NCBI RefSeq assembly: GCF_056746865.1
Contig: NZ_CM163382.1
Reading direction: 5' to 3' (one strand)
DNA: 64,000 nucleotides
The notes under the pieces: generated by a model
The model's input: the letters and a program-made list of their open reading frames with translations, nothing else
What the model was told of the DNA's origin: nothing
Databases searched by the model: none
Shown here: piece by piece, positions 1 to 64,000 of the stretch
How the letters are laid out: every line of letters starts with the position of its first letter
How positions within the stretch are numbered: the stretch's first letter is position 1
Program-made: the position numbers and the translations under genes

Positions 1-171
1 TTGCAATGAAAATAACGCCCGCCTAGTATGTGCGCGTTTTCTTATTCCACAAACTGCAAGGAGGTAAATCATGACAAATCCTTTATCAATGACTCTTTGC
101 AGACCTTTCCAGGATTAATTCTTTTTTTCTTGCCCTGGATTCGTCTGCCATTTCCTGATTTTTATTCATAA

Positions 172-1323
172 ATGGAATGGTTTATGGGCAAATATATTCG
201 TCCCTTATCCGATGCGGTATTTACCATCGCATCTGATGACCTGTGGATCGAGAGTTTAGCGATCCAACAATTACACACCACGGCAAATTTACCCAACATG
301 CAGCGCGTAGTAGGGATGCCAGATTTACATCCCGGACGCGGCTACCCGATTGGCGCAGCGTTCTTCTCCGCAGGCCGTTTTTACCCGGCACTGGTCGGCA
401 ATGATATCGGCTGCGGCATGGCGCTATGGCAAACAGATATTCTCGCTCGCAAATACAACGCCGATAAGTTTGAAAAGCGATTATCAGCTTTGGATGACGT
501 TGCTGAAGAAAGCTGGCTGGAGGAAAACCTGCCGTCAGCATTTGCACAGCATCCGTGGCGCAGCTCGCTTGGCTCTATCGGTGGCGGAAACCACTTCGCA
601 GAACTGCAACAAGTTGATGAAATCATCGACGCTGAACTGTTTGCACTGGCAGGTCTGGATGCGCAGCATCTGCAACTGCTGGTTCATAGCGGCTCGAGGG
701 GGTTGGGGCAGTCTATTTTACAGCGGCATATTGCCTCGTTTTCGCATCATGGTTTGCCTGAAGGCAGTGACGACGCGCTACGGTATATTGCGGAACATGA
801 CGATGTGCTAGCGTTTGCGCGTATTAATCGCCAGATGATTGCTTTGCGCATAATGCAACAAGTTAAGGCCACCGGAAGTCCGGTTCTGGATGTGGCGCAT
901 AACTTTGTTAGCGCGTGCCAAATCGGCGATCAACAGGGTTGGTTGCATCGTAAAGGTGCCACGCCGGATGACAACGGTCTGGTGATTATTCCCGGTTCAC
1001 GCGGTGATTACTCCTGGCTTGTACAGCCTGTTGCGAACGAAAAAACGCTCCACTCGCTGGCGCATGGGGCAGGGCGTAAATGGGGGCGCACCGAGTGTAA
1101 AGGGCGTCTGGCAGCGAAATGCACGGCGACGCAACTCTCGCGTACTGAACTTGGCAGTCGGGTAATTTGTCGCGATAAACAACTCATCTTTGAAGAAGCG
1201 CCACAAGCCTATAAATCGGCTGAAAGCGTGGTGCAATGTCTGGTGCAAGCCGGTTTAATTATTCCTGTCGCGCGGCTGCGTCCGGTGCTAACGCTCAAAA
1301 ACAGTGGAGGGAAAAAAGGATGA
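172..1323 (+). CDS. RtcB-family RNA ligase paralog (RtcB2-type, linked to prfH); true start may be the ATG at 184
   Basis: 383 aa ORF with RtcB hallmark motifs ([27 protein letters not shown]); stop overlaps prfH start (ATGA at 1320-1323). Confidence 0.85.
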
Positions 1324-1934
1324 TCTTGCTACAACTCTCCTCAGCGCAGGGGCCGGAAGAATGTTGCCTCGCAGTGAAAAAGGCGCTGGACAGGTTGATT
1401 AAAGAAGCTACCCGACAAGACGTCGCGATAACGGTGCTGGAAACAGAAACGGGTCGCTACTCTGACACGTTGCGTTCAGCGCTGATTTCTCTGGATGGCG
1501 ATAACGCATGGGCATTAAGCGAAAGTTGGTGCGGCACTATCCAGTGGATTTGTCCGAGTCCGTATCGGCCTCATCATGGGCGCAAAAACTGGTTTCTGGG
1601 CATTGGGCGTTTTACTGCTGATGAGCAGGAACAATCGGATGCAATCCGTTATGAGACGCTGCGTTCGTCGGGGCCGGGCGGTCAACATGTCAATAAAACC
1701 GACTCGGCGGTACGCGCCACGCATCTGGCATCCGGGATTAGCGTGAAGGTTCAGTCAGAGCGCAGCCAACATGCCAACAAACGGCTGGCGCGATTGCTGA
1801 TTGCCTGGAAGCTGGAGCAACAGCAACAGGAAAATAGCGCGGCGCTGAAATCGCAGCGGCGAATGTTCCATCACCAGATTGAACGTGGCAACCCGCGACG
1901 AACGTTTACAGGGATGGCTTTTGTCGCTGTGTAA
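1320..1934 (+). CDS. prfH: peptide chain release factor homolog PrfH
   Basis: 204 aa; GGQ motif in [24 protein letters not shown] upstream of ATG at 1320; start overlaps upstream stop. Confidence 0.9.
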
Positions 1935-1995
1935 TTGAGGAATGTCTCCCGCCGTTTTCTATATGAAAGCGGCGGGAAAAACGAAAGGAATAGTC

Positions 1996-2505
1996 ATGTT
2001 TATCGGTCATCTTCCGGCTGGTTATTTAATAACTTGTACTTTAATGAAACGCTTGCCACTGATTGCTCGTCATGCGCGCTGGGCGATGGTTATTGGCTTA
2101 CTTGGGGCCGTTGCGCCCGATTTTGATCTTTTTTGGTGCTATCTGGTTGATAACGGGCAACGACATCATCATCTTTACCCGTCTCATTGGCCATTATTAT
2201 GGTTTGCTCTGCTGGCGGCGACATTAGTCTGGGCAGGAATTGCGAAGAATAAACTTCCGGCGTGGCTGGGCGTGGTGTTTTGCCTGAATAGTATCGCGCA
2301 TTTATTACTCGATACGCTGGTCGGTGATATCTGGTGGCTGATGCCTTTCGTTAACCAACCGTTTGCATTCTTTCATATTACGGCGGTACATCATCCGTGG
2401 TGGCTCAATTTTTTATTACACTGGTCGTTTTTACTGGAACTGGCATTAGTGGTTGCCGCCATTGCCATGTGGTGCAGGCGTAATGCCAAAATGGTAAATG
2501 CATGA
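1996..2505 (+). CDS. inner-membrane metal-dependent hydrolase family protein (YdjM/DUF457-like)
   Basis: 169 aa from ATG 1996 with AAAGGAA RBS; hydrophobic segments; conserved His/Asp motifs (GH, PDFD, HHHLYPSHW, HLLLD). Confidence 0.6.
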   Translation: MFIGHLPAGYLITCTLMKRLPLIARHARWAMVIGLLGAVAPDFDLFWCYLVDNGQRHHHLYPSHWPLLWFALLAATLVWAGIAKNKLPAWLGVVFCLNSIAHLLLDTLVGDIWWLMPFVNQPFAFFHITAVHHPWWLNFLLHWSFLLELALVVAAIAMWCRRNAKMVNA

Positions 2506-2521
2506 AAAAATTATTCTGACT

Positions 2522-2803
2522 TTAAGCGGCGTAACATGTTTCCTGGGGAAATTCTCCCGTGGTTAAGTATGCTCTCCTGACTTTGCCCCAGGCTCTGAAC
2601 ATATAAAATTTCTGCTTTTCACCCTTAAGTTCTTTCACGGATTCCAGCGCAAAACCTTCTTTGGTGATCAGAAATTCTCCCCATGAAATATGGTCGCAGC
2701 TATATAAATATGCGACCTTTTCATGAGTTTCATAATGTTTTGTTATTTCGATATAGATAGCCATTGGCTTCAAACAGTAGTCCACGCCCGCAGGCGTGGA
2801 CAT
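2522..2803 (-). CDS. hypothetical small protein (weak call)
   Basis: 93 aa ORF between YdjM-like gene and pepD; no clear RBS; predicted start lies inside a hairpin. Confidence 0.2.
   Translation of the reverse strand: MSTPAGVDYCLKPMAIYIEITKHYETHEKVAYLYSCDHISWGEFLITKEGFALESVKELKGEKQKFYMFRAWGKVRRAYLTTGEFPQETCYAA
2780..2801 (-). terminator. hairpin 11 nt downstream of pepD stop (9 bp stem gtccacgcc/ggcgtggac, 4 nt loop)
   Basis: perfect inverted repeat read directly; weak U-tract. Confidence 0.4.
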
Positions 2804-2811
2804 TATTGTAA

Positions 2812-4269
2812 TTACTTCGCCGGAATTTCTTTCAGCAGTTCAGTCAGTAGTGTCCAGTAATGACCTACGCTTTCGATGTGAACTTGCTCATCCGGAGAGT
2901 GTGGACCGGTGATGGTTGGCCCGATAGAAACCATGTCCATTTCCGGATACGGTTTTTTGAACAGACCACATTCCAGGCCCGCGTGGATAATCTGGATGTT
3001 CGGCGTCTTGTTGAACAGACGCTGATAAGTTTCACGTACCAGATGCATCACCGGAGAATTAGCGTCCGGCTGCCAGCCAGGATATGCGCCTTTCGCTTCG
3101 GTTTTCGCGCCAGCCAGTTTACCCAGCGAATCCAGCATGCTCACCACGTAGTCTTTACCGCTGTCGATCAGAGAACGGATCAGGCAGTGAATTTCTACGT
3201 TATTGTCAGTCATGGTCACCACACCGACGTTCAGGGAGGTTTCCACCACACCTTTTGCCACATCGGAATTGCGGATCACACCGTTCGGGGTGGCGTTCAG
3301 CAGACGAATAAAGGTATCGCGAGATTTCGCAATCAGGGCAGCTTTATCGTTCGCAACAGAGTCCAGCAGCAATGCCAGATTTTTCTCTTTCTCTGCCAGC
3401 TCGTTTTTCAGGATTTCCTGATAGGTATTCACCAGAGATTTCAGGGCGTCGACTTTATCAGCTGCGACAGCAATGGTCGCAAAGGCTTCACGCGGGATGG
3501 CGTTACGCAGTGTGCCACCGTTGAAATCGATAAGGCGCAGGTCCAGCTCTTCTGCATGACCCGCCAGGAAGCGCACCAGCAGTTTGTTGGCATTACCCAG
3601 GCCAACGTGGATTTCACCGCCGGAGTGACCGCCTTTTAGACCTTTTAAGGTTAACTTGAAGGTTTCAAAACCAGCTGGAACTGCTTCACGATCTAAATGC
3701 AGGTTGGAGGTGAAGTCGATACCCCCCGCGCAACCCATGTAGATTTCACCTTCCTCTTCGGAGTCGGTGTTAATCAGAATATCAGCCTGCAACCAGTTGC
3801 TCTGTAAGCCAAAAGCACCATCCATACCGGCTTCTTCGGTCATGGTCAGCAGCACTTCCAGCGGGCCGTGAACCACGTTTTCGTCAGCCAGAACCGCCAG
3901 CGCAGACGCCATACCAATGCCGTTATCCGCACCCAGCGTGGTGCCGCGCGCTTTAACCCATTCGCCATCAATATAAGGCTGGATAGGATCTTTAGTGAAG
4001 TCATGCACGGTGTCGTTATTTTTCTGCGGCACCATATCGAGGTGGGCCTGCAAGACGACCGGTTTACGATTTTCCATACCTGCGGTAGCAGGTTTACGAA
4101 TCAGGATATTACCTACCTGATCGCGTTCGACATGGAAACCTTTCTCTTTTGCCCAACCAACAATGTATTCAGCGAGTTGCTCTTCATGATAGGACGGGTG
4201 AGGAATAGAACAGATTTTGGCAAAAATATCCCACAGCGGCTGTGGAGATAATTGAGACAGTTCAGACAC
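2812..4269 (-). CDS. pepD: cytosol non-specific dipeptidase (aminoacyl-histidine dipeptidase) PepD
   Basis: 485 aa, recognisable PepD sequence (MSELSQLSPQPLWDIFAKICSIPHPSYHEE...). Confidence 0.96.
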   Translation of the reverse strand: MSELSQLSPQPLWDIFAKICSIPHPSYHEEQLAEYIVGWAKEKGFHVERDQVGNILIRKPATAGMENRKPVVLQAHLDMVPQKNNDTVHDFTKDPIQPYIDGEWVKARGTTLGADNGIGMASALAVLADENVVHGPLEVLLTMTEEAGMDGAFGLQSNWLQADILINTDSEEEGEIYMGCAGGIDFTSNLHLDREAVPAGFETFKLTLKGLKGGHSGGEIHVGLGNANKLLVRFLAGHAEELDLRLIDFNGGTLRNAIPREAFATIAVAADKVDALKSLVNTYQEILKNELAEKEKNLALLLDSVANDKAALIAKSRDTFIRLLNATPNGVIRNSDVAKGVVETSLNVGVVTMTDNNVEIHCLIRSLIDSGKDYVVSMLDSLGKLAGAKTEAKGAYPGWQPDANSPVMHLVRETYQRLFNKTPNIQIIHAGLECGLFKKPYPEMDMVSIGPTITGPHSPDEQVHIESVGHYWTLLTELLKEIPAK

Positions 4270-4529
4270 GTTAAGTCTCCTTGTCGATCACCCGCAAAAC
4301 AGTATTGCAGGTCACAGGGTTAGCAGAAAATGTTGTCAACACAAGACAGGCTTGCGAGATATGTTTGAGAATACCACTTTATCCCGCGTCAGGGAGAGGC
4401 AGTGCGTAAAAAGACGCGGACTCATGTGAAATACTGGTTTTTAGTGCGCCAGATCTCTATAATCTCGCGCAACCTATTTTCCCCTCGAACACTTTTTAAG
4501 CCGTAGATAAACAGGCTGGGACACTTCAC

Positions 4530-4988
4530 ATGAGCGAAAAATACATCGTCACCTGGGACATGTTGCAGATCCATGCACGTAAACTCGCAAGCCGACTGAT
4601 GCCTTCTGAACAATGGAAAGGCATTATTGCCGTAAGCCGTGGCGGTCTGGTACCGGGTGCGTTACTGGCGCGTGAACTGGGTATTCGTCATGTCGATACC
4701 GTTTGTATTTCCAGCTATGATCACGACAACCAGCGCGAGCTTAAAGTGCTAAAACGCGCAGAAGGCGATGGCGAAGGCTTCATCGTTATTGATGACCTGG
4801 TGGATACCGGTGGCACTGCGGTTGCGATTCGTGAAATGTATCCAAAAGCGCACTTTGTCACCATCTTCGCAAAACCGGCTGGTCGTCCGCTGGTTGATGA
4901 TTATGTTGTTGATATCCCGCAAGATACCTGGATCGAACAACCGTGGGATATGGGCGTCGTATTCGTCCCGCCAATCTCCGGTCGCTAA
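4530..4988 (+). CDS. gpt: xanthine-guanine phosphoribosyltransferase
   Basis: 152 aa, recognisable Gpt sequence; PRPP-binding motif [11 protein letters not shown]. Confidence 0.97.
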
Positions 4989-4994
4989 TCTTTT

Positions 4995-5027
4995 CAACGC
5001 CTGGCACTGCCGGGCGTTGTTCTTTTT
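4995..5027 (+). terminator. rho-independent terminator of gpt
   Basis: stem caacgcc...ggcgttg followed by ttcttttt. Confidence 0.6.
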
Positions 5028-5079
5028 AACTTCAGGCAGGTTACAATAGTTTCCAGTAAGTATTCTGGAGGCTGCATCC

Positions 5080-6324
5080 ATGACACAGGCAAACCTGAGC
5101 GAAACCCTGTTCAAACCCCGCTTTAAACATCCTGAAACCTCGACGCTAGTTCGCCGCTTTAATCACGGCGCACAACCGCCTGTGCAGTCGGCCCTTGATG
5201 GTAAAACCATCCCTCACTGGTATCGCATGATTAACCGTCTGATGTGGATCTGGCGCGGCATTGACCCACGTGAAATCCTCGACGTCCAGGCACGTATTGT
5301 GATGAGCGATGCCGAACGTACCGACGATGATTTATACGATACGGTGATTGGCTACCGTGGTGGCAACTGGATTTATGAGTGGGCCACCCAGGCGATGGTG
5401 TGGCAACAAAAAGCCTGTGCGGAAGAAGATCCGCAACTCAGTGGTCGTCACTGGCTGCATGCGGCTACGTTGTACAACATTGCCGCCTATCCTCATCTGA
5501 AAGGAGATGACCTGGCCGAGCAAGCGCAGGCTTTGTCAAACCGCGCCTATGAAGAGGCCGCTCAGCGTCTGCCGGGCACCATGCGGCAGATGGAGTTTAC
5601 CGTACCCGGCGGTGCGCCCATCACCGGCTTTTTGCATATGCCGAAAGGCGATGGCCCGTTCCCGACAGTATTAATGTGTGGTGGTCTGGATGCGATGCAG
5701 ACGGACTATTACAGCCTGTATGAACGTTATTTTGCGCCGCGCGGCATTGCGATGCTGACTATTGATATGCCGTCGGTGGGCTTTTCTTCAAAATGGAAGC
5801 TCACCCAGGACTCCAGCCTGTTGCATCAGCACGTCTTAAAGGCGCTGCCTAACGTACCGTGGGTAGATCACACTCGCGTCGCGGCCTTTGGTTTCCGTTT
5901 CGGCGCTAACGTTGCCGTGCGTCTGGCATACCTTGAATCGCCGCGTCTGAAAGCGGTTGCCTGTCTTGGTCCGGTAGTTCATACCCTGTTGAGTGATTTT
6001 AAGTGCCAGCAACAGGTGCCGGAAATGTATCTTGACGTTCTGGCGAGTCGTTTGGGTATGCATGATGCTTCCGACGAAGCGTTACGCGTGGAGTTGAATC
6101 GCTATTCATTAAAAGTGCAAGGATTGCTGGGACGTCGTTGCCCAACGCCAATGTTATCAGGCTACTGGAAGAACGATCCGTTCAGCCCGGAAGAGGACTC
6201 ACGCTTAATCACCTCATCAACTGCTGACGGTAAATTGTTAGAGATCCCATTTAACCCGGTGTATCGGAATTTTGACAAAGGTCTTCAGGAAATCACCGAC
6301 TGGATCGAAAAACGATTGTGTTAA
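5080..6324 (+). CDS. frsA: fermentation/respiration switch protein FrsA (alpha/beta hydrolase)
   Basis: 414 aa; recognised sequence and conserved position between gpt and crl. Confidence 0.93.
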
Positions 6325-6783
<459 letters not shown>

Positions 6784-6791
6784 GTGAAATG

Positions 6792-6814
6792 TGCCGGATG
6801 CATCACATCCGGCA
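6792..6814. terminator. bidirectional hairpin between convergent crl and phoE
   Basis: 9 bp stem tgccggatg/catccggca with 5 nt loop. Confidence 0.5.
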
Positions 6815-6821
6815 ATATCCA

Positions 6822-7877
6822 TTAAAACTGATAGGTCATGCCAACCGCGACAATATCATCATTATTGATGTTCAGCTTATTATCGCTATCCAGTTGGTTT
6901 ATTTTATAATCAACAAATGCCGACATATTTTTGTTGAAATAATACGTAGCACCAACATCGATATAATTGACCAGATCTTCATCACCGATGCCTTCAATAT
7001 CTTTCCCTTTCGATAAGACATAACCCAGCGACGGACGCAGACCAAAGTCAAACTGGTATTGGGCGACCGCTTCAAAGTTCTGTGTCTTATTGGCAAAGCC
7101 GCCAGTTATTGGCGTCATTTTGCGTGTTTCAGAATAGAAAGTTGCCAGATAAATATTATTGGCATCGTATTTCAGACCTGTTGCCCATGCTTCTGCACGC
7201 TTGCCTGTGCCACGGCTTTGCAGGTTCTGCTCGTTAGTGCGATCGGAGTTGGTATAGGCCCCACTGATGGCGAAATCGCTGCCACCAAAGTCATATGTCA
7301 ATGACGTACCGAAGCCATCGCCGTTTTGCTTTTTAACGTCGCGGTTTTCGTTTTTCCCTTGATATTGCAGGGTTAAGTTCAGGCCATCGATAACGCCGAA
7401 GAAGTCAGTGTTACGGTAAGTGGCCAGACCGCTGGCGCGTTTGGTCATAAAGTTGTCGGTCTGCGCCGAGGAGTCGCCACCAAATTCCGGGAACATATCG
7501 GTCCAGGCTTCCACGTCATACAGCGCGCCCAGGTTACGACCATAATCGAAAGAACCCAAATCTTTATATTTCAACCCGGCAAAAGCGAGACGCGTTTTTT
7601 GCTGTGCAGTATCACTCTCCGCTTTATTACCGGCAAACTCTGCTTCCCAACGACCATAACCAGTCAGTTGATCGTTAATTTGTGTTTCGCCTTTAAAACC
7701 AAAACGGATATAACTCTGGTCGCCATCTTTACTGTCGTTATCACTCATATAATGCATGGCTTTAACTTTGCCATAGACATCCAGTTTATTACCGTCTTTG
7801 TTATATATTTCTGCGGCCTGTACGGATGCAGATGCCACAATGCCCATCACCACTAATGCCAGAGTGCTCTTTTTCAT
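6822..7877 (-). CDS. phoE: outer membrane phosphoporin PhoE
   Basis: porin sequence with C-terminal ...VGMTYQF; second ATG (7877) has AGGA RBS, giving a 351 aa precursor. Confidence 0.95.
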
Positions 7878-7956
7878 TTTCATTCCTGATTTTAATTAAC
7901 GCGCGAATATTCAGCGGGAGAGTCCCGTTGAAAACAGGAAAGTTTTTAACCTGAGA

Positions 7957-7976
7957 TTGTTAAAGATATATTACAG
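7957..7976 (-). promoter_or_regulatory. candidate Pho box in phoE promoter
   Basis: minus-strand CTGTAATATATCTTTAAC resembles the PhoB CTGTCAT-N4-CTGTCAT consensus about 80-100 nt upstream of the phoE start. Confidence 0.4.
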
Positions 7977-8164
7977 ATTAATAATATTCTTAAAATGTGG
8001 TAATTTATTAAATCTGTAATAAAAGCGTAAACAACTGCCGCTACGCTTGCTGATCCCGCGCAACAAAACGCCATGCTTTGCTCGCAGATGGTTGGCAACC
8101 GACGACAGTCCTGCTAAAACGTTCGTTTGATATCATTTTTCCTAAAATTGAATGGCAGAGAATC

Positions 8165-9268
8165 ATGAGTGACAGCCAGACGCTGGTGGTAAAACTCGGC
8201 ACCAGTGTGCTAACAGGCGGATCGCGCCGTCTGAACCGTGCCCATATCGTTGAACTTGTTCGCCAGTGCGCGCAGTTACATGCCGCCGGGCATCGGATTG
8301 TTATTGTGACGTCGGGCGCGATCGCCGCCGGACGTGAGCACCTAGGTTACCCGGAACTGCCAGCGACTATCGCCTCGAAACAACTGCTGGCGGCGGTAGG
8401 GCAGAGTCGACTGATTCAACTGTGGGAACAGCTGTTTTCGATTTATGGCATTCACGTCGGGCAAATGCTGCTGACCCGTGCTGATATGGAAGACCGTGAA
8501 CGCTTCCTGAACGCCCGCGACACCCTGCGAGCGTTGCTCGATAACAATATCGTTCCGGTAATCAATGAGAACGATGCTGTCGCTACTGCAGAGATTAAGG
8601 TCGGCGATAACGATAACCTTTCTGCGCTGGCGGCGATTCTGGCGGGTGCCGATAAACTGTTGCTGCTGACCGATCAAAAAGGTTTGTATACCGCTGACCC
8701 GCGCAGCAATCCGCAGGCAGAACTGATTAAAGATGTTTACGGCATTGATGACGCACTGCGCGCGATTGCTGGCGACAGCGTTTCAGGCCTCGGAACTGGC
8801 GGCATGAGTACCAAATTGCAGGCCGCGGACGTGGCTTGCCGTGCGGGTATCGACACCATTATTGCCGCGGGCAGCAAGCCGGGCGTTATTGGTGATGTGA
8901 TGGAAGGCATTTCCGTCGGTACCCTGTTTCATGCCCAGGCGACCCCGCTTGAAAACCGTAAACGCTGGATTTTCGGTGCACCACCTGCGGGTGAAATCAC
9001 GGTAGATGAAGGGGCAACCGCCGCCATTCTTGAACGCGGCAGCTCCCTGTTGCCGAAAGGTATTAAAAGCGTGACTGGCAATTTCTCGCGTGGTGAAGTC
9101 ATCCGCATTTGCAACCTCGAAGGTCGCGATATCGCCCACGGCGTCAGTCGTTACAACAGCGATGCATTACGCCGTATTGCTGGACACCACTCGCAAGAAA
9201 TTGATGCAATACTGGGATATGAATATGGCCCGGTTGCCGTTCACCGTGATGACATGATTACCCGTTAA
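8165..9268 (+). CDS. proB: glutamate 5-kinase
   Basis: 367 aa from ATG 8165 ([19 protein letters not shown]...); the ORF-track upstream extension is not used. Confidence 0.96.
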
Positions 9269-9279
9269 GGAGCTGGCCG

Positions 9280-10533
9280 ATGCTGGAACAAATGGGCATT
9301 GCCGCAAAGCAAGCCTCGTATAAATTAGCGCAACTCTCCAGCCGCGAAAAAAATCGCGTGCTGGAAAAAATCGCCGATGAACTGGAAGCACAAAGCGAAA
9401 TCATCCTCAACGCTAACGCCCAGGATGTTGCTGACGCGCGTGCCAATGGCCTTAGCGAAGCGATGCTTGACCGTCTGGCACTGACGCCCGCACGGCTGAA
9501 AGGCATTGCCGATGATGTGCGCCAGGTGTGCAACCTCGCCGATCCGGTGGGGCAGGTGATTGATGGTGGCGTACTGGACAGCGGCCTGCGTCTTGAGCGT
9601 CGTCGCGTACCGCTGGGGGTTATTGGCGTGATTTATGAAGCTCGCCCGAACGTGACGGTTGATGTCGCTTCGCTGTGCCTGAAAACCGGTAACGCAGTGA
9701 TCCTGCGTGGTGGCAAAGAAACCTGTCGCACTAACGCTGCAACGGTGGCGGTGATTCAGGACGCCCTGAAATCCTGCGGCTTACCGGCGGGTGCCGTGCA
9801 GGCGATTGATAATCCTGACCGTGCGCTGGTCAGTGAAATGCTGCGTATGGATAAATACATCGACATGCTGATCCCGCGTGGTGGCGCTGGCCTGCATAAA
9901 CTGTGCCGCGAACAGTCGACGATCCCGGTGATCACAGGTGGTATAGGCGTATGCCATATTTACGTTGATGAAAGCGCGGAGATCGCTGAAGCATTAAAAG
10001 TGATCGTCAACGCGAAAACTCAGCGACCGAGCACATGTAATACGGTTGAAACGTTGCTGGTGAATAAAAACATCGCCGATAGTTTCCTGCCCGCATTAAG
10101 CAAACAAATGGCGGAAAGTGGCGTGACGTTACACGCTGATGCAGGTGCACTGGCGCAGTTGCAGACAGGCCCCGCGAAGGTGGTGGCTGTTAAAGCGGAA
10201 GAGTATGACGATGAGTTTCTGTCATTAGATTTGAACGTCAAAATCGTCAGCGATCTTGACGATGCCATCGCCCATATTCGTGAACACGGCACACAACACT
10301 CCGATGCGATCCTGACCCGCGATATGCGCAACGCCCAGCGTTTTGTTAACGAAGTGGATTCGTCCGCTGTTTACGTTAACGCCTCTACGCGTTTTACCGA
10401 CGGCGGTCAGTTTGGACTGGGTGCGGAAGTGGCGGTAAGCACACAAAAACTCCACGCGCGTGGCCCAATGGGGCTGGAAGCACTGACCACTTACAAGTGG
10501 ATCGGCATTGGTGATTACACCATTCGTGCGTAA
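9280..10533 (+). CDS. proA: gamma-glutamyl phosphate reductase
   Basis: 417 aa, recognisable ProA sequence; 11 nt after proB. Confidence 0.96.
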
Positions 10534-10537
10534 ATAA

Positions 10538-10606
10538 AACCGGGTGATGCAAAAGTAGCCATTTGATTCACAAGGCCATTGACGCATCGCCCGGTTAGTT
10601 TTAACC
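10538..10606 (+). terminator. long-range hairpin after proA (13 bp stem with one G-U, about 33 nt loop, then agtttt)
   Basis: aaccgggtgatgc...gcatcgcccggtt inverted repeat; atypical loop size, so weak. Confidence 0.35.
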
Positions 10607-10647
10607 TTGTCCACCGTGATTCACGTTCGTGAACATGTCCTTTCAGG

Positions 10648-10723
10648 GCCGATATAGCTCAGTTGGTAGAGCAGCGCATTCGTAATGCGAAGGTCGGAGG
10701 TTCGACTCCTCTTATCGGCACCA
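10648..10723 (+). tRNA. thrW: tRNA-Thr (anticodon CGT)
   Basis: 76 nt cloverleaf: acceptor GCCGATA/TATCGGC, D-arm GCTC/GAGC, anticodon loop TTCGTAA, T-arm GGAGG/CCTCT, 3' CCA. Confidence 0.95.
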
Positions 10724-10850
10724 TTTAAATCAAGTAGTTACCTCACATTCAATTACACCACATTTTCCTCCTGTGCCGTATTTGTGCCATTGTAACCCTG
10801 GCAATTCATCAAAATACTGTTCTGACATCAGGCAGTGCAGGTGCAGACAT

Positions 10851-11090
10851 TTAAGCCAATTGCTGCCGCCATTCCTTGACGTGGTCAATCAGGGCGCGGA
10901 GCTTTGGTGCAATATTGCGACGCTGTGGGAAATACAGATAGAAGCCCGGAAATTGTGGAAGAAAGTCATCAAGCAGCGATACAAGCTTACCGCTTTCAAT
11001 ATATGGCCTGAAAGTTTCCTGAGTGGCAATTGTTATGCCTGCGCCGGCAAGAGCCAGCCTCAACATCAGACGCAGATCATTCTGCTAATC
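10851..11090 (-). pseudogene. 3' remnant of a LysR-family regulator gene
   Basis: 71 aa ORF resembling only the C-terminal region of the other LysR proteins in this window (GKL..L..F.P.FPGFYLY); in-frame stop upstream, no N-terminal HTH. Confidence 0.5.
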
Positions 11091-11165
11091 CCACCGATGC
11101 TTCGGTCTGGAGTGGTAAATTAATATTGGACACAGTTTTATTTTCTCTCTTTTTCGAGGGCTATA

Positions 11166-11434
11166 TGAACAGGAAGAATACATCCCTAAGCGGTTAATGC
11201 TGGCGTAATCAATAGACCAGCATTAATCACGGATGATTACCAATCAGACAGATATGGTTAAATCGTCGAATTCATAATTAATACTTTTTCTTACGCCGCT
11301 GAACAGCTTGAAAAGGATACATATTTTAAATATCAGTGAAGTGAACAGTTTATTGCCGTTATTAATAGAGATGGAGGAATAAATACGCGTATTCTACTAT
11401 TGCAACAAAAACAACGATGATGATCAGTTTTCAT
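11166..11434 (-). repeat. degenerate paralogous copy of the ykgO-3'-end/terminator and ykgR region (compare 31042-31195 and 31875-31993)
   Basis: two blocks of roughly 80-85 percent identity by eye; contains a remnant of the last ~12 ykgO codons and a frameshifted ykgR-like 33-codon ORF; ykgM and most of ykgO are missing. Confidence 0.6.
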
Positions 11435-11641
11435 AATGAAGTAACCTGACAGATATAAAAATGTTGATTGAGGCTCAATGCCCGGATGAAGGTTGTCGAG
11501 GGAGCCAGGTGGTTTTTTCTTTTGGGTGATCTCCATTGCTGGATAGTCCCCTCTTTCTCGCTCAAAGCAGACCCTGGAATTGAACGCAGAGGGACTACCT
11601 GACACAATTTTGCACAGTGAAGAGTCGGTCGTTATTAACGT

Positions 11642-12526
11642 TCAGATTTTCAATGTATCAATGACCATCCGCAGGGCGGGGGAGACGTTGCGATGAGGGT
11701 AATAGAGAAACAATCCCTCCATTCGCAGGCTGTAACGCTGCAACACCCTGATAAGCTTACCGTGTTCTAAATCATCCGCGACCAGTTCAACAGGAACATA
11801 GGCCAATCCGAGGCCCAGCCGGGCTGCTTCTGCTTCCATATAGCTGTCGGATAAGGCCCATTGCCCTTCAGGGCGATGAGTGATTTTTTTATCATCCTGA
11901 TTGAGTTCCCACTGGTATACGCTGCCGTCGGCAAACTGATAGGCGATACAGGGATGCGCCTTTAAATCCGCCGGGGTTTGCGGAAAACCATAGCGACGAA
12001 AATGTTCCGGAGTCCCCACAATTGCCATCTCCATATCGGGCGTGATGCGTACCGCGACCATACCCTGGCCGACTTCAGGCCCCAGGCGGACACCTGCATC
12101 GAATCTTTCCTCGATGATATCGACGAACCGGCTCTCATTTATCAGTTCAAGCCGGATATCAGGATATCGCTGTTTAAATACCGCCAGCTTTGGCAGCAGG
12201 CATTTATCAATCGCGTGCTGGCTGGCATTGATACGCACCGTGCCGGAGGGCGTCTCTCGATAGTGCGCCAGCGTGGCAAGCCCAAGATCTAACATTTCAA
12301 ATCCAGATGCCGTCTTCTGGTAGAGCTGCTCGCCTGCTTGTGTCAGCGACAGTTTACGCGTGGTGCGCACTAGCAGCTGGACGCCGAGCCTTTCTTCAAG
12401 CTCGCGAACAGAACGGCTGACTCCTGACTGAGCAAGACCCAGCCGCTGAGCCGCTGCGGTAAAGCTGCCTTCCCGCACCACCTGCATAAACAGGTACAGC
12501 TCGTTGTAGTTCTCCCTTTTCGCCAT
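11642..12526 (-). CDS. LysR-family transcriptional regulator
   Basis: 294 aa; N-terminal HTH (FTAAAQRLGLAQSGVSRSVRELE) and LysR substrate-binding domain; divergent from the hydrolase gene. Confidence 0.88.
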   Translation of the reverse strand: MAKRENYNELYLFMQVVREGSFTAAAQRLGLAQSGVSRSVRELEERLGVQLLVRTTRKLSLTQAGEQLYQKTASGFEMLDLGLATLAHYRETPSGTVRINASQHAIDKCLLPKLAVFKQRYPDIRLELINESRFVDIIEERFDAGVRLGPEVGQGMVAVRITPDMEMAIVGTPEHFRRYGFPQTPADLKAHPCIAYQFADGSVYQWELNQDDKKITHRPEGQWALSDSYMEAEAARLGLGLAYVPVELVADDLEHGKLIRVLQRYSLRMEGLFLYYPHRNVSPALRMVIDTLKI

Positions 12527-12712
12527 TGAAACATCCCCCCTTCATGCCGGCAATCTCCGCATTAATTTATAACAATATGGTATTAATCTTAGCATTAATC
12601 GCCCCCTAATCAGCACTAATTCTGCTCATTATAATGACCCCATCAAAGCAAAGCACCGCAGCGTTTTCCGTCGGAAACCTGTATCTCTCTATTGTTTTTT
12701 ATGGGGATTTTT

Positions 12713-13849
12713 ATGAAAGCCTTCACCCGAACGCTAAAAACCGCGATGCCGACCATGCTGCTTTTCGCATCATTAAGTGGAGTCACGACAATGAGTTATG
12801 CTGATTCAACCAATCCTAATGCCCCTGTGTCCATGACAGATAAATGGGATAAAACGTTCGCCGAGAGCCAGAAAGTCGATCACCGTAAAGTCTCGTTCCC
12901 GAACCGATATGGCATCACCTTAGTGGGCGATCTTTACCTGCCTAAAGACCGTGGCGATCGCAAGCTGGCGGCGATTGCGGTCAGTGGGCCATTTGGCGCG
13001 GTGAAAGAGCAATCCAGCGGCTTGTATGCGCAGACGCTGGCGGAACGAGGGTTTGTTACCCTGGCGTTCGATCCTTCTTACACCGGGGAAAGCGGCGGCT
13101 ATCCGCGAAACGTCGCCTCACCGGATATCAACACTGAAGATTTCAGCGCGGCGGTGGATTTCTTAGGGCTGCAAAAAGAGGTAGATCGCAACCGTATCGG
13201 GCTGCTCGGTATTTGTGGCTGGGGCGGCATGGCGCTGAACGACGTGGCGATGGATACCCGCGTTAAAGCGGTAGCTACCAGCGTGATGTATGACATGAGC
13301 CGGGCGATGGGTCATGGTGTGGGGGATGGCAAAGACCGTTATTCTACCGCCGACCGTCGTGCCGTTCTGCAATATCTGAATGAACAGCGCTGGCAGGATG
13401 CGCAGAGCGGAACGTTCGCTCACGGTGGTCATGATATTAATGTCGATAGCAACGGCAAGGTCAGTGCGGGCGAGCGCATTCTGCCAGAAACGCTGCCGGC
13501 AAATCCTCATCCGGTACTGAAAGAGTTCTTTGACTACTATCGCATGCCGCGCGGCTTCCACGAACGTTCCGTTAACTCTACCGGGGCGTGGACGGCAACG
13601 ATGCCGCTGTCATTTATGAATATGCCGCTGTTGAGCTACGCCAGTGAAATCACCATTCCGACGCTGATTGTGACCGGTGAGAAAGCACATTCACGCTATT
13701 TTGCTGAAGATGCTTACAAGGCGGTTGGCAGTAAAGACAAAGAGTTGGTGGTGGTACCAGGGGCAAATCACGTGGACCTGTACGATAACGTGGCCGGAAA
13801 AATACCTTTCGCGAAGTTCGAACAATTTTTCCAGACCAAACTGAAATAA
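12713..13849 (+). CDS. secreted alpha/beta-fold hydrolase, dienelactone-hydrolase-like (Cys in the nucleophile elbow)
   Basis: 378 aa from ATG 12713; signal-peptide-like N-terminus; GICGWGG elbow; paralog of the 33884-34804 product. Confidence 0.8.
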   Translation: MKAFTRTLKTAMPTMLLFASLSGVTTMSYADSTNPNAPVSMTDKWDKTFAESQKVDHRKVSFPNRYGITLVGDLYLPKDRGDRKLAAIAVSGPFGAVKEQSSGLYAQTLAERGFVTLAFDPSYTGESGGYPRNVASPDINTEDFSAAVDFLGLQKEVDRNRIGLLGICGWGGMALNDVAMDTRVKAVATSVMYDMSRAMGHGVGDGKDRYSTADRRAVLQYLNEQRWQDAQSGTFAHGGHDINVDSNGKVSAGERILPETLPANPHPVLKEFFDYYRMPRGFHERSVNSTGAWTATMPLSFMNMPLLSYASEITIPTLIVTGEKAHSRYFAEDAYKAVGSKDKELVVVPGANHVDLYDNVAGKIPFAKFEQFFQTKLK

Positions 13850-13870
13850 AACCTCTCCTGAATTGATGCA

Positions 13871-13900
13871 AAGCCACCGGCCATAGGCTGGTGGCTTTTA
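13871..13900 (+). terminator. terminator-like hairpin after the hydrolase gene
   Basis: aagccaccgg...ctggtggctt followed by ttat. Confidence 0.45.
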
Positions 13901-13924
13901 TCCTGATCTTTGTGAAATTTCACT

Positions 13925-15118
13925 ATGTCGACACTAAGCCAAACACTATCACCTCATCATCAGCGCGCATACTGGGGCGGTATTTTTGCCATGACCCTGT
14001 GCGTGTTTGTGCTGATTGCTTCTGAATTTATGCCCGTCAGCCTGCTCACGCCGATTACCCGCGATTTAGGCGTGACGGAGGGGCTTGCAGGGCAGGGGAT
14101 TGCTATCTCCGGCGCGCAGGCGGTTCTGACCAGCCTGACGCTTTCAACGCTAGCTGGAAAGATGAATCGTAAGTTCCTGCTGCTGGGGATGACGGTTCTG
14201 ATGGCCGTATCGGGGCTTATTATTGCGCTGGCTTCCAGTTATCTGATGTATATGGTCGGTCGTGCGATGATTGGTGTGGCTATTGGCGGATTCTGGTCGA
14301 TGTCAGCGGCAACGGCGATTCGTCTGGTGCCGCAGCATCAGGTCACGCGTGCGCTGGCAATTTTCAACGCCGGTAATGCGCTGGCGACGGTCGTGGCCGC
14401 ACCGCTGGGAAGCTATCTGGGGGCTACGGTCGGATGGCGAGGCGCTTTCTTGTGCCTGGTGCCCATCGCGGTTGTCGCCTTTATCTGGCAGTGCATCAGC
14501 CTGCCAAGCATGGATGCGAATAAAAGCCACACTTCATGTGGCGCGGTATTCCGCTTATTTAGCCGCCGCATGGTTGTGGTCGGCATGATAGCTTGTGGCC
14601 TGTTTTTCATGGGGCAGTTTGCGCTATTCACCTATGTGCGCCCGTTTCTGGAGTCGGTGACACGGGTTAATTCCTTAGGCTTGTCGTCGATTTTGCTGAT
14701 TATCGGCGTGGCCGGTTTTATTGGCACGCTGGTTGTTTCGGCATTTCTCAACAGAAAATTCTACCCCACGCTGATGGCCATACCCGGACTGATGGCCGTC
14801 ATTGCCATCGGTCTGATGCTTACCGGGCATCACGTCTGGACGGTCTCGCTGCTGTTAGGACTCTGGGGCATGCTGGCCACCGCCGCGCCAACCGGATGGT
14901 GGACATGGATTGCGCGTACGTTGCCTGACAACGCCGAAGCTGGAGGCGGGCTCATGGTCGCGGTGATTCAGCTCGCCATCGCCCTTGGATCAACGGCAGG
15001 AGGCATTGTGTTTGACCGCCTTGGCTGGCAGAGCACGTTTGCTATGAGTAGCGTGCTGCTCCTTTGCGCTGGCGTACTGACCTTTGTTACCGCACGCCAG
15101 AAGGCCGGTGCGCTTTAG
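13925..15118 (+). CDS. MFS-family transporter
   Basis: 397 aa, multiple hydrophobic helices, MFS-like pattern. Confidence 0.85.
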   Translation: MSTLSQTLSPHHQRAYWGGIFAMTLCVFVLIASEFMPVSLLTPITRDLGVTEGLAGQGIAISGAQAVLTSLTLSTLAGKMNRKFLLLGMTVLMAVSGLIIALASSYLMYMVGRAMIGVAIGGFWSMSAATAIRLVPQHQVTRALAIFNAGNALATVVAAPLGSYLGATVGWRGAFLCLVPIAVVAFIWQCISLPSMDANKSHTSCGAVFRLFSRRMVVVGMIACGLFFMGQFALFTYVRPFLESVTRVNSLGLSSILLIIGVAGFIGTLVVSAFLNRKFYPTLMAIPGLMAVIAIGLMLTGHHVWTVSLLLGLWGMLATAAPTGWWTWIARTLPDNAEAGGGLMVAVIQLAIALGSTAGGIVFDRLGWQSTFAMSSVLLLCAGVLTFVTARQKAGAL

Positions 15119-15162
15119 TCCGGCGAGGGCGCGCGTTGCTGAATAAGTTACACAAGGCGATG

Positions 15163-15192
15163 AGCGCCCACTATGGGTTGGGCGCTCTTTTA
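15163..15192 (+). terminator. terminator hairpin between convergent MFS gene and paoD
   Basis: 8 bp stem agcgccca/tgggcgct followed by cttttaaa. Confidence 0.5.
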
Positions 15193-15298
15193 AACGATTT
15201 AGGTGATTTTCTAAAACGGCTACTGCAGATTTTTTCTCTTAATTTATGGGTATTTCCCCCGGAGGCGAGAAAGCGCTCTCCACGCCCGGCCGCAAGGA

Positions 15299-16255
15299 TC
15301 AGGACGACGGGGGCAGGCATGAATCCTCATCCTGATGGAGACGTACAGAGGCGACTTCTGCCAGCACGGAGAGTGCCAGAGTATGCGCATCCCGGGCTTT
15401 GGGGAATATCCCGACGGGTGCCCGGATTTGCGCTGTCTCCTCCCTGGACCATCCCAGCTCGTGGAGCTTTTGCAGACGTAAAGTGTGGGTTCGATAGCTG
15501 CCCAATGCGCCGAGATAAAAGGGTTTTGCTTCTCGCGCGGCCTGCAACACTGGCAGCTCCCGGTTGAGATCATGGCACAGCAAAATGACCGCCGTATCGG
15601 TATCGATCTGAGCGCTGGCTGAGGCCGGAAAAAGATCGAAGATATGGCTGTCATAGCCTGTGGCTGCTGCAAGACTCGCGGTTGCCTGCGCCTCAAGAGA
15701 ACGTCCGTAAATCATCAGACTGACGCATGGCCTGAACCCCACCTCAAAGCCATTGAGATTCCAGCCCGTCCGGGTTTGCGTGGGCAGGCACACCAGCGAT
15801 TGAGCTTGCGGATCGTAGCGCAGACCCGCCGGTTTTCTCTGTTCCAGGCGGTTCAGCACGGCGAGCAGAGGCTGTGCCGAGCGTAGTTTATGGAGCGTCA
15901 GCGTGATCCCACCGCCGCAGGGCAGAACGATGTCAAACCACGGCGAACCTTCGCCATAGCAAATTTCGCGATCGCGGCCTGAGCCCATCACCTCCAGCGC
16001 TTCAAAAGCGGCAGCGGCCTCCACGCAGCCGCCAGAGACAAAACCGCAGTAACGGCCATCTTCGCGCACCACCATCTGCGCCCCGAGCGGGCGCGCCGCG
16101 CCGCCGCGTATCTCCACCAGCGTCACCAGCACCGCTCCTTTACCGGACATTAGCGCCTCTACGGCGAAGCGCAGAATGGTCCGGTGGTCATCGGTGAGAA
16201 ACGCCTGCTCTGGCTTATGCCAGTGCTCGTCTTTGTCAAAAAGCGAGTATGACAT
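15299..16255 (-). CDS. paoD: molybdenum cofactor insertion chaperone (XdhC family) PaoD
   Basis: 318 aa; last gene of the pao cluster. Confidence 0.88.
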   Translation of the reverse strand: MSYSLFDKDEHWHKPEQAFLTDDHRTILRFAVEALMSGKGAVLVTLVEIRGGAARPLGAQMVVREDGRYCGFVSGGCVEAAAAFEALEVMGSGRDREICYGEGSPWFDIVLPCGGGITLTLHKLRSAQPLLAVLNRLEQRKPAGLRYDPQAQSLVCLPTQTRTGWNLNGFEVGFRPCVSLMIYGRSLEAQATASLAAATGYDSHIFDLFPASASAQIDTDTAVILLCHDLNRELPVLQAAREAKPFYLGALGSYRTHTLRLQKLHELGWSREETAQIRAPVGIFPKARDAHTLALSVLAEVASVRLHQDEDSCLPPSS

Positions 16256-16264
16256 TGTTCCTCC

Positions 16265-18463
16265 TTAAACCACATCCGGCAGTTTATCGAGCAGCTTATC
16301 CAGAGTGATGGGATAATCCCGTACCCGAATACCGGTGGCGTTATACACCGCGTTGGCGATAGCCGCGCTCACGCCGCACAGGCCCAGCTCACCGACACCT
16401 TTGGCCTTCATCGGGGAGGAGATGGGGTCGGTATCATCCAGGAAAATCACCTCCTGTTTTGGGATATCCGCATGAACCGGCACCTCATACCCCGCCATAT
16501 CGTGATTAACGAAGTAGCCCAAACGGTCATCCACCGCCAGCTCCTCCATCAGTGCCGCGCCCATGCCCATAGTCATTGCGCCAATGACCTGGCTGCGTGC
16601 GGTTTTCGGATTCAGGATGCGTACTGCAGCACACACAGCGAGCATACGCCGGACCCGAACTTCTCCCGTCGCGCTATGCACGCCGACCTCCACAAAATGC
16701 CCGGCAAAGGTCGATTGCTGGTACTCCTTGCTCAGTGTTCCGAATTCAATGCTCTCTTCCGCTGTCAGCCTGCCGCCTGCGGTGGCCTCATGTAGCGTGG
16801 CGCTTCGGGTACCGTTGGTAATCTTGCCGTCGGCAAACTGCGACTGCCCAGGATCAAACCCGACTGCCGAGGCAATCATTTCGCGAAGTTTCACACAGGC
16901 GGCGTAAACGCCGGAGGTGGAGGTATTCGCGCCCCATTGTCCACCAGAACCCGCAGAAACCGGGAAACTGGAATCGCCGAGGTGAACCGCAACCTGCTCC
17001 AGCGGTACGCCAAGCATTTCCGCTGCCGTCTGAGCCAGAATTGTGTAGCTGCCGGTGCCAATATCGGTCATGTCCGTTTCCACGGTAACGGTGCCGTTTT
17101 GTTCTAGGTGAACCCGAGCACCCGATTTTTCCAGCAGATTATTGCGAAAGCCCGCCGCAACACCGTGGCCGACTAGCCACTCCCCGTCGCGTACCTGTCC
17201 GGGTGTGGCGTTGCGCTGCTTCCAGCCAAATTTATCCGCTCCGGTGCGCAAGCACTCAATAAGCTGACGGCGAGAGAAGCGGCGCGTCGGGTCGGCGGGG
17301 TCAACCTGAGTGTCATTCAGGATGCGAAACTCGACGGGATCGATGCCTGCTTTTTCCGCCAGTTCATCGATCGCGATTTCGAGCGCCATCAGACCGGGGG
17401 CTTCGCCGGGCGCACGCATGGCGTTCCCTTCCGGCAAATCAAGCGTGGCGAGCCGCAGGCCGGTATGACGATTCGCCCCTGCGTAGAGTAATTCGCTTTG
17501 CTGTACCGCCGTTTCCGGCGTGCCGCCGGGCAGGTTTCCGGACCAGCTTTCATGTGAGATAGCAGTGATTTTCCCGCTCTGGTCGGCACCGATACGCAGG
17601 TGCTGAAGGGTGGCGGGGCGGTGCGTTGTGTTATTGGGAATAGTGGGGCGGGGGAGCATCACTTTAACCGGACGTTTCACCGCACGGGCGGCGAGGGCCG
17701 CCAGCAGCGCATCGCTTCTCAGGAACAGCTTGCCGCCAAACCCTCCGCCGATATACGGGGAGATAATACGCACATTCTCCACGGGCACTTTCAGCGTTTT
17801 TGCCAGATCGGTGCGGCACCAGTCAATCATCTGATTTGAGGTCCAGAGGGTAAGCTTATTTCCATCCCAGACGGCCATCGAGGCATGCGGCTCCATCGCC
17901 ATATGGCTCTGGTCCGGGGTCGTGTAGGTAGCATCAATCTTCACCGCAGCGGAGGTGAAAGCCCCGTCAAAGTCACCAACATTTTTATCGGGCGTGTCTT
18001 CCGGCGGCTGACTGACGGCCTGTTTCTCGTCCGCCAGGGAGTAAGCTCCTTTATTACGGCGATAGTGCGCCTGCACCAGCGAGGCCGCCGCTCGTGCCTG
18101 TTCGAAGGTCTCGGCCACTACCAGCGCAATGGCCTGATGATAGTGCTCAATAGTGGGGCCGGCTAACAGCCTGGCGGTGTTTTTGTCGCCTTTGCCGAGT
18201 GCCCCGGCGTTACTGGCGGTAATGACAGCCAGTACGCCCGGCGCTTTTTGCGCGGCGTCCGTATCAAGGGCGGTGAGGCATCCTTTGGCAATGGCGGAAC
18301 CGACGATATAACCATAGGCGGCGTTGGGAGCTTCTTCATACCATTCGTAGGCGTAGCGTGCCGTGCCGGTAGTTTTCAGCGGTCCGTCGATGCGGTCATG
18401 GGGACGACCGACAACCTTCAGCTGATCGATCGGGTTTTCCCCTGCGGGTTTATCAAATTTCAT
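16265..18463 (-). CDS. paoC: aldehyde oxidoreductase molybdopterin-binding subunit PaoC
   Basis: 732 aa xanthine-dehydrogenase-family large subunit; start overlaps paoB stop by 4 nt. Confidence 0.92.
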
Positions 18464-19416
18464 GCCTGTGCCCTCGCTTCAGCCAGTACGGAGGCAAGCG
18501 TTCGCTTCGCCAACAGGAGTTTAAAGGTGTTTTCAGCGGTGGGATGGGCGCTGGCGAACAGCGCGTCATACACGGCCTGCGCCCCCTGGGATAGCTGAGC
18601 ATTCGCAGCCTCAATGCGCCAGGGCTTATGTGCTACTCCGCCCAGCGCGACGCGCCCGCTGCCGTCAGGCTGAATAATCGCCGCGACCGATACCAGGGCA
18701 AAGGCGTAGGAGGCGCGATCGCGCACCTTACGGTAAATATGTTTTCCGCCGAGCGGCGGAGGTAACGTCACCGCAACGATAAGCTCACCGGGAAGCAGGG
18801 CGGTTTCAATGTGCGGCGTTTTCCCCGGTGGGTGATAAAAATCAGCCAGTGTGATACTGCGAGTCTTTCCCTCCGGCGTGATGGTTTCCACCACCGCATC
18901 CAGCAACCGCATTGCGACCGCCATATCGCTCGGATGGGTGGCAATGCAGGCTTCGCTTACGCCTACCACCGCGTGCTGACGGCTAAAGCCTTCAAGTGCC
19001 GCGCAGCCGCTCCCGGGCAGGCGCTTATTGCAGGGCTGATTGGTGTCGTAAAAATAGGGGCAGCGCGTGCGCTGGAGCAGATTACCTGCGGTGGTTGCCT
19101 GATTACGTAACTGACCAGACGCGCCAGCGAGCAGGGCGCGGGAGAGTACCGCGTAATCACGACGCACGCGCTCGTGAGCCGCCAGGTCGGTGTTCCGTAC
19201 CAGTGCGCCGATGCGCAGCCCACCCGCGTCGGTCACTTCAATCTTATCGAGCCCGAGGCCGTTCACATCGATAAGGTGGGTGGGCGTTTCAATTTCCAGC
19301 TTCATCAGGTCCAGCAGATTGGTCCCGCCCGCGATAAATTTTGCGCCGGGTACGCGCTGAGCGCTAAGTGCCGCCTCGGCCGGGGTGTTCACTCGTTCAT
19401 AGGTAAACGCCTTCAT
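18460..19416 (-). CDS. paoB: aldehyde oxidoreductase FAD-binding subunit PaoB
   Basis: 318 aa; overlaps the paoA stop. Confidence 0.92.
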
Positions 19417-19903
19417 GATTTTATCTCCCCCGCAGCGTCTTCAATGGCGGCAAGGATGTTAGCGTATGCTCCACAGCGACAGATGTTGCCGCTCATACGT
19501 TCACGGATCTCATCGGCAGTTCTTTCTGGAGGGGAAACCAAATCGACCGTGACGTGACTGGGAATGCCGTCCTGAATCTCTTTTAGCACCGCTACTGATG
19601 AGCAAATTTGCCCGGAGGTGCAGTAGCCGCACTGGAAGCCATCATGCTTGATAAAGGCCGCCTGCATGGGGTGAAGATTCTCTGGTGAACCCAGGCCTTC
19701 AATGGTGGTGATCTCGGCCCCCTGATGCATGACTGCAAGCGTCAGGCAGGCATTAAGCCTGCGACCATTGACCAGCACGGTACAGGCTCCGCACTGTCCG
19801 TGATCGCAACCTTTCTTGGTACCGAACAGATGCAGATTTTCACGCAAAGCGTCCAGTAGCGTGGTTCGGGTATCCACCTCAAGCTGCTCGGTTTTGCCGT
19901 TCA

Positions 19904-21162
<1,259 letters not shown>

Positions 21163-21769
21163 CACCTTAAGTGTCAGGGGCATTATCTCTGGCGCGGGTG
21201 TAGCTGCCGGAACGCTTGCTGCAAGCGTAGAATGAGGATAAACCACGGCGGTCGCCGCCGTTGCGGCGCTGACTTTAATCAGATCGCGACGGGTCAAACT
21301 AAAATCGTGCGGCTCGTGCTTCCCAACCCGATTATCTTCGGGGTATTCGCCTTGGTTGCTCATACCAGGCCTCCGGTATTCTAAAGGGGAAAATAAGAGA
21401 GCGTTGCGAGAGTGCTGATGCTTTTTTAAACGTTAAGCATAGTCGGTGAGAGCAGGAGGATTATTCTTAAAACGCGAATGCAGCTATGAGCCCGGCTAAT
21501 TAATTCATATTCGCCGATGACGGGAGCTCGTTTATTGCTTTAGTTGTGCGATGCAAAAACCGATAAGGAAACCTGTGATTGTCAGCTCTGCATCACCCTA
21601 CAAATCTTTGTCACTTCTAACATAAAAATAGGGAGAAATGATGGTGCTTATATTCATTGGCGATTAGGAAACTATCTTGTTATACAAAACAATACAGTTC
21701 TTTACATTTGTCTTGTTTTATGAATACTCCTGAAGAGGTGTATAACATAATGGTACAAGCAGGGTAGAT

Positions 21770-22384
21770 ATGAATATATTTGAACAAACTCCACCGAACC
21801 GCAGACGTTATGGTCTTGCTGCATTCATTGGGCTGATTGCTGGCGTTGTTTCCGCATTTGTGAAGTGGGGTGCTGAAGTTCCATTGCCGCCACGTAGCCC
21901 GGTGGATATGTTTAATGCAGCGTGTGGCCCGGAATCATTAATCAGGGCTGCTGGGCAAATTGATTGCTCCCGTAATTTTCTCAATCCTCCGTATATTTTT
22001 CTTCGAGACTGGCTAGGGCTGACAGATCCCAATGCGGCTGTTTATACCTTTGCCGGGCATGTCTTTAACTGGGTTGGCGTTACGCACATTATCTTTTCGA
22101 TAGTGTTTGCTGTCGGTTATTGTGTGGTTGCTGAAGTATTTCCAAAAATTAAACTCTGGCAGGGCTTACTGGCAGGTGCTTTAGCCCAACTTTTTGTTCA
22201 TATGATTTCATTCCCTCTCATGGGACTGACGCCACCTCTGTTTGATCTCCCGTGGTATGAGAATGTTTCTGAAATTTTTGGACATTTAGTCTGGTTCTGG
22301 TCCATTGAAATTATTCGCAGAGATTTACGAAACAGAATTACTCATGAGCCAGACCCTGAGATCCCTTTAGGCTCAAACAGATAA
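21770..22384 (+). CDS. yagU: inner membrane protein YagU (DUF1440)
   Basis: 204 aa, hydrophobic; recognised sequence and position. Confidence 0.85.
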
Positions 22385-22397
22385 TGCATTGAATAAT

Positions 22398-22426
22398 AAA
22401 AATGGCGCAAATGCAGCGCCATTTTT
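22398..22426 (+). terminator. rho-independent terminator of yagU
   Basis: aaaaatggcgc-aaatgca-gcgccattttt. Confidence 0.65.
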
Positions 22427-22573
22427 ATAGGTTAAAAACATTGCTTTTTACTTTCTGAAGCAGATAGCCAGTGAGTACATCGCGCTACTTCAGGATGCTG
22501 TAGATCCGGAGAACACTATAGAGGAAGAGGCATTGTTGCTGGCAGATGGAAGAAGTTTCGGGTTTTGTTATCC

Positions 22574-22612
22574 CTGAAAAACGAAGCCCCGCGGTTATAG
22601 CTGGCGGGGCAG
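22574..22612 (-). terminator. terminator-like hairpin downstream of ykgJ
   Basis: gccccgc...gcggggc stem followed on the minus strand by a T-run. Confidence 0.45.
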
Positions 22613-22632
22613 TGCAATTAATTATTGCATAT

Positions 22633-22962
22633 TTATAACGGTGTCAGCCCGTATTTAGCTCTTGCACGATTGCAAGCCTCATTGACGACTCCGTTCTCAC
22701 CAGACATGGCGAATTCTCTGCATGTGGACGATCGATTTTTATATATCGTGCAGCAGGCATTTTTGCCCGGGGTTCCTGCAAGGGCAATACATCGGGGGTT
22801 TTTCTGATTGGTACCGCTCATGCATCGGTGAAAAGGGGATATTTGTTCAGTGAGCCTGGCGGGAATGGTACCGCCAGCATCGTCGGCTTCGGCCCAGTAA
22901 AAAGAGACGCGGAAAAATGCACAACAGGCACCACACGTCATGCATGGATTCAGATTGCTCAT
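22633..22962 (-). CDS. ykgJ: YkgJ-family cysteine-cluster protein
   Basis: 109 aa, multiple Cys ([10 protein letters not shown]...CTIY...C). Confidence 0.8.
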
Positions 22963-23275
22963 AATTCACCAGTACAGCTATAAATCGTAAAGAGAACAGC
23001 GGTACATCGTATGTAAGAACGTACCGCGGTTGGCTGGGGAACTTTCGATAGTGTGAGTATTGAATGATTTCCAGCCGTTACCGATTTTACGTACTAATTC
23101 GTGAATAAACCACTCGTTAGCAGGCTGCCTGGCACCTTTCCGTGTCTCCTGAACACTATGGTGTACATATGAGAAAGCCCATCATTACAGGTGACATTGA
23201 CGATCGCTTCCACATCATTTAAACGATTATTTGAGTCTCTGAGGTGGAATTCTTCCCTCGACCGATGGATAAGTC

Positions 23276-23986
23276 TTAGTCCGCCGAAGGGGGCTTAGCC
23301 GGACAGGAATCGCTAATCTTAATGAATTTGTCGTTATAGACCAGATAATGATTCCCCGGCTGACGTAACTCAGGCTGATGAACCACGTCTCCCGGACGTA
23401 GATACCAGGCATCGCCTTCCTCTTCGGTCGAATCACATCCTGGCTTAATCAGTAGCTTAAACCATGTGTTGCCAGTGTTACTTACCGTTCCTGTCACCTT
23501 GTCGAAGGACCATTTAAACTGAACCTGACGAGGTCGTACTACCAGAATGGTATCCATCACCACCACCGGCTCCGTGCTAACCTCGCCGCCGGTTGGGCTG
23601 CGTCTTGTCTGGTTGCGAGTGGGGACCTCGCGAAATGAGACCCGGTAGTAGCGCTCGCGGTTATCCCGTGGACCATGATAGTAAAATTTAAAATACTCGC
23701 TCTCACCAGCCTGCAACGCCAGCTGGCGGGGGGCGAAAAGCAGTTCACCATCCACCGGTCGGGTGCGCAATTCACTGCTGCCCGGGCTATCGATAGCACT
23801 GATGGCAATACGGTATATCCGTGCGCTTTTGTTGTTATTCACTACACGTTTGCTGACAAAGTCAGTCTCGGACGGCAGCGAAAATGTCAGATTGCCGACC
23901 GAAATCGCCTGTGTCAAAGGTGCCGCCAGCATACAGACCGCTGTCAGCAGGGCCTTAGTTAATGTTACGCCACGTCGCCTGAACAT
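23276..23986 (-). CDS. ecpE: E. coli common pilus chaperone EcpE
   Basis: 236 aa from internal ATG with signal peptide; last gene of the ecp operon; overlaps ecpD end. Confidence 0.82.
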
Positions 23987-25598
23987 GAATCTCTCCTGAA
24001 GCGCTGACTTCGCCAAACCAGCCGTTATCATCTACCGTACGCAGAGAAATGGCGTTATCCATTGGAATCGAAAATTTGACTGTGGTCTTATCCATCTGCC
24101 CCACTTCGCCAGAGATATCAGTCCACGGTGTGGTCAACCACAGCGCATCGGTCATATCCCGCCAGCTATCATCGCACCCGGCATCGTAGGTTTTTGTAGC
24201 TCCGTTGCGGGTAATAAAGGAAAGTGTCGCCGGGAACGGTACTTTCGCCTTACCGTCATCGGAGCTGAAGACACAATAGGAGCGCCCGCCAATCACCTGC
24301 GCGGGTCCGGTCACCTTGATCAGCACTTCGTCGGCAGCTGTTTTACCGCTGGTGGTTACGATATAGCCGAAATCGAGTGCCGACTCGCCGCTGCCAACAT
24401 ATCCCTCCCGCGACGGTGTCTGAGTATATTCATCGGAGATAATACTGATGCTGAAATCACGGGGTTTGATAATCAGCGTGTTGGAGGTAGAAAATTCATA
24501 CCAGCCAGACTCCGGTGATGTGGTGTTCTGAAAGCGAAAGTTGAACAGATCTTTGGTGTTGATATCGCTGATCCCCAGGTTCACCATCTGCTTAAAGAAG
24601 TTGCTCGAGAAGAAAACATAGATCGAGTCTGCGCTCTTCATCTCGTTGAAGGTGTAGTAATAGGCAGTATTGCTCACCGGTTTCCATGAACTGCCATTCA
24701 GACTGAACTGCATATCGTACGCCCCGACGGCCGAGGCTAACGACGAGTTGGCGATCGCCGGGAAGATATGGATTGAGGTGTTGCTGAGTCCGTTTGTTTG
24801 CAGGGTATAGTTAACCATCTTACAACTTAATCCTGAACGGCTGCCGATGGTTTGCGTCCGGCAGTCGGCGTTCCCTTCGCCCAGAGTCGGTACTCCGTCG
24901 CTGTTGATAAACACCTCCGCCAGCGAGTGGGTATTTATCAACCGTAGATTTGCTGCTTTCGTATGGGTGACGTTGCGAACATACCAGTTGCCGGAGGCCT
25001 GATCCTTACAGCGTGCGCCGCTGCTGGCGTCATAGTTCACAGAGGTCTGGCAGGCATTGATGGTCATTGTAAAGCTGCTGCCGACGGGCATTTGTTGCAG
25101 ATACTGGTAAAACGCGTCTGACAACATGCCGTGCATCCACTTCGCGCCGCCGCTGGTCACCGTCGCGCCATAAAATCCACTGGCGTCGGTGGTTTGCGGC
25201 AGGATAAGACTGGTGGTCATATTACACCCTGCGTACCAGTTGATGCAGCGCAAGCCAGTTAAAGGAGATGAAACTGGTGAATTTTCCAGCCACATATCAA
25301 ACTTCCAGTTGGTATAAAGGCCGGTGTTGTAACCGTTATCAATGTAGCCGAGACTTTGCTGATAGATGGTTCCTGAACCATTGTATTTTAAACCGGTCCA
25401 GCGGTTGGCACCGGTCAGGCGCGGATCCAGCGCCCCGCCAGGCGTGACGAAAAAGTTGTCGTCTGAGTTGTTTTCGACAAACACAAACTCGCGTGCCGGA
25501 GCATCCGCCCAGGTTGTTTTGCTCACTGCCGCTCTGAGCGCGGTTGCAGGCCAGATTAGCGCAAAGATTATCATCGCTATCAGTAGGTTAACTCTCAT
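23955..25598 (-). CDS. ecpD: E. coli common pilus tip adhesin EcpD
   Basis: 547 aa with signal peptide; operon position. Confidence 0.88.
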
Positions 25599-28119
25599 TC
25601 TCTTCTCCTGTCTGCGTCACCGCCGCCCACGATGAGAGGCCGCTGCAGACCACATCACCGACCCAGACGGCACCGCGCGCCTGGTTGAGTTCCAGCGCCA
25701 CTTCGCAGGTTTTATTGCCACTGTAGCGAAAATCGATAGTGGGGTATTTCTTATCCACGTCCATGACAAACTCGCCGTTTTCATCGGTTCGAGTTCGGCC
25801 GATATGGTTGTTAATCCGTGCGTTAGCCAGCAGTGTGCCGTCTTCCGCACGGATACGACCGGAGACGGTAACCATCTGCTTCACTTCTGGCTCAATGACA
25901 GCGACATTGCCTGGATAGAGAGTCAGATGACTTTTGCGGCCGCTGACGATATCGTAGCTGTCGAGTGAGTTTTTGCTGTTCTGTAACTCCACCTCATATC
26001 TCCCATAGGGAGAGAGCGGGAGATAGTTACGCTTGCCGTTAAGCGGGAAAATCCGCCCGTTGATTTTGGCGCTGATCTGACCATCGTTCTCCAGGCCAGT
26101 GTCGAATATCACCCCAGCGTTGCCATCGGTCTGCCCGCTGGCAGCGATGTTTTTACCCTGCCAGCCGATGCTGCCGTTGGCGGTCAAATTGGTATTGATG
26201 TAGCCGTCCGCCGCGCTATTGACGTTCAGCGTTCCGCTGGCGTAACGAGCGTCGAACTGTGCATACGCCCCACCGCTGAGGGTTTTGTCATCACCGGTAT
26301 CGCCGGAGATGGCTCGTGACAGATTGGCACCAACAGTGCGAATGGTTCCTTCATCAAACTGTTTGCGTGCTGACAGGTTTGCCATGGTGTAGCCGTTTTG
26401 ATGGGTCATCCCTGCGCTAAACCAGTTGCCCAGTGGTAGCGAGAGATCGAGAGCGATATATTTCCCTGTATTGGCGCTGCTGTCGCCGTTGTTATAGCGC
26501 TGAATACCGGCCCGCAGGCCAAGCGAACCAAAGGTACCGCTGTAGACACTTTGATAGTAATCTGCCGTGTAATAATGGCTGTTGTAGCGGCGGTCATCAT
26601 TGTAGCTGATGCTGAACGTACCCAGCTTCGACCACAGTGAGTTCAGGTTGAGTGTGCCGCCGATTGCACGGTTGTCGGCATCGCTACGTCGCAATTGATT
26701 GCCAATGCGGGTTTTTTCCTGGTTAACCCACAGCGAACTGAAGCCTCCAGGTAGAGTGGCGCTGATGCTGGCGATGTTGCTCCATGAGCTGTCACTGGCC
26801 AGCATGTTTTGCAGGTTAACGTTGATCGCCCCCCCAAGCGGCAGCGTCAGACGGGTTTCACCCACCGCCTGATTATCGTATCCATATCCCGTTGCCGCCC
26901 AGCTAAGCGTACTCAGTGAGCCGGAGGTCGAGGCACCTGCCAGCCAACTCTCTTTAGCTGGTCGCGTCTTTTTCCCGTTTTCCGACCAGCGATCCATATG
27001 AAAGCTACCGCCCCATATCTGCCACGCCAGTGGTGCACCGACGCCGCGCCCCCGGCTAAACAGCTTATTGACCCGTTGAGTGCGTTTGCTGATCACGCGA
27101 CCGTTAACGATGACCTCAACTTCCACATCGTAAATACCGTACGGTAGACCCCGGGTATCCACTTCATGATTGCCCATGGTGAAGTTCTGAACGCTTAGTA
27201 GCCGCCCATCACGGGTGAGATGTACTTCGCCCGCCGCCGGTAAAAAGGCGATCACTGGCGTGGCTGACTGGCTGCTGTCGAAGATGGTGGAGCTGGCCTG
27301 GTTTCCCCAGGAAAGGCCGTAAATCTTCCCTGCTGAAATGGCGGTCATCGGCCCTAAGGACTGCAAGTTCCAGGTATCGAGCATTCCACCGGCAAATCGG
27401 TGACCGGCAAAATCGCGTTCATACATCGCTTTATATAATTCACTGTCCTGTTGACCGCTACCGATCCCGTACAGCGAGCCGTCGAGCACCACGTGATGTT
27501 CGCGCAGTGCAGTAACGTTATTCAGCGACAGATAGCTGGATGTGTTGCTCCCGCCGTTACGCAACTGGTTGTTATAGACGCCGAAGTTATAGCTCAGATT
27601 ACTGCTGAGGGTGTTAACACTGGACTGCCCGATGTCTTCGCTACGTGAGCGTAGTACGGTGCCCAGCGCTTCGCGCTTGACCACCAGCTGCAGCAGCAGT
27701 TGGCGCAAGCTGAGATCCAGCTGCGCGTTGTCAGTCAGGGGGATGGTAAGGGCCTCATTGAACGGGGCGTTCGCCAGAGCCATCAGCTGCTGTCGAGTTT
27801 GTTCGCTGACACTGGCGTTATCTTCACTCTCTTCCAGCTGTATTTTCCGGATGCGTAGCTGTCCATCATCCAGCCAGATAAAAGCGCTGCCGATTCGCTG
27901 ATCGTCCTGGCGCCCCTGGCTACCGGCGAGATGAATATAAAGTGGGACGCTCATGCCGTCCTGAAGCGCCTGACTGAAGGCCTGCGGAATAATCACCCCA
28001 CCTATTTGCTGCGCACTTATGTCAGCAGCGCTGGCATCGGGCTGAACGAACAAAAAGACCATGCCGAAGGCAAACTGGGCTTTCAGTCCTGGGGAGAACC
28101 GTCGTAAAGGCATTGTCAT
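25588..28119 (-). CDS. ecpC: E. coli common pilus usher EcpC
   Basis: 843 aa outer-membrane usher-like protein. Confidence 0.88.
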
Positions 28120-28138
28120 TATCCATCTGCACAGCTAT

Positions 28139-28807
28139 CTATTTCACGGGAATGAACTTATCACCCTGCCAAAGTGCAACCCGTCCTTTGTTATCCGCCG
28201 TGTCCACGCGGGTAAAACGACGCGACTTGCCCGGCATCAGGTAGTAATTCTCTTTACACTCCTTACCATTGGCGGCTTTCAGGCAGGGGCCGTAGGCGAG
28301 GATCCGCAGCGTCGCATTTCCTGTATTTGTCAGGGAGCCGTTGGCGTACTGAAAGTGGTAGTTCGCCTGGCGGGGGGCGACGACCAGAATGGTGCCGATG
28401 CGGGCGGAAGCAGTGGCCACAGCGCTACGGTTGGCATTATCGCGCTGCGCATCACTGAGGGCCTGATCAAACCAGACAATGCGGTAGTAGCGCTCTTTTT
28501 CATCTGCTGGTCCCTTATAGAAGAAGCGGATCACTTCGCTGGCTTGGGCGGGTAGCAGCAAGCTGGCGGGAGTGAGTAGCAACTCATCCGGCTTGTCCAT
28601 TGCGATAACCTGCCCGTCGTCAAGCGGTGAAGAGAGCCGTTCGAGACGGATATTGATGAGGCGGCCACTGTCGGTACTGTTTTGGATCGTTTTGCTCAGC
28701 GTGCTGCTGTCACTGTTCATAAACGATGATATATCGCCGACATCCAGCGCCTGGGCCGGAGATATTCCGGAAAACAGCAGAGCGAGAGGCAGAAGGTGCT
28801 TTTTCAT
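28139..28807 (-). CDS. ecpB: E. coli common pilus chaperone EcpB
   Basis: 222 aa periplasmic chaperone-like protein with signal peptide. Confidence 0.88.
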
Positions 28808-28819
28808 AACAATTCCGTC

Positions 28820-28849
28820 CAGGAATAAAGCAGGGGGGCTACCCCTGCT
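28820..28849 (-). terminator. partial terminator hairpin between ecpA and ecpB
   Basis: 8 bp stem agcagggg/cccctgct in the ecpA-ecpB intergenic region. Confidence 0.45.
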
Positions 28850-28864
28850 GGTACATCAGAGAGA

Positions 28865-29452
28865 TTAACTGGTCCAGGTCGCGTCGAACTGTACGCTAAC
28901 GTCGCCGCTCCAGATGCCTTCCGGTAGAGTGCTGTAATCGGTTACTGCGGTGGTACCATTGGTGGTGCCGCTGATGATGGAGAAAGTGAAACCATCCTGT
29001 GCGGTGGTACGATTGCTGGCATTGTAACCGTTAGCCAGTGGGCTAAGGTTGCCGCCCAGTACGCCGTTGGCGGTATCGATCATCACGGTATCGCCAGTTT
29101 TTTCGACTGCCGCGCCGTTATAATCCACGCCCACATTCAGTGTGGAACCTGAGGTATCCAACTGGGTTAAGGTGTTGGTGATAAGACGTGAGGTCAGTTT
29201 AAAGGCGGTAGCCGTTGAGTCACCCTCGATAGCCACGTCAAATAGACCTTTCTGTGAGTTAAAACCTTTAATGCCTTCGGCATACTGGAACGCCAGGCTA
29301 CCGAGTGGCGTCACAACCAGCTTACTGGTGGTGTCTTTTTTGGCTGTTGCTGACCAGGTCGCTACAGCCTGAGCTGTTACGTCAGCAGCCTGCGCCACAC
29401 CTGAACCGGTAAACACCGTTACCAGAGCTATTGCCAGAACCTTTTTTTTCAT
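28865..29452 (-). CDS. ecpA: E. coli common pilus major pilin EcpA (MatB)
   Basis: 195 aa with signal peptide ([22 protein letters not shown]). Confidence 0.92.
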
Positions 29453-29526
29453 TGCTTTTCTTCCCGAGTTGAATTGAGGACGTGATGTCCCTGTGAGTCA
29501 TTTTTTAAAACTAACTTGCCTGGAGT

Positions 29527-30138
<612 letters not shown>

Positions 30139-30519
30139 TTACAGGTACATTCAGTTTCTTTAGTAAATCGGAAGTAAATAAGATACGTAGCACATATCAA
30201 TATAGGTTAAACGAGATTAAGTTTTAATTATTTTCGATTGGGCTTAAATTTATGTTTTTTTCCTGATGAGTGTCAATATGTGAACAGAAAAGGAATTCCA
30301 TGGTTAAGTCAATATTTACAAAAAATGAAAATATTGCTTTTTTGATAAGAAGAAAAAGACATTCAGTTTCATAAGGTTATTGGCAATATAACGTTCAATT
30401 CTTACTTGCATTTTATATTAGCCAGGAACTTTGCCCTGAGGTGTTAGGAATAGTCTTAATGTGTTGTGTAATGGACTAGTAAAAAAACAAGTTTAAATGA
30501 TAAGAAATAGAATATAAAA

Positions 30520-30747
30520 CTATAATGAGTCATAATTAAAGATGATTTGCCAATCAGTAAAGTGTTTTAATGGATTAACATGCCGCACAAAATGGTTATG
30601 GGTGTTCATTCCAATAAGTGATGAAAAATTAAACAGGTGTAAGTACGTCATCTGTCCGGTAAGCCCCCTAAGAGCCAAATTAAGTGAAGTTAAACGAAGA
30701 CTGCCAGTTGTCACAGGAACGATGGCCTCTTTGCCAGGGCACTGCAT
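30520..30747 (-). CDS. hypothetical 75 aa protein (position and length match ykgL of K-12 from memory)
   Basis: ORF only; no strong RBS or domain signal. Confidence 0.3.
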   Translation of the reverse strand: MQCPGKEAIVPVTTGSLRLTSLNLALRGLTGQMTYLHLFNFSSLIGMNTHNHFVRHVNPLKHFTDWQIIFNYDSL

Positions 30748-31153
30748 TCAGTCATCTGTGCGCGTTACTCTAACTGGCACTCGAACGTCGGCGATGGGGT
30801 TACCGGTGGATCAGGCCGTTCCTGTGGCGTAAACGTTTTTATGTCAGTACCAACAGATTTACCACATTTATCATCTTAACCGTTTGAGTGTAAATGCAGG
30901 CTGCGTCGCAAAGGGAGGAAACTGAGTGGCGTGTTCAGTCTAAAAGAGAGTTGATGCCAGCATACAGGGCGCACCTGGTCAACAAGTCAACATTAATATA
31001 ATGGAATATTCGGAGAGAAACGTCAGGCAGTTGACCTTAAATGAACAGGAAGATACATCCCCAGGAAAATTAATGCTGGTGTAATAAATACACCAACATT
31101 AATCCGGTCTGATTATTAATCAGACAAATATCGTTAATTCGTCGAATTTTGAA

Positions 31154-31294
31154 TCAACGTTTTTTCTTACGACCCTGAACGGCCTTAAAACGTGGATTAG
31201 ATTTACAAATCACATATAGCCGTCCTTTTCGCTTCACAATCTGACAGTCTGGATGGCGTTCTTTTGCGGTACGCAGAGAGTTAAGGACTTTCAT
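31154..31294 (-). CDS. ykgO: 50S ribosomal protein L36 paralog (zinc-independent type)
   Basis: 46 aa [46 protein letters not shown] read directly; absent from the ORF track (<60 aa); start overlaps ykgM stop (ATGA). Confidence 0.85.
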
Positions 31295-31557
31295 CATGCC
31301 CCCTTTTTCGTGCTAACAAAACGACCAAAACGTTGGGTGAATCGTGCAACATTTCCTTCTGATGCCACTGTTCTCAGCTTCCCTGTATAGAACGGGTGCG
31401 ATTTAGAAGAGACATCAATTGTCACGTACGGATACGTTACGCCATCCAGCTCAATCTCACGGTCTGTTTTGATAGTCGAGCCGATTTTAAAGTACTCATC
31501 AACACTGGTGTCATGGAACACCACAGTACGATACTCAGGATGGATATTGGGTTTCAT
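31294..31557 (-). CDS. ykgM: 50S ribosomal protein L31 type B
   Basis: 87 aa ([23 protein letters not shown]...); no Cys zinc ribbon, consistent with the zinc-independent paralog. Confidence 0.9.
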
Positions 31558-31568
31558 CATTTTTACCT

Positions 31569-31586
31569 GTTATGTTATAACATAAC
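31569..31586. promoter_or_regulatory. Zur box upstream of ykgM
   Basis: perfect 18 bp palindrome GTTATGTTATAACATAAC immediately upstream of the ykgM start. Confidence 0.7.
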
Positions 31587-31921
31587 CGTAAAGATACATG
31601 CTCATCCGGATCATTTCAACACCCAATCCCTGTGACCATTTGTGGTATGTGGAATTTCCTCAACGGGGAAGTCTGGCATTGTTAACAGCCATTGGCTGAC
31701 GCTCCCATAAACGCCTGGATGAGTGATTGATGATGGTTTCGCTGAGAGTATGGATTTTTCGAGAATGGAGGTTATCTCCACTTTACTGGCCGATGATTTA
31801 TCGCAGTATGATTGATTACCTGACAGCGTGTATTCCTCTCCCACGGATATAATAATTACTTACAAAAAGGGAGAGGATGCATATTTTAAATATCACTGAA
31901 GTGAACAGTTTATTGCCGTTA

Positions 31922-32023
31922 TTAATAGAAATGGAAAAATAAATAGGCGTATTCTACAATTGCGACAAAAACAACGATATTAATCAGTTTATGACTGATT
32001 TGTTGTACTTTATTCTCTTTCAT
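31922..32023 (-). CDS. ykgR: small membrane protein YkgR (33 aa)
   Basis: MKENKVQQISHKLINIVVFVAIVEYAYLFFHFY read from the minus strand; hydrophobic core; not in the ORF track. Confidence 0.6.
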   Translation of the reverse strand: MKENKVQQISHKLINIVVFVAIVEYAYLFFHFY

Positions 32024-32496
32024 TGGTACTTCCTCGCTTTAAAAAAGAGTGCACTTCGTAAGTGCCCTTATATAAATAACGAGTTTGGTCAACCAATTTT
32101 TTGACATGTATCACAAATTTGAATAGATGTATTACATCAACTATCTTTTATTGCCCCAACGTCATTGATATATGTCGCCTGAAGTCAGTTCCGGGAATGA
32201 GTCTGATCTCAAGACAGGCCCAGTCCTGGCGTTGATTAGCGCTGAGGAGCATATCGCATCTCATCATAATGTCGTATCTCCTGGGGTGTTATACAAGATA
32301 TCGTTGTTGGTGACCTGGGAGAGGAATTGAGTTCTATTAAACCGTCAACTATGCCGGATACATACTGGATTACACAGCAGGCACGCCTTATGAGAGAACG
32401 TGCCGCAGTGACGGGTTAATTATCTGAAAGAATTTGCGAGGCTGTATCGGTTACTCATTGGTTTGATAGTTTTACACTCGGGAGAGTAATAGATAT

Positions 32497-33639
32497 TTAA
32501 TCCATTAACGGAAACCAGCCAGTTCCTTTCGATGCCTGAATTTGATCCCATAGTTTATCCGGAATGGTTAATTCAGGAACAAGTTGTGGATTAAGGGTTG
32601 TTTGAATTTCATGGCTTCTACCTGATTCAGCTAAAGTCACCCATTCTGGATTTATCACCAGCCCTTTACCGATCGCAACAAGTGGCAGGCCAGTGGAAAT
32701 TGCTTCTTGAGCCTGAGACGGTGTGCGTATTTTACCTGCAGCGATTACCGGCACTCTGCCTGCAATATGATTTAAAATCAATTCAATAGTTCGGGGGCCA
32801 TTTGGCGACTCAACAGGGTAGCTATCGTTAATACTGACCAGCGAGGTATGTATATACGAAATACCGGATGCAATGAGCCGATCAAGGAGTTTATAAGTAT
32901 CCTCTATCCGCAGCCCCCCTGTTGCAGATTCTTCAGGAGATATTCTGTAACCGATGGCAAAGGGCTTTGTCGCATATTCATAGACTACATTTTTTACTTC
33001 CTGTAATACGGCCAGCGGGAATCGCATACGTCTTTCGAGATCTCCTCCCCATCGGTCATTACGCTGGTTAAATAGAGGGGAGAAGAAATTCTGTAGAAGG
33101 AATCCGTGCGCACCATGAAGTTCAATGCCATCAAAACCTGCTTTAATCGCCCTTTTTGTGACATCTCCGAATGCTCTAATGGTTTCCTGAATTTCGTTTT
33201 CAGTCATTTCCCTGCTTTGTACCACTCTCTTCATAAAGTCACCAGATTTTACGCTTGATGCGCTGGCACTAATAACATCGTTATTTGGTACAAGCTCCGG
33301 GATGGCTTTATTACCGGCGTGGAAAATCTGCAAAATAGCCGGAGCACCGCCACTTTTGGCTGCCGCTGCTAACTTTTCAAGGCTGTTAATGAAACGGTCG
33401 TCATACGCGGCAAATTCATGAGTAAACCCAATGCCGCTTGGCGTGACATAGGTACATCCTGTTATTACTAAACCAACATTTTGTGAGCGACGTTTATAAA
33501 ATTCGAGTTCTTGCTCAGAGATGGTTCCATCAGGATTCGCTGACCAGGTCGTCATAGGAGCCATAACGATACGATTACGTAGCTTTATTTTTTCTGTCAG
33601 CATAAAAGGAGAAAACAATGATGGGTGTTTATTTGTCAT
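32497..33639 (-). CDS. NADH:flavin oxidoreductase, Old Yellow Enzyme family
   Basis: 380 aa; OYE-like TIM-barrel signature (RIVMAPM, LQIFHAGN, GFDGIELHGAHGFLL); GAGG RBS. Confidence 0.85.
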   Translation of the reverse strand: MTNKHPSLFSPFMLTEKIKLRNRIVMAPMTTWSANPDGTISEQELEFYKRRSQNVGLVITGCTYVTPSGIGFTHEFAAYDDRFINSLEKLAAAAKSGGAPAILQIFHAGNKAIPELVPNNDVISASASSVKSGDFMKRVVQSREMTENEIQETIRAFGDVTKRAIKAGFDGIELHGAHGFLLQNFFSPLFNQRNDRWGGDLERRMRFPLAVLQEVKNVVYEYATKPFAIGYRISPEESATGGLRIEDTYKLLDRLIASGISYIHTSLVSINDSYPVESPNGPRTIELILNHIAGRVPVIAAGKIRTPSQAQEAISTGLPLVAIGKGLVINPEWVTLAESGRSHEIQTTLNPQLVPELTIPDKLWDQIQASKGTGWFPLMD

Positions 33640-33883
33640 AACAATACCTCAAATGTTTATCTGATTTTGATGCGTATGTTTTAACTGGTTAGTTGTTGCC
33701 AGCTTTGGAACCAAGGTTTATGGCTTTATTTATAATTCCTTCAAAGGGTTTCTAATAATCTTAATAATTGAGTTGCTGCTTTTTTGTTTCTTTAATGAAA
33801 TTTCTTTTTGAGTAATTTTATTATTGTTGTGTAGTCAATAAAGGATAAATGTCAGGGAGATAAGGAATCTCCCTGTAAGATTA

Positions 33884-34804
33884 TTACAAATGTGTTTTAT
33901 AAAAAGGAATTAATTTATCGAGTGCCTGTTTCACAGGTTCTGGCTTATCATACAGGTCGTAATGTGAATAACCTTCAACCACGACCAGCTCTTTATGTTT
34001 TGAGGCAGCGCGGCCAATAATTTCGCAGCCGTCACGGTAGGCACCAAATGCGCCCACTCTATCGCCCACCACAACCATTATTGGTTGAGTTAACAGGACT
34101 TCTGCAAGATGAAATGCATCCCAACCCACGGCAACAGTCTGATGTGAGAATAGCGAACGATTTACCCCATTAGGTGCACAGCCTCGTGGCGAACGATAAT
34201 ATTCTGTGGCTTCAAAAAGGTCTATTTCTGTTAATCCCGCTTCAAGAGCTGCATCCGGAGAAGAGGGGAGTAAATCATCTACGCGAAGTTTTGCGCCGTT
34301 AGCTTCGTCTGTTCTTTGTTGCGCCATTGCTTCGAGTGCTCCGATAGGATTAAACGCTGTAAATCCCTCACGCATAAGACGCCCGTAGTTTGCACCCGTG
34401 ACAGTACCAATAGCTTTAATTCGACGTTCTGTCATTGCGGCATTAATGGCATATCCACCTCCACCACAAATACCCAGTACACCAATACGCCCGGCATCAA
34501 CGTAAGGTAAGGTGGTAAGGTAATCAACGACAATGCTGAAGTCTTTTACTCGCATTGTTGGATCTTCCAGATAACGCGGTTCTCCACCGCTGCTTCCCTG
34601 AAAACTGGCATCAAAAGCAATGACGATAAAGCCAGCTTTTGCCAGGGCGGCACCATACACACTACCCGATGTTTGTTCTTTGCAGCTTCCAATTGGATGG
34701 GCGCTGATAATGGCAGGATACTTTTTTTCACTATTAAAATCGTCAGGGAAATAGATATCAGCAGCTATATCCCAGTAAGTATGTTTTATCGAAACAGTTT
34801 TCAT
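33884..34804 (-). CDS. alpha/beta-fold hydrolase, dienelactone-hydrolase-like (Cys nucleophile elbow GICGGGG)
   Basis: 306 aa; no signal peptide; paralog of the 12713-13849 product. Confidence 0.82.
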   Translation of the reverse strand: MKTVSIKHTYWDIAADIYFPDDFNSEKKYPAIISAHPIGSCKEQTSGSVYGAALAKAGFIVIAFDASFQGSSGGEPRYLEDPTMRVKDFSIVVDYLTTLPYVDAGRIGVLGICGGGGYAINAAMTERRIKAIGTVTGANYGRLMREGFTAFNPIGALEAMAQQRTDEANGAKLRVDDLLPSSPDAALEAGLTEIDLFEATEYYRSPRGCAPNGVNRSLFSHQTVAVGWDAFHLAEVLLTQPIMVVVGDRVGAFGAYRDGCEIIGRAASKHKELVVVEGYSHYDLYDKPEPVKQALDKLIPFYKTHL

Positions 34805-34960
34805 TTCAAGCTCCGGGGAATTGCCTAAACAGATTTAAATATCATTTCTATTATCCGCAACTGGCATTCGTGTTCATGTCGAGAACGGCGTAATAGTATG
34901 ACTTGTATTGGTTATCATCAATGGTCTAATATCTATCACAGTGTTAAGTTAAGGTTTACA

Positions 34961-35887
34961 ATGATGAAAATAGAGCCTTCAATTTTGCCTTCTCTTGCCT
35001 GGTTTGCGCTGATTGTTCGTGCCGGCAGTTTTTCCAGAGCCGCTTCTGAAATGGGTATTACGCGGGCCGCATTGTCCCAGAATTTAAAATCTCTTGAGGA
35101 ACGTCTTAACACCAAGCTGATATACCGTACGACCCGCAATATGTCGCTTACTGAGGAAGGACAGCGTCTGTATGAAGTGCTGGTGTCGGCTTTGGGGCAA
35201 ATTGATGATGCTTTGAAAGATGTTGGTGATACCCAACTTGAACCTACAGGCCTGTTGAGAATAAATTCCTCCCGTGTTGCAGCACGGATGCTTGTTGAGC
35301 CTCATATTGGCGAGTTTCTTACTCGTTACCCCAAAACAAAGATAGAACTCATTATGGATGACGGTTTATCTAACATTATTGCGGACGGCTGTGATGTGGG
35401 CATACGTCTTGAGCAAGGACTGGATGAGCATATGACTGCCATTCCTGTTTCTCCGCTTATTAAACTGGTTACTGTGGCATCGCCAGATTATTTAAAAGAG
35501 CACGGTATTCCTGAAACGCCTCAGGAACTGAGTAACCATAATTGCCTTCGGTTGCGGCATAAAAGTAGTGGTGCACTCTCTGCATGGGAGTTTTCTAATG
35601 TTGCGGGGGGTAATGAAGAGTTCGAAATAGAGGTTTCAGGTAAGTATATTTCTAATGATGACGAAAGCATGATACGAATGGCGCTGAATGGAACGGGTAT
35701 CATTCAACATCTGGATTTTGCAATCGCTGAACATATCAATGCGGGCAAGTTACAGCCGATTCTTGAGGATTGGGCTGTTTCATTTCCTGGATTTTATATT
35801 TATGTTTCATCACGGGTGAGAATGCCCTCTAAAGTTCGTGCTTTTATTGATTTTATGGTGGAGAAAAGAGTAAAACTCGAAAATTGA
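34961..35887 (+). CDS. LysR-family transcriptional regulator
   Basis: about 309 aa from MMKIEPS...; HTH FSRAASEMGITRAALSQNLKSLE; divergent from the hydrolase. Confidence 0.82.
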   Translation: MMKIEPSILPSLAWFALIVRAGSFSRAASEMGITRAALSQNLKSLEERLNTKLIYRTTRNMSLTEEGQRLYEVLVSALGQIDDALKDVGDTQLEPTGLLRINSSRVAARMLVEPHIGEFLTRYPKTKIELIMDDGLSNIIADGCDVGIRLEQGLDEHMTAIPVSPLIKLVTVASPDYLKEHGIPETPQELSNHNCLRLRHKSSGALSAWEFSNVAGGNEEFEIEVSGKYISNDDESMIRMALNGTGIIQHLDFAIAEHINAGKLQPILEDWAVSFPGFYIYVSSRVRMPSKVRAFIDFMVEKRVKLEN

Positions 35888-36042
35888 TGATATGTGTAAT
35901 TGATGGTTGCTCTGGGCGAATATCGGTAAGAGGAATAACGTAATCATTAGGACGCGTTTACATAATAAACTTTCTGATAATTAATACTTATTTTCTATAC
36001 GGCCATAATATCAATTATCATTATCACCGGTAATGTGGTTAA

Positions 36043-38918
<2,876 letters not shown>

Positions 38919-39355
38919 TTATCGTTCATGAGAAGCATAACGTAAAGGGAAGAGCTCGATTAGACGGCAGGATTTGTCAGGGGTTATGAACGAAATTCAT
39001 AAATCTGCTTGAGTGTTGCGATGAGTCGTGCAAGTTCGATATCCCTGCAATTCACAGTCTGATGAAGAAAAATGAATATCCATAAAAAATATATTGGTTT
39101 ATCCTGGTGTATATACCTACTTCGACGTATTCCCAATAGCGATTAATTAAAGACAGGTCATTATTATTCACTCTTAATAATGAATTATTCACTGCCCGCA
39201 GAGTAAGAAATATAACTTAAGTATCTATTTAATAACTTGCACAAAAAGCTAAATTTTCACCAATAAATAAAAATATAATCCCGCGCCCAACCACCTGATG
39301 AGTGGCTACAGACACTGGATATATTAGGTGGCGGTGTACTTTCTTACATAAAGGT

Positions 39356-39400
39356 ATTTCCTTTTCTGCGGAAAAGGAAATCGGGGATTTCCCGGTTTTT
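39356..39400 (+). terminator. terminator-like tandem hairpins plus U-tract in the eaeH leader
   Basis: 11 bp perfect stem atttccttttc-tgcg-gaaaaggaaat, then cggg-gattt-cccg, then gttttt; about 70 nt upstream of the eaeH start. Confidence 0.4.
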
Positions 39401-39468
39401 CTGACAAGCAGACGCCACTATTTGTGTCTGCCTATGTTCGTTAATTCGTTCATCAGGAAATTATCTCA

Positions 39469-42400
39469 ATGTCACGTTATAAAACAGGTCATAAACAACC
39501 ACGATTTCGTTATTCAGTTCTGGCCCGCTGCGTGGCGTGGGCAAATATCTCTGTTCAGGTTCTTTTTCCACTCGCTGTCACCTTTACCCCAGTAATGGCG
39601 GCACGTGCGCAGCATGCGGTTCAGCCACGGTTGAGCATGGAAAATACCACGGTAATTGCAGATAATAATGTGGAGAAAAATTTCGCGTCGTTTGCCGCAA
39701 ATGCCGGGACATTTTTAAGCAGTCAGCCAGATAGCGATGCGACACGTAACTTTATTACCGGAATGGCCACCGCTAAAGCTAACCAGGAAATACAGGAGTG
39801 GCTCGGGAAATATGGTACAGCGCGCGTCAAACTGAATGTCGATAAAGATTTCTCGCTGAAGGATTCTTCGCTGGAAATGCTTTATCCGATTTATGATACG
39901 CCGACAAATATGTTGTTCACTCAGGGGGCAATACATCGTACAGACGATCGTACTCAGTCAAATATTGGTTTTGGCTGGCGTCATTTTTCAGGAAATGACT
40001 GGATGGCGGGGGTGAACACCTTTATCGACCATGATTTATCCCGTAGTCATACCCGCATTGGTGTTGGTGCGGAATACTGGCGTGATTATTTGAAATTGAG
40101 CGCCAATGGTTATATCCGGGCTTCTGGCTGGAAAAAATCGCCGGATGTTGAGGATTATCAGGAACGCCCGGCGAATGGCTGGGATATTCGTGCTGAGGGC
40201 TATTTACCCGCCTGGCCGCAGCTTGGCGCAAGCCTGATGTATGAACAGTATTATGGTGATGAAGTCGGGCTGTTTGGTAAAGATAAACGCCAGAAAGACC
40301 CGCATGCTATTTCTGCCGAGGTAACCTATACACCAGTGCCTCTTCTGACACTGAGCGCCGGGCATAAGCAGGGCAAGAGTGGTGAGAATGACACTCGCTT
40401 TGGCCTGGAAGTTAACTACCGAATTGGCGAACCTCTGGAAAAACAACTCGATACAGACAGCATTCGCGAGCGTCGAATGCTGGCAGGCAGCCGCTATGAC
40501 CTGGTTGAGCGTAATAACAACATCGTTCTTGAGTACCGCAAATCTGAAGTAATCCGTATTGCTCTGCCTGAGCGGATTGAAGGTAAGGGCGGTCAGACAC
40601 TTTCCCTGGGACTTGTGGTCAGCAAAGCAACTCACGGACTGAAAAATGTGCAGTGGGAAGCGCCGTCATTACTGGCTGAAGGTGGCAAAATTACCGGTCA
40701 GGGTAGTCAGTGGCAAGTAACGCTCCCGGCTTATCGTCCAGGCAAAGACAATTATTATGCGGTTTCAGCGATTGCCTACGATAACAAAGGCAATGCCTCG
40801 AAACGTGTGCAGACAGAAGTGGTTATTAGCGGAGCTGGTATGAGCGCCGATCGTACGGCGTTAACGCTTGACGGTCAGAGCCGTATTCAAATGCTTGCTA
40901 ACGGTAATGAGCAAAAACCGCTGGTGCTGTCTCTGCGCGACGCCGAGGGCCAGCCAGTCACGGGCATGAAAGATCAGATTAAGACTGAACTAACCTTCAA
41001 ACCGGCTGGAAATATTGTGACTCGTACCCTGAAGGCCACTAAATCACAGGCAAAGCCAACACTGGGTGAGTTCACCGAAACTGAAGCAGGGGTGTATCAG
41101 TCTGTCTTTACTACCGGAACGCAGTCAGGTGAGGCAACGATTACTGTTAGCGTTGATGACATGAGCAAAACTGTCACTGCAGAACTGCGGGCCACGATGA
41201 TGGATGTGGCAAACTCCACCCTGAGCGCTAACGAGCCGTCAGGTGACGTGGTTGCTGATGGTCAGCAAGCCTACACGCTGACACTGACAGCGGTGGACTC
41301 CGAGGGTAATCCGGTGACGGGAGAAGCCAGCCGCCTGCGACTTGTTCCGCAAGACACTAATGGTGTAACCGTTGGTGCCATTTCGGAAATAAAACCAGGG
41401 GTTTACAGCGCCACGGTTTCTTCGACCCGTGCCGGAAACGTTGTTGTGCGCGCCTTCAGCGAGCAGTATCAGCTGGGCACATTACAACAAACGCTGAAGT
41501 TTGTTGCCGGGCCGCTTGATGCAGCACATTCGTCCATCACCCTGAATCCTGATAAACCGGTGGTCGGCGGTACGCTTACGGCAATCTGGTCGACAAAAGA
41601 TGCCTATGACAACCCTGTGACCAGCCTCACGCCGGAAGCGCCGTCATTAGCGGGTGCCGCTGCTGTAGGTTCTACGGCATCGGGCTGGACAAATAATGGT
41701 GATGGGACGTGGACTGCGCAGATTACTCTCGGCTCTACGGCGGGTGAATTAGAAGTTATGCCGAAGCTAAATGGACAGGATGCGGCAGCAAATGCGGCAA
41801 AAGTAACCGTGGTGGCTGATGCGTTATCTTCAAACCAGTCGAAAGTCTCCGTCGCAGAAGATCACGTAAAAGCCGGCGAAAGCACAACCGTGACGCTTAT
41901 TGCAAAAGATGCACATGGCAACGCTATCAGTGGTCTTTCGTTGTCGGCAAGTTTGACGGGGACCGCCTCTGAAGGGGCGACCGTTTCCAGTTGGACCGAA
42001 AAAGGTGACGGTTCCTATGTTGCTACGTTGACTACAGGCGGAAAGACGGGCGAGCTTCGCGTCATGCCTCTCTTCAACGGCCAGCCAGCAGCCACCGAAG
42101 CCGCGCAGTTGACGGTCATCGCTGGAGAGATGTCATCAGCTAACTCTACGCTTGTTGCGGACAATAAGACTCCAACGGTTAAAACGACGACGGAACTCAC
42201 CTTCACCGTGAAGGATGCGTACGGGAACCCGGTCACCGGGCTGAAGCCAGATGCACCAGTGTTTAGCGGTGCCGCCAGCACGGGGAGTGAGCGTCCTTCA
42301 GCAGGAAGCTGGACAGAGAAAAGTAATGGGGTCTACGTGTCGACCTTAACGCTGGGATCTGCCGCGGGTCAGTTGTCTGTGATGCCGCGAGTGAACGGCC

Positions 42401-43722
42401 AAAATGCCGTTGCTCAGCCACTGGTGCTGAATGTTGCAGGTGACGCATCTAAGGCTGAGATTCGTGATATGACAGTGAAGGTTAATAACCAACTGGCTAA
42501 TGGACAGTCTGCTAACCAGATAACCCTGACCGTTGTGGACAGCTATGGTAACCCGTTGCAGGGGCAAAATGTGACGCTGACCCTGCCGAAAGGTGTGACC
42601 AGCAAGACGGGGAATACAGTAACAACCAATGCGGCAGGTAAAGCGGATATTGAGTTGATATCAACCGTTGCAGGGGAACTTGAAATCGCGGCCGCGGTGA
42701 AAAACTCTCAGAAGACGGTCACGGTGAAATTCAACGCGGATGCCAGCACCGGTCAGGCAAACCTGCAGGTTGACACCGCCGTTCAAAAAGTGGCAAACGG
42801 CAAAGATGCCTTTACGCTGACGGCGACCGTTGAGGATAAAAACGGTAACCCTGTTCCAGGCACTCTGGTGACCTTTAATCTGCCCCGAGGTGTCAAGCCG
42901 CTTACTGGCGATAATGTCTGGGTGAAAGCCAACGATGAGGGGAAAGCAGAGTTGCAGGTGGTTTCCGTGACTGCCGGAACCTATGAGATCACGGCGTCGG
43001 CAGGAAATGACCAGCCTTCGGATGCGCAGACTATAACGTTTGTGGCCGATAAGGCGACCGCAACCGTCTCCGGTATTGAGGTGATTGGCAACTATGCACT
43101 GGCGGATGGCAAAGCCAAACAGACGTATAAAGTTACGGTGACTGATGCCAATAACAACCTGTTGAAAGATAGCGAGGTGACGCTGACTGCCAGCCCGGCA
43201 AATTTAGCTCTGGATCCCGATGGGACGGCGAAAACTAATGAGCAAGGGCAGGCTATTTTCACCGCCACGACCACTGTCGCAGCGAAATATACACTCACGG
43301 CGCAAGTGAGTCAGACCAACGGTCAGGTATCAACGAAAACTGCCGAATCTAAATTCGTCGCGGATGATAAAAACGCGGAGCTCACCGCATCATCTGATGT
43401 GCAATCGCTGGTGGCGGATGGGAAATCGACTGCGAAGCTGGAGGTTACCCTGTTCTCGGCAAATAACCCTGTTGGGGGGAATGTGTGGGTCGACATTGAG
43501 GCTCCGGAAGGAGTGACGGAGAAGGATTATCAATTCCTGCCGTCGAAAAATGACCATTTCGTGAGCGGAAAAATCACGCGTACATTTAGTACCAGCAAGC
43601 CTGGTGTCTATACGTTCACATTTAACGCCCTGACCTATGGCGGGTACGAAATGAAGCCAGTGACGGTGACCATAACCGCGGTGGATGCCGATACGGCAAA
43701 GGGCGAGGAGGCGATGAAGTAA
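39469..43722 (+). CDS. eaeH: intimin/invasin-family outer membrane adhesin with bacterial Ig-like repeats (EaeH-like), full length
   Basis: 1417 aa; N-terminal signal and beta-barrel region followed by many roughly 95 aa repeats (...TLTA.D..GNPV.G...). Confidence 0.82.
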   Translation: MSRYKTGHKQPRFRYSVLARCVAWANISVQVLFPLAVTFTPVMAARAQHAVQPRLSMENTTVIADNNVEKNFASFAANAGTFLSSQPDSDATRNFITGMATAKANQEIQEWLGKYGTARVKLNVDKDFSLKDSSLEMLYPIYDTPTNMLFTQGAIHRTDDRTQSNIGFGWRHFSGNDWMAGVNTFIDHDLSRSHTRIGVGAEYWRDYLKLSANGYIRASGWKKSPDVEDYQERPANGWDIRAEGYLPAWPQLGASLMYEQYYGDEVGLFGKDKRQKDPHAISAEVTYTPVPLLTLSAGHKQGKSGENDTRFGLEVNYRIGEPLEKQLDTDSIRERRMLAGSRYDLVERNNNIVLEYRKSEVIRIALPERIEGKGGQTLSLGLVVSKATHGLKNVQWEAPSLLAEGGKITGQGSQWQVTLPAYRPGKDNYYAVSAIAYDNKGNASKRVQTEVVISGAGMSADRTALTLDGQSRIQMLANGNEQKPLVLSLRDAEGQPVTGMKDQIKTELTFKPAGNIVTRTLKATKSQAKPTLGEFTETEAGVYQSVFTTGTQSGEATITVSVDDMSKTVTAELRATMMDVANSTLSANEPSGDVVADGQQAYTLTLTAVDSEGNPVTGEASRLRLVPQDTNGVTVGAISEIKPGVYSATVSSTRAGNVVVRAFSEQYQLGTLQQTLKFVAGPLDAAHSSITLNPDKPVVGGTLTAIWSTKDAYDNPVTSLTPEAPSLAGAAAVGSTASGWTNNGDGTWTAQITLGSTAGELEVMPKLNGQDAAANAAKVTVVADALSSNQSKVSVAEDHVKAGESTTVTLIAKDAHGNAISGLSLSASLTGTASEGATVSSWTEKGDGSYVATLTTGGKTGELRVMPLFNGQPAATEAAQLTVIAGEMSSANSTLVADNKTPTVKTTTELTFTVKDAYGNPVTGLKPDAPVFSGAASTGSERPSAGSWTEKSNGVYVSTLTLGSAAGQLSVMPRVNGQNAVAQPLVLNVAGDASKAEIRDMTVKVNNQLANGQSANQITLTVVDSYGNPLQGQNVTLTLPKGVTSKTGNTVTTNAAGKADIELISTVAGELEIAAAVKNSQKTVTVKFNADASTGQANLQVDTAVQKVANGKDAFTLTATVEDKNGNPVPGTLVTFNLPRGVKPLTGDNVWVKANDEGKAELQVVSVTAGTYEITASAGNDQPSDAQTITFVADKATATVSGIEVIGNYALADGKAKQTYKVTVTDANNNLLKDSEVTLTASPANLALDPDGTAKTNEQGQAIFTATTTVAAKYTLTAQVSQTNGQVSTKTAESKFVADDKNAELTASSDVQSLVADGKSTAKLEVTLFSANNPVGGNVWVDIEAPEGVTEKDYQFLPSKNDHFVSGKITRTFSTSKPGVYTFTFNALTYGGYEMKPVTVTITAVDADTAKGEEAMK

Positions 43723-43842
43723 TATTAAGAATATGAAAGTAACATTCTAATAAACAATAATGGCGTTGACATCTTCAACGCCATTATTTATTGAATTGCC
43801 TGACAGTAGTCTCGTTATAAATTCATGTAAACATCGCTACAG

Positions 43843-44733
43843 CTAAACCGGGCGAACGGGGATAAAAATTTCGCAAACAATGTTATTGCTATCAATTTCG
43901 ACGAAGTTTTCATTGTAATAAAATCGCTCAATATCACTGCCGTTCACTCTGGCTAACCCCCTGGCAGGTAATTCCATCAGATAGAGGTTTCGCGCCCATT
44001 CAGGGTAGTGCTCCCACTCACCTTCATAGCGGAAAGAGGCATACAGTCCTCGGTTAATTGTCCACTCTTTCGACATCTCTGAATCGGTTTGTTTGCATAC
44101 CGTACCGGCAAAAGTTTCAACTGTGAGCAAATCGACCGATTTTGTTGACGGTTCGAATGTGGAGACGAAATAGATATCCGTCTTAAAATTCTTCATACAT
44201 CTGGCTAAATGATGACGTCGCAGTTTGACTTCTTCATCCGGTGATTTATTCGATACTTCAATATCATATTTAAATGAATTGCCAAAAATAGGTGTCTCAG
44301 GAAAGTTGACTAATCTACACTCCGTCTTTTGCTGTTGACGTATTAAAAAAGAAGGGAAGATATTTGCGAGATCCCAATAATCACGGTGGCGGTATTCACG
44401 GGGAGAGCAGCCGAATAACTTTTTAAATTCGCGGCTGAATGACTGCTGTGAGTCAAAATGTAAAGAGAGTGCAATATCAAGCATAGATTTCGCGGTGAGT
44501 CGGACAAGAATGGCGGCACGACAAAGCCTTCGTTTGCGAATGTATTCTCCCAAAGGCACATGCATGAAATTTCGGAACAGAAGCTGGATGTTGCGTCTGC
44601 TGTAGCCAGATTTCTGTGCGATATCTTCGATTGAAATAGGGTGCTCAAGATTGCACTCAATCCACTCCAGGAGCTGCTGTAGAATCTTCTGCCTGATCAT
44701 CACATTCTCCGTTAATTCTTTGTCATATCGCAC
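43843..44733 (-). CDS. ykgA: AraC-family regulator with GyrI-like effector domain (YkgA-like)
   Basis: 296 aa; N-terminal AraC HTH (IEDIAQKSGYSRRNIQLLFRNFMHVPLGEYIRKRRL); C-terminal GyrI-like region. Confidence 0.75.
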   Translation of the reverse strand: MRYDKELTENVMIRQKILQQLLEWIECNLEHPISIEDIAQKSGYSRRNIQLLFRNFMHVPLGEYIRKRRLCRAAILVRLTAKSMLDIALSLHFDSQQSFSREFKKLFGCSPREYRHRDYWDLANIFPSFLIRQQQKTECRLVNFPETPIFGNSFKYDIEVSNKSPDEEVKLRRHHLARCMKNFKTDIYFVSTFEPSTKSVDLLTVETFAGTVCKQTDSEMSKEWTINRGLYASFRYEGEWEHYPEWARNLYLMELPARGLARVNGSDIERFYYNENFVEIDSNNIVCEIFIPVRPV

Positions 44734-45521
44734 ATTTTCGTTATGTCCTGGGCCTTAAGTGTATCAAAAACAGCAAGTCCCAAGGCAAAAGCACTGATAG
44801 CGTCTGCTTCATTGCCCCAAAAATAGAGAGGTTTCAGTCCTACATTATTAATGAATTTTTTGCATAAGTGATATCAAAATCCACATACTAATTTGAGGTT
44901 ACGTTTTAACGTAGACTCATTGTTCATACCTAATGGAGGGACTGACAGTGGAATTTTCCGTATTAAGTAACAATCTGAAAATGCCGATGATGGGATTTGG
45001 TGTTTTTCAGGTTACCGATAAAGACGTGTGCAAACAGTCAGTGTTGAATGCTATCCGCACGGGTTATCGACTCATCGACACTGCAGCGGTATACGGTAAT
45101 GAAGATGCCGTCGGTGAAGCCGTTCGTGAAGCTATATCTGAAGGTTTATGTACCCGAGATGAGTTATTTATAACGTCTAAATTGTGGGTGCAGGATATGT
45201 TGAATCAGGATACGGCAAAAGCAGGTATTGAAGCATCATTAAAAAAATCGGGACTAGAATACTTCGACCTCTATTTATTGCACCAGGCTATGCGCGATTA
45301 TTTCAGTGCGTGGCGTGCACTCGAAGATGCCTATGAAGAGGGCAAATTAAAAGCAATTGGGGTTTCCAATTTCTATCCTCATGTTCTGGCGAACTTTTGT
45401 GAAACGGTAAGAGTTAAACCGATGGTCAACCAGGTCGAGTTGCATCCCTATTTTGCCCAACCAGAGGCGCTGGCAACCATGAAGTATTATAACGTGCAGC
45501 CTGAAGCATGGGCTCCGTTAG

Positions 45522-46716
<1,195 letters not shown>

Positions 46717-47175
46717 TTAGGTGGTGGACGACATAAACCCTTTGAAAATAATCTGCTTCAGAGTATTGCAGATGCCCATCAAAAATCGATTTCTCAAGTC
46801 ATTCTGCGTTGGAATATTCAACGGGGAGTGGTCGTTATTCCGAAATCGACACATCAACAGCGTATCGAAGAAAATTTTGCTATCTGGGATTTCTCACTGA
46901 CAGAGAAAGAAATGGCACAAATTAGTTCGCTTGATTTGGGTTATGTTGGGGAGTCGGTAAAACATTTTAATCCTGAATTTGTTCGTGGTTGTCTTGCTGT
47001 AAAAATACATGATTGATATTAATCATGTATTTTACCTGAGACGACAAGAATCTTTTAACAGGGGAGTGATATTGATCTTCACTCTGTCATATCTCCGGTA
47101 ATATGGCGTCAGGCTTCATCATCAGAAAGGGGGCCTGACGCCTGAAAAAGTGAACAACAGACAGTGTTCGGATTA

Positions 47176-47769
47176 TCAATATTCAGTTTTTAACGTTGAA
47201 CTGGATTCATTACTGCGTTGTTTAAGAATTTCCCGCGCCGAATCTGCCATTATCATGACAGCACCTGCCAGCATCAGAGTATCTTTCAATACCAGGCGAC
47301 CAGCACCGGATAAATAAGGGAAACCATGATGAGCGTCACCCAATGCGGGTACCCATGCCTCCGGGGTGGTGATTAAAAATGAGAGTGTTACCAACGGTGT
47401 GGTAAATGCCATCAGCCCTCCCAATAAACCTAACCAGCGATTGACAGGATTAGCCAAAACCAGCAGAGCAATAATCACCTCCACGACGCCAAGACCGTTG
47501 GAAAAACCATAGGTATTATTGGCCGATTGCCATGCCCTTGCTTCTGGTTTGTATTCGCCTTCGTGAGTCAGATACTGTTTATAGTCTTCCGGGTGTTCAT
47601 AAAAGAACGACATTAGTGGACTGTTTGCGACGAATGGTGTAATGCTGTCTGCCTCGTAAGGGACAAACTTTAATAACCCAATCCACATAAAAACAATCGC
47701 AATACTCAGACGAATCAATGTCAGGCCAATTTTATCTCCCCGACTTAACAGGTGAAGGTATTTTTCCAT
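47176..47769 (-). CDS. rclC: reactive chlorine resistance inner membrane protein RclC
   Basis: 197 aa hydrophobic protein; first of three collinear genes divergent from rclR. Confidence 0.82.
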   Translation of the reverse strand: MEKYLHLLSRGDKIGLTLIRLSIAIVFMWIGLLKFVPYEADSITPFVANSPLMSFFYEHPEDYKQYLTHEGEYKPEARAWQSANNTYGFSNGLGVVEVIIALLVLANPVNRWLGLLGGLMAFTTPLVTLSFLITTPEAWVPALGDAHHGFPYLSGAGRLVLKDTLMLAGAVMIMADSAREILKQRSNESSSTLKTEY

Positions 47770-47780
47770 TGTGAACATCC

Positions 47781-48017
47781 TTATTTATACAATACTGCTG
47801 TTGCGGTTGAATTATTATCAATTCGCATCGATGTGACTTTCCAGGATGAAGCATTATATTTTCTGGCCATATCAGCAATGGCATCCTCCAGAACTGTCGG
47901 TGATGCTGATACTGACGAGACGCTGATATGTTTCAGAATTATTTTATCATCTGCATTGGTGGAAAATGCCATAACGCCAGATAATAGTGTTGCAAATAAA
48001 ACAGATTTTTTAAACAT
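47781..48017 (-). CDS. rclB: reactive chlorine resistance periplasmic protein RclB (DUF1471)
   Basis: 78 aa with signal peptide (MFKKSVLFATLLSGVMAFSTNA). Confidence 0.8.
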   Translation of the reverse strand: MFKKSVLFATLLSGVMAFSTNADDKIILKHISVSSVSASPTVLEDAIADMARKYNASSWKVTSMRIDNNSTATAVLYK

Positions 48018-48125
48018 ATAAAATACCATCAATGAAGTGATTAAGAAGTTATAGAGTAACAGAGAATTAATAAGATTCTTTTCTCTGAGACGCCAGAATA
48101 TTTGTTCTGGCGTCTGATTTTGAGT

Positions 48126-49451
48126 TTATTTGACTAATGAAAATAGATCATTGAGTGATTCGCTCATCGACGGATGAGTAAATATCTGATCGCGTAATAT
48201 GCTATAAGGCAGCCCGGCATCCATCACCATTTTCACTATATTAATCATCTCGTGGGAGTCAACACACAGCAGTGATGCCCCTAATATACGTTGGGTTTTA
48301 TTATCAACAATCGCTTTTAATACCCCACGGGTATCGTTCATCACTCTGGCGCGCGGAATTGCAGCTACAGGCAATGTCACCACCTGAATATCAGCACCAC
48401 TCTCTCTGGCTTGTTCTTCTGTCATACCAACCCTGGACAGGGGCGGTGTCATAAATACGGAATAAGGCACATTTTTCCGATCATCAGTACTACGTTTGCC
48501 TTCACCCAGTAACTCATCACGTACAATGCGGTAATCATCCAGTGAAATATAAGTAAATTGCAGCCCGCCGGTAACATCTCCCATCGCCCAAATATTGTCT
48601 GCGGTGGTATGTAATCGCTTGTCAACGACAATTGCCCCGCGCTCGTTTACTGCGATACCGGCATTTTCTGGATGTAACGAAGCGGTAGCCGGTTGACGAC
48701 CGGAAGCTATTAACAGTGCATCCACCGCCAGTTGGGCGTGCTCGCTATGCACTTGCACTTGATTTTCATGGTGACTGATTCGCTCCACATGGGCATTGAG
48801 GATAATATCGACGCCCTGATCGCGTAAAATCGTCGCGATATTATCAGCAATATCCCGATCTTCCCGAGGCAAAAACAGCGAAGCTGCTTCTAAAATGGTT
48901 ACCTTGCTGCCAAAATTAGCGAACATAGAGGCGAACTCAACGCCAATATATCCGCCGCCTAAAATACCTAAATGCCCAGGCAATTCTTTTAGATTAAGTA
49001 ATCCGGTGCTGTCATATACTCCTGGCGTGGTGGTAATTCCAGGAATTGGCGGAACCACGGTTTGTGCACCGGTATTAATAAAAATTTTCTCGCCATGAAT
49101 TTCCAGATTTCCCTCAGGCCGATGAACACGCAGGCTATGATTATTGATAAACTCCGCCTGGCCGTCGATCACGTCGATATTGGGCATATCCGCAAGATTA
49201 TGAAAATTCTTATTACGTAAAAAATTAACCACTTCATTTTTACGCTGTATGGCACGGACAAAATCTGTGTGCTGCTGTGCGTCATGAACCAATGTTTTGG
49301 TTGGGATACAGCCGATATTAATACAGGTCCCGCCATACATTGCATTTGATTGTTCGATGAGAGCCACACGCCAACCTGCTTTTGCCAGCGTGACGGCTAA
49401 TGTTTTTCCAGCCTTGCCAAAACCAATAATAACTGCCTGATATTTATTCAT
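48126..49451 (-). CDS. rclA: pyridine nucleotide-disulfide oxidoreductase RclA
   Basis: 441 aa; FAD-binding GFGKAG; redox-active CINIGC motif. Confidence 0.88.
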   Translation of the reverse strand: MNKYQAVIIGFGKAGKTLAVTLAKAGWRVALIEQSNAMYGGTCINIGCIPTKTLVHDAQQHTDFVRAIQRKNEVVNFLRNKNFHNLADMPNIDVIDGQAEFINNHSLRVHRPEGNLEIHGEKIFINTGAQTVVPPIPGITTTPGVYDSTGLLNLKELPGHLGILGGGYIGVEFASMFANFGSKVTILEAASLFLPREDRDIADNIATILRDQGVDIILNAHVERISHHENQVQVHSEHAQLAVDALLIASGRQPATASLHPENAGIAVNERGAIVVDKRLHTTADNIWAMGDVTGGLQFTYISLDDYRIVRDELLGEGKRSTDDRKNVPYSVFMTPPLSRVGMTEEQARESGADIQVVTLPVAAIPRARVMNDTRGVLKAIVDNKTQRILGASLLCVDSHEMINIVKMVMDAGLPYSILRDQIFTHPSMSESLNDLFSLVK

Positions 49452-49677
49452 GATGATTTCCTGTCGAAACGCGTTCATTTGACATCATGACTATAGACGC
49501 AAAAGAGCAAATAACATTTCTTCACAACGCTTGATATTTTGTCTTATCGTCTGGTATTTTCTTTTTCTTAATCAGAATCACAAAACAAAAATCATGATTA
49601 ACTATTTGATGGTATTAGATTAATTATTGACTAAGATAGTTGGTGTTTGTAATCAAAAAACTACTCAGGAGTCTGAT

Positions 49678-50532
49678 ATGGATGCTCTTAGCCGTTTGTT
49701 GATGCTTAACGCTCCACAAGGAACGATCGATAAGAATTGCGTGTTAGGAAGTGACTGGCAACTTCCACATGGTGCCGGGGAATTGTCGGTTATTCGTTGG
49801 CATGCGTTAACGCAAGGAGCGGCGAAGCTGGAAATGCCGACGGGAGAGATTTTTACATTACGCCCGGGAAATGTGGTCCTGCTACCACAAAATTCAGCTC
49901 ATCGCCTGAGCCATGTCGATAATGAATCGACCTGTATTGTCTGTGGCACTCTTCGGCTGCAACATTCGGCGCGTTATTTTTTAACGTCTTTGCCGGAAAC
50001 GCTGTTTGTAGCACCAGTGAACCATAGCGTGGAATATAACTGGCTGAGGGAGGCGATCCCGTTTTTACAACAGGAATCCAGATCGGCAATGCCGGGAGTG
50101 GATGCTCTGTGTAGCCAGATCTGCGCTACATTCTTTACCCTCGCGGTGCGTGAGTGGATTGCACAGGTTAATACAGAGAAAAACATTCTCAGTTTGCTTC
50201 TGCATCCACGTCTTGGTGCGGTAATACAGCAAATGCTGGAAATGCCAGGACACGCCTGGACCGTCGAATCGCTGGCCAGCATCGCCCACATGTCCCGGGC
50301 AAGTTTTGCCCAGCTTTTCCGTGATGTTTCCGGAACCACGCCGCTAGCTGTATTAACAAAGTTGCGTCTACAAATAGCGGCCCAGATGTTTTCCCGGGAA
50401 ATGCTCCCTGTTGTGGTGATCGCTGAGTCAGTAGGCTATGCCAGTGAATCATCTTTTCACAAGGCGTTTGTCCGCGAGTTTGGTTGTACTCCGGGAGAAT
50501 ATCGGGAAAGGGTCAGACAGCTTGCACCCTGA
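49678..50532 (+). CDS. rclR: AraC-family redox-sensing regulator RclR
   Basis: 284 aa from MDALSRLL...; C-terminal AraC HTH; divergent from rclABC. Confidence 0.85.
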   Translation: MDALSRLLMLNAPQGTIDKNCVLGSDWQLPHGAGELSVIRWHALTQGAAKLEMPTGEIFTLRPGNVVLLPQNSAHRLSHVDNESTCIVCGTLRLQHSARYFLTSLPETLFVAPVNHSVEYNWLREAIPFLQQESRSAMPGVDALCSQICATFFTLAVREWIAQVNTEKNILSLLLHPRLGAVIQQMLEMPGHAWTVESLASIAHMSRASFAQLFRDVSGTTPLAVLTKLRLQIAAQMFSREMLPVVVIAESVGYASESSFHKAFVREFGCTPGEYRERVRQLAP

Positions 50533-51059
50533 ATAAAACCGCCAGCAATCGGAGCAAAGATAATCCGCATTCCGGGAGTTGTGAGCCTTTCAACTATTTC
50601 TATTTCCAACGGTGGTTTGGGCTTTATATATTTTTTTCTGATGGACTCTAGCTCAGTTTTTAAATAAAAATGCAAACTAAATTGCTTCAATTAAATAAAG
50701 TGCCGATTATTACTTGATACGTAATTATTGTTGGTGATTTTGTTTGTACACCATCAGTGTATATCTCAATAACCCCTGAATAAGTAGCACTGAATAGGTA
50801 TAAGGGATGTAGCCTTTTTAAATGGATTTCTTATGCTAAAAATGATCGTCGATTTCCCTATAAAATGTGAGCGATGCCGAAAGAAATAAAATTAGTTATT
50901 GCATTTGAAGTTTAGATGAAAGATTATCATTTGTCATACAAATGAGGGGTGGTATGTTACTAGCCAATTAAAAAAGAACGCCATATTTATTGATGATTGA
51001 TCCCCCGGAAGGGGGGAACCATCGGGCATAAATGGGTATGAAGTAATGGAGTATTAGTT

Positions 51060-51779
51060 GTGAATGTCAATTTCTTTGTCACCTGTATTGGTGACGCCCT
51101 GAAATCAAGAATGGCACGAGACTCCGTGCTGCTACTGGAAAAACTCGGCTGTCGCGTAAATTTCCCGGAGAAACAGGGATGCTGCGGTCAGCCTGCGATC
51201 AATAGCGGTTATATCAAAGAAGCGATTCCAGGGATGAAAAATCTGATCGCCGCACTGGAGGATAACGACGATCCCATTATTTCACCGGCTGGCTCTTGCA
51301 CCTATGCCGTAAAAAGTTACCCGACGTATCTGGCGGATGAACCTGAATGGGCATCACGTGCCGAAAAGGTTGCCGCGCGTATGCAGGATCTCACCTCTTT
51401 TATTGTTAATACATTAGGGGTAGTCGATGTAGGTGCCAGTTTGCAAGGGAGAGCGGTGTATCACCCATCTTGTAGCCTGGCCCGTAAGCTGGGGGTGAAG
51501 GACGAACCACTTACGCTGCTGAAAAATGTGCGTGGACTGGAGCTGTTGACCTTTGCTGAACAGGATACCTGCTGCGGATTTGGCGGCACGTTCTCGGTCA
51601 AAATGGCCGAAATATCCGGCGAGATGGTGAAAGAAAAGGTTGCGCACCTGATGGAAGTCCGCCCTGAGTATTTAATTGGTGCTGACGTGAGTTGCCTGCT
51701 GAACATCAGTGGGCGATTACAACGGGAAGGGCAGAAAGTCAAAGTAATGCATATTGCTGAAGTGCTGATGAGCCGCTGA
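51060..51779 (+). CDS. ykgE: cysteine-rich (CCG-domain) Fe-S oxidoreductase YkgE (LutA-like)
   Basis: 239 aa; GTG start with GGAG RBS; Cys-rich motifs. Confidence 0.85.
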   Translation: MNVNFFVTCIGDALKSRMARDSVLLLEKLGCRVNFPEKQGCCGQPAINSGYIKEAIPGMKNLIAALEDNDDPIISPAGSCTYAVKSYPTYLADEPEWASRAEKVAARMQDLTSFIVNTLGVVDVGASLQGRAVYHPSCSLARKLGVKDEPLTLLKNVRGLELLTFAEQDTCCGFGGTFSVKMAEISGEMVKEKVAHLMEVRPEYLIGADVSCLLNISGRLQREGQKVKVMHIAEVLMSR

Positions 51780-51789
51780 GGATATAAAG

Positions 51790-53217
51790 ATGTCGATCAA
51801 AACCAGTAATACAGATTTTAAGACACGCATCCGTCAGCAAATTGAAGATCCTATCATGCGCAAAGCGGTGGCAAACGCGCAGCAGCGTATTGGGGCAAAT
51901 CGGCAAAAAATGGTCGATGAATTGGGGCACTGGGAGGAGTGGCGCGATCGGGCCGCCCAGATACGTGATCATGTTCTGAGTAATCTCGACGCTTATCTGT
52001 ACCAGCTCTCAGAAAAAGTGACACAAAACGGCGGTCACGTCTATTTTGCAAAAACCAAAGAAGACGCCACCCGCTATATTTTACAGGTTGCCCAACGCAA
52101 AAATGCCCGGAAGGTGGTGAAATCTAAATCGATGGTGACCGAAGAGATTGGTGTCAATCATGTGTTGCAGGATGCTGGCATTCAGGTGATTGAAACCGAT
52201 CTGGGTGAATACATTCTCCAGCTGGATCAAGATCCGCCCTCTCATGTTGTGGTCCCGGCAATTCATAAAGATCGCCATCAGATCCGTCGAGTGCTACACG
52301 AACGTCTGGGCTATGAGGGGCCGGAAACGCCTGAAGCAATGACCTTATTCATTCGGCAAAAAATCCGCGAAGATTTCCTCAGTGCTGAAATAGGTATTAC
52401 CGGCTGTAATTTCGCGGTGGCAGAGACCGGTTCGGTATGCCTGGTGACCAATGAAGGTAATGCGCGAATGTGTACCACGCTGCCTAAAACGCATATTGCA
52501 GTGATGGGAATGGAGCGTATTGCCCCCACGTTTGCCGAGGTAGATGTATTGATCACCATGCTGGCGCGCAGTGCCGTTGGTGCACGTTTGACGGGATACA
52601 ACACCTGGCTGACAGGACCGCGCGAAGCGGGGCACGTTGATGGTCCTGAAGAGTTTCATCTGGTTATTGTCGATAACGGGCGTTCTGAGGTGCTGGCCTC
52701 TGAATTTCGGGATGTGCTGCGCTGTATTCGCTGCGGGGCTTGTATGAATACTTGTCCGGCATATCGCCATATTGGCGGTCATGGATATGGCTCTATTTAT
52801 CCAGGGCCAATTGGTGCGGTGATTTCTCCGCTACTTGGCGGCTATAAAGATTTTAAAGATTTACCCTACGCCTGCTCTTTATGCACTGCTTGTGACAGCG
52901 TGTGTCCGGTGCGTATTCCGCTGTCAAAACTGATTTTGCGTCATCGTCGGGTGATGGCTGAAAAAGGGATCACCGCAAAAGCAGAGCAACGGGCGATAAA
53001 AATGTTCGCTTATGCCAATAGTCATCCAGGATTGTGGAAAGTCGGGATGATGGCCGGCGCTCATGCGGCAAGCTGGTTTATCAATGGCGGCAAAACACCA
53101 CTCAAATTTGGCGCGATTAGCGACTGGATGGAAGCACGCGATCTTCCTGAAGCTGACGGAGAGAGTTTCCGTAGTTGGTTTAAGAAACATCAGGCGCAGG
53201 AGAAAAAGAATGGATAA
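51790..53217 (+). CDS. ykgF: 4Fe-4S ferredoxin-type oxidoreductase YkgF (LutB-like)
   Basis: 475 aa; CxxCxxCxxxCP motifs (CIRCGACMNTCP, CSLCTACDSVCP). Confidence 0.88.
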   Translation: MSIKTSNTDFKTRIRQQIEDPIMRKAVANAQQRIGANRQKMVDELGHWEEWRDRAAQIRDHVLSNLDAYLYQLSEKVTQNGGHVYFAKTKEDATRYILQVAQRKNARKVVKSKSMVTEEIGVNHVLQDAGIQVIETDLGEYILQLDQDPPSHVVVPAIHKDRHQIRRVLHERLGYEGPETPEAMTLFIRQKIREDFLSAEIGITGCNFAVAETGSVCLVTNEGNARMCTTLPKTHIAVMGMERIAPTFAEVDVLITMLARSAVGARLTGYNTWLTGPREAGHVDGPEEFHLVIVDNGRSEVLASEFRDVLRCIRCGACMNTCPAYRHIGGHGYGSIYPGPIGAVISPLLGGYKDFKDLPYACSLCTACDSVCPVRIPLSKLILRHRRVMAEKGITAKAEQRAIKMFAYANSHPGLWKVGMMAGAHAASWFINGGKTPLKFGAISDWMEARDLPEADGESFRSWFKKHQAQEKKNG

Positions 53218-53905
53218 TCGGAGCGAATTTTTGAATAACGTTGCTCAGGCACTGGGTCGCCCGTTGCGACTTGAACCGCAAGCAGAAGATGCGCCGCTTA
53301 ACAACTATGCTAACGAGCGGCTTACCCAACTTAACCAACAGCAGCGCTGTGACGCGTTTATTCAGTTTGCCAGCGATGTTATGTTGACGCGCTGTGAGCT
53401 GACCAGCGAGGCGAAGGCGGCAGAAGCTGCAATACGTCTGTGTAAAGAGCTGGGAGATCAGTCGGTCGTGATTAGCGGTGACACGAGGCTGGAGGAATTG
53501 GGGATTAGCGAACGTTTGCAGCAGGAATGCAATGCCGTTGTTTGGGATCCGGCGAAAGGTGCCGAGAATATCTCGCAGGCAGAGCAGGCTAAAGTGGGTG
53601 TCGTGTATGCTGAATATGGTTTAACCGAATCGGGAGGCGTGGTTCTTTTTTCCGCCGCCGAGCGCGGGCGTTCATTGAGCCTGCTCCCGGAATCTTCTCT
53701 TTTTATCCTGCGTAAAAGCACAATCCTGCCGCGTATAGCGCAACTTGCAGAAAAATTGCATCAGAAAGCGCAGGCCGGTGAACGAATGCCGTCATGTATT
53801 AACATCATCAGTGGTCCCAGTTCAACGGCGGACATTGAGCTTATCAAAGTCGTCGGGGTTCATGGTCCGGTGAAAGCGGTGTATCTGATTATTGAGGATT
53901 GCTGA
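53210..53905 (+). CDS. ykgG: LutC-like protein YkgG
   Basis: 231 aa from ATG 53210, overlapping the ykgF stop; third gene of the ykgEFG operon. Confidence 0.82.
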   Translation: MDNRSEFLNNVAQALGRPLRLEPQAEDAPLNNYANERLTQLNQQQRCDAFIQFASDVMLTRCELTSEAKAAEAAIRLCKELGDQSVVISGDTRLEELGISERLQQECNAVVWDPAKGAENISQAEQAKVGVVYAEYGLTESGGVVLFSAAERGRSLSLLPESSLFILRKSTILPRIAQLAEKLHQKAQAGERMPSCINIISGPSSTADIELIKVVGVHGPVKAVYLIIEDC

Positions 53906-54147
53906 GAGTGATATGAAGTCTGGACATAAACCTGAAGTCGGCATACGAGGTTGTGAATAGCGTTAAGGACAACCTGACTTAACCCCGTTCCGTCATGGTT
54001 ATGCTGCTCTTCTGTAAATATCCTGGCATTAGTAATGCCAGGATATTTACAGTGAAAAAGACAGGAATCCATTCCTGAAGACGGGCTCCCTTCCCGGTCA
54101 TTGTCACTATAGTTTTATACAGGCACTCTCTGTCAGAATGCTGTTTA

Positions 54148-54816
54148 TTACTGCCCAGAGTTTTGTTGGTATTCATCTACCATTTTTTTGACAAGGCAAA
54201 ACATTACAGAAATTACAATGCTTATAAAAAATCCCAGAGCCAGGCAAATGGCAGCAGGGTATTTATTTTTTATTTCTGGTGAGCTTATAGTTACACAGCC
54301 ATCACCGTTCGGATACAATGACCAGTTCCTGGTCAGGTATATCATTTTTGTATAAAGCTCACTGTTAATTGCTGAAGGTGTTTGTATCTCATCGAGAACT
54401 TGCCTGCCATTATGATATTCTGACGCATACCATTTGATAATAGACGCCTGCACGCGAGATATTTCCGCTTCAGCAGTTGGTAAATCTCTCTTATCTCCTG
54501 ACCATTCCAGCTTTATTTCTCTGTTCTTGACATCTGGGCTGGTCTGAAAAAATGTAGTAATTCGCTGAATAACATCTTCAGTCATTGTGGTCTGACAGGC
54601 AAAGTTATTATTGCTATCACAGCTAACAAGTATGCCTGGTGTTGTCTGGTTTATTTTTAGGCTGTAACTCACTTTTATATTATCTTTATTGATATACAGA
54701 AACAACAGCACCATTGCCATACAGATAGTTATAATAAAAAGGATAATACGAATCTTTTTCTTCAGATAAAATAAAATCTCAATCAGATCGATATCCTGTT
54801 TGATTTGTTCACTCAT
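54148..54816 (-). CDS. ykgH: inner membrane protein YkgH
   Basis: 222 aa, single N-terminal TM helix; position between ykgG and betA. Confidence 0.75.
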   Translation of the reverse strand: MSEQIKQDIDLIEILFYLKKKIRIILFIITICMAMVLLFLYINKDNIKVSYSLKINQTTPGILVSCDSNNNFACQTTMTEDVIQRITTFFQTSPDVKNREIKLEWSGDKRDLPTAEAEISRVQASIIKWYASEYHNGRQVLDEIQTPSAINSELYTKMIYLTRNWSLYPNGDGCVTISSPEIKNKYPAAICLALGFFISIVISVMFCLVKKMVDEYQQNSGQ

Positions 54817-55026
54817 AATATATCCAGAAAATAAAATCTGCCGCAGATAAATGAATTAATAGGCTGTATCAGGAGTGTTCGGGTTAAATATCAGCAAAAA
54901 ACCAGCATCATGAATACTGGATATGAAGCATGAGAGTTACCTCAGTGTTTTATATAAGGATTCGGTCCTCATAGTAGAACGGTAACTCTCAATCTGATAG
55001 GTTCCTGAGTCAGTTCACATCACGAC

Positions 55027-56697
55027 TCATTTTTTCGCTCTCACCGGCCTCCCATTTGCCACATAATATCCCGCCGTGCTCCTCGGCAACGCATCCTTCC
55101 CGCGAATCATATCCGCCATTTTCTCGCCAATCATAATAGTCGTGGCGTTCAAATTGCCGGTGATAATCTGCGGCATAATTGACGCATCCACCACGCGCAG
55201 GCCTTCCAGCCCGTGTACGCGGCCTTCGCCGTCAACCACTGCCATCTCGTCATAACCCATTTTGCAGGTACCGCACGGGTGGAAGGCGGTTTCGGCGTGG
55301 TTACGCACGAACTCATCGAGCTGCTCATCCGTCTGGCATTCGACACCGGGGCTGATTTCGCGGCCACGATACTGATCCAGCGCCGGTTGATGCATGATCT
55401 CGCGGGTGATGCGAATTGCGTCGCGGAACTCCTGCCAGTCCTGCTCGTGCGACATGTAGTTAAACAGAATCGCTGGATGCTGGTGCGGGTCGCGGGATTT
55501 AATCCGCACATGCCCACGGCTTGGCGAGCGCATCGATCCGACGTGGCACTGGAAGCCGTGCTCTTTCACTGCGTTCGAGCCGTTATAGTTAATCGCCACT
55601 GGCAGGAAATGGTACTGAATATTCGGCCACGCAAATTCCTCACGGCTGCGAATAAATCCGCCTGCTTCAAAGTGGTTGCTGGCACCAACGCCGGTGCCGC
55701 CAAACAGCCACTCCGCACCGATTTTCGGCTGATTCCACCACTGCAGGGCAGGGTAGAGGGAAACCGGTTCTTTGCACTCATATTGCAGGTACATCTCCAG
55801 GTGATCCTGAAGATTTTCGCCGACGCCGGGTAAATCATGCACCAGCGGAATATCAAACTCCGCCAGCAGTTCAGCGCTACCCACGCCGGAACGTTGCAGG
55901 ATCTGCGGAGAGGCGATCGCACCTGCACATAACAGCACCTCTTTATTCGCTGTCGCGCGGGTTGGAATGGTGCTGTCGCCTTCCAGCCACTCGACGCCCA
56001 CCGCGCGTTTGCCGTCAAAAATGATGTGATCGGTCATGGCGTGAGTACGAATGGTCAGGTTAGGGCGCGATTTGGCCTGATCGAGATAGCCACGCGCGGT
56101 GCTGGCGCGACGGCCATGCGGCGTGACGGTGCGATCCATCGGGCCAAAACCTTCCTGCTGATAGCCGTTGAGATCGTCCGTGCGCGGGTAGCCTGCCTGC
56201 ACGCCCGCTTCAATCATCGCTTCAAACAGCGGATTGACGCCGGGTTTGGAGGTAGTGACGCTCACCGGGCCATCGCCACCGTGGTAGTCGTTCTCGCCTA
56301 CATCGCGAGTCTCGGCCTTGCGGTAGTAGGGCAGGCAGTCGAGATAACTCCAGTTCTCCAGACCGGGTTCTTGCGCCCAGTTATCGAGATCCAGCGCGTT
56401 ACCACGGATGTAACACATGCCGTTGATCAGTGATGACCCGCCAAGCCCCTTACCGCGTCCGCACTCCATGCGACGGTTGTTCATAAACGGTTCCGGTTCC
56501 GTCTCATAGGCCCAGTTATAGCGTTTACCCTGTAGCGGGAATGCCAGCGCGGCGGGCATCTGGGTGCGGAAGTCAAAGCGATAGTCCGGGCCGCCTGCTT
56601 CAAGCAGCAGCACGGTTGTGTTCGGATCTTCAGTCAGACGGGTAGCGAGAACGTTGCCGGCTGAGCCGGCACCAATAATGATGTAGTCAAATTGCAA
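55027..56697 (-). CDS. betA: choline dehydrogenase BetA
   Basis: 556 aa from TTG start with GGAGG RBS; GMC oxidoreductase FAD motif [11 protein letters not shown]. Confidence 0.94.
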
Positions 56698-56710
56698 ATA
56701 AACCTCCTGG

Positions 56711-58183
56711 TTAGAATATGGACTGGAATTTAGCCATCTCAACCTGGATGGACTTCACCTGGGTGTAACTCTGGAGCGTCATCACGCCGTTCTCGCGACC
56801 AATGCCGGAGTGTTTGTAGCCGCCAACGGGCATCTCAGCAGGGGATTCGCCCCAGGTGTTGATCCAGCAAATACCCGCTTCCAGCTGATGAATGACGCGA
56901 TGCGCGCGGTTCAGGTCCGCCGTCACGATGCCCGCCGCTAGGCCGTAGTCGGTATCATTGGCGCGGCGAATCACTTCGTCCTCAGATTCATAAGTGAGAA
57001 GCGACATCACCGGACCGAAGATCTCTTCGCGCACGATGGTCATTTCGTCGCGGCAATCGGTGAACACGGTCGGTGCAACCCATGCGCCGTTATCGAAGCC
57101 ATCGCCTTTCAGTACATCGCCGCCGCACAGTACGCGCGCGCCTTCCTCTTTGCCTTTGGCGATGTAACGCAGCACGTTATCGCGATGCGGGAAGCTGACC
57201 AGCGGGCCAAAGTTAGTTTGCGGATCGAAAACGTCGCCCGCGCGAATGCGCTCAACGCGCGCCAGAATCTTTTGTTCAAATGCGGCTTTGCATTTCGCCG
57301 GAACGAAGACGCGGGTGCCGTTGGTACACACCTGACCGGAGCTGAAGAAGTTCGCCATCATGGCGATATCAGCGGCGAGATCGAGATCTGCATCGTCGAA
57401 AACGATCAGCGGCGATTTACCGCCCAGTTCCATGGTCACTTCTTTCAGGGAGGAAGCTGCCGAGTTAGCCATCACTTTTTTGCCGCTGGCGACACCGCCG
57501 GTAAATGACACTTTGGCAATGCCCGGATGATCGGTCAGATATTGCCCGGTCTCCGCGCCCACGCCCGGCAACACGTTAAATACACCGTCCGGCAGGCCCG
57601 CTTCGCTGTAAATTTCAGCCAGCTTTAACGCGGTAAGCGGGGTGACTTCGCTCGGTTTGAAGATCATTGCATTGCCTGCCGCCAGCGCCGGGGCGGATTT
57701 CCACAGGGCAATCTGGATCGGGTAGTTCCATGCGCCAATCCCTGCCACTACGCCCAGCGGTTCGCGGCGGGTATAGACAAATGACGTCTCACGCAATGGG
57801 ATCTGGCTGCCTTCCAGCGACGGGATCAGCCCGGCGTAGTACTCGAGCACGTCCGCGCCGGTAACGATATCGACGGTTGAGGTTTCCGAATACGCTTTTC
57901 CGGTGTCGAGGGTTTCCAGTTTTGCGAGTTCGTTATTGCGTTCACGCAGAATATCAACGGCCCGACGCAGAATACGCGAGCGTTCCATAGCGGTCATCGC
58001 CGCCCAGATTTTTTGCCCCTGTTGGGCACTCTTCACGGCGCGATCGACATCCTCACGCCCGGCGGCCTGCACGGTCGCCAGCACGTTACCGTTGGCCGGG
58101 TTAATGGTCTCGAAGGTGCGACCGCTGGTGGCGGAGGTATAACCACCATGTATATAAAGCTGCTGTTCTGCCATTCGGGACAT
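56711..58183 (-). CDS. betB: betaine aldehyde dehydrogenase BetB
   Basis: 490 aa aldehyde dehydrogenase; recognised BetB sequence. Confidence 0.95.
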
Positions 58184-58196
58184 CACGTCTCCTCGG

Positions 58197-58784
58197 TTAA
58201 TCGGTGGGTAAATGCTGAGTAATAAAGTGACGGGTCAGCGAGTGTGCGAGAGGTTTATCCAGCGGTTTGCCGCTCAGTGCCGCGCGCAGCCATAATCCGT
58301 CAATCAGCGCGGCAAGGCCGTAGCCCGCTTCCTGTGCCTGTTGGCGCGGTAACTCGCGGTGAAATTCGCTCACCAGATTCGACAACAAGCGGCGGCTGCT
58401 CACCTGCTGCAAACGGTAAAGCATTGGCTGATGCATACTGCTGGCCCAAAACGCCAACCAGGCTTTCATCGCAGCATTACTGACCTGCGTTTCATCGAAA
58501 TTCCCGTCAACAATCGCCTGTAATCGCTGCTCTGCACTGCCCTGCGGAAGTGCATGTAATCGATTCAAAACCGCGTCACGCAGCTGACTGGTGATATCGC
58601 GCATGGTTGCTTCCAGCAGACCATTTTTGTCCCTGAAATAGTGGCTGATGATCCCCGTAGAAACGCCTGCACGGCGGGCGATCTGCGCGATCGTTGCATC
58701 GTGCATGCCCACTTCATTTATTGCTTCCAGCGTGGCGTCGATCAGTTGTCTGCGCCGGATCGACTGCATCCCCAATTTGGGCAT
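58197..58784 (-). CDS. betI: TetR-family repressor BetI
   Basis: 195 aa from [19 protein letters not shown]...; TetR HTH. Confidence 0.9.
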
Positions 58785-58828
58785 TTTCGCCACTCCATTC
58801 ATCAGCGTTGTTTATCTATTAAAGCGGT

Positions 58829-58848
58829 TATTGATTGGACGTTCAATA
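58829..58848. promoter_or_regulatory. candidate BetI operator in the betI-betT divergent promoter region
   Basis: inverted repeat TATTGA-N8-TCAATA (tattgattggacgttcaata) centred in the 128 bp intergenic region. Confidence 0.45.
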
Positions 58849-58912
58849 TAAAATGTGTCTTAATTGTTACGAATTTGATTTTAAATGGTAACAATAACAG
58901 TGGGGATACTGG

Positions 58913-60946
58913 ATGACAGACCTTTCACACAGCAGGGAAAAGGACAAAATCAATCCGGTGGTGTTTTACACTTCCGCCGGACTGATTTTGTTGTTTTCCC
59001 TGACAACGATCCTGTTTCGCGACTTCTCGGCCCTGTGGATTGGACGCACGCTGGACTGGGTCTCTAAAACCTTCGGTTGGTACTATCTGCTGGCGGCAAC
59101 GCTCTATATTGTCTTTGTGGTCTGTATCGCTTGTTCGCGTTTTGGTTCGGTGAAGCTCGGGCCAGAACAATCCAAACCGGAATTCAGTCTGCTGAGTTGG
59201 GCGGCGATGCTGTTTGCTGCCGGGATCGGTATCGACCTGATGTTCTTCTCCGTAGCCGAACCGGTAACGCAGTATATGCAGCCGCCGGAAGGCGCGGGTC
59301 AGACGATTGAGGCTGCGCGTCAGGCGATGGTCTGGACGCTGTTTCACTACGGCTTAACCGGCTGGTCGATGTATGCGCTGATGGGCATGGCGCTCGGATA
59401 CTTTAGCTATCGTTATAATTTGCCGCTCACCATCCGCTCGGCGCTGTACCCGATCTTCGGTAAACGGATTAACGGGCCGATTGGTCATTCAGTGGATATT
59501 GCAGCGGTAATCGGCACCATCTTCGGTATTGCCACTACGCTCGGTATCGGTGTGGTGCAGCTTAACTATGGCTTGAGCGTACTGTTTGATATTCCCGATT
59601 CAATGGCGGCGAAAGCGGCACTGATCGCCTTGTCGGTGATCATCGCCACGATCTCTGTCACCTCCGGTGTCGATAAGGGCATTCGTGTGTTATCGGAACT
59701 TAACGTTGCGCTGGCGCTGGGATTGATCCTTTTCGTGCTGTTTATGGGCGACACCTCGTTCCTGCTTAATGCGCTGGTGCTGAACGTTGGCGACTATGTG
59801 AATCGCTTTATGGGCATGACGCTCAACAGTTTTGCCTTCGACCGTCCGGTTGAGTGGATGAATAACTGGACGCTCTTCTTCTGGGCATGGTGGGTGGCAT
59901 GGTCGCCGTTTGTCGGCCTGTTTCTGGCGCGTATCTCGCGCGGGCGTACCATTCGCCAGTTCGTGCTGGGCACGTTGATTATTCCGTTTACCTTCACGCT
60001 GTTATGGCTCTCGGTGTTCGGCAATAGCGCGCTGTATGAAATCATCCACGGCGGCGCGGCATTTGCCGAGGAAGCGATGGTCCATCCGGAGCGCGGCTTC
60101 TACAGCCTGCTGGCGCAGTATCCGGCGTTTACCTTTAGCGCCTCCGTCGCCACCATTACTGGCCTGCTGTTTTATGTGACCTCGGCGGACTCCGGGGCGC
60201 TGGTGCTGGGGAATTTCACCTCGCAGCTTAAAGATATCAACAGCGACGCCCCCGGCTGGCTGCGCGTCTTCTGGTCGGTGGCGATTGGCCTGCTAACGCT
60301 CGGCATGCTGATGACCAACGGGATATCCGCGCTGCAAAACACCACGGTAATCATGGGGCTGCCGTTCAGCTTTGTGATTTTCTTCGTGATGGCGGGGTTG
60401 TATAAATCTCTGAAGGTAGAAGATTACCGCCGTGAAAGTGCCAACCGTGATACCGCGCCGCGACCGCTGGGGCTTCAGGATCGCCTGAGCTGGAAAAAAC
60501 GTCTCTCGCGCCTGATGAATTATCCGGGCACGCGTTACACTAAACAGATGATGGAGACGGTCTGTTACCCGGCAATGGAAGAAGTGGCGCAGGAGCTGCG
60601 GTTGCGCGGCGCGTACGTGGAGCTAAAAAGCCTGCCGCCGGAAGAGGGACAACAGTTGGGGCATCTGGATTTGTTGGTGCATATGGGCGAAGAGCAAAAC
60701 TTTGTCTATCAGATTTGGCCGCAGCAATATTCGGTGCCGGGCTTTACCTACCGCGCACGTAGCGGTAAATCGACCTACTACCGGCTGGAAACCTTCCTGT
60801 TAGAAGGCAGCCAGGGCAACGACCTGATGGACTACAGCAAAGAGCAGGTGATCACCGATATTCTTGACCAGTACGAGCGGCATCTTAACTTTATCCATCT
60901 CCATCGTGAAGCGCCGGGCCATAGCGTGATGTTCCCGGACGCGTGA
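58913..60946 (+). CDS. betT: choline transporter BetT (BCCT family)
   Basis: 677 aa polytopic transporter, recognised BetT sequence. Confidence 0.95.
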   Translation: MTDLSHSREKDKINPVVFYTSAGLILLFSLTTILFRDFSALWIGRTLDWVSKTFGWYYLLAATLYIVFVVCIACSRFGSVKLGPEQSKPEFSLLSWAAMLFAAGIGIDLMFFSVAEPVTQYMQPPEGAGQTIEAARQAMVWTLFHYGLTGWSMYALMGMALGYFSYRYNLPLTIRSALYPIFGKRINGPIGHSVDIAAVIGTIFGIATTLGIGVVQLNYGLSVLFDIPDSMAAKAALIALSVIIATISVTSGVDKGIRVLSELNVALALGLILFVLFMGDTSFLLNALVLNVGDYVNRFMGMTLNSFAFDRPVEWMNNWTLFFWAWWVAWSPFVGLFLARISRGRTIRQFVLGTLIIPFTFTLLWLSVFGNSALYEIIHGGAAFAEEAMVHPERGFYSLLAQYPAFTFSASVATITGLLFYVTSADSGALVLGNFTSQLKDINSDAPGWLRVFWSVAIGLLTLGMLMTNGISALQNTTVIMGLPFSFVIFFVMAGLYKSLKVEDYRRESANRDTAPRPLGLQDRLSWKKRLSRLMNYPGTRYTKQMMETVCYPAMEEVAQELRLRGAYVELKSLPPEEGQQLGHLDLLVHMGEEQNFVYQIWPQQYSVPGFTYRARSGKSTYYRLETFLLEGSQGNDLMDYSKEQVITDILDQYERHLNFIHLHREAPGHSVMFPDA

Positions 60947-60958
60947 TTGTTATTGCAT

Positions 60959-60996
60959 AAAACCGCGCCATGTCTGCATATGGCGCGGTTTCTCTT
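60959..60996 (+). terminator. terminator hairpin after betT
   Basis: 12 bp stem aaaccgcgccat/atggcgcggttt followed by tctctt. Confidence 0.55.
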
Positions 60997-61822
60997 ACCT
61001 CTTGATACGTTATATCTGTGTACAGTTAAGCCCTTAGTATCGATTGATGATTGCCAGGCAACAGATAATAAAAAAGAAAAGAACTATTGAAGCCCAAAAC
61101 CTACGCTTGGACTGTTGTGAATGTTCAATAAGCTTAGTCTTATTTAATGTAAATATTGGTGCTAATTTGAAATGACGCTTTATTCATGGGAAACGCGTAG
61201 CGCAAATCAACTAAAATCAATGTAACTGTTTGTTGTTTAAGGTTTAATTGTCTGTGTCTGATATTTTATTGATTGTTTTAAATATTGTTTTTATTGTCAT
61301 TGTTATAATGTTGGCTATCTATTGCTGAATGGATTCAGCCTTAAAAGGCAGGTTGTTAAGGGATAGGCATAGAGTAATGACGTGTATGCATAACCAACAT
61401 CTTTACTCATTATGTCATTGAATGTTGACGCTATGTGTTTATGAGGTTGAGGTATTTTCAGTTGATCTGGATTGTTAAATTCATATAATGCGCCTTTACT
61501 CATGAATGGGCGTCAATACGTAGTGGGAAATTATAAATATTGAAATAGTCCAACTACTTCTTTATTACCAAAAATGAGTATCTGAATTTTAATATTGCAT
61601 TCTTGCGTGATTATCTCCTGAGTTTGACTTGTGATTACCTTTTTAAGGTATTTAGCGTAACTGTTTTTGAGCGAGCATCAGAGGTAAAGATAATCTTTTT
61701 GATAGTAATGTGGGATGTTATGCGTATGGCATCGCTGATGTTTATGGTTACCCCTTATGTGTGCTCAGGAATCCACAGGTAATCACTCATACTGAACAGC
61801 GATAAAAGATAAAGGTGTGTTC

Positions 61823-62911
61823 ATGAATTCATGTGATTTTCGTGTTTTTCTGCAAGAGTTCGGTACAACGGTTCATTTGTCATTGCCTGGTAGCGTATCC
61901 GAGAAAGAACGACTGCTACTCAAGCTGCTGATGCAGGGAATGTCTGTAACAGAAATATCACAGTACAGAAATCGCAGTGCAAAGACCATTTCACATCAAA
62001 AGAAACAGCTCTTTGAGAAACTGGGGATTCAGAGCGATATTACTTTCTGGCGGGATATTTTCTTTCAGTACAATCCGGAGATCATATCCGCCACGGGTAA
62101 TAATAGTCACAAATATATTAATGATAATCACTATCACCATATCGTCACGCCTGAAGCCATCAGTCTGGCGTTGGAAAACCATGAGTTTAAACCGTGGATC
62201 CAACCGGTTTTCTGCGCGCAGACTGGGGTACTGACGGGCTGTGAGGTGCTTGTCCGCTGGGAACATCCACAAACGGGAATTATCCCACCGGATCAGTTTA
62301 TTCCTCTGGCGGAGTCATCTGGTCTTATCGTCATAATGACTCGCCAGTTGATGAAACAGACTGCGGATATTCTGATGCCGGTAAAACATTTGCTGCCGGA
62401 TAATTTCCATATTGGCATCAACGTCTCGGCGGGTTGTTTTTTGGCCGCGGGATTTGAAAAAGAATGCCTGAACCTGGTCAAGAAATTAGGAAACGATAAA
62501 ATCAAACTGGTTCTCGAGCTAACGGAACGTAACCCTATTCCGGTAACGCCAGAAGCCAGAGCGATATTTGACAGCCTTCATCAGCACAACATTACCTTTG
62601 CGCTGGATGACTTTGGTACGGGTTATGCGACCTATCGTTACTTGCAGGCGTTCCCGGTCGATTTTATTAAGATCGATAAGTCATTTGTGCAAATGGCGAG
62701 CGTGGACGAAATATCCGGTCATATTGTGGACAATATTGTCGAACTGGCGCGTAAGCCTGGTCTGAGTATCGTGGCGGAAGGGGTAGAAACCCAGGAGCAG
62801 GCGGATTTAATGATCGGCAAAGGCGTTCACTTTTTGCAGGGCTATTTGTACTCTCCGCCAGTACCGGGTAATAAATTTATCTCTGAATGGGTAATGAAAG
62901 CAGGTGGTTGA
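61823..62911 (+). CDS. pdeL: c-di-GMP phosphodiesterase PdeL (LuxR HTH plus EAL domain)
   Basis: 362 aa from MNSCDF...; N-terminal LuxR-type HTH; EAL-domain motifs (ELTE, DDFGTGYA). Confidence 0.9.
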   Translation: MNSCDFRVFLQEFGTTVHLSLPGSVSEKERLLLKLLMQGMSVTEISQYRNRSAKTISHQKKQLFEKLGIQSDITFWRDIFFQYNPEIISATGNNSHKYINDNHYHHIVTPEAISLALENHEFKPWIQPVFCAQTGVLTGCEVLVRWEHPQTGIIPPDQFIPLAESSGLIVIMTRQLMKQTADILMPVKHLLPDNFHIGINVSAGCFLAAGFEKECLNLVKKLGNDKIKLVLELTERNPIPVTPEARAIFDSLHQHNITFALDDFGTGYATYRYLQAFPVDFIKIDKSFVQMASVDEISGHIVDNIVELARKPGLSIVAEGVETQEQADLMIGKGVHFLQGYLYSPPVPGNKFISEWVMKAGG

Positions 62912-62952
62912 TGTAAACCGCTATTCACAGCGCATCGGGAGGTTGGCAGCGA

Positions 62953-63885
62953 TTAATTCTCCCGATGCAGTAAATCCTGATAGATCCCCGTTAATATGCC
63001 ATTTGGCGAAAATTGTTTTTTAATCCACTGCGTCACCTGACCGGTGGCAGAGTGCTGGGTCGCCAGTAACATGCGTGAATCCTGGCGCGGATTATGGATT
63101 TGGCGGGTAACCAGCAGGGATTGCTCCATCGCCTCGCGAACCATGTAATCCGGCAAAAAACCAATTCCTTCACCTAAAATCTGGCACTGACATTTGGTGT
63201 TGAAATCTGGCACCAGAATCGACTCCTGCCCATGCAGCAACCAGCCCACTTTTTTATTAATCGTATGCGCGGTGTCTTCCACCATGATATTGGGATAGAG
63301 ACGCAGCTGGCTTTCGGCGATGGGTTCCGGCACAAAGGCTAACGGGTGATCCGGGGCGATAGCAAAAGCCCAGCGAATCGCGCCAATCTCCGTGTAATCA
63401 ATGCCGCCACCGTCCAGCAGCGTGTCGGGTGCGCCGATAGCAATATTCGCCTGATTATTAATAATCGCATCCCAGACGCCGTTATACACTTCGGTCGTCA
63501 CGGTAATCTGGCAGGTTGGAAACTGCTTTTTCAGTACCTGTAATAAGCGTGCGGTGTGTTTGGGCGTATAAAGCAGTTGGTTAATACAAATGCGCACCCG
63601 TGCTTCTATACCCTGCGAAATAGTATCGATGCTGCGTTTGATGGCGTGAAAATCATTCAGCAGGTCGGTAGCTTTGCGGAAAAAATAACGCCCGGACTCC
63701 GTTAACTCAATGCTGCGGGTACTGCGAGTGAACAGCACCACATCCAGCCCTGTTTCCATTCGCTTGATGGTGTAGCTAATGGCGGAAGTGGTTAAACCCA
63801 ACTCTTCTGCGGCTTTACTGAAGCTGCCAAAACGCGCAGCGGTAGTAAATGCCAACAGATTCTCTTCGGTAAAAATTGAGTTCAT
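62953..63885 (-). CDS. yahB: LysR-family transcriptional regulator YahB
   Basis: 310 aa; HTH FSKAAEELGLTTSAISYTIKRME; convergent with pdeL. Confidence 0.85.
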   Translation of the reverse strand: MNSIFTEENLLAFTTAARFGSFSKAAEELGLTTSAISYTIKRMETGLDVVLFTRSTRSIELTESGRYFFRKATDLLNDFHAIKRSIDTISQGIEARVRICINQLLYTPKHTARLLQVLKKQFPTCQITVTTEVYNGVWDAIINNQANIAIGAPDTLLDGGGIDYTEIGAIRWAFAIAPDHPLAFVPEPIAESQLRLYPNIMVEDTAHTINKKVGWLLHGQESILVPDFNTKCQCQILGEGIGFLPDYMVREAMEQSLLVTRQIHNPRQDSRMLLATQHSATGQVTQWIKKQFSPNGILTGIYQDLLHREN

Positions 63886-64000
63886 TAAACCATTCCCGCC
63901 ATTATCGAATATGAATTTCTCCAGCCATGACTGTAGAGGTATCGGTTAAAGATAGATAATCATTTTTGAATAACTTTTAATACCCGTCGCGTTTAGTCGT

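Follow-up and report, generated by a model that had tools for sequence, protein, structure and literature searches.

A candidate PA5471.1-type leader peptide upstream of the rtcB-prfH operon of Escherichia coli

A free-standing open reading frame (ORF) of 15 codons lies between yafP and rtcB in the Escherichia coli DNA analysed here (contig NZ_CM163382.1 of RefSeq assembly GCF_056746865.1; "the window" refers to the whole stretch analysed, 64,000 nt) and is, by sequence comparison, the counterpart of PA5471.1, the leader peptide of the armZ gene of Pseudomonas aeruginosa. The rtcB-prfH operon would have its promoter and leader in window positions 1–183, and we consider it likely, taking the explanation as a whole, that a leader peptide switched by ribosome stalling controls this operon in E. 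coli as in P. aeruginosa. Leaders of the PA5471.1 type are already known; the E. coli member has not been described before and is unannotated.

The leader ORF and its locus

Escherichia coli 042 and many other strains show 100% identity to the window, and in the 042 annotation the ORF is housed in the 190-nt intergenic region from yafP to rtcB. yafP is the final gene of the dinB-yafN-yafO-yafP operon (042), and in the identical 042 sequence its stop codon lies 8 nt 5' of window position 1. Direct reading confirmed the original prediction of a Shine-Dalgarno (SD) sequence 5 nt before ATG71 and of a 15-codon ORF at 71–118 (Table 1). The ORF is closed on its 5' side by an in-frame TAA at 65–67 and yafP ends before the window, so no upstream gene runs in the same frame into the sequence preceding ATG71. 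No annotation of the ORF was found in 042, in K-12 or in any of 12 further E. coli genomes sampled across the match list.

The annotated start of rtcB is ATG184, and a second in-frame ATG is present at position 172; the distances originally given from the small ORF to the rtcB starts, 66 and 54 nt respectively, are correct. The accompanying statement that rtcB has no recognisable ribosome-binding site (RBS) holds insofar as the signal is weak, but a weak SD does exist, with a predicted pairing to the 16S 3' end of -4.5 kcal/mol compared with -12.7 kcal/mol for the leader ORF. A 47-codon ORF (28–171), the TAA of which abuts ATG172, was set aside as a chance occurrence since it lacks an SD and is broken by an insertion in K-12.

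The leader ORF is preceded by a sigma-70-type promoter with a GC-rich discriminator (GTGCGCG, 30–36) directly after the -10 element, from which transcription would start near position 36. Reading of the corresponding regions revealed TTGCnn-17 nt-TAnnAT at the same place in Klebsiella, Citrobacter, Salmonella, Cronobacter, Limnobaculum, Providencia, Proteus and Pseudomonas, the P. aeruginosa version being TTGCGC-17-TAGGAT. The promoter at 1–29 was missing from the output of an automated promoter scan, probably through a window-edge effect. Positions 14–40 were also considered as a terminator of the upstream dinB-yafNOP operon; this was dropped, as the stretch corresponds to the positionally conserved -10 element and discriminator, which are kept in genera with other upstream genes.

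In K-12 the leader ORF is unchanged, a 127-bp ERIC-type insertion is found between window positions 165 and 166, and rtcB-prfH carries a known internal deletion. A K-12 RNA-end dataset contained no transcription start for the leader. The K-12 RNA-end study recorded a stable RNA covering the ERIC insert, from the same strand as the leader, which indicates that the leader region is transcribed in this strain. In Salmonella, an ERIC-like Rfam match (family V_AS5) was observed outside the leader.

Table 1. Features of the rtcB-prfH leader region and of the operon (window coordinates)
Feature	Position	Strand	Remarks
Sigma-70-type promoter (predicted)	1..29	+	-35 TTGCAA (1-6), 17-nt spacer, -10 TAGTAT (24-29)
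H0 5' arm CUGCAAGGAG	54..63	+	Overlaps leader SD; pairs with CUCUUUGCAG (93-102), 10 bp including one G-U
Shine-Dalgarno AAGGAGGT of leader ORF	58..65	+	5 nt (aaatc) before ATG 71-73
Leader ORF MTNPLSMTLCRPFQD plus stop	71..118	+	15 sense codons, TAA 116-118
Switch segment CUCUUUGCAGAC	93..104	+	93-102 pairs with 54-63 (H0); 99-104 pairs with 143-148 (HA outer)
HA inner helix, 5' arm CCAGG	109..113	+	RNAalifold columns 69-74 with 121-125, compensatory changes
HC, candidate anti-start element UUGCCC	130..135	+	Complementary to GGGCAA 186-191; overlaps HA inner 3' arm
HA inner helix, 3' arm CCUGG	134..138	+	RNAalifold
HA outer helix, 3' arm GUCUGC	143..148	+	Pairs with GCAGAC 99-104; covariation
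HB 5' arm CCAUUUCC, pyrimidine-rich anti-RBS arm	148..155	+	Pairs with 174-180
HB 3' arm GGAAUGG, weak purine-rich rtcB RBS region	174..180	+	Mostly paired in every folding scenario
rtcB (RtcB2-type RNA ligase), regulated gene	184..1323	+	Annotation of identical 042 sequence
prfH, next after rtcB	1320..1934	+	Annotation of identical 042 sequence

Correspondence to PA5471.1 and conservation

In P. aeruginosa, armZ (PA5471) specifies an RtcB-like ligase, adjoins PA5470 (prfH) and is under the control of the leader peptide PA5471.1 (PMC12057347). The P. aeruginosa locus in our collection (L100) comprises the SD GCAAAGGAGG and the ORF MIQFSTLCRLRLA, followed by armZ and prfH. Codons 3 and 4 of this ORF specify Gln and Phe, and a C7-to-T change in it creates an amber codon; because all three features fit PA5471.1 as published (PMC13041342), it can be equated with that leader peptide. 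ArmZ and E. coli RtcB2 share 59% identity over their full length (E = 1e-158). In an alignment of the E. coli and P. aeruginosa leaders the AAGGAG of the leader SD, CTTTGC-G and the stop codon TAA are invariant, and the P. aeruginosa core (CCCUUUGCAGGC), downstream arm (GGCUUCGGUCUGCC) and start context (GGAUUGGAUUAUGGGCAA) are all as in E. coli. Intermediate forms of the leader lead from MTNPLSMTLCRPFQD through MQALITLCRSRLA to MIQFSTLCRLRLA. Since the leaders align, share core, arm and start context, and precede ligases of this degree of identity, the comparison identifies ORF 71–118 as the E. coli counterpart of PA5471.1.

Both systems possess a short leader ORF, an RtcB-like ligase and prfH, in that order, and have in common the SD (GCAAAGGAGG vs GCAAGGAGG), the core CUUUGCAG, the residues 'TLCR', the GYCUGC arm and the start context GGAUUGG..AUGGGCAA. 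They differ in the length of the leader (15 codons in E. coli, 13 in P. aeruginosa) and of the spacer (65 vs 212 nt); in addition, E. coli RtcB2 has no known anti-repressor role, and a link to MexZ/MexXY does not exist in E. coli. Work on the regulation has so far been confined to P. aeruginosa.

Loci carrying relatives of RtcB2 were collected from a genome-collection scan (8 loci resulting from a single-protein query), from protein look-ups and from one metagenome scan. An SD-led ORF of 12–21 codons was present in 83 of the 87 distinct rtcB-prfH upstream regions, which extend from the Enterobacterales to Pseudomonas and to GC-rich environmental contigs; upstream regions of at least 200 nt were considered, and the ORF had to start with ATG, follow an SD and end 50–270 nt before rtcB. 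Applied to controls, the same rules returned an ORF in 5.5% of shuffled copies and 18% of reverse complements. On these counts the leader ORF is neither a chance occurrence nor particular to this strain, and the concern raised with the original prediction, that the ORF might prove unconserved, was not borne out.

A 13–16-codon SD-led ORF lies about 110–135 nt 5' of rtcB in all genera sampled (Escherichia, Klebsiella, Citrobacter, Salmonella, Kosakonia, Cronobacter, Intestinirhabdus, Limnobaculum, Providencia, Proteus and Pseudomonas), with the exception of the distance in Intestinirhabdus, where an insertion places it 280 nt from rtcB. The genes 5' of the leader vary by genus (yafP, dinB, a DeoR regulator, an AsnC regulator or an amidohydrolase), which argues that the leader belongs to rtcB-prfH. 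A PrfH homolog was found downstream in 93 loci and was missing from six, including contigs that end soon after rtcB. Within E. coli the leader is at least 95% identical, and the Escherichia loci read contained only two missense variants, both in the variable N-terminal half. The leader was detected in 5,387 of 5,426 complete E. coli genomes, whereas only 2,673 retain 80% or more of window positions 1–1,400, which cover the leader plus rtcB; the leader thus outlasts its operon.

The check originally proposed, conservation of the peptide in other genomes with intact rtcB-prfH, came out in favour of the ORF, which is kept at other intact loci, and not of its amino acids, which vary. Within the Enterobacteriaceae residues 2–8 vary freely (for example MTNPLSMT, MNTDFQNA, MTLYSLNA and MTQHALIS), and a C-terminal (L/F/I)CR(P/H)(F/S)Q(D/E) is retained. 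Different clades have different peptides (MQQLITLCRSRLA, MINNLTPFAGPLS, MKTISIFCRSLLK, MTRNTSIRSITFFAAQASV and MQTIAQTTIQLGSLNAARVI), unrelated families occupying the same position in other clades. No motif common to all clades, as a conserved arrest peptide would have, was found, and a specific arrest peptide is therefore unlikely. The clades have in common a nucleotide core, CUUUGCAG, within which CUUUGCRG is nearly invariant. Some clades translate it as Leu-Cys-Arg and others as Phe-Ala-Gly or Phe-Phe-Ala-Ala, and since the frame differs between clades, conservation appears to act on the RNA. No amino-acid conservation beyond these nucleotide constraints was found, residues 2–8 being free and the core lying in other frames. 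The distance from the AUG to GCRG is 22–39 nt and that from GCRG to the stop codon 14–26 nt (17 nt in 18 of 32). Rfam contains no family for the leader; a sub-threshold match to STnc350, on the other strand, was all that a search returned.

Helices of the leader RNA

Four helices, designated H0, HA, HB and HC, are predicted (Table 1). The core is the reverse complement of the sequence flanking and overlapping the leader's own SD, and the helix formed by the two, H0, is present in both the MFE and the centroid fold of the E. coli leader. The complementary run measures 5–12 bases in 32 of 32 representatives, and at least 7 in 28 of them; all 32 beat 95% of shuffles. Matched variants include GCCAAG/CUUGGC (L061), CUGCGUU/AACGCAG (L086) and UGCAAAGAA/UUCUUUGCA (L079). 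In a 20-sequence gamma-type alignment H0 is 86% paired, chiefly by invariance, and in the same alignment the fixed-register covariation of H0 and HB together was not significant against shuffles.

HA joins the leader ORF to the spacer, where its downstream arm has the consensus GYCUGC. Seven matched arm variants were found: GCAGAC/GUCUGC, GCAGGC/GCCUGC, GCGGGC/GCCCGC, GCGGAC/GUCCGC, GCAGGUC/GACCUGC, GCAGGAC/GUCCUGC and GCAGCCC/GGGCUGC. In an alignment anchored solely on the invariant four bases of each arm, 91.5% of cells were paired and four pairs (22 cells) had changed on both sides. The covariation score, 0.326 vs 0.141, was matched by none of 500 shuffles, and slid controls were 22–50% paired. 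RNAalifold, given a plain MAFFT alignment of whole leaders, returned the same two-part HA, with compensatory changes in 8 of 11 pairs. The covariation of HA, as well as the anatomy, conservation and orthology of the leader, can be read from the sequences themselves.

HB would consist of a pyrimidine arm directly 3' of the HA arm and a purine-rich partner 3–12 nt before the rtcB AUG; elsewhere it takes the forms CCACAUCC/GGAUUGG, UGCUUUC/GAAAGCA and CUUUCCC/GGGAAAG. Its mean duplex energy is -9.1 kcal/mol with its own partner and -7.2 kcal/mol with the partner of other species, and 22 of 32 representatives beat shuffles. The lack of significance in the fixed-register count is due, for HB, to shifts of register between clades. 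HC is a tentative candidate for an anti-start element. Its partner comprises the G of the rtcB start codon and the next five bases, its motif precedes the HA outer arm by 5–7 nt in many lineages, and 78% of cells are paired, with a covariation score (0.158 vs 0.117) that was matched by 3 of 500 shuffles.

For all four helices the duplexes with the own partner are more stable than cross-species duplexes, the gap being largest for HA (-12.3 vs -8.4 kcal/mol); the permutation and Wilcoxon p-values treat the sequences as unrelated, ignoring kinship. The lengths of the two loops range from 13 to 168 nt and mobile-element insertions are tolerated. Two further pairings were rejected. A long-range pairing of 46–55 with 181–190 occurs in the E. 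coli MFE fold and is not conserved in Klebsiella, and an ermC-like 2:3 pairing of the HA 3' arm with the HB 5' arm is impossible, the arms being contiguous.

Proposed control of rtcB-prfH and its alternatives

In P. aeruginosa the leader is transcribed from a constitutive promoter, PA5471.1 is constitutively expressed, and full translation of the leader results in a 3:4 hairpin which keeps armZ off, while armZ is induced by ribosome stalling brought about by aminoglycosides, chloramphenicol, tetracycline or defects in suhB, cca, fmt or folD (PMC12057347, PMC13041342, PMC3884212). An amber mutation at leader codon 3 and stalls at codons 3–4 induce, deletion of nt 1–226 derepresses, and a clinical 7-nt deletion (nt 16–22) is constitutive (PMC12057347, PMC13041342). 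Mapped on L100, the latter corresponds to ACCCTTT and removes exactly the H0 3' arm.

A comparable switch is proposed for E. coli, in which the leader RNA would be divided into four segments capable of the pairings 1:2, 2:3 and 3:4. As assigned here (the definitions in Morita et al. 2009 may differ), segment 1 would be the flank of the leader's own SD (54–63), segment 2 the core plus the HA 5' strand in the 3' part of the leader ORF (93–113), segment 3 the HA 3' strand and anti-RBS arm in the spacer (130–155), and segment 4 the rtcB RBS and start (174–191). In a leader without a ribosome, 1:2 (H0) and 3:4 (HB, perhaps HC) could form. Complete translation of the leader would bring the ribosome over segment 2, so that segment 3 would close segment 4 and rtcB would be off. 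A ribosome held at the start codon or at codons 1–5 would block 1:2 and leave segment 2 free to form 2:3 (HA); segment 3 would then be drawn off the rtcB start and rtcB-prfH would be expressed. GCAG begins 28 nt after the A of the ATG in E. coli and 22 nt after it in P. aeruginosa, and a ribosome at codons 1–5 would for this reason be clear of segment 2. Only the position of the ribosome would count, the peptide itself having no function.

This assignment fits the P. aeruginosa genetics, since the codon-3 amber and the stalls at codons 3–4 induce, deletion of nt 1–226 derepresses and the 7-nt deletion of the H0 arm is constitutive. That the E. coli leader behaves like that of P. aeruginosa, and which stall positions would induce, we infer by analogy. 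When 36 leaders were folded under constraints, the rtcB start had an unpaired probability of 0.38 if no ribosome was present, of 0.43 if one was placed at the leader start and of 0.37 if it was placed at the leader stop; in these equilibrium folds with ribosome footprints the shift is small and in the expected direction. The original prediction that the ORF is a regulatory leader peptide or upstream ORF gains support from the conserved SD, length and position, from the covarying helix and from the alignment with PA5471.1, its function in E. coli being presumptive.

The output of the switch in E. coli would be mainly masking of the rtcB start and not intrinsic termination. It is less likely that the same leader and helices act as the sensor and that the output is instead premature transcription termination in the spacer, either intrinsic or, as in tnaC, Rho-dependent. 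The 3:4 hairpin of P. aeruginosa has been described as a transcription terminator (PMC13041342, PMC12057347), although one review speaks of 'translational attenuation' (PMC3884212). A search of window positions 1–200 and of the P. aeruginosa leader for an intrinsic terminator (a hairpin with a U-run behind it) found none, so the published output is not visible in the sequence; this lowers the claim of a terminator and leaves the orthology of the leaders unaffected. Furthermore, masking at the level of translation is favoured by the position of the E. coli 3:4 element, which overlaps the rtcB RBS and stops 3 nt short of the AUG. Pyrimidines make up 62% of the spacer compared with 49% of coding sequence; the spacer is also G-poor and has more C than G in 42 of 45 leaders. 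It resembles in these respects a Rho-loading site, and Rho-dependent termination is thus also conceivable, although the pyrimidine bias is due in part to arms which pair with purine-rich partners.

The other half of the original suggestion, that the small ORF couples translation to rtcB, is not supported. Under such positive coupling rtcB would be translated only when the small ORF is, either through opening of the structure or through ribosomes being handed on, and both the weak rtcB SD lying within a hairpin and the passage of the leader ORF through the HA 5' strand would suit it. In P. aeruginosa, however, full translation of the leader represses, whereas expression is activated by the codon-3 amber or by loss of the leader (PMC13041342). 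Between the leader stop and rtcB lie about 60 to 250 nt, depending on the locus, and mobile-element insertions are tolerated there; in the predicted folds a ribosome at the leader stop leaves the rtcB start as closed as in free RNA (0.37 vs 0.38). Coupling is accordingly improbable. It is also quite unlikely that the region regulates through RNA alone, for instance as a riboswitch, by binding a protein or as the target of an sRNA, with the ORF a by-product of the helices. Conservation of nucleotides without that of amino acids, and a core lying in different frames, are what such a regulator would produce, but the strong SD, its spacing, the ATG, the open frame and a near-fixed core-to-stop distance are retained in 83 of 87 upstream regions despite differing peptides, and the leader has no Rfam match. 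Moreover, in P. aeruginosa the leader ORF is constitutively expressed and point mutations in its codons alter regulation (PMC12057347, PMC13041342).

We regard it as very unlikely that in E. coli the ORF arose by chance or has become an inactive relic, inherited but unused. Such a view could draw on the K-12 retapamulin (Ribo-RET) table (bioRxiv 10.1101/2021.07.02.450978; its coordinates are those of NC_000913.3 offset by +4566), in which no initiation peak is present at ATG71; this table covers growth in LB only and a strain with a degraded operon, and in it nearby dinB and yafN have peaks while yafO and yafP, too, are absent. It could draw as well on the excess of genomes with the leader over those in which 80% or more of positions 1–1,400 is retained. 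Against it stand the near-identity of the leader across E. coli, with both missense variants confined to the N-terminal half, the intactness of every element here beside an intact operon, and the same anatomy in orthologs across orders. That the 15-residue peptide is a functional small protein acting in trans is extremely unlikely, since its one conserved stretch, the C-terminal motif of the Enterobacteriaceae, owes its conservation to the HA 5' strand that encodes it, while residues 2–8 are free and other clades use another frame or unrelated peptides.

The proposed stall-switched leader can be compared with other known systems. In the trp and his attenuators a short leader ORF is followed by RNA capable of 1:2, 2:3 and 3:4 pairings, and the position of the ribosome selects the helix. 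The rtcB-prfH leader resembles them in its short ORF and in three mutually exclusive helices that would be set by ribosome position; it differs in having no runs of regulatory codons, in that segment 1 is the flank of the SD and not internal codons, and in a 3:4 helix which lacks a U-run and overlaps the downstream RBS instead. In ermC and cat the RBS of the next gene is hidden in a hairpin, which is remodelled when a drug stalls the ribosome within a short leader ORF. A similar remodelling is proposed here, and the P. aeruginosa inducers likewise include ribosome-targeting drugs, whereas the peptide is not conserved, the segments corresponding to ermC 2 and 3 are contiguous and cannot pair, and many drug classes induce. 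In tnaC-tnaA the leader peptide governs Rho-dependent termination. Both have a short leader ORF and, after it, a spacer rich in pyrimidines and poor in G, but the rtcB-prfH leader has no conserved arrest peptide and its spacer carries conserved helices, a role for Rho being hypothetical. The other RtcB operon of E. coli, rtcBA, is controlled by RtcR and sigma-54 upon damage to the translation apparatus (PMC12606134). In both cases an RtcB-family RNA ligase would be regulated by damage to the translation apparatus; the means differ, with an enhancer-binding protein and sigma-54 there, and a sigma-70-type promoter and a putative cis-acting leader peptide here.

Neither the genome annotations examined nor Rfam include the leader ORF or its RNA structure. 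The E. coli RtcB2-PrfH papers searched do not mention a leader, promoter or upstream ORF of rtcB-prfH and give no account of what turns the operon on; the 2006 paper which defined the operon mentions neither leader nor promoter, and a literature search by leader peptide sequences and by rtcB2/prfH leader keywords gave no matches.

A more speculative proposal, which we consider doubtful at present, is that the leader is a dedicated sensor of damaged ribosomes, the trapped complex being itself a substrate of the operon's products. A ribosome cut in its decoding centre (as by colicin E3) would load on the strong SD, fail on the first codons and lock HA in the ON state; PrfH and RtcB2 would then release and repair the trapped ribosome and so reset the switch. 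On this proposal the loop would be ancestral to the rtcB-prfH operons of the Proteobacteria, and P. aeruginosa would later have co-opted it for the antibiotic-inducible MexXY efflux.

We know of no system other than RtcB2-PrfH that rescues and re-ligates colicin E3-cut ribosomes. The present comparison ties its E. coli operon to the well-studied, stall-inducible armZ leader; rtcB-prfH is thus probably switched on by ribosome stalling, and its expression should rise upon early stalls in the 15-codon leader. A recent review considers the PA5471.1 mechanism to be apparently 'unique to MexXY' (PMC12057347). The breadth over which the leader is conserved suggests that this mechanism is not specific to MexXY and may represent the ancestral control of rtcB-prfH operons across the Proteobacteria.

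Start region of rtcB

Twelve nucleotides 5' of the annotated rtcB start lies an in-frame ATG (ATG172), from which the protein would read MEWFMG... Many genera keep ATGGA(A/T)TGGTAT at the nucleotide level in the counterpart of window 172–183. In Citrobacter and Intestinirhabdus it is replaced by CAGGAATGG, which argues that this segment is kept as the 3' arm of HB, the helix predicted in the rtcB ribosome-binding region, and that its conservation would reflect that arm rather than a start codon. The start common to all is ATGGGCAA (position 184). Codon 2 of rtcB (Gly, window 187–189) is GGC in almost every lineage, regardless of genomic G+C content, the exceptions seen being GAC, one GGA and one AGT. 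The idea of HC, a tentative pairing of UUGCCC with GGGCAA, arose from this synonymous constancy.

The 47-codon ORF that runs in another frame than the leader ORF (Table) has no Shine-Dalgarno sequence, is interrupted by the K-12 insertion and is probably due to chance. All genera read have a GC-rich discriminator after the -10 element, which takes the form CGCGCAC or CCGCG in genera other than that of E. coli; in this respect the leader promoter resembles those under stringent (ppGpp/DksA) control.

Table. Coordinates of features in and around the leader (L-numbers, rtcB-prfH loci compared)
Feature	Window	Locus	Remark
GC-rich discriminator GTGCGCG	30–37		directly 3' of -10 element
47-codon ORF	28–171		TAA directly abuts ATG172
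ERIC/IRU-type repeat, 127 bp	165/166	L002 1334–1460 (K-12 253334–253460)	also L003, L022; partial copies in L006, L009, L020, L021, L027
ecr0235		K-12 253340–253465, + strand	stable RNA, 125 nt
ERIC-like element		L011 (Salmonella) 1680–1803, - strand	just 5' of leader promoter
yafO		L001 (E. coli 042) 4133–4531	annotated pseudogene, internal stop
Stretch with insertion of ~170 nt		L013 (Intestinirhabdus alba) 1720–2000	apical loop of HA
prfH		L013 (Intestinirhabdus alba) 3137–3812	two pieces, 144 + 61 residues
Adapter-like sequence		L089 1–45	metagenome contig start
Further leader-peptide families		L040, L045, L063, L069, L077; L039, L047, L049, L074	GC-rich contigs

Other leader families and unusual loci

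Two further families of leader peptide, MQKNTTSLWAGSAVAGLI(K/A) and x(F/S)LGLAGxxL(H/R), were found upstream of rtcB-prfH. In single-sequence folds, the leader Shine-Dalgarno sequence is again predicted to pair with a pyrimidine stretch within the ORF, and the second family keeps a predicted CCAAUCC/GGAUUGG helix before rtcB. In Intestinirhabdus alba the insertion falls within HA, the leader-ORF/spacer helix; the prfH gene of this species, being called in two pieces, is probably a pseudogene. At locus L089 a Nextera-adapter-like sequence (TCGTCGGCAGCGTCAGATGTGTATAAGAGACAG) is joined to mid-leader, and this 5' end is an assembly artefact.

Repeat elements and persistence of the leader

The loop of HB carries the full ERIC/IRU-type repeat in K-12 and some other Escherichia; other strains, and also Klebsiella spallanzanii, have shorter remnants of it at this site. 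The position of the K-12 insert coincides with that of ecr0235, an RNA described in a K-12 RNA-end study. The ERIC-like element of Salmonella scored 39.9 bits against Rfam family V_AS5 and is thus sub-threshold (threshold 96). Also upstream, the partner of the E. coli 042 yafO pseudogene, yafN, is intact.

Of the 5,426 complete E. coli genomes, 5,387 contain the leader (window 1–165) at an identity of at least 95%; at least 80% of window nucleotides 1–1,400 (leader and rtcB) is retained in only 2,673 genomes. In about half of E. coli, the leader outlives the rtcB-prfH operon.

Follow-up and report, generated by a model that had tools for sequence, protein, structure and literature searches.

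The window analysed here, a stretch of 64,000 nucleotides from an E. coli chromosome (assembly GCF_056746865.1, contig NZ_CM163382.1), carries on its + strand three intact genes, rtcB2, prfH and a gene encoding a YdjM-family membrane protein, in a locus bordered by yafP on one side and pepD on the other. We consider it highly probable (about 0.85) that this locus contains the known two-gene rtcB2-prfH module in an intact state, and that the downstream gene, a putative hydrolase, is a separate neighbour and no functional component of the repair system. The hydrolase is not regarded as a third member because its distribution is independent of that of the pair, and because K-12 hosts are protected by the pair on its own.

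The rtcB2-prfH pair

The rtcB2 product (184..1323, + strand, 379 aa) was assigned to the PrfH-associated subfamily of RtcB RNA ligases using NCBIfam, Pfam and the RefSeq annotation. It scored 637.7 bits against NF007153 (cut-off 407) and 616 bits against TIGR03073 release_rtcB (cut-off 271.8), and also matched Pfam RtcB. His294 (position in the 379-aa protein), the residue changed in the RtcB2 H294N mutant (PMC9304027), is present. An alternative upstream ATG at 172 would give a 383-aa ORF; this codon is probably 12 nt too early, since the start at 184 is the one used by RefSeq in near-identical strains, the NCBIfam alignment begins at residue 5 of the 383-aa ORF, and the MGK/MGN N-termini of RtcB2 are conserved in other genera.

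The second gene, prfH (1320..1934, + strand, 204 aa), encodes release factor homologue H and matched the TIGR03072 release_prfH equivalog with 328.8 bits (cut-off 166.65). The protein is of the PrfH type, made of domains 2-4 without the N-terminal domain, and contains the GGQ motif (GPGGQ) with Q122; it differs from the solved E. coli PrfH (PDB 7SA4) at 3 of 202 aligned residues (E = 2.3e-135). These equivalog-level NCBIfam matches, together with H294, Q122 and the near-identity to 7SA4, identify 184..1934 as an intact copy of the published RtcB2-PrfH module. The arrangement is also that of the E. coli module, with the same locus, the same two genes and the same overlap of stop and start (ATGA, 1320-1323). 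The sequence-only reading had described both genes as full length with this overlap, and both ORFs were indeed found intact. At PrfH loci from other species, rtcB lay immediately upstream of prfH in 53 of 66 cases.

The two-gene operon was first described by Baranov et al. 2006 (PMC1586002), and the function of RtcB2-PrfH has been established (PMC9304027, PMC9223846, PMC13166195). In two published studies, E. coli proteins near-identical to those of the window rescued and re-ligated ribosomes after colicin E3 cleavage (Tian et al. 2022, PMC9304027; Maviza et al. 2022, PMC9223846), and the two proteins suffice for repair in vitro. The link of the pair to ribosome rescue and rRNA repair, as given in the sequence-only reading, is right. 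[quoted passage not shown] Rescue and re-ligation are ascribed to the window's alleles by analogy with these near-identical published proteins.

K-12 carries a deletion of ~1 kb across both rtcB2 and prfH (PMC1586002, PMC9304027). In agreement with this deletion, and with the sequence-only reading, in which the K-12 pair is degraded, K-12-type genomes (e.g. NCM3722 and MC1061) showed two matching pieces that together cover only 42% of the pair, and the hydrolase segment was absent from them. The RtcB2-PrfH system is already known, and finding it intact outside K-12 comes as no surprise, since about half of the complete E. coli genomes have the pair.

Compared with the characterised RtcB2-PrfH haplotype, the window contains an extra downstream segment and shows no functionally relevant difference. 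The C-terminus of PrfH reads …AFVAV in the window and …AFIEG in alleles lacking the hydrolase; the last two residues differ because the indel breakpoint falls within the last prfH codons. Alignment of hydrolase-plus and hydrolase-minus alleles delimited the polymorphic segment to 1923..2808 (unstranded), which comprises the last prfH codons, a hairpin, the hydrolase gene, a small ORF and the pepD terminator. This segment was present in 328 of 5,426 complete E. coli genomes and absent from 94%, most E. coli having in its place a 56-nt spacer with a different hairpin. The convergent flanking gene pepD (2812..4269, - strand) marks the conserved chromosomal slot. Its likely terminator is a GC-rich 9-bp hairpin just past the pepD stop (2780..2801, - strand), a terminator-like site on both strands. 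On the other side, the SOS operon dinB-yafNOP lies just upstream of rtcB2-prfH, and a clear terminator was not found in the yafP-rtcB interval.

The downstream gene is distributed independently of the pair

The sequence-only reading had proposed the membrane gene as a possible third operon member. In this explanation, the three genes would form a lineage-specific operon in which the co-transcribed hydrolase shares in defence wherever all three are kept (Escherichia, Superficieibacter and relatives); it might, for instance, counter imported nuclease toxins from the inner membrane or remove the products that arise when ribosomes are damaged. The arrangement of the genes is compatible with this proposal: they lie on the same strand, with a 61-nt gap and neither a U-tract terminator nor a promoter call between them, and they are adjacent, in the same synteny as in the window, in E. 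albertii, Superficieibacter and a third enteric taxon. Three enteric genera retain pair and hydrolase together, and an intact pair accompanies the hydrolase in 327 of the 328 E. coli genomes that carry it.

The reverse association does not hold. Among the 5,426 complete E. coli genomes, which are not phylogenetically independent and in which the pair was scored present at 80% or more, the pair was found in 2,674 and pair plus hydrolase in 327, which leaves 88% of the intact-pair genomes without the hydrolase. The ST131 strain EC958, for instance, has rtcB-prfH-pepD without it, and in Citrobacter sp. FP75 the pair likewise adjoins pepD and the hydrolase is absent. For pairs of other species the gene was missing from 52 of 53, only Superficieibacter electus having it within 6 kb; the co-directional genes found directly past prfH elsewhere encode TPR proteins, an RNA ligase, a phosphatase and others, and never a YdjM-like protein. 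Conversely, Klebsiella aerogenes lacks the pair but has dinB-yafP-hydrolase-pepD, the hydrolase and its upstream hairpin occupying the same slot there, and seven homologues from non-enteric bacteria (45-56% identity) occur in unrelated contexts. Co-occurrence of pair and hydrolase across genomes, the neighbourhood check suggested for the proposal, is therefore not conserved. The 327/328 association is equally predicted by complete physical linkage, as it would arise in a clonal population if one deletion followed another less than 100 bp away; adjacency and clonality explain the linkage within E. coli. In addition, plasmid-borne rtcB2-prfH alone protects K-12 BW25113 and MG1655, hosts without the hydrolase, and restores resistance to colicin E3 and an E3-like toxin (PMC9223846, PMC9304027). 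Together with the hydrolase having its own Shine-Dalgarno sequence, these observations make a three-gene functional operon very unlikely, and annotation or study of the repair operon should leave out the YdjM-like gene that follows it.

Within Enterobacteriaceae this one slot is found with both pair and hydrolase, with either one alone and with neither. The hydrolase has long resided in the dinB/yafP-pepD interval of this family, and pair and hydrolase have been gained and lost independently at the same place. The absence of the hydrolase from most E. coli probably reflects loss rather than gain. Spacers that lack the hydrolase have a similar hairpin core, CGCCATCCGGCA, in E. coli and in Citrobacter, and because this core is shared, the direction and number of the loss or gain events are tentative.

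The prfH-hydrolase spacer contains a conserved hairpin

The minimum free energy structure of an 86-nt context in the spacer contained a hairpin with a 13-bp stem and a 5-nt loop (1947..1977, + strand); the context folds at -27.6 kcal/mol (z = -2.98). The hairpin is conserved, and shows 2 compensatory pairs, among E. coli, E. albertii and K. aerogenes, and it is retained even where yafP, and not prfH, is the upstream gene. Judged by this comparison, it is an element that travels with the hydrolase and not with prfH. No second copy was found in the window, and Rfam gave no match at E <= 1 across 1..6500.

A strong terminator and an independent promoter between prfH and the hydrolase gene had been named as evidence that would speak against a shared operon. 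The spacer does contain a stable hairpin, but the sequence following it is A-rich with no U-tract, and a consensus scan of the spacer called neither a canonical intrinsic terminator nor a good sigma-70 match. A promoter picked by eye, TTTACA-N19-TGTAAT (1904-1934), was rejected because of its poor spacer and a -10 hexamer lacking the key A at position 2. Since no canonical terminator intervenes, passive read-through of the hydrolase gene from rtcB2-prfH is possible in this strain, and a three-gene transcript would be the simplest transcription model here.

The downstream gene encodes a YdjM-family membrane protein under purifying selection

The hydrolase gene (1996..2505, + strand) encodes a 169-aa integral-membrane putative metal-dependent hydrolase assigned by Pfam to the YdjM family (PF04307; 35.4 bits, gathering threshold 29, residues 3-156 of 169 covered). 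Its start lies exactly 61 nt past the prfH stop on the same strand, and in position, strand and family the initial description of this gene proved correct. A Shine-Dalgarno sequence, AAGGA (1985-1989), is located 6 nt ahead of the start, and the N-terminus MFIGHLPAGY is conserved across genera; both point to 1996, and an in-frame ATG at 1942 was rejected as the start. RefSeq names the protein 'metal-dependent hydrolase' in near-identical strains, which is a predictive name.

A total of 394 homologues were found, and homologues carry a precomputed PF04307 assignment. An alignment of 63 of them revealed 23 invariant residues, including the His, Asp and Glu residues H5, D42, D44, D52, H58, H59, H64, H102, D106, H142 and E148. 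The protein has hydrophobic 19-residue windows, and an AlphaFold2 model was all-helical, with six helices and a pLDDT of 88.5. No solved relative was found by sequence or by fold, and no NCBIfam model matched. Collectively, the data suggest a separate multi-pass inner-membrane protein with a conserved His/Asp/Glu cluster, whose most likely predicted activity is divalent-metal binding and hydrolysis of a substrate associated with the membrane.

The gene could alternatively be a functionless, decaying relic awaiting deletion in this lineage, as its absence from 94% of E. coli genomes and a dN/dS of 0.28 within E. coli, the highest among the long genes at the locus, might suggest. Against E. albertii, a third enteric taxon and Superficieibacter, however, dN/dS was 0.10-0.19, the reading frame was intact in all of the at least 325 carriers sampled and across four genera, and the 23 invariant residues and the confident AlphaFold2 model are hardly those of a decaying protein. 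A relic is thus extremely unlikely. Both dN/dS and residue conservation led us to reject a pseudogene, and they indicate that the hydrolase is a functional gene under purifying selection.

The archetype of PF04307 is K-12 YdjM, an SOS/LexA-regulated inner-membrane putative hydrolase. The protein of the window resembles it in Pfam family, in its similar size, in being a multi-helix membrane protein and in its conserved His and Asp residues. It is nevertheless a distant paralogue (35 bits only) encoded at a different locus, and it belongs to a subfamily distinct from YdjM, with members in Pseudomonas, Alcanivorax, Aromatoleum and others that share 45-56% identity with the window's protein. LexA/SOS control, considered by analogy with ydjM and in view of the nearby dinB-yafNOP operon, was rejected: a scan for CTGT-N8-ACAG-like sites with at least 7 of 8 core matches found no LexA box upstream of the hydrolase gene or rtcB, its only hit being at 635, inside rtcB. 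What retains interest is that the gene represents an uncharacterised, widely distributed and selectively maintained subfamily of membrane His/Asp proteins, and that a probable orphan Rhs immunity gene adjoins it.

A small ORF resembles an orphan Rhs immunity gene

The small hypothetical ORF beside the hydrolase gene (2522..2803, - strand, annotated as 93 aa) had no match in Pfam, NCBIfam, PADLOC or PDB. Its homologues were confined to Escherichia and a single Salmonella protein with 56% identity. The Salmonella homologue, whose context suggests the Rhs-immunity-like assignment, is encoded 10 nt past a full Rhs toxin, or past a 167-aa orphan fragment whose sequence is that of the Rhs C-terminus. 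It thus occupies the immunity position of Rhs toxin/RhsI pairs, and the small size and narrow distribution are alike; in contrast to such pairs, the ORF of the window has no adjacent Rhs or other toxin gene. The toxin domain at the Salmonella Rhs C-terminus had no Pfam or PDB match. A 171-aa ORF adjoining the small ORF in E. albertii was rejected as that toxin, being unrelated to the Salmonella Rhs C-terminus.

The position of this Salmonella homologue raises the question of whether hydrolase and small ORF are the remnant of a degraded toxin-immunity or defence islet inserted next to pepD, in which the hydrolase would provide immunity or defence at the membrane and have nothing to do with ribosome repair. 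The segment is polymorphic for presence and absence, and non-enteric hydrolase homologues often lie amid small hypotheticals and VapBC/TumE, putAbiC, nSTAND and integrase genes. Other homologues, however, lie in housekeeping contexts, and the hydrolase occurs without the small ORF in Superficieibacter, K. aerogenes and a third enteric taxon. Hydrolase divergence is commensurate with that of the core flanking genes, which argues for vertical descent over a mobile islet. PADLOC had no hit for the hydrolase or the small ORF, for which PHROGs gave only matches with E >= 0.04, and the window has no toxin gene. Such a remnant is very unlikely.

It is likewise distinctly unlikely that rtcB2-prfH, hydrolase and small ORF make up a small anti-toxin islet in a minority Escherichia haplotype, in which the co-transcribed hydrolase would add membrane-level protection against imported nuclease toxins; if true, this would be the first assigned function for the PF04307 family.

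Given the context of its Salmonella homologue, the small ORF is probably, and at most, a predicted orphan Rhs immunity gene. The pepD-side hairpin sits within the 5' end of the ORF as annotated, and the true start is probably the internal Met at 2764, giving a protein of 80 aa, the length of the E. albertii form.

A known RtcB2-PrfH pair followed by a YdjM-family putative hydrolase gene

The window opens just 3' of yafP in the E. coli chromosome and continues via pepD, gpt and frsA. ORF positions and family matches bore out the three genes described in the sequence-only reading, with the exception of the rtcB start at 172, which was off by 12 nt. The rtcB ORF extends from an ATG at 172 to 1323 (+ strand), and its true start was placed at 184 (379 aa) because three lines agree: how RefSeq annotates near-identical strains, the alignment to the NCBIfam profile, and MGK/MGN N-termini conserved in other genera. 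The ATG of prfH (1320..1934, +) overlaps the rtcB TGA as ATGA. The hydrolase gene (1996..2505, +; 169 aa) lies 61 nt 3' of the prfH stop, downstream of an AAGGA Shine-Dalgarno sequence. RefSeq names it 'metal-dependent hydrolase', and its product exceeds the Pfam threshold for PF04307 YdjM (35.4 vs 29 bits). An in-frame ATG at 1942 was ruled out as its start, since the N-terminus MFIGHLPAGY is conserved across genera. In E. coli MS 198-1, whose sequence otherwise matches the window exactly across 4.3 kb, an IS1 element between yafP and rtcB (locus L004, 3242-3939; equivalent to window ~1-183) could change rtcB2-prfH expression.

Profile scores indicated that the pair at 184..1934 is the RtcB2-PrfH system already described. 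PrfH scored 328.8 bits against the NCBI equivalog release_prfH (cut-off 166.65) and RtcB 637.7 bits against the equivalog for PrfH-associated RtcB (cut-off 407). PrfH showed 3 differences in 202 aligned residues to E. coli PrfH on a damaged ribosome (PDB 7SA4). The GGQ glutamine Q122 of PrfH and the histidine at 294 of RtcB, residues changed in published inactive controls (PMC9304027), are both present. PrfH frees peptide from ribosomes with a colicin E3-cut 16S rRNA decoding centre, RtcB2 re-ligates the cut rRNA, and the pair is protective in vivo (PMC9304027, PMC9223846, PMC13166195). The proposed tie of this full-length pair to ribosome rescue and rRNA repair is thus upheld. So is the view of the K-12 pair as remnants: K-12-type genomes cover just some 42% of the pair, split into two pieces, and a ~1-kb deletion has been described there (PMC1586002, PMC9304027).

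Two observations concern the pair elsewhere. In the E. coli genome set, part of the rtcB-prfH query matched fifteen times on records labelled plasmid. At the E. albertii locus (L097, 5839-7588), the gene caller gave an rtcB of 405 aa and a prfH of 166 aa next to an intact hydrolase, which suggests that a frameshift or lost stop disrupted the stop/start junction in this lineage.

Most RtcB2-PrfH pairs lack the hydrolase

Among 5,426 complete E. coli genomes, whose counts are not phylogenetically independent, 80% or more of the pair was found in 2,674 and the hydrolase segment in only 328; both were contiguous in 327. Accordingly, 88% of intact E. coli pairs have no hydrolase, as in ST131 strain EC958. 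The two alleles differ by the exchange of window ~1923-2808 for a 56-nt spacer with its own hairpin, and the breakpoint falls in the last prfH codons (…AFVAV vs …AFIEG). The 7SA4 protein aligns only to residue 202 of the 204 in the window PrfH, suggesting that the characterised PrfH ends in the hydrolase-less C-terminus. An intact pair accompanies every E. coli hydrolase carrier. This full linkage is not evidence of selection, because two sequential deletions less than 100 bp apart in a clonal species yield the same pattern. The hydrolase also occurs in E. albertii and other genera, which argues for an old hydrolase-bearing arrangement that most E. coli have since lost. Events may have been less simple than that, since a hairpin core is common to the spacers without the hydrolase in E. 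coli and Citrobacter.

Species-representative genomes were scanned for PrfH; 80 of at least 328 confirmed loci were kept, and the scan returned 79. A clear PrfH was found in 66 of these listed loci, 53 of them with an RtcB-family ORF abutting prfH. Using a subfamily-specific HMM, a hydrolase homologue was detected within 6 kb at one of the 53, in Superficieibacter electus. Genes lying co-directionally just 3' of prfH in other taxa encoded TPR proteins, an RNA ligase, a phosphatase or a PcfJ-like protein; among the loci listed, YdjM was never found directly after prfH in this orientation. Hydrolase-centred look-ups showed the order dinB-(yafP)-rtcB-prfH-hydrolase-pepD in three enteric taxa (one at 72% identity, Superficieibacter at 66%, and E. 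albertii). K. aerogenes has dinB-yafP-hydrolase-pepD without the pair, and in Citrobacter sp. FP75 the pair adjoins pepD without the hydrolase. Pair and hydrolase thus occur at one chromosomal slot in all four combinations of presence and absence. Seven non-enteric homologues, including those of Halopseudomonas, two Pseudomonas, Alcanivorax, Aromatoleum and Thiodiazotropha, occupy unrelated neighbourhoods.

In published experiments, a plasmid carrying just rtcB2-prfH was enough to make K-12 BW25113 and MG1655, both without the hydrolase, resistant again to colicin E3 or E3-like toxins, and rRNA repair in vitro requires just RtcB2 and PrfH (PMC9223846, PMC9304027). No third gene was mentioned in the PrfH literature searched. 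Collectively, the proposal that the hydrolase is a third operon member is not supported: neither its co-occurrence with the pair nor the sufficiency of the pair in K-12 favours it. We consider it very improbable (roughly 0.06) that this haplotype is a small anti-toxin islet, with the hydrolase co-transcribed with the pair and aiding defence.

Other neighbours were recorded during the scan. In five Bacteroidota loci (L049, L053, L054, L057 and L060; four Flavobacteriaceae and the Saccharicrinis MAG L054), a TPR-repeat gene of 171-183 aa lies 4-136 nt 3' of prfH on the same strand, with RtcB absent or 0.9-4.8 kb away; its product may be a lineage-specific PrfH partner. In Serratia silvae (L035, 6633-7379), a PF09414 RNA_ligase-family gene begins 15 nt beyond prfH in the same direction and adds to the rtcB-prfH cluster another RNA ligase, unrelated to the first. 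The hydrolase homologue of Pseudomonas sp. NCHU5208 (L090, 1-8501) sits between sbcD and sbcC within a stretch of ~7.8 kb whose 12 genes are mostly small and poorly characterised, among them SUFU-like, DUF4288, DUF4336, acetyltransferase and GGDEF genes.

A conserved hairpin precedes the hydrolase gene

The 61-nt spacer contains a stable hairpin (1947-1977, +) with a 13-bp stem and a 5-nt loop, whose 86-nt context folds at -27.6 kcal/mol (z = -2.98). Directly 3' of it is A-rich sequence with no U-tract. A consensus scan for a strong terminator and an independent promoter that would set the two genes apart called no terminator in the spacer and no sigma-70 promoter, making read-through transcription from prfH into the hydrolase plausible. 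The hairpin also precedes the hydrolase start in E. albertii (L097, 5809-5839, -; same stem, different loop) and, with two compensatory base-pair changes, in K. aerogenes (L009, about 4945-4975), where the upstream gene is yafP and not prfH. As it is conserved irrespective of the upstream gene, although in four sequences only, three of them close, hairpin, Shine-Dalgarno sequence and gene would form one unit that goes with the hydrolase rather than with prfH. The hairpin had no match in Rfam; a 5' stabiliser, a processing site and a partial terminator are candidate roles.

The hydrolase is a real, maintained gene. For comparisons with another E. coli allele, E. albertii and two further genera, its dN/dS was 0.28, 0.19 and 0.10-0.12, respectively, comparable to rtcB (0.11). 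Protein identities at the same loci (hydrolase 66-72%, RtcB 74-77%, PrfH 77-82%, FrsA 81-82%) point to vertical inheritance, as hydrolase divergence tracks that of its neighbours. We found 394 homologues; H5, D42, D44, D52, H58, H59, H64, H102, D106, H142 and E148 were invariant in an alignment of 63 of these. The AlphaFold2 model was confident (pLDDT 88.5) and all-helical with long hydrophobic helices. The product is predicted to be an inner-membrane metal-binding hydrolase that would act on a membrane-associated substrate and be expressed from its own translation signals.

Other small genes of the dinB-pepD interval

A small ORF (2522..2803, -) lies between the hydrolase gene and pepD. The annotation of 93 aa puts its 5' end over the likely pepD terminator hairpin; more probably, translation begins at an internal Met (2764), for a protein of 80 aa like that of E. 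albertii (L097, 5001-5243). Homologues were restricted to Escherichia and one 56%-identical Salmonella protein. The Salmonella gene (L100-L102, 5001-5243) follows, at a distance of 10 nt, either a full-length Rhs toxin gene or an orphan fragment sequence-identical to the Rhs C-terminus, a toxin domain that matched no known family in Pfam or PDB. The position directly after an Rhs toxin is the classic one for an immunity gene. Because no toxin gene adjoins it in the window, the small ORF would be at most an orphan Rhs immunity gene.

Between dinB and yafP, the yafN-yafO toxin-antitoxin pair is another presence/absence polymorphism within the same interval, varying among E. coli (L003, HE302; L106, EC958) and absent in other genera (L009, K. 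aerogenes; L005, a further enteric taxon).

Follow-up and report, generated by a model that had tools for sequence, protein, structure and literature searches.

Gene order and features of the thrW region

The window, i.e. the whole stretch of 64,000 nucleotides that was analysed, is 100% identical to the chromosome of E. coli 118UI (NZ_CP032515.1), and window position 1 corresponds to position 324884 of that record. According to the RefSeq annotation of 118UI, the gene order is proB-proA-thrW, a truncated LysR gene (LysR'), a truncated ykgR gene (ykgR'), an intact LysR gene, a hydrolase, an MFS transporter, paoDCB(A') and ISEc31. These are followed by yagU, ykgJ, ecp and ykgL-ykgO-ykgM-ykgR, onward to bet and yahB. 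Strains 118UI and NMBU-W13E19 have been reported as the closest references of an ST69 isolate (PMC7952442) and, as both carry the window allele, the window lineage is probably ST69.

The truncated and the intact LysR gene are referred to as LysR1 and LysR2; the two share only about 30% identity. Features are as follows, L003 being the thrW locus of an O157:H7 genome.

10648-10723, plus strand: thrW, tRNA-Thr(CGU), unoccupied attB (ARAGORN, Rfam)
10724-10850, no strand: chromosomal flank of attB (B' side), colinear with BL21 and attR flanks
10851-11081, minus strand: 3' remnant of LysR1, 76 codons plus stop, yagP homologue (Pfam, PGAP)
11080-11083, no strand: deletion junction 11081/11082, ..cagatcaTT/ctgctaat.. 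(alignment to O157:H7)
11082-11161, no strand: intergenic DNA; in the undeleted arrangement it follows a 92-aa ORF (O157 L003, 9430 onward)
11162-11314, minus strand: ykgO fossil comprising the 3' end and the terminator hairpin (78.6% to 31038-31190)
11314-11430, minus strand: fossil of ykgR and the sequence just downstream (90.6% to 31874-31990)
11431-11641, no strand: AT-rich spacer with no assignable feature, conserved with O157, TUM18530, PCN033 and MSB1_6C
11642-12526, minus strand: LysR2 (WP_001119037.1), intact LysR-family regulator
12791-13849, plus strand: alpha/beta hydrolase, intact, absent from K-12 and BL21
13991-15118, plus strand: MFS transporter, intact, absent from K-12 and BL21
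15299-21363, minus strand: paoD, paoC and paoB, intact; paoA, split by ISEc31 (118UI annotation)
31154-32023, minus strand: true locus with ykgO (31154-31294), ykgM (31294-31557) and ykgR (31922-32023)

The sequence-only reading had described the genes beyond the remnants as an intact LysR-hydrolase-MFS-paoDCBA series. This holds for LysR, the hydrolase, the MFS transporter and paoDCB, but paoA is cut by ISEc31. Its pieces are paoA' (19413-19904), the transposase of ISEc31, an IS3-family element (19941-21154), and a piece with the TAT signal (21163-21363). Because paoA is split, the aldehyde oxidoreductase PaoABC is, judging from the sequence, probably inactive in this strain. Some further genes of the window are affected in this or in other strains. 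IS5 has inserted into an aldo/keto reductase gene (44948-47016, 118UI RefSeq annotation) and ykgL (30894-31119) is annotated as frameshifted in 118UI. The genes for an rtcB-like RNA ligase and prfH (184-1934) are intact in the window while being truncated or frameshifted in MSB1_6C and DETEC-P649.

The thrW attachment site is unoccupied

Few tDNA sites in E. coli are used for integration as often as the tRNA gene thrW (PMC7545054). The sequence-only reading had named thrW as the site of CP4-6 in K-12, and this is correct: intF, yagN and yagM adjoin attR in K-12, and phage attP records are labelled "type CP4-6". The target of elements integrated at thrW (CP4-6, Sp1 of O157 Sakai, PAI III536, the Vat island and P22/SfV-type phages) is this tRNA gene, with the att region found in the window. 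However, none of the hallmarks of these elements (integrase, attR repeat, cargo) is found in the window. While thrW is occupied by CP4-6 in K-12, it is empty here.

ARAGORN and Rfam predict a single tRNA-Thr(CGU) gene. When the thrW 3' end was searched as a 23-mer and up to 3 mismatches were tolerated, the 64-kb window gave a single hit, against a chance expectation of none, and comparison of the 68-nt att region with the window by blastn-short (word size 7) returned only chance matches of at most 12 nt. Neither search detected an attR-like direct repeat of the thrW 3' end in the window. With the exception of the LysR remnant, the small ORFs within 10724-11640 have no match in PHROG or Pfam. 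In the 53 kb downstream of thrW there is no integrase or phage gene in the RefSeq annotation of 118UI, ISEc31 and IS5 being the only mobile elements. Rfam, applied at E-values up to 1, reported for the interval only the tRNA and a spurious antisense plastid match on it. A sigma-70-like promoter was not found in the interval, and its sole terminator-like site (11498-11519) is at chance level. The flank from 10724 to 11081 is colinear with that of BL21, which has an empty site, and with the attR flanks of K-12, O157 and TUM18530. The sequence-only reading of thrW as an attachment site that is followed by gene remnants, with no duplicated tRNA 3' end, integrase or phage gene, is thus borne out.

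The LysR1 remnant and the 2,056-bp deletion

The LysR fragment next to thrW (10851-11081, 231 nt) proved to be real and encodes the last 76 residues of LysR1. It matches positions 137-207 of the 209 positions of the Pfam domain LysR_substrate (E-value 5e-10) and is devoid of HTH_1. Of a functional LysR protein we required HTH_1 and a complete LysR_substrate domain; full-length LysR1 has both domains and the remnant has neither of them in full. The remnant has kept neither start codon nor promoter. No stop codon interrupts its reading frame, in which an ATG at 11066 would start an ORF of 71 aa (10851-11066).

The undeleted arrangement is found in O157:H7 (genome G5295, locus L003). There, the attR flank of thrW is followed by a complete LysR1 gene (299 aa, HTH_1 and LysR_substrate), beside which are a divergently oriented SDR oxidoreductase (240 aa, adh_short) and an ORF of 92 aa. 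After the 92-aa ORF, the locus continues with a ykgR fossil identical to that of the window, LysR2, the hydrolase, the MFS transporter and paoD. Window position 11081 corresponds to position 7373 of L003 and window position 11082 to 9430, so that exactly 2,056 bp (L003 7374-9429) are missing from the window. The only microhomology at the junction is "tt", 2 nt that are common to both parental sites. Both sides of the junction are chromosomal, with no foreign DNA between them. A distance of 358 bp separates the left breakpoint from the end of the tRNA gene, and the att-proximal flank is untouched.

Because of this distance and because the flank is colinear, the event is an internal deletion of resident DNA and not an att-site event. 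A full-length syntenic LysR1 gene within colinear flanks, as expected for a pseudogene that has arisen by internal deletion, exists in O157:H7 and also in the divergent Escherichia genome E69 (locus L007). In this step, which is recent and lineage-specific, a single microhomology-poor deletion of 2,056 bp, presumably illegitimate and RecA-independent, took the first 223 codons of LysR1 together with the divergent SDR gene and the 92-aa ORF. The last 76 codons of LysR1 remained beside thrW, and very probably neither the att site nor an integrase was involved.

In the sequence-only reading, the remnants had been proposed as a possible old integration/excision scar. A scar of this kind would result from imprecise excision of a former thrW element or from a deletion promoted by an island. 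Such a scar could be expected at a site that is so heavily used for integration (PMC7545054), and island-linked deletions do occur on this flank in PCN033, MSB1_6C and DETEC-P649. In addition, a variant in the T-stem of the window thrW is exactly that of the attP of phage yong1, and a cluster of SNPs follows thrW at 10743-10763 (both are described below). However, the 358 bp of native flank between tRNA end and breakpoint are intact and colinear, and element DNA, an integrase fragment or an att repeat was not found in the window. Site-specific excision acts within the tRNA gene and not at a distance of 358 bp and 2.4 kb from it. The 2 nt of microhomology resemble what is seen in the deletions of TUM18530 and of the K-12 type, which also lie inside the flank. 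For a scar, we looked for a deletion that starts at the att core or for element DNA; the window has neither. PCN033 and MSB1_6C served as positive controls: their scars, with integrase remnants at the junction, are unlike the window. We consider the scar a very unlikely explanation of the remnants, which represent a clean deletion of 2,056 bp wholly inside the flank and an older, unrelated fossil.

The ykgO/ykgR fossil

The second remnant (11162-11430), which had been noticed from the sequence as a fossil of ykgO/ykgR, is real as well. When the window is compared with itself, the fossil matches the true locus in two blocks. The block 11162-11314 covers the terminator hairpin of ykgO, which is the inverted repeat at 11194-11226 of the fossil, and the last approximately 12 codons of ykgO. 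The block 11314-11430 corresponds to the last two thirds of ykgR together with sequence immediately downstream of the gene. At the true locus, the two blocks are separated by 684 bp that contain ykgM in its entirety, the larger part of ykgO and the promoter region; the fossil lacks these 684 bp. The coding sequence of the ykgR remnant (11362-11430) consists of the last 22 codons and the stop codon, KLIIIVVFVAIVEYAYLFLHLY-stop, which correspond to the end of intact ykgR, ...KLINIVVFVAIVEYAYLFFHFY-stop; a complete 33-codon ORF with a start codon is not present.

With the ykgM-ykgO (type B L31/L36 paralogues)/ykgR locus, the fossil thus has in common, at 78-91% nucleotide identity, the terminator and final codons of ykgO and 22 of the 33 codons of ykgR. 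It differs from the real locus in lacking ykgM, most of ykgO, the promoter region and the ykgR start, and in being presumably non-functional. Sequence comparison indicates that it arose as a partial copy of the ykgO-ykgM-ykgR locus 20 kb downstream and has since decayed. A large segmental duplication that includes the neighbouring genes was considered and rejected: LysR2 and the adjacent hydrolase have only 42% and 32% aa identity, respectively, to the LysR and hydrolase at the true locus. As these neighbours are only distant paralogues, the duplication was small.

The fossil is unchanged in O157:H7, PCN033, TUM18530, MSB1_6C and E69, a distribution that identifies it as older than the 2,056-bp deletion and unrelated to it. 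In this old step, which most probably preceded the diversification of E. coli, 684 bp from the middle of a partial copy of the ykgO-ykgM-ykgR region disappeared, as did the beginning of ykgR.

PGAP already flags both the LysR and the ykgR remnant as partial pseudogenes in 118UI. Neither of them is expected to be functional; they are ordinary pseudogenes of a known kind that are already annotated. In our preferred explanation, which we regard as highly probable, the interval is an unoccupied thrW site and its flank has decayed in two unrelated, ordinary steps.

Flank alleles across E. coli

The window represents one of at least five junction types of this flank, and at least four other rearrangements were encountered, two of them joined to integrase remnants. 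In TUM18530 and XH990, 1,041 bp are deleted (L003 7564-8604) with no microhomology at the breakpoints. In K-12 and BL21, a deletion of 6.1 kb (L003 7482-13610), with "ttatg" as microhomology, has joined truncated LysR1 to paoD. Given the 0-5 nt of microhomology and the absence of mobile-element sequence, these deletions and that of the window point to RecA-independent illegitimate recombination, for example by slippage or end-joining-like events, as the process that made them. In PCN033, an integrase remnant abuts the SDR gene midway along its length. In MSB1_6C and DETEC-P649, an integrase remnant together with an RT/AbiE islet is joined to what corresponds to window position 11200, and there is no attR. 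The deletions that adjoin the integrase remnants of PCN033 and MSB1_6C are deeper.

This islet (L088 20055-26435 in MSB1_6C; L089 in DETEC-P649) comprises the integrase remnant, an RNA-directed DNA polymerase of 1,069 aa and an AbiEi/AbiEii pair. It represents a defence islet that has become fixed, is accompanied by a deletion of the flank and is joined directly to the ykgO/ykgR fossil region.

The alleles were counted by BLAST queries with junctions and segments over 5,426 complete genomes. With a 120-nt junction query, the window junction was found in 179 of these. A number of 204 "window-type" genomes was discarded as inflated, since two pieces of matches of the TUM18530 type had been joined; the count of 179 replaces it. 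At least 60 genomes are 100% identical to the window over 1,141 nt, all of them with an empty thrW, so that the window allele is clonal. The allele of the 179 genomes probably arose only once. In 388 genomes, mostly O157:H7, 80% or more of the deleted segment is kept, while about 2,730 retain only a 108-nt stub of the K-12 type; the remainder is without a trace of the segment.

The pseudogene yagP of K-12 is the closest known counterpart of the window remnant. Both are 3' fragments of LysR1 with no HTH, they are found at the same place by the thrW att flank, and PGAP annotates them in the same style. They differ in extent: the K-12/BL21 allele keeps 339 nt of the gene and loses 6.1 kb up to paoD, whereas the window keeps 231 nt and loses 2,056 bp. 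The fossil, LysR2, the hydrolase and the MFS transporter survive in the window, unlike in the K-12/BL21 allele. A search of the literature on yagP yielded nothing relevant.

In the window, in the K-12 type and in TUM18530, the deletions each stop short of the last 231-420 nt of LysR1, which raises the question of whether the tail is kept for a function, either as the 71-aa effector-domain peptide that could start at the internal ATG at 11066 in the open frame or as a cis element for thrW. However, the tail is kept in only 2,875 of the 5,426 genomes and is gone in the PCN033 and MSB1_6C lineages; retention in about half of the genomes argues against a conserved function. Neither a promoter-like site nor an RNA family was found in the interval. 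From the structure of LysR-type regulators, a 71-aa piece, about one third of the substrate-binding domain, is not expected to be a folding unit. We therefore hold a retained function to be exceedingly improbable, and explain the tail, like the rest of the flank, by ordinary decay. The repeated, independent losses suggest that the LysR1-SDR module is dispensable in most niches of E. coli.

Ancestral state and the LysR1-SDR cassette

LysR1 was also compared with a collection in which each of 100,044 species is represented by one genome. Among the matches listed there is a single Escherichia genome, E69. As the collection has one genome per species, E69 must represent a cluster distinct from typical E. 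coli. It carries an intact LysR1-SDR module together with the fossil at the same thrW flank, 89.5% identical to O157. The intact state thus predates the radiation of E. coli and the state of the window is derived. On the basis of these comparisons, we regard the intact LysR1-SDR-ORF92 arrangement as ancestral and the window as one derived allele.

The sequence-only reading had set against its own proposal the case that the arrangement of the window is the ancestral, universally conserved state, with a full-length LysR gene at the same place in close relatives. The key part of this case holds, since the full-length gene does occur there in relatives (the 388 genomes and E69). The arrangement of the window is, however, neither ancestral nor universal.

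The next-best LysR1 matches are from Pantoea (89-90% aa identity), followed by Atlantibacter, Kosakonia and Phytobacter (82-86%) and by alpha-proteobacteria (about 75-77%). An SDR gene divergently adjoins the LysR gene in all 20 individually listed loci, and in 51 of 80 by a stricter criterion. Outside Escherichia, no tRNA gene was found near the LysR1-SDR pair in the nine loci scanned. The pair (L003 7143-8863; L008-L026) is kept from Pantoea to Paracoccus, Sinorhizobium and Bradyrhizobium at 75-90% aa identity, which is unusually high for such distances. Being kept as a unit at this level, it behaves as a conserved cassette, and LysR1-SDR is, on these comparisons, probably a horizontally mobile two-gene cassette of a regulator and an enzyme.

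Such mobility means that the whole interval from thrW to paoD could still be the eroded cargo of a very old thrW island, a history that would be compatible with the last step of our preferred explanation. The tight conservation of the cassette from Pantoea to alpha-proteobacteria fits this view, as does the lack of Salmonella, Citrobacter, Klebsiella or a named non-coli Escherichia among the best 80 LysR1 matches. The interval is also dispensable, having been deleted repeatedly. However, neither an integrase nor an attR or a degenerate att copy was detected near paoD, the G+C content of the coding parts is normal (0.49-0.60), and the arrangement is already present in the divergent genome E69. 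An origin as island cargo is rather unlikely. The deletional decay of the flank in two steps, as proposed above, remains our preferred explanation of the remnants.

A T-stem variant of thrW

The thrW gene of the window deviates from the canonical sequence at one base pair of the T-stem. Pair 50:64 is G-C in place of the canonical U-A (10697 T to G, 10711 A to C), and the two changes are compensatory. A 40-mer with the variant occurs in 445 of the 5,426 E. coli genomes, once in each. Among phages, the only exact match is Hafnia phage yong1, where it represents the attP directly beside the integrase gene. About 108 other phage attP sites of the thrW type (P22, ES18, SfV, HK75, mEp and others) are canonical.

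What follows the variant differs between genomes, with at least three contexts encountered: the site is empty, or it is followed by an integrase remnant plus the RT/AbiE islet, or by the Vat island. In MSB1_6C, it precedes a yong1-like integrase remnant with 77% nucleotide identity to the integrase region of yong1. The integrase remnant of PCN033, 98% identical to that of MSB1_6C, sits behind a canonical T-stem. In CFE299, the variant precedes the Vat island as an internal att. This strain has a tandem occupancy of thrW (L090 3960-4110), where the attR of a TUM18530-type prophage abuts the Vat island. As this attR carries the variant 3' half, the prophage must have entered a thrW that already had the variant allele.

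Just downstream of thrW, five clustered substitutions plus an insertion of 1 nt (10743-10763) distinguish the window from the flanks of BL21, K-12, O157 and TUM18530. In the approximately 100 nt that follow there are only 2 differing positions, and the cluster may be a recombination patch. Together, the T-stem variant and the SNP cluster hint that the thrW site may not always have been empty. The variant could have been supplied by a phage, its 3' half surviving when the element was lost by homologous recombination between attL and attR. We judge this rather unlikely; the variant could equally be a native or recombined allele of a clade. If a phage did supply this half of thrW, it would be a genuine, though tiny, footprint of integration that is unrelated to the LysR remnant. 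Whichever its origin, the variant is independent of the LysR and ykgR remnants.

Implications for the thrW flank

In summary, the gene fragments beside thrW reflect the routine deletional decay of a dispensable LysR-SDR module and are not evidence of a lost prophage. The T-stem variant provides a small lead on how integrating elements may overwrite tRNA alleles. The thrW flank of E. coli is a multi-allelic deletion hotspot, for which the breakpoints of three internal deletions have been defined. Its alleles could act as lineage markers and they account for the origin of yagP in K-12.

Follow-up and report, generated by a model that had tools for sequence, protein, structure and literature searches.

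What is the stretch of about 270 bp that lies beside the tRNA gene thrW and resembles two separated parts of the ykgO-ykgM-ykgR locus 20 kb away, and how did it come to be there? The genes ykgM and ykgO code for L31B and L36B, zinc-independent ribosomal paralogs that are repressed by Zur, and ykgR encodes a membrane protein of 33 aa. The window analyzed here, a stretch of 64,000 nucleotides, matches an E. coli chromosome, and the 401 bp around the segment are 100% identical to E. coli strain 118UI. The original prediction described the segment as a fossil copy of the locus, lacking ykgM, most of ykgO and the spacer, and attributed it to an old segmental duplication followed by decay.

A BLAST comparison of positions 10700-11700 with the whole window resolves the thrW-side segment into two blocks of homology. 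Block 1 (11162-11314) matches 31038-31190 with 78.6% identity over 154 columns (E 1e-29), and block 2 (11314-11430) matches 31874-31990 with 90.6% identity over 117 columns (E 1e-41); besides these and the self-match, the search returned three weak matches of 28-34 nt (E 0.001-0.004). MAFFT alignments are concordant with BLAST for both blocks, and the coordinates fall within a few bases of those predicted. MAFFT also pairs the fossil sequence right of 11430 with the 5' end of ykgR, a pairing that we reject as homology: BLAST stops at 11430, and identity beyond it is about 50%. The two blocks are collinear, lie on the same strand and abut at a single base, 11314. What the thrW-side copy lacks between them is 31191-31873, a gap of 683 bp that holds codons 1-35 of ykgO, all of ykgM with its promoter and upstream region, and most of the ykgM-ykgR spacer, as the prediction had it. 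The junction falls within a run of A (a slash marks the joint): the ykgO side reads CTTAAAA/CGTGG, the ykgR side ACAAAAA/GGGAGAGGATGCA and the fossil CTTGAAAA/GGATACA. Matches of this strength, in the same order and on the same strand, make the segment a paralogous relic of this particular locus. The features of the two copies are listed below, with a strand for the genes.

11162..11314: block 1 of the fossil, the ykgO 3' end and downstream hairpin region (BLAST, 78.6% to 31038-31190; alignment)
11314..11314: junction or deletion scar between blocks 1 and 2, equal to the loss of 31191-31873
11314..11430: block 2 of the fossil, ykgR codons 12-33 and 48 bp downstream of ykgR (BLAST, 90.6%; alignments)
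31038..31190: block 1 of the real locus, the ykgO 3' end and terminator hairpins (BLAST; RNA folds)
31154..31294, minus strand: intact ykgO, type B L36 (ORF; PGAP)
31294..31560, minus strand: intact ykgM, type B L31 (ORF; PGAP)
31874..31990: block 2 of the real locus (BLAST)
31922..32023, minus strand: intact ykgR, small membrane protein of 33 aa (ORF; NF041474, 74.9 bits)

Within the segment, little of the coding content is left. The remnants are these:

11194..11226, minus strand: remnant of the ykgO terminator hairpin, with the 10-bp arms 11194-11203 and 11217-11226 kept and the U-tract lost (RNA folds)
11278..11313, minus strand: ykgO' remnant, the last 11 codons, FQAVQRRKKKY, and the stop (read from the sequence against the C-terminal end of YkgO; unannotated in RefSeq)
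11333..11434, minus strand: out-of-frame ATG ORF of 33 codons, MKTDHHRCFCCNSRIRVFIPPSLLITAINCSLH (ORF list; the lower end of a 90-aa ORF, 11333-11605)
11362..11430, minus strand: ykgR' pseudogene, codons 12-33 and the stop (PGAP Eco118UI_RS27410; NF041474, 36.1 bits; translation)

In the true ykgR frame, the fossil preserves codons 12-33 only, reading KLIIIVVFVAIVEYAYLFLHLY followed by the stop; a TGA stands in frame directly upstream at 11431-11433, and the stump has no in-frame ATG, GTG or TTG start. It aligns with NCBIfam NF041474 and Pfam PF28062 at profile positions 12-33 alone, below the cut-off of 40 bits, and thus falls short of a full-length YkgR (a 33-aa ORF with a start and more than 40 bits), which the real ykgR is. 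Neither can the segment encode a type B L36 protein (YkgO, PF00444), with 11 of the 46 ykgO codons left and ykgM absent. The ykgR-like frame of 33 codons had been predicted to be shifted, and this is correct: the ATG ORF at 11333-11434 is ykgR DNA read in the wrong frame, and it bears no similarity to YkgR in its own. Compared with the ykgO-ykgM-ykgR locus, to both ends of which it is homologous in the same order and orientation, the fossil is without ykgM, the promoter region, 35 of 46 ykgO codons, and the ykgR start with the 11 N-terminal codons, and it can therefore yield none of the three products.

The terminator has decayed as well. RNA folding of the real ykgO 3' region yields three hairpins (z -5.8), including a 17-bp stem followed by UUUUCC, which constitutes an intrinsic terminator. 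The fossil retains the main stem, here followed by CCGCUUAGG, and its second hairpin is degraded; its fold as a whole has z -4.0 against shuffles. The arrangement that defines an intrinsic terminator, a hairpin directly before a U-tract, is gone. Scans of 11162-11434 found no terminator-like and no promoter-like site, and Rfam (E <= 1) recognized no RNA family in either copy. Apart from thrW, overlapped by a weak antisense match that is due to chance, it returned only a match to folP, likewise by chance (20 bits against a threshold of 99).

Part of the segment is already annotated. In every fossil-bearing RefSeq genome examined, PGAP labels the ykgR piece 'small membrane protein YkgR, incomplete, missing N-terminus', and its partial pseudogenes in strain 118UI (Eco118UI_RS27410, NZ_CP032515.1) and O157:H7 WS4202 (AO055_RS32805) cover the same 69 bp, 11362-11430 on the minus strand. 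The call covers the ykgR stump alone, and omits ykgO', the terminator remnant, the 683-bp junction and any reference to the locus 20 kb away. Our literature search found no paper on this segment. The suggestion that it had not been described therefore does not hold for the ykgR part, which PGAP calls a pseudogene, but does for the ykgO part, which is unannotated and for which we found no paper. As a kind of sequence the segment is familiar: it is a gene-fragment relic, or recombination scar.

The surroundings of the fossil in the window are as follows:

10648..10723, plus strand: thrW, tRNA-Thr (CGU), anchor of the variable region (ARAGORN; Rfam tRNA, 71 bits)
10851..11081, minus strand: yagP', C-terminal stump of a LysR-type gene (77 codons), left neighbor of the fossil (ORF list; PGAP)
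11642..12526, minus strand: intact LysR-type gene, followed by an alpha/beta hydrolase and an MFS transporter (ORF list, annotation; coordinates and strand are those of the LysR-type gene)

PGAP describes yagP' as 'LysR substrate-binding domain, missing N-terminus', and its homology to K-12 and O157 ends at 11081. The fullest context is that of O157:H7 WS4202, where thrW is followed by a P4-like element, yagP at full length (299 aa), an SDR oxidoreductase, a hypothetical protein of 92 aa, the fossil, the LysR-hydrolase-MFS module, and paoD onward. The hypothetical protein is weakly BhsA-like and has homologs in Escherichia only. The O157 fossil has boundaries and an internal junction identical to those in the window. 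Four different deletion variants of the interval between thrW and the fossil occur in E. coli. The window has lost the 5' part of yagP, the SDR gene and the hypothetical gene, with homology to O157 resuming at 11077. K-12 is without 11082-15243 and hence without the fossil, its yagP' being fused to sequence downstream of paoD. In CE2050-type strains, a P4-like element with reverse transcriptase (RT) and AbiE genes is joined at 11200, inside the hairpin, and the fossil is truncated. We considered a site-specific insertion of this AbiE/P4-like island, and a deletion explains the joint better, because in L099 these AbiE genes are found upstream of an intact series of yagP, SDR gene, hypothetical gene and fossil. 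The fossil is old, since O157:H7, the lineage of the window and L098-type genomes share both it and its junction. Known remnants of the thrW hot spot (the K-12 yagP', the CP4-6 boundary, P4-like satellite prophages) are likewise stumps left in this interval by repeated insertion and deletion. Those are single-copy truncations, whereas the fossil is paired with a paralog at a distance of 20 kb, and other Escherichia lineages carry its intact counterpart.

Between the fossil and the real locus lies a block that has its own history:

11431..31873: block between the copies, 20,443 bp, absent from the single-copy genomes L094-L097, L111 and L112
11431..11554: U1, a unique joint segment of 124 bp leading from ykgR' to the LysR-hydrolase-MFS module, present only in fossil-bearing E. 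coli loci

The gene order in the block is U1, LysR-hydrolase-MFS, paoDCBA, an IS3-family element, yagU, ykgJ, ecpEDCBA-ecpR, ykgL, ykgO, ykgM and the spacer. Among the loci compared, U1 was met in no other context, and no donor was found. The LysR-hydrolase-MFS module (11555-15143) occurs in about 50 other species of Enterobacterales, with 92-93% nucleotide identity in Citrobacter amalonaticus, Kluyvera and Klebsiella spallanzanii, and homology ends at 11555. The possibility that the fossil travels with this module is rejected: none of the 78 module loci from other Enterobacterales is flanked by ykgR, ykgM or ykgO. GC content varies from 37 to 60% along the block, EcpR is 92% identical to a Klebsiella pneumoniae protein, and in other Enterobacteriaceae ykgM-ykgO lie elsewhere, between pdeB and ylaC. 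Judged by its composition and its relatives, the block looks like a horizontally acquired mosaic. The direct repeats at its ends are 20,560 bp apart and share a perfect match of 33 nt in block 2. A search of the literature on the distribution of ecp in other Escherichia species yielded nothing useful.

Several Escherichia genomes have a single copy, in a form that bears on the origin of the fossil. In the haplotype that we call H1, thrW is followed, to the right, by yagP, the SDR gene, the 92-aa hypothetical gene, 80 bp with a fossil-type block 1, and block 2, which runs on into an intact ykgR of 33 aa. The right flank is that of the real locus (window 31990-32254, then 36040 onward). H1 genomes are without window positions 11431-31873; the ykgO'-ykgR junction is in their only copy, which has the same left neighbor as the fossil. 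H1 occurs in a non-coli lineage of Escherichia (L094-96 and L117-124), whose proBA is 94.4% identical to that of the window. The proteins of this lineage are labeled Escherichia sp. KTE114 or 'MULTISPECIES Escherichia'. H1 also occurs in L097, labeled E. fergusonii by NCBI, with a proBA identity to the window of 97.6% against 95.2% for L113-116, and in three complete atypical E. coli, 6EVA, wlxctx60 and GF4-3 (97.4% for 6EVA and 98.0% for GF4-3, the two for which it was measured). Given their E. coli-level divergence, the single-copy state of these three could be secondary or imported. L113-116, which are probable E. fergusonii chromosomes, have proA, thrW, about 310 bp, a 44-bp spacer and an intact ykgR, with no block 1.

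A second single-copy haplotype of the non-coli lineage, H2, ends in block 1, ykgO, ykgM, the spacer and ykgR; its left part consists of thrW, gtr, yagU, an ABC transporter, TetR, a methyltransferase, an esterase and a gene for 207 aa. The 98% identity between H1 and H2 of this lineage extends up to the left edge of block 2 and falls to 81% in block 1. Block 1 has one and the same left boundary (31038-31040) whether its neighbor is ykgL/ecpR, the 92-aa hypothetical gene or the 207-aa gene; therefore, the ykgO terminator marks the edge of a conserved ykgO-ykgM-ykgR unit against the hypervariable region on the thrW side. No two-copy genome was seen in the non-coli lineage, and an intact ancestor of H1, with the hypothetical gene followed by ykgO, ykgM and ykgR and a fossil-type block 1, was not found in the sampled genomes.

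The two blocks give different measures of divergence among these copies (nucleotide identity):

Block 1, fossils against E. coli-level single copies: 92-97%
Block 1, fossils and E. coli-level single copies against non-coli H1: 86-90%
Block 1, fossil/single-copy group against the E. coli real copy: 72-79%
Block 1, fossil/single-copy group against non-coli H2: 73-77%
Block 1, E. coli real copy against non-coli H2: 74-76%
Block 2, E. coli-level single copies against real copies: 95-97%
Block 2, E. coli-level single copies against fossils: 91-94%
Block 2, fossils against real copies: 90-91%
Block 2, all E. coli-group copies against E. fergusonii and the non-coli lineage: 79-88%

Block 1 thus falls into three deep lineages. 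The blocks differ in age, block 1 having diverged by about 21-25% from the real locus and block 2 by about 3% before decay. Derived states at individual sites of block 2 divide the copies further:

Sites T85 and G109: derived in fossils and E. coli-level single copies
Site G91: derived in the real copy only
Sites G23 and C73: derived in E. coli fossils only, and in all of them
Position 64, A: derived in E. coli-level single copies and the real copy

Such informative sites are few, with two grouping the single copies with the fossils and one (position 64) grouping them with the real copy. The junction in non-coli H1, 6EVA and GF4-3 reads ...GAAAAGCAG(G/A)(G/A)A(G/A)AGGA..., and a further deletion of 9 nt at the junction is common to L097 and all E. 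coli fossils. From the junction and the diagnostic sites therefore follows an order of events: the ykgO'-ykgR junction, the 9-nt deletion, the truncation of ykgR, the changes G23 and C73, and the diversification of the E. coli fossils. The single copies carry fossil markers up to position 109 of 117 and have neither G23 and C73 nor the truncation; therefore, a single crossover between the copies of today cannot produce them.

After its truncation the fossil shows no sign of constraint. Relative to the single-copy ykgR of 6EVA, two fossil lineages have 8 nucleotide differences in nonsynonymous and 3 in synonymous codons, whereas five intact ykgR genes have 5 in nonsynonymous and 20 in synonymous ones (Fisher p = 0.006, for a small sample of partly non-independent lineages). 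The ykgR' frame of the O157 fossil reads KPINTVVFVATVEYAYLSLHFY, and the fossils do not show the purifying selection on the hydrophobic C-terminal segment of YkgR. Fossils of different E. coli lineages differ by 4-8%, with indels, which exceeds the divergence of adjacent genes. With its coding capacity lost and its presence variable among strains, we infer that the segment is non-functional relic DNA, the remains of two genes: ykgO', whose terminator is broken, and ykgR', which has lost its first 11 codons.

Could the segment instead have been retained for a function, as a terminator for the convergent hypothetical and LysR-type genes, as a small RNA or as a small protein of 33 codons? The main hairpin stem survives and folds better than shuffled sequence (z -4.0), and an ATG ORF of 33 codons is present. 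The segment also persists: when the 401-bp query was compared with 5,426 complete E. coli genomes, 616 of them contained the full segment, and the number of second places suggests that about 900 carry at least most of it. Nevertheless we consider a function very improbable, since the segment has no Rfam match and no promoter-like or terminator-like site, the U-tract is lost, the shifted ORF results from reading ykgR sequence out of frame, changes in the ykgR frame are mostly nonsynonymous, the divergence between E. coli lineages is above that of adjacent genes, and K-12-type and CE2050-type strains have deleted it wholly or in part. The same survey addresses the idea that the similarity is that of a short dispersed repeat at many loci (REP/BIME, MITE or IS remnant), which the palindromic hairpins of block 1 might suggest and which would have spoken against the locus-specific paralogy of the prediction. 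The 401-bp query finds a median of 1 and a maximum of 4 places per E. coli genome, mostly the true ykgR locus (91.5% over 117 bp), and fossil-bearing E. coli genomes hold two copies, as does the 64-kb window. Moreover, the segment contains recognizable coding sequence of ykgO and ykgR in the right order and orientation. We therefore reject a REP or IS repeat family on copy number, in the window as well as in the 5,426 genomes, and give this reading next to no probability.

Simple copying of the present ykgO locus probably does not account for the relic. On balance, we favor the view that it would be the truncated remnant of an H1-type locus, to which a 20.4-kb block with an intact ykgO-ykgM-ykgR was joined at codon 11/12 of ykgR. 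In the first step, a microhomology deletion at the A-run had removed codons 1-35 of ykgO, ykgM, the promoter and the spacer from H1, leaving ykgR intact; the resulting state survives as the only copy in the three atypical E. coli, L097 and the non-coli lineage. In the ancestor of typical E. coli, the block, from U1 to the intact ykgO-ykgM-ykgR, would then have been joined to an H1 chromosome by a homologous crossover on the side of ykgR and its flank and an illegitimate joint at 11430/11431, in a homology-facilitated illegitimate or Campbell-like additive integration. This would have produced a pair of direct repeats at a distance of 20.56 kb, the old ykgR stump, now redundant, and the new ykgR. 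From then on the stump has evolved free of constraint, and many lineages have deleted part or all of it. The direction of the event would accordingly be an insertion of the 20.4-kb block. The configuration resembles known additive integrations: direct repeats of the anchor flank the insert, a 20.4-kb mosaic block that has the truncated repeat at one end and the complete one at the other; the joint at 11430/11431, which forms one of its ends, is non-homologous; and relatives have a single-copy allele with the same left flank. It is from this end product that the mechanism is read.

The alternative is an intrachromosomal duplication of ykgO-ykgM-ykgR, after which the copy on the thrW side lost the 683 bp and the 5' end of ykgR and decayed, single copies arising later through deletion of the 20.4 kb between the repeats. 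It accounts well for two collinear direct repeats in one chromosome, the 33-nt perfect match in block 2 could support a RecA-mediated deletion, and hybrid genomes have exactly the structure expected, fossil-type on the left and real-type on the right. In block 2, too, the copies of the E. coli group all fall into one cluster, apart from those of E. fergusonii and the other Escherichia lineage. A single event should have given the blocks similar ages, yet block 1 has diverged by 21-25% and block 2 by about 3% before decay. The crossover would have to fall within the last 8 nt of homology, or precede G23 and C73, in at least three lineages. Furthermore, H1 and H2 of the non-coli lineage are alike as far as the left edge of block 2 but much less so in block 1, and the absence of two-copy genomes seen in that lineage also speaks against it. 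We regard duplication as unlikely, if worth keeping in view. The remnant of an H1-type locus is preferred because single-copy alleles in which ykgR is intact have the junction, the type of block 1 and derived sites in common with the fossil; because those alleles cannot be made by a single crossover between the repeats of today; because one insertion is more parsimonious than at least three independent deletions; because the composition of the block is that of a mosaic, and some of its modules also occur in other genera; and because ykgM-ykgO sit at pdeB/ylaC in other Enterobacteriaceae. The original proposal of an old segmental duplication followed by decay thus stands insofar as the segment is old, paralogous and decayed, as its shared junction and codon changes indicate, and fails as a plain copy of the present locus, given the unequal ages of the blocks and the occurrence of the same junction elsewhere in an only copy with an intact ykgR.

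It had also been asked whether any genome keeps an intact second ykgM/ykgO at thrW. None of the sampled genomes does, including the full-length contexts of the O157 type, and exact YkgO was found in 10 distinct contexts, all adjoining ecpR. A 92-aa variant of YkgM in E. coli came up as a candidate second copy; it is carried by an ICE without ykgO or ykgR and is unrelated to the fossil.

The known workings of ykgM, ykgO and ykgR are unaffected by the relic, and its value as a marker is modest. For annotation, the ykgR pseudogene at thrW should become a composite relic (ykgO', terminator and ykgR') linked to the locus 20 kb away. The interval between thrW and ykgR is among the most variable parts of the Escherichia chromosome, and the relic, with its shared junction, 9-nt deletion and diagnostic sites, is a dated marker that orders the assembly of this interval. 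It is a real possibility, though one we hold tentatively, that typical E. coli would owe ykgM/ykgO, ecp and pao to one mosaic block of about 20 kb, added by a single additive recombination to a chromosome already without ykgM/ykgO; the fossil would be the scar of that event, and a few E. coli and another Escherichia lineage would still show the state before the insertion. The two repeats, with their perfect core of 33 nt, are a potential substrate for losing the 20-kb block again, and the order of the markers suggests that ykgMO, ecp and pao move together in a block that can be inserted and deleted and has direct repeats at its ends.

Between thrW and the fossil, the decayed partial ykgO/ykgR copy at 11162-11430, strains differ by deletion. 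K-12 lacks 11082-15243, and its yagP is a C-terminal LysR fragment whose first ~25 codons are supplied by sequence downstream of paoD. In some strains a P4-like element carrying genes for a 1,069-aa reverse transcriptase and AbiEi/AbiEii directly abuts the fossil. This is best explained as a deletion joint, because in comparison locus L099 those genes precede a yagP that is still intact. A short tandem triplication, derived from the ykgO' stump (the last 11 ykgO codons), occurs in one genome only, GF4-3. The features of this region are as follows (bare coordinates refer to the window).

K-12 (L004) 4382-4792: yagP (b0282), 136-aa ORF, compared with 10851-11081 and 15244 onward
11200: joint of the P4-like element with the fossil in some strains, inside the hairpin arm (L003, strain CE2050, 795-6009)
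L112 (E. coli GF4-3) 9335-9375: three tandem copies of the 9-nt unit TGAACAGCT at the junction of block 1 and block 2
11555-15143: LysR-hydrolase-MFS module
~19905-21163: apparent IS3-family element between pao and yagU

The LysR-hydrolase-MFS module has counterparts in Citrobacter amalonaticus, Kluyvera and Klebsiella spallanzanii (92-93% nucleotide identity) and in many further Enterobacterales (70-88%). It looks like a mobile cassette with no obvious mobility genes. In Serratia marcescens UMH3 the module likewise adjoins thrW, but is inverted. The apparent IS3-family element, homologous to an IS in locus L125 (92.7%), explains added length in comparison with K-12. A strong mosaic of GC content shows when 15000-19000 is set against 30000-34000: the GC reaches 58-60% in pao and 51-56% in ecp, and is 37-42% across ecpR-ykgL-ykgOMR and the right flank. 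The E. coli EcpR shares 92% identity with a protein labelled Klebsiella pneumoniae.

The intact ykgO-ykgM-ykgR locus, an extra ykgM and the neighbouring ykgL involve the following features.

K-12 (L004) 19113-19340: ykgL ORF, 75 aa, overlapping the ykgO terminator hairpins
30894-31084: ykgL counterpart in the window, two ORFs of 35 aa and 27 aa
L093 (O157:H7 Vac_07.1) 20500-23320: ISEc8 (IS66 family) between ykgM and ykgR of the real locus, at the equivalent of ~31729 in the window
L084 (E. coli assembly GCA_028559195.1) 5925-6286: extra ykgM, also in NZ_CP075665.1

The C-terminal part of ykgL consists of sequence copied in block 1 of the fossil. Together with the overlap with the terminator hairpins and the split reading frame in the window, this suggests that ykgL is not a real gene.

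Annotation gives the real ykgR of O157:H7 as frameshifted; therefore both ykgR copies are broken in the O157:H7 lineage. A ykgO-ykgM query (31154-31640) finds two places per genome in the O157-type genomes listed, such as H77, H79 and H80, and the extra places total 656. In a single O157 genome that was checked, the other place falls outside 20 kb of the first and is distinct from the ICE copy. That copy, the extra ykgM, is found in only five complete E. coli genomes, and is hosted by an ICE-like element; TraU, TraG_N, DUF1525 and an integrase lie close by. Its nucleotide identity to chromosomal ykgM is 78%; the proteins are nearly identical, and the ICE-borne YkgM displays a 5-aa duplication, TYPYV. 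A Zur-box-like TGTTATGTTATAACA is located upstream; the gene is not accompanied by ykgO, and an IS2 fragment comes next.

In other Enterobacteriaceae (L087-L092), ykgM-ykgO occurs without ykgR, flanked by pdeB (ylaB) or a GntR-aminotransferase gene and by ylaC-maa-hha-tomB. Since ykgM-ykgO resides elsewhere outside Escherichia, its placement near thrW/ecp in Escherichia is derived.

Follow-up and report, generated by a model that had tools for sequence, protein, structure and literature searches.

A LysR-hydrolase-MFS gene cassette of Escherichia coli encodes a PA2218-type alpha/beta-hydrolase with a predicted signal peptide

Introduction

The closest described relatives of the enzyme considered here are PA2218 of Pseudomonas aeruginosa and YcjY, both of which have solved structures (2HDW and 5XB6, respectively). 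The family is widespread, already known and annotated, and our literature search (YcjY, PA2218, opdE/PA2219, GrgF, 5XB6 and 2HDW) yielded no functional characterisation of its members. This includes the very widely distributed 2HDW branch, whose members carry a lone invariant Cys and, to judge from their N-termini, are usually exported. Its GXCXG box has led to the proposal that YcjY is a candidate cPHB polymerase; most cPHB polymerase activity is located in the periplasm (PMC3709699).

Here we describe a PA2218-type gene of E. coli that lies between a LysR-type regulator gene and an MFS transporter gene. The original prediction had presented this locus as the second of two LysR/hydrolase modules, and had suggested a possible link to the neighbouring pao genes. 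The value of our analysis is mostly clarification: the two modules are assigned to separate subfamilies, a plausible-looking functional link with PaoABC is removed, and two RefSeq gene models in this strain are corrected (hydrolase start 12791, MFS start 13991).

Results

The window, the whole 64,000-nucleotide stretch of contig NZ_CM163382.1 (RefSeq assembly GCF_056746865.1), is E. coli chromosome. Annotated E. coli chromosomes, for example that of strain 118UI, match the sequence at 100% identity. The features discussed below, including two genes used for comparison, are as follows.

11642-12526, minus strand: LysR-type regulator (LysR1), 294 aa, with HTH_1 and LysR_substrate domains, divergent to the hydrolase H1
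12567-12599, no strand given: conserved intergenic block TTATAACAATATGGTATTAATCTTAGCATTAAT, candidate LysR binding site
12630-12635, plus strand: -10 hexamer TATAAT, candidate promoter of the hydrolase-MFS unit
12703-12707, plus strand: Shine-Dalgarno sequence GGGGA, 5 nt 5' of the ATG at 12713
12713-12802, plus strand: predicted Sec-type signal peptide of H1, residues 1-30, cleavage between SYA and D
12713-13849, plus strand: H1, alpha/beta-hydrolase precursor of the PA2218 family, 378 aa, with Cys168, Glu323 and His353
13925-15118, plus strand: 12-TM MFS transporter, 397 aa, with an MFS_1 match
33884-34804, minus strand: H2, the YcjY-like paralogue used as comparison, 306 aa, with Cys113, cytoplasmic and without a signal peptide
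34961-35887, plus strand: LysR regulator divergent to H2, comparison gene

The three ORFs lie at the positions first given for them and, as had been claimed, each hydrolase is divergent to a LysR gene and an MFS gene follows H1. In Kluyvera the LysR-hydrolase-MFS order is kept, with 91.6% DNA identity over 11557-15135. The same arrangement occurs in Enterobacter, Yersinia, Dickeya, Psychrobacter, Vogesella and Luteimonas, and the LysR gene is syntenic with the hydrolase gene in Kluyvera, Enterobacter, Yersinia, Dickeya, Psychrobacter and Vogesella. The cassette is accessory in E. coli, where the hydrolase-MFS pair is present in 912 of 5426 complete genomes (H2 in 2115). PA2218-type enzymes with at least 51% identity are spread across Proteobacteria, Bacteroidota, Firmicutes, Melainabacteria, Elusimicrobia and Verrucomicrobia. 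The gene families neighbouring the orthologues are LysR (17), MFS (13), Hexapep (10), Cupin_2 (10), Cyclophil_like2 (9) and AKR (5); an exported cyclophilin-like-2 protein recurs beside PA2218-type enzymes. An Rfam scan of 10400-15500 returned tRNA-Thr only, with no riboswitch or leader. Overall, we think it probable that the three genes form a self-contained, horizontally mobile cassette spanning 11557-15135.

The two hydrolases had been described as homologous, with a shared GICGxGG elbow in which Cys takes the place of Ser, and both statements hold. The BLASTP alignment gives 32% identity over 323 columns (E=5e-35), and the elbows read GICGWGG in H1 (Cys168, codon 13214-13216) and GICGGGG in H2 (Cys113, codon 34466-34468). 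In HMMER alignments, the Cys of H2 aligns with the Ser of G-x-S-x-G in PET46 (8B4U), MHETase 9PJB and DcsB (7D78). H1 matches PA2218 (2HDW) at 8e-125 and YcjY at 2e-43, while the corresponding order is reversed for H2 (YcjY 4e-67, PA2218 2e-44). On these matches H1 is assigned as a PA2218 orthologue and H2 is placed nearer YcjY, in different subfamilies that diverged anciently. LysR1 shares 29% identity with the LysR paired with H2 and 42% with another LysR at 36112. Duplication of the whole module, as implied by the term "second module", was rejected on these LysR identities together with the subfamily assignment.

H1 matches the profiles PF12740 (33.1 bits, cut-off 28) and PF12146 (30.1 bits, cut-off 27), and Foldseek returned a probability of 1.00 to many alpha/beta-hydrolases, with 2HDW and 5XB6 as the top matches. 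In the AF2 model, strand 157-167 leads into C168 and helix 169-180. Profiles, fold and this strand-turn-helix elbow place H1 in the alpha/beta-hydrolase fold superfamily, and E-values of 7.9e-125 (2HDW) and 1.6e-43 (5XB6) place it in the PA2218/YcjY family, an ordinary family that is already annotated and uncharacterised. H1 had no match to PF01738 (DLH) at E<=0.001 and falls outside that family by this measure; PF01738 is matched by H2 (25.0 bits, cut-off 21) and by several H1 orthologues. Assignment of H1 as a UilS quorum-quenching AHL lactonase (NF047920) was rejected, at 63.6 bits against a cut-off of 400 and with a match confined to the N-terminal half.

Across 81 orthologues from many phyla, C168, G169, H353, D355 and A325-H326-S327 are invariant, as are the elbow motif G-[IV]-C-x-x-x-G and the histidine-loop motif H-x-D-L-Y-D. 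The Nu+2 residue is aromatic in all 81; Trp or Phe at this position is unusual for a nucleophile elbow. Of the residues of a Cys-His-Asp triad, the Cys and His (His353, codon 13769-13771) are present and invariant. In H1 the invariant Ala325 takes the place that is canonical for the acid, at G+3 past strand beta7. Judging from conservation, the acid is probably Glu323 (codon 13679-13681), which sits at G+1 and is E in 77, D in three and A in one of the 81 orthologues; YcjY has Ser here, and one Helicobacter-like relative has Lys. D355, itself invariant, and D358 were also considered. The Cys of the elbow is the only one in the entire H1 protein, and in 58 of the 81 orthologues the mature part contains just one; such a pattern fits a thiol left free in an oxidising compartment. 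We infer hydrolysis by H1 from its fold and conserved residues, since the literature searched gave no published activity for any member of the PA2218/YcjY family.

The N-terminus of H1 had been described as signal-peptide-like, and our analysis agrees; H2 lacks such a segment. As expected for a Sec precursor, the sequence MKAFTRTLKTAMPTMLLFASLSGVTTMSYA, followed by DSTN, divides into the n-, h- and c-regions of such a signal (MKAFTRTLK, TAMPTMLLFASLSGVTTM, and SYA before the D). The Kyte-Doolittle maximum over nine residues is 2.0 in H1 versus 1.2 in H2, and AF2 pLDDT is below 50 for H1 residues 1-32. This architecture is kept in 15 Enterobacterales sequences (genera-level), in which indels are in-frame and of three codons. 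Export signals were recognised in 71 of the 81 orthologues (42 Sec-like, 15 Tat-like and 14 lipobox-like), in classes assigned by a home-made heuristic and not by SignalP or TatP. Judged by these features, the signal peptide of H1 is real, and its cleavage is predicted after SYA30.

LysR1 has the properties of a LysR-type regulator, namely both domains (HTH_1 1.4e-23, LysR_substrate 4.7e-35), a divergent layout with a 186-bp gap to H1, and an intergenic T-N11-A dyad. Among NCBIfam models it scores best with YafC (192 bits, under the cut-off of 470). The dyad (T-N11-A / ATA..TAT) lies in block 12567-12599, which is near-invariant in seven Enterobacterales intergenic regions with diverging flanks, and which we regard as a candidate LysR binding site. 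The hexamer at 12630-12635 is a perfect TATAAT with a poor -35, and TA[TC]AAT is found there in all seven aligned species, suggesting a candidate activator-dependent promoter for the hydrolase-MFS unit. The promoter/terminator scan was uninformative: it listed only weak hairpins, and its consensus search missed this conserved -10 because the -35 is weak. One weak terminator-like hairpin lies at 13879-13896, between the H1 and MFS genes, and counts against assuming that the two are co-transcribed.

The MFS protein matches MFS_1 at 2.7e-37 (129 bits, cut-off 33.4). Its identification as the purine ribonucleoside efflux pump NepI (NCBIfam NF007578) was rejected at 289.8 bits, under the curated cut-off of 584, and the two are related only. 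The NepI alignment begins at MFS residue 13, for which reason we favour a start at 13925 over the RefSeq start at 13991, which clips TM1. The next matches are the sugar transporter model PRK03545 and the Cmx/CmrA chloramphenicol efflux family. Among the best matches, those with a named function are efflux pumps (NepI, Cmx/CmrA), and the protein is closest to DHA1-type exporters.

Discussion

Our preferred account, which we consider reasonably probable as a whole, is a LysR-induced cassette in which a Sec-exported Cys168 hydrolase and an MFS pump would act together in detoxification or processing. The LysR protein would bind the conserved dyad in the divergent region in response to a ligand, and would then activate the promoter with the perfect -10 and weak -35 to give expression of the hydrolase and the transporter. 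The 378-aa H1 precursor would leave the cytoplasm via Sec and lose its signal peptide after SYA30. The mature periplasmic enzyme would work as a Cys168/His353 alpha/beta-hydrolase, with Glu323 probably as the acid, and would form a thioester acyl-enzyme in the manner of dienelactone hydrolase. Its substrate may be a small ester, lactone or thioester, and the invariant Arg and His residues hint that it is possibly anionic. Transport of this substrate or of the product across the inner membrane, most likely outward, would fall to the DHA1-like MFS protein, and the likeliest role would be inducible detoxification or processing of an exogenous compound.

Two alternatives concern the setting in which H1 works. 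The RefSeq model WP_001586705.1 (PGAP) starts at 12791 and omits the signal peptide, which would make H1 a cytoplasmic enzyme of 352 aa behind an untranslated leader. A GGAG-like sequence 8 nt 5' of the ATG at 12791 and some database entries of 352 aa agree with this model, but the 378-aa form is called in most genera, and the 26 codons upstream of 12791 hold frame through the 3-codon indels. These codons are conserved across Enterobacterales and their substitutions follow a coding-type pattern (53 at third positions versus 25 and 25), and the true leader upstream of 12713 has no such excess. The purine-rich Shine-Dalgarno sequence ahead of 12713 is conserved, at the same distance from the ATG, in Kluyvera, Yersinia, Dickeya and Enterobacter, and in distant orthologues the corresponding segment is an unrelated signal of the Sec, Tat or lipobox type. 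We therefore regard a start at 12791 as very improbable. The original prediction suggested instead that H1 provides a periplasmic version of the chemistry of H2, possibly linked to PaoABC; in such a partnership H1 might, for example, release aldehydes or acids for Pao to act on. The genes are physically adjacent in E. coli, and both products would be periplasmic by their signals (the predicted signal peptide of H1, and a Tat signal annotated in paoA). However, the MFS gene and paoD lie 3' end to 3' end, in convergent orientation, as separate transcription units, paoA is split by ISEc31 in this strain, and the Kluyvera-syntenic segment stops at 15135, ahead of paoD. The co-occurrence check also went against a link: against the 912 E. 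coli genomes with the hydrolase-MFS pair stand 3598 with paoC, no pao gene was found beside the cassette in Dickeya or Yersinia, and a PaoC-like gene lies within three genes of the hydrolase in only one of 80 other species and is absent from 150 immediate neighbours of hydrolase orthologues. The cassette is independent of pao and the adjacency is a coincidence; a partnership with PaoABC is not supported, is already largely refuted, and retains hardly any probability.

Two further alternatives concern what H1 and its transporter do. H1 could be an acyltransferase or polymerase whose G-x-C-x-G box acts as in PHA synthases or fungal polyketide-offloading hydrolases, for example in periplasmic short-chain PHB conjugation. 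The proposal for YcjY and the mostly periplasmic cPHB polymerase activity (PMC3709699) point in this direction, as does the presence of the transacylating DcsB and GrgF among the closest characterised structures by fold. These two share only 18-20% identity with H1, though, and no periplasmic CoA-thioester donors are known. Most E. coli genomes are without the cassette, so it cannot explain a general E. coli activity, and the neighbourhoods resemble detoxification clusters (AKR, cupin, FMN reductase, LysR, MFS) and not polymer metabolism. We consider this alternative improbable. The cassette could also be an uptake or catabolic unit, in which the periplasmic hydrolase cleaves an ester or conjugate and the nutrient so released is imported by the MFS protein. 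Such a unit would follow the same cassette logic as our preferred account; LysR regulators often activate catabolic operons, and cytoplasmic enzymes (AKR, cupin, acetyltransferase) adjoin orthologues in other phyla. The named-function MFS matches are nevertheless exporters and not symporters, and the E. coli cassette has no downstream catabolic enzyme, which leaves import rather unlikely, if worth keeping in mind.

More broadly, the PA2218-type enzymes can be seen as an exported single-Cys family that uses three predicted export routes (Sec, Tat and lipoprotein). It is conceivable, although we would not expect it, that they represent an unrecognised but widespread periplasmic activity, either a thiol-dependent lactonase or esterase acting on a common host-, plant- or microbe-derived electrophile, or non-hydrolytic chemistry. 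The E. coli cassette, which occurs in O157:H7, O55:H7 and UPEC strains, is a convenient and genetically tractable entry point to the substrate of the family.

Comparison with known systems

Among the closest characterised structures to H1 by fold and N-terminal-half sequence are DcsB (7D78/7D79), GrgF (6LZH) and the archaeal PET46 esterase (8B4U). All three share only 18-21% identity with H1 and belong to other biological contexts, and in the alignments the elbow position is occupied by Ser in DcsB and PET46. Dienelactone hydrolase (PF01738, Cys-His-Asp) resembles H1 in its elbow Cys and in the His on the loop past the last strand. H1 differs from it in having no PF01738 match, a probable acid off the canonical position, predicted export, and a much larger lid, for which about 120 residues are inserted between beta6 and beta7.

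YcjY (5XB6) and H2 share with H1 the elbow Cys (GICAGAG and GICGGGG, respectively) and the H-x-DLYD histidine loop. Unlike H1, they are cytoplasmic, lack a signal peptide, are shorter at the N-terminus by about 75 residues, and carry a small residue in place of the Trp/Phe at Nu+2; their identity to H1 is about 32-33%. The partner of H2 is an OYE flavin reductase and not an MFS pump. PA2218 of P. aeruginosa, deposited as a structural-genomics "hypothetical protein" (2HDW), comes from another host and gives a structure but no mechanism. It is nonetheless like H1 at the level of an orthologue in sequence (E=7.9e-125, and 58% identity in the Foldseek alignment), in fold (Foldseek TM 0.90), and in its GICGWGG elbow and AHS and HVDLYD motifs. 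The adjacent gene, PA2219 (opdE), encodes an inner-membrane transporter, which would match the pairing of hydrolase and transporter seen in the E. coli cassette.

Genomic setting of the cassette

The window derives from the Escherichia coli chromosome: positions 11300-15300 match many complete genomes at 100% identity, and positions 1-50000 are colinear with E. coli strain 118UI (99.994% identity). The LysR, alpha/beta-hydrolase (H1) and MFS genes of the cassette lie where the original prediction placed them, and their families were confirmed by Pfam.

Features in and around the cassette
proB-proA, start of the gene order, before tRNA-Thr
10648-10723, tRNA-Thr, after proB-proA
between tRNA-Thr and LysR, AT-rich gap of 0.9 kb with gene fragments
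11642-12526 (-), LysR regulator
12567-12599, intergenic block TTATAACAATATGGTATTAATCTTAGCATTAAT with a T-N11-A dyad, nearly invariant in seven genera
12630-12635, conserved -10 TATAAT with a poor -35, downstream of the dyad block
12703-12707, conserved Shine-Dalgarno GGGGA, 5 nt before ATG 12713
12713-13849 (+), alpha/beta-hydrolase H1
13925-15118 (+), MFS transporter
beyond the MFS gene (-), paoD-C-B-A
19941-21154, ISEc31 (IS3-family), inside paoA (region 19413-21363)

The gap (10724-11641, 42% GC) holds gene debris: the C-terminal piece of a LysR (10851-11081), which shares 40-42% identity with the LysRs at 34961 and 36112, a stretch (11162-11314) 78.6% identical to 31038-31190, and a ykgR fragment (11314-11430) 90.6% identical in DNA to the intact locus at 31874-31990. 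Taken together, this debris looks like a partial copy of the ykgL-ykgR region that has degenerated.

Start codon and export of H1

RefSeq (strain 118UI) starts H1 at 12791 (352 aa, MSYADSTN...), and the signal would then be lost; database homologues are mostly called at 378 aa. Several lines favour ATG 12713 and bear out the predicted signal-peptide-like N-terminus. Residues 1-30 follow the pattern M-x-x-F-T-[RK]-K-L-T..P-A-M-L-L-C-A-S-L-S-G-V-T-T-M-S-Y-A|D in 15 Enterobacterales sequences, two of which carry in-frame 3-residue deletions. In a comparison of five genera, the 26 codons before 12791 carry 25, 25 and 53 substitutions at codon positions 1, 2 and 3, and the same comparison found no codon-position bias in the 78 nt upstream of 12713. 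The Shine-Dalgarno sequence is conserved, and residues 1-32 are unstructured in the AF2 model. The RefSeq start thus looks too far downstream, deleting a conserved signal peptide.

A genome scan recovered H1 orthologues (51-97% identical) from 80 further species of several phyla. By a simple heuristic, the N-terminal extensions of the 81 sequences, H1 included, are Sec-like (42), twin-arginine-like (15, e.g. SRRSFIQGVALAGSAALLAGGAG), lipobox-like (14) or absent (10, mostly Clostridia-type genomes), and they are unrelated to one another. Export is thus long established and general in the subfamily. Twin-arginine-type signals (e.g. RRDLLKLTGAGVAALGA) occur in alpha-, beta- and some gamma-proteobacterial orthologues (hydrolase N-termini of L016, L023, L027, L030, L040, L049, L059, L061, L071, L074, L080, L081 and L088), Sec-type signals in Enterobacterales and lipobox-like ones in Bacteroidota; the export route has changed repeatedly while the mature domain stayed conserved.

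Catalytic residues

In the AF2 model (mean pLDDT 78), Cys168 sits between strand 157-167 and helix 169-180, a classical elbow, and His353 follows the last strand. C168, G169, H353, D355, L356, Y357 and A325-H326-S327 are invariant in the 81 sequences. The position after next from the nucleophile (Nu+2), where a G-x-Nu-x-G motif usually has a small Gly, is Gly in the second hydrolase of the window (H2, 33884-34804, -) and in YcjY; at residue 170 (codon 13220-13222) of the PA2218 subfamily it is always aromatic (W 47, F 33, Y 1), which is an unusual elbow. The site where the acid canonically lies, G+3 after strand 317-322, is occupied by the invariant Ala325, so that Glu323 at G+1 (E 77, D 3, A 1) is the likely catalytic acid; we infer this role, since its equivalent is Ser in YcjY and Lys in one Helicobacter-like relative. 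Invariant R132, R183, R197, R226, H283 and H326 hint at an anionic substrate. Cys168 is the only cysteine of H1 (H2 has four), and the mature part has one in 58/81 orthologues, which would be sensible for a periplasmic enzyme with a free catalytic thiol.

Relationship to the second hydrolase

H1 and H2 are homologous, as predicted (32% identity over 323 aligned columns, E=5e-35), and share the Cys elbow (G-I-C-G-W-G-G and G-I-C-G-G-G-G). In HMMER comparisons with solved structures, the H2 cysteine aligns with the Ser of 'GLSMGG' in PET46 (8B4U) and MHETase 9PJB and of 'GMSFGG' in DcsB (7D78), and therefore occupies the nucleophile position. H1 is orthologue-like to Pseudomonas aeruginosa PA2218 (PDB 2HDW, E=7.9e-125), with E. 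coli YcjY (5XB6) more distant (1.6e-43), whereas H2 shows the opposite pattern (YcjY 4.1e-67, PA2218 2.1e-44). The LysR beside H1 is 29% identical to that beside H2 and 42% to the next LysR, at 36112. These opposite affinities and the low LysR identity rule out a recent duplication. The description of a second module therefore holds for homology and for placement divergent to LysR, but not for recent common origin; LysR genes are most often arranged divergently, which makes the parallel generic.

H2 begins right at the first core strand, without a hydrophobic N-terminus, and occurs in 2115/5426 complete E. coli genomes. Its cluster (32497-38903: OYE-type flavin oxidoreductase, H2, two LysR genes, two aldo/keto reductases) looks like one for electrophile or carbonyl detoxification.

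Synteny and the pao genes

LysR-hydrolase-MFS forms a syntenic block, matched in Kluyvera at 91.6% DNA identity limited to 11557-15135 and in Enterobacter at about 75%; the pattern recurs in Psychrobacter, Vogesella and Luteimonas, among others. In Yersinia and Dickeya these three genes are joined by a cyclophilin-like-2 gene (PF18050), which the E. coli cassette lacks. This gene (L002 7234-7743; L003 8601-9104; L005 5576-5998) accompanies the hydrolase in about 17/80 species, in Yersinia and Dickeya, and on a contig from a rumen metagenome; its product carries a signal- or lipobox-like sequence at its own N-terminus. The poor -35 of the conserved -10 would fit a promoter that depends on an activator.

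The MFS protein best matches the NepI model, although its 289.8 bits fall short of the cut-off of 584; next come a sugar transporter model and the chloramphenicol efflux family Cmx/CmrA. In the 397-aa form the alignment to NepI starts as early as residue 13, in favour of initiation at 13925; the RefSeq start (strain 118UI, 13991) drops about 22 alignable N-terminal residues and looks too far downstream.

Five observations speak against the proposed link to periplasmic PaoABC. The MFS gene and paoD are convergent, tail to tail; the cassette boundary falls before paoD; and paoA is split by ISEc31, leaving a Tat-signal N-terminal fragment (21163-21363), so that this strain probably lacks a working PaoABC. 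Of 5426 complete E. coli genomes, 912 have the hydrolase-MFS pair and 3598 have paoC, and within three genes of the hydrolase in 80 other species we counted LysR in 22, MFS in 17, cyclophilin-like-2 in 17 and a PaoC-like gene in one. The adjacency in E. coli is best explained by the cassette's place in the variable region beside the thrW tRNA gene.

Among 150 immediate neighbours, a scan with Pfam counted LysR (17), MFS_1 (13), hexapeptide acetyltransferase (10), Cupin_2 (10), Cyclophil_like2 (9), AKR (5), AraC (5), FMN_red (4), Flavodoxin_2 (4) and CMD (3); the 25 commonest families include no molybdoenzyme. Some Bacteroidota, Melainabacteria and other genomes (L017, L020, L021, L024, L034, L035, L067, L072) have a gene of about 186-192 aa directly upstream of the hydrolase on the same strand; the Hexapep and Cupin_2 counts are pooled over all 150 neighbours.

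Probable role and nearest known systems

H1 is most likely an inducible, exported, thiol-dependent alpha/beta-hydrolase paired with an MFS pump, in a gene context that resembles xenobiotic- or electrophile-handling clusters. Its substrate may be a small ester, lactone or thioester. A minor alternative is a cPHB polymerase role, once proposed for YcjY from its GXCXG box (PMC3709699); the literature searched held no functional study of PA2218 or YcjY. The original prediction is confirmed as an observation, and its interpretation is partly supported: it stands for homology and signal peptide but not for duplication or the Pao link.

The cassette is ordinary, accessory and already annotated, and the hydrolase family is structurally known; what remains of interest is how broad the family is, its use of three export routes and the lone invariant cysteine. 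Foldseek ranked 2HDW and 5XB6 first for H1, followed at 18-23% identity by the Chloroflexus hydrolase 7QJM, the fungal transacylases DcsB and GrgF, and PET46. By analogy with dienelactone hydrolase, Cys-His catalysis could proceed through a thioester intermediate; H1 would work like that enzyme, but is not called one because it falls outside PF01738.

Follow-up and report, generated by a model that had tools for sequence, protein, structure and literature searches.

The region between positions 31154 and 32023 of the window, by which we mean the whole 64,000-nucleotide (64-kb) stretch of DNA that was analysed, contains two very short reading frames and, close to them, a perfect palindrome. It raises the questions of whether such short frames are genes, which regulator would read the palindrome, and how far along the DNA its control extends. 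The region is almost certainly the known Escherichia coli ykgR / ykgM-ykgO locus in a non-K-12 strain, and in it ykgM and ykgO (ykgMO) constitute a two-gene operon controlled by Zur. As judged from their alignments, the products of ykgM and ykgO are paralogues of the ribosomal proteins L31 and L36 without the full set of zinc-binding ligands. The operon, the Zur operator, the ribosomal paralogue switch, and YkgR have all been published and annotated previously, and nothing in the locus is new. Its worth is that of a sanity check, in which a reading of the raw sequence recovered two genes lying below the length cut-off together with a genuine operator. The three genes are the following.

31154..31294, minus strand: ykgO, type B (zinc-independent) ribosomal protein L36 (bL36B), 46 aa and stop codon
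31294..31557, minus strand: ykgM, type B ribosomal protein L31 (bL31B), 87 aa and stop codon
31922..32023, minus strand: ykgR, small membrane protein, 33 aa

Open reading frames (ORFs) of at least 20 aa were listed on the minus strand between 30900 and 32400, and three clean frames of 88, 47, and 33 aa were found. The annotated start is the second ATG for both ykgM and ykgO: the mechanical ORF of ykgM has 88 aa, runs over 31294..31560, and begins at an ATG at 31560, and the ORF listed for ykgO has 47 aa (31154..31297), with the annotated 46-aa protein beginning at 31294..31292. The initial annotation had read ykgO (46 aa) and ykgR (33 aa) cleanly from the minus strand, and their coordinates are confirmed. 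It had also called both genes missing from the ORF track; both do lie below its cut-off, but their absence is an effect of the length cut-off only, and ykgO, ykgM, and ykgR are annotated at exactly these places in identical genomes as well as in K-12 MG1655. An ORF cut-off of 50–60 aa conceals real genes. The 2.2-kb region is 100% identical in many complete E. coli chromosomes, such as that of strain 118UI, and is found in 5091 of 5426 complete E. coli genomes. Alignment to K-12 reveals no frameshift in the small ORFs, with identity at 46 of 46 residues for YkgO, 87 of 87 for YkgM, and 32 of 33 for YkgR. The nucleotide differences in ykgO are synonymous only, as are all four in ykgM. Two further minus-strand ORFs, one of 77 aa in the spacer between ykgM and ykgR (31611..31844) and one of 75 aa at 30520..30747, which is not ykgL, returned nothing in family searches and were treated as chance ORFs.

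With lengths of 46 and 33 aa, and with many ORFs of similar size in the six-frame list of this AT-rich region, the small frames themselves might be taken for chance ORFs rather than genes. The probability of this is practically nil. Both proteins exceed the cut-offs of curated equivalog/exception models: YkgO scores 91 bits against the NCBIfam model for type B L36, NF002021 (cut-off 70), and YkgR scores 74.9 bits against the NCBIfam equivalog NF041474 (cut-off 40). YkgO is, in addition, kept at all of the 80 species loci described below and is among the chains of a solved ribosome structure, and YkgR is kept in E. albertii with an intact Shine–Dalgarno sequence and has been detected experimentally (PMC7549839).

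With the small frames accepted as genes, the family assignment of the two ribosomal paralogues is equally firm. YkgM scores 122.8 bits against the NCBIfam model for type B L31, NF002462 (cut-off 86), and 87.1 bits against Pfam PF01197 (Ribosomal_L31; cut-off 27), and YkgO scores 68.6 bits against Pfam PF00444 (Ribosomal_L36; cut-off 26.1). Residues 1–68 of YkgM are identical to a chain of the E. coli ribosome structure PDB 6I7V, and residues 1–45 of YkgO are identical to a 45-residue chain of the same entry. The initial annotation had spoken of zinc-free ribosomal paralogs, a description that holds fully for YkgM and in part for YkgO. In an alignment to K-12 RpmE, the L31 ligands C16, C18, C37, and C40 are replaced by T, V, S, and S in YkgM, which by this alignment is plainly a C- form, all four cysteine ligands of the CxC...CxxC arrangement having been replaced. 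The L36 ligands C11, C14, C27, and H33 correspond to H14, C17, C30, and F36 in YkgO; the full C-C-C-H tetrad is gone, but H14, C17, and C30 remain. Because these three potential ligands are retained, the zinc-free status of YkgO, which sequence cannot prove, is taken from the literature (PMC9825181). For a protein described as zinc-free, this nearly invariant partial ligand set of H14, C17, and C30 is strikingly conserved; H14 is found in 79 of the 80 YkgO orthologues (loci L005–L084), and so is F36 at the fourth position.

The two ribosomal genes are joined very tightly. At the junction GGGGGCATGATGAAA, the two genes meet in the arrangement TGATG: the last base of the ykgM stop codon TGA (31296..31294) is also the first base of the annotated ykgO ATG (31294..31292). 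This 1-nt overlap bears out the earlier statement that the start of ykgO overlaps the stop of ykgM. Five synonymous substitutions distinguish the operon from its K-12 counterpart, and one of them, G>A at 31297, changes the last sense codon of ykgM from GCG to GCA and creates an extra in-frame ATG for ykgO with an ATGA overlap; it is because of this added ATG that the mechanical ORF of ykgO has 47 rather than 46 aa. A GGGGG Shine–Dalgarno sequence for ykgO lies inside the 3' end of ykgM. In other species, the gap between the two genes is 2–21 nt or they overlap as here, and ykgM is followed by ykgO in 80 of 80 loci. This geometry suggests that translation of ykgO is coupled to that of ykgM.

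The question of which regulator controls these genes turns on the palindrome that precedes ykgM.

31569..31586, no strand assigned: Zur operator, 18-bp perfect palindrome GTTATGTTATAACATAAC, lying within a 20-bp Zur-box pattern at 31568..31587

The element GTTATGTTATAACATAAC is its own reverse complement and has no other match in the 64-kb window at up to three mismatches (0.02 expected by chance). Only 11 nt separate it from the ykgM start codon, so that the earlier report of an 18-bp perfect palindrome just upstream of this gene is accurate. An inverted-repeat finder with a 14-bp minimum returned no hits over 30900..32500, which is an effect of that parameter, as the palindrome has 9-bp arms and the terminator stem described below contains a wobble pair. 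From the crystal structure of Zur bound to DNA, the E. coli Zur box has been described as an 18-bp inverted repeat, RNNNYRNNR*YNNYRNNNY, and by a second definition as the 20-bp pattern TGWNAYRWTATAWYRTNWCA (Gilston et al. 2014; PMC4219657). The palindrome agrees with the skeleton RNNNYRNNRYNNYRNNNY at 18 of 18 positions; the dyad of the skeleton coincides with the centre of the palindrome, and the central TATA is present. Against the 20-bp IUPAC pattern TGWNAYRWTATAWYRTNWCA it agrees at 19 of 20 positions, the single mismatch being at the outermost base, and it is the sole match to this pattern in the window at up to two mismatches.

The initial annotation had proposed a weight matrix scan for Zur boxes. 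A symmetrised matrix was built from three K-12 operators only (znuA/C, zinT, and pliG), with the ykgM site excluded, and on this matrix the site at 31568..31587 scores 24.6 bits, close to the 25.7–27.9 bits of the training sites themselves. It is by far the best site in the 64-kb window, the next independent one scoring 11.3 bits at position 50917. Secondary scores of about 12 bits appear at shifts of +5 and -5 bp (31563..31592) because of the GTTAT GTTAT / ATAAC ATAAC periodicity of the site, and these shifted registers may be the overlapping pseudosites discussed by Gilston et al. The RNNNYRNNRYNNYRNNNY skeleton and the central TATA are held in common with the znuA/znuC, zinT, and pliG operators, and the ykgM site alone among the E. 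coli Zur operators is a perfect 18-bp palindrome. This unique symmetry is in keeping with the published comparison of the four known Zur operators, in which that of L31p ranks as the most palindromic (PMC4219657). The same operator is, together with that of zinT, one of the two tightest Zur binders, with an apparent Kd of 0.025e-18 M2, and it confers 560-fold repression in vivo (PMC4219657). The 18-bp palindrome of this strain is identical to the K-12 operator for which Zur binding and repression have been published (PMC4219657).

Boxes of the Fur family are all AT-rich inverted repeats, and the spacer has been flagged as H-NS-associated by Shimada et al. (PMC3946193); on these grounds, the palindrome could be assigned not to Zur but to Fur or some other regulator that belongs to the Fur family or binds AT-rich DNA. 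The 19-bp Fur consensus, however, has no match at the palindrome at up to three mismatches, the central TATA and the RNNNY spacing seen here are specific to E. coli Zur (PMC4219657), and the matrix score resembles those of validated Zur operators. A regulator other than Zur is accordingly given a negligible probability. The zinc-responsive control that had been proposed for ykgM and ykgO is supported by the motif fit, the matrix score, the footprint, and the published binding in K-12, and no evidence contrary to a zinc-regulated ykgMO operon was found. More generally, perfect AT-rich palindromes beside a start codon merit a test as regulator sites.

The ykgMO promoter was predicted by a consensus scan.

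31591..31619, minus strand: predicted sigma-70 promoter of ykgMO, with the -35 hexamer TTGAAA at 31619..31614, a 17-nt spacer, and the -10 hexamer TATCTT at 31596..31591

The same hexamers and spacing, TTGAAA-17-TATCTT, are listed for the ykgMO promoter by Shimada et al. 2014 (PMC3946193). The Zur box is separated by 4 nt from the predicted -10 hexamer TATCTT on its upstream side and by 11 nt from the annotated ykgM ATG on its downstream side. It should therefore cover the predicted transcription start site, the position of the operator relative to +1 being itself a prediction, and an operator placed over the start site is the classic arrangement of a repressor. Between the -10 hexamer and the Zur box, position 31588 is C in this strain and T in K-12.

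Conservation of this arrangement was followed with a YkgM scan at one genome per species, which gave 80 loci from Escherichia, Citrobacter, Kluyvera, Enterobacter, Klebsiella, Salmonella, Serratia, Photorhabdus, Brenneria, Vibrio, and Pseudoalteromonas. All 80 loci have a Zur-box-like site with 0–1 skeleton mismatches, placed 10–30 nt ahead of the ykgM ATG. With the dyad as the anchor of the alignment, the 18-bp box carries 1.59 bits per column, compared with 0.37 and 0.45 in the two flanks, and the -35 position is likewise marked by a GTTGA block conserved across species. A perfect palindrome is found only in Escherichia, Samsonia, and Brenneria among the 80 loci; elsewhere the right arm drifts (ACATAAC to ACAAAAC, ACAATAC, or ACATATT) and the left arm GTTATGT stays fixed. 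The most conserved part of the box is the central TTATAA. Within E. coli, 5059 of 5426 genomes contain the ykgMO promoter/operator region, and the most divergent copy sampled keeps the exact palindrome intact. Thirteen of 5073 matches to the ykgM promoter/operator region are on records labelled as plasmids. One of the 80 loci, L060 (CACSKA010000001.1), is titled Chryseobacterium sp. 18061, and the ykgM-ykgO pair on it, which has a Zur box, is of the enterobacterial type; the locus is nearly the same as the Citrobacter locus L054 from the same project, and the record is probably mislabelled or contaminated.

These comparisons also bear on a different reading of the palindrome, according to which it is chiefly the hairpin formed in RNA that counts: located at the 5' end of the ykgMO transcript, such a structure would influence mRNA stability or translation, and the site would not be primarily a protein operator. 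A start about 7 nt past the -10 hexamer would indeed place most of the palindrome in the transcript, where it folds as a 7-bp stem beside the Shine–Dalgarno sequence. This fold is, however, unremarkable (z = -1.5; 17 of 200 shuffled sequences fold as well), and across the 80 species the right-arm changes break the pairing without compensation. The would-be loop, TTATAA, is the most conserved part of all, as fits a site contacted by protein. Uncompensated drift of the right arm together with a most conserved TTATAA speaks for a protein site rather than for an RNA hairpin under selection, and binding of Zur to this very sequence has been published (PMC4219657). We consider it very unlikely that the palindrome is primarily an RNA element. 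A scan of 29500..33500 against Rfam at E ≤ 1 gave no hit to any known RNA family.

A strong predicted fold lies beyond the end of ykgO.

31066..31125, minus strand: two stem-loops 3' of the ykgO stop codon, the second with a stem of about 15–17 bp followed by UUUU

The pair folds at -40.9 kcal/mol with z = -5.83, and none of 200 shuffled sequences folds as well. The second stem-loop is likely the terminator of ykgMO, its U-run being short at 4 U. The stem-loops fall within the 3' end of the ykgL frame. This frame lies on the plus strand at 30894..31119, convergent with ykgO, and is frameshifted and split into 30894..31001 and 31001..31084; it is annotated as a pseudogene in an identical genome and is intact in K-12 and in strain AH62.

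Taken in order, these elements suggest how the operon would work. Transcription of ykgMO would be driven from the sigma-70 promoter TTGAAA-17-TATCTT. When zinc is sufficient, two zinc-loaded Zur dimers would occupy the 18-bp palindrome and, lying over the start-site region, would block transcription, presumably by occlusion of RNA polymerase. When zinc is scarce, Zur would depart and ykgMO would be transcribed; translation of ykgO would probably follow that of ykgM through the TGATG overlap and the GGGGG Shine–Dalgarno sequence, and the pair of stem-loops after ykgO would probably end the transcript. YkgM and YkgO would then take the places of L31 and L36 in ribosomes, and YkgM would additionally repress translation of rpmE. 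The last steps correspond to a published cascade in which Zur acts on L31p and L31p in turn on L31, with L31p repressing rpmE translation (PMC9825181), and both YkgM and YkgO chains are contained in the solved E. coli ribosome PDB 6I7V. Zur binding, the repression of about 560-fold, ribosome incorporation, and repression of L31 are all taken from the literature on the identical K-12 sequence. The same logic, with Zur repressing zinc-free paralogues until zinc becomes limiting, is known from the Zur-regulated C- ribosomal paralogue switches of other bacteria, such as Bacillus subtilis and Mycobacterium (PMC9825181); the paralogue sets and box sequences of those switches differ from the ones here.

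It remains to place ykgR, the third gene of the locus. It is preceded by a GAGGA Shine–Dalgarno sequence 7 nt upstream of its ATG, and its product has a hydrophobic C-terminal segment (residues 12–31) with a mean Kyte–Doolittle value of 1.9, forming a single hydrophobic helix. Compared with K-12 YkgR (b4671), both proteins have 33 aa, and the one difference is L30F in this strain. K-12 YkgR is a small membrane protein that has been detected, cross-linked to SRP, and found to be SRP-dependent, with post-translational recognition by SRP (PMC7549839), and YkgR is also covered by a review (PMC12648545). Downstream of the gene, a fold at 31800..31930 is not significant (z = -1.8).

As ykgR is on the same strand as ykgM, 361 bp upstream of it, and as its adjacency to ykgMO is conserved within Escherichia, it might be thought to belong to the same Zur-controlled unit, either co-transcribed or co-regulated with ykgMO. 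The chance that it does is very slim. The gene lies upstream of both the ykgMO promoter and the operator, and no second Zur-like site was found in its vicinity: apart from the ykgM operator, the highest-scoring site in the window is the 11.3-bit one at 50917. Their distributions also differ: ykgMO and its box occur in 80 species, but among the same 80 loci orthologues of ykgR in the same position are found at just two Escherichia loci, those of E. albertii and of a second Escherichia lineage. Because ykgR is upstream of the ykgMO promoter and without a Zur-like site, there is no basis for giving it a part in the zinc response. We conclude that ykgR is a separate upstream gene, outside the control of the ykgMO operator, and that its 33-aa product is a membrane protein with a single helix.

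Upstream of this separate gene, a hairpin resembling a terminator, GCACTTACGAAGTGC with a T6 run after it, is seen on the minus strand at 32042..32065 and ends about 18 nt before the ykgR ATG, which places it between a possible TTGGTT-18-TATAAG promoter and the ykgR Shine–Dalgarno sequence. In E. albertii, the T-run and a similarly shaped stem are kept, with one change from A-T to G-C. The fold is weak in three Escherichia lineages (z = -1.9, -1.0, and -0.5), and the hairpin may be a leader element or the terminator of the upstream gene. Adjacency and conservation are the support for three further ideas, namely a role of ykgR in the zinc or ribosome switch, a leader attenuator at 32042..32065, and binding of a metal by H14, C17, and C30 of YkgO; all of these we hold to be highly improbable.

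The K-12 locus provides the closest comparison for the whole region. The K-12 pair ykgM-ykgO is L31p/L36p (b0296 and b4506), and it shares with the present strain the same proteins, the same 18-bp operator, the same promoter hexamers, the same stop/start overlap, and the same order of ykgL, ykgO-ykgM, and ykgR. The two strains differ at the edges of the locus: ykgL is frameshifted here and intact in K-12, and an intact flavin oxidoreductase lies upstream of ykgR here, whereas K-12 has a ykgP remnant. In this strain the gene encodes an NADH-dependent flavin oxidoreductase of 380 aa on the minus strand at 32497..33639; at the corresponding position K-12 carries a 90-bp ykgP pseudogene remnant, followed by the eaeH pseudogene and IS3. 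Since K-12 has the remnant where the oxidoreductase is intact here, its locus is the degraded version. Elsewhere in the window, ATTAATGATAATCACTATC at 62117..62135 on the plus strand agrees with 16 of the 19 positions of the Fur-box consensus (0.01 matches expected by chance) and lies inside the coding region of pdeL (yahA).
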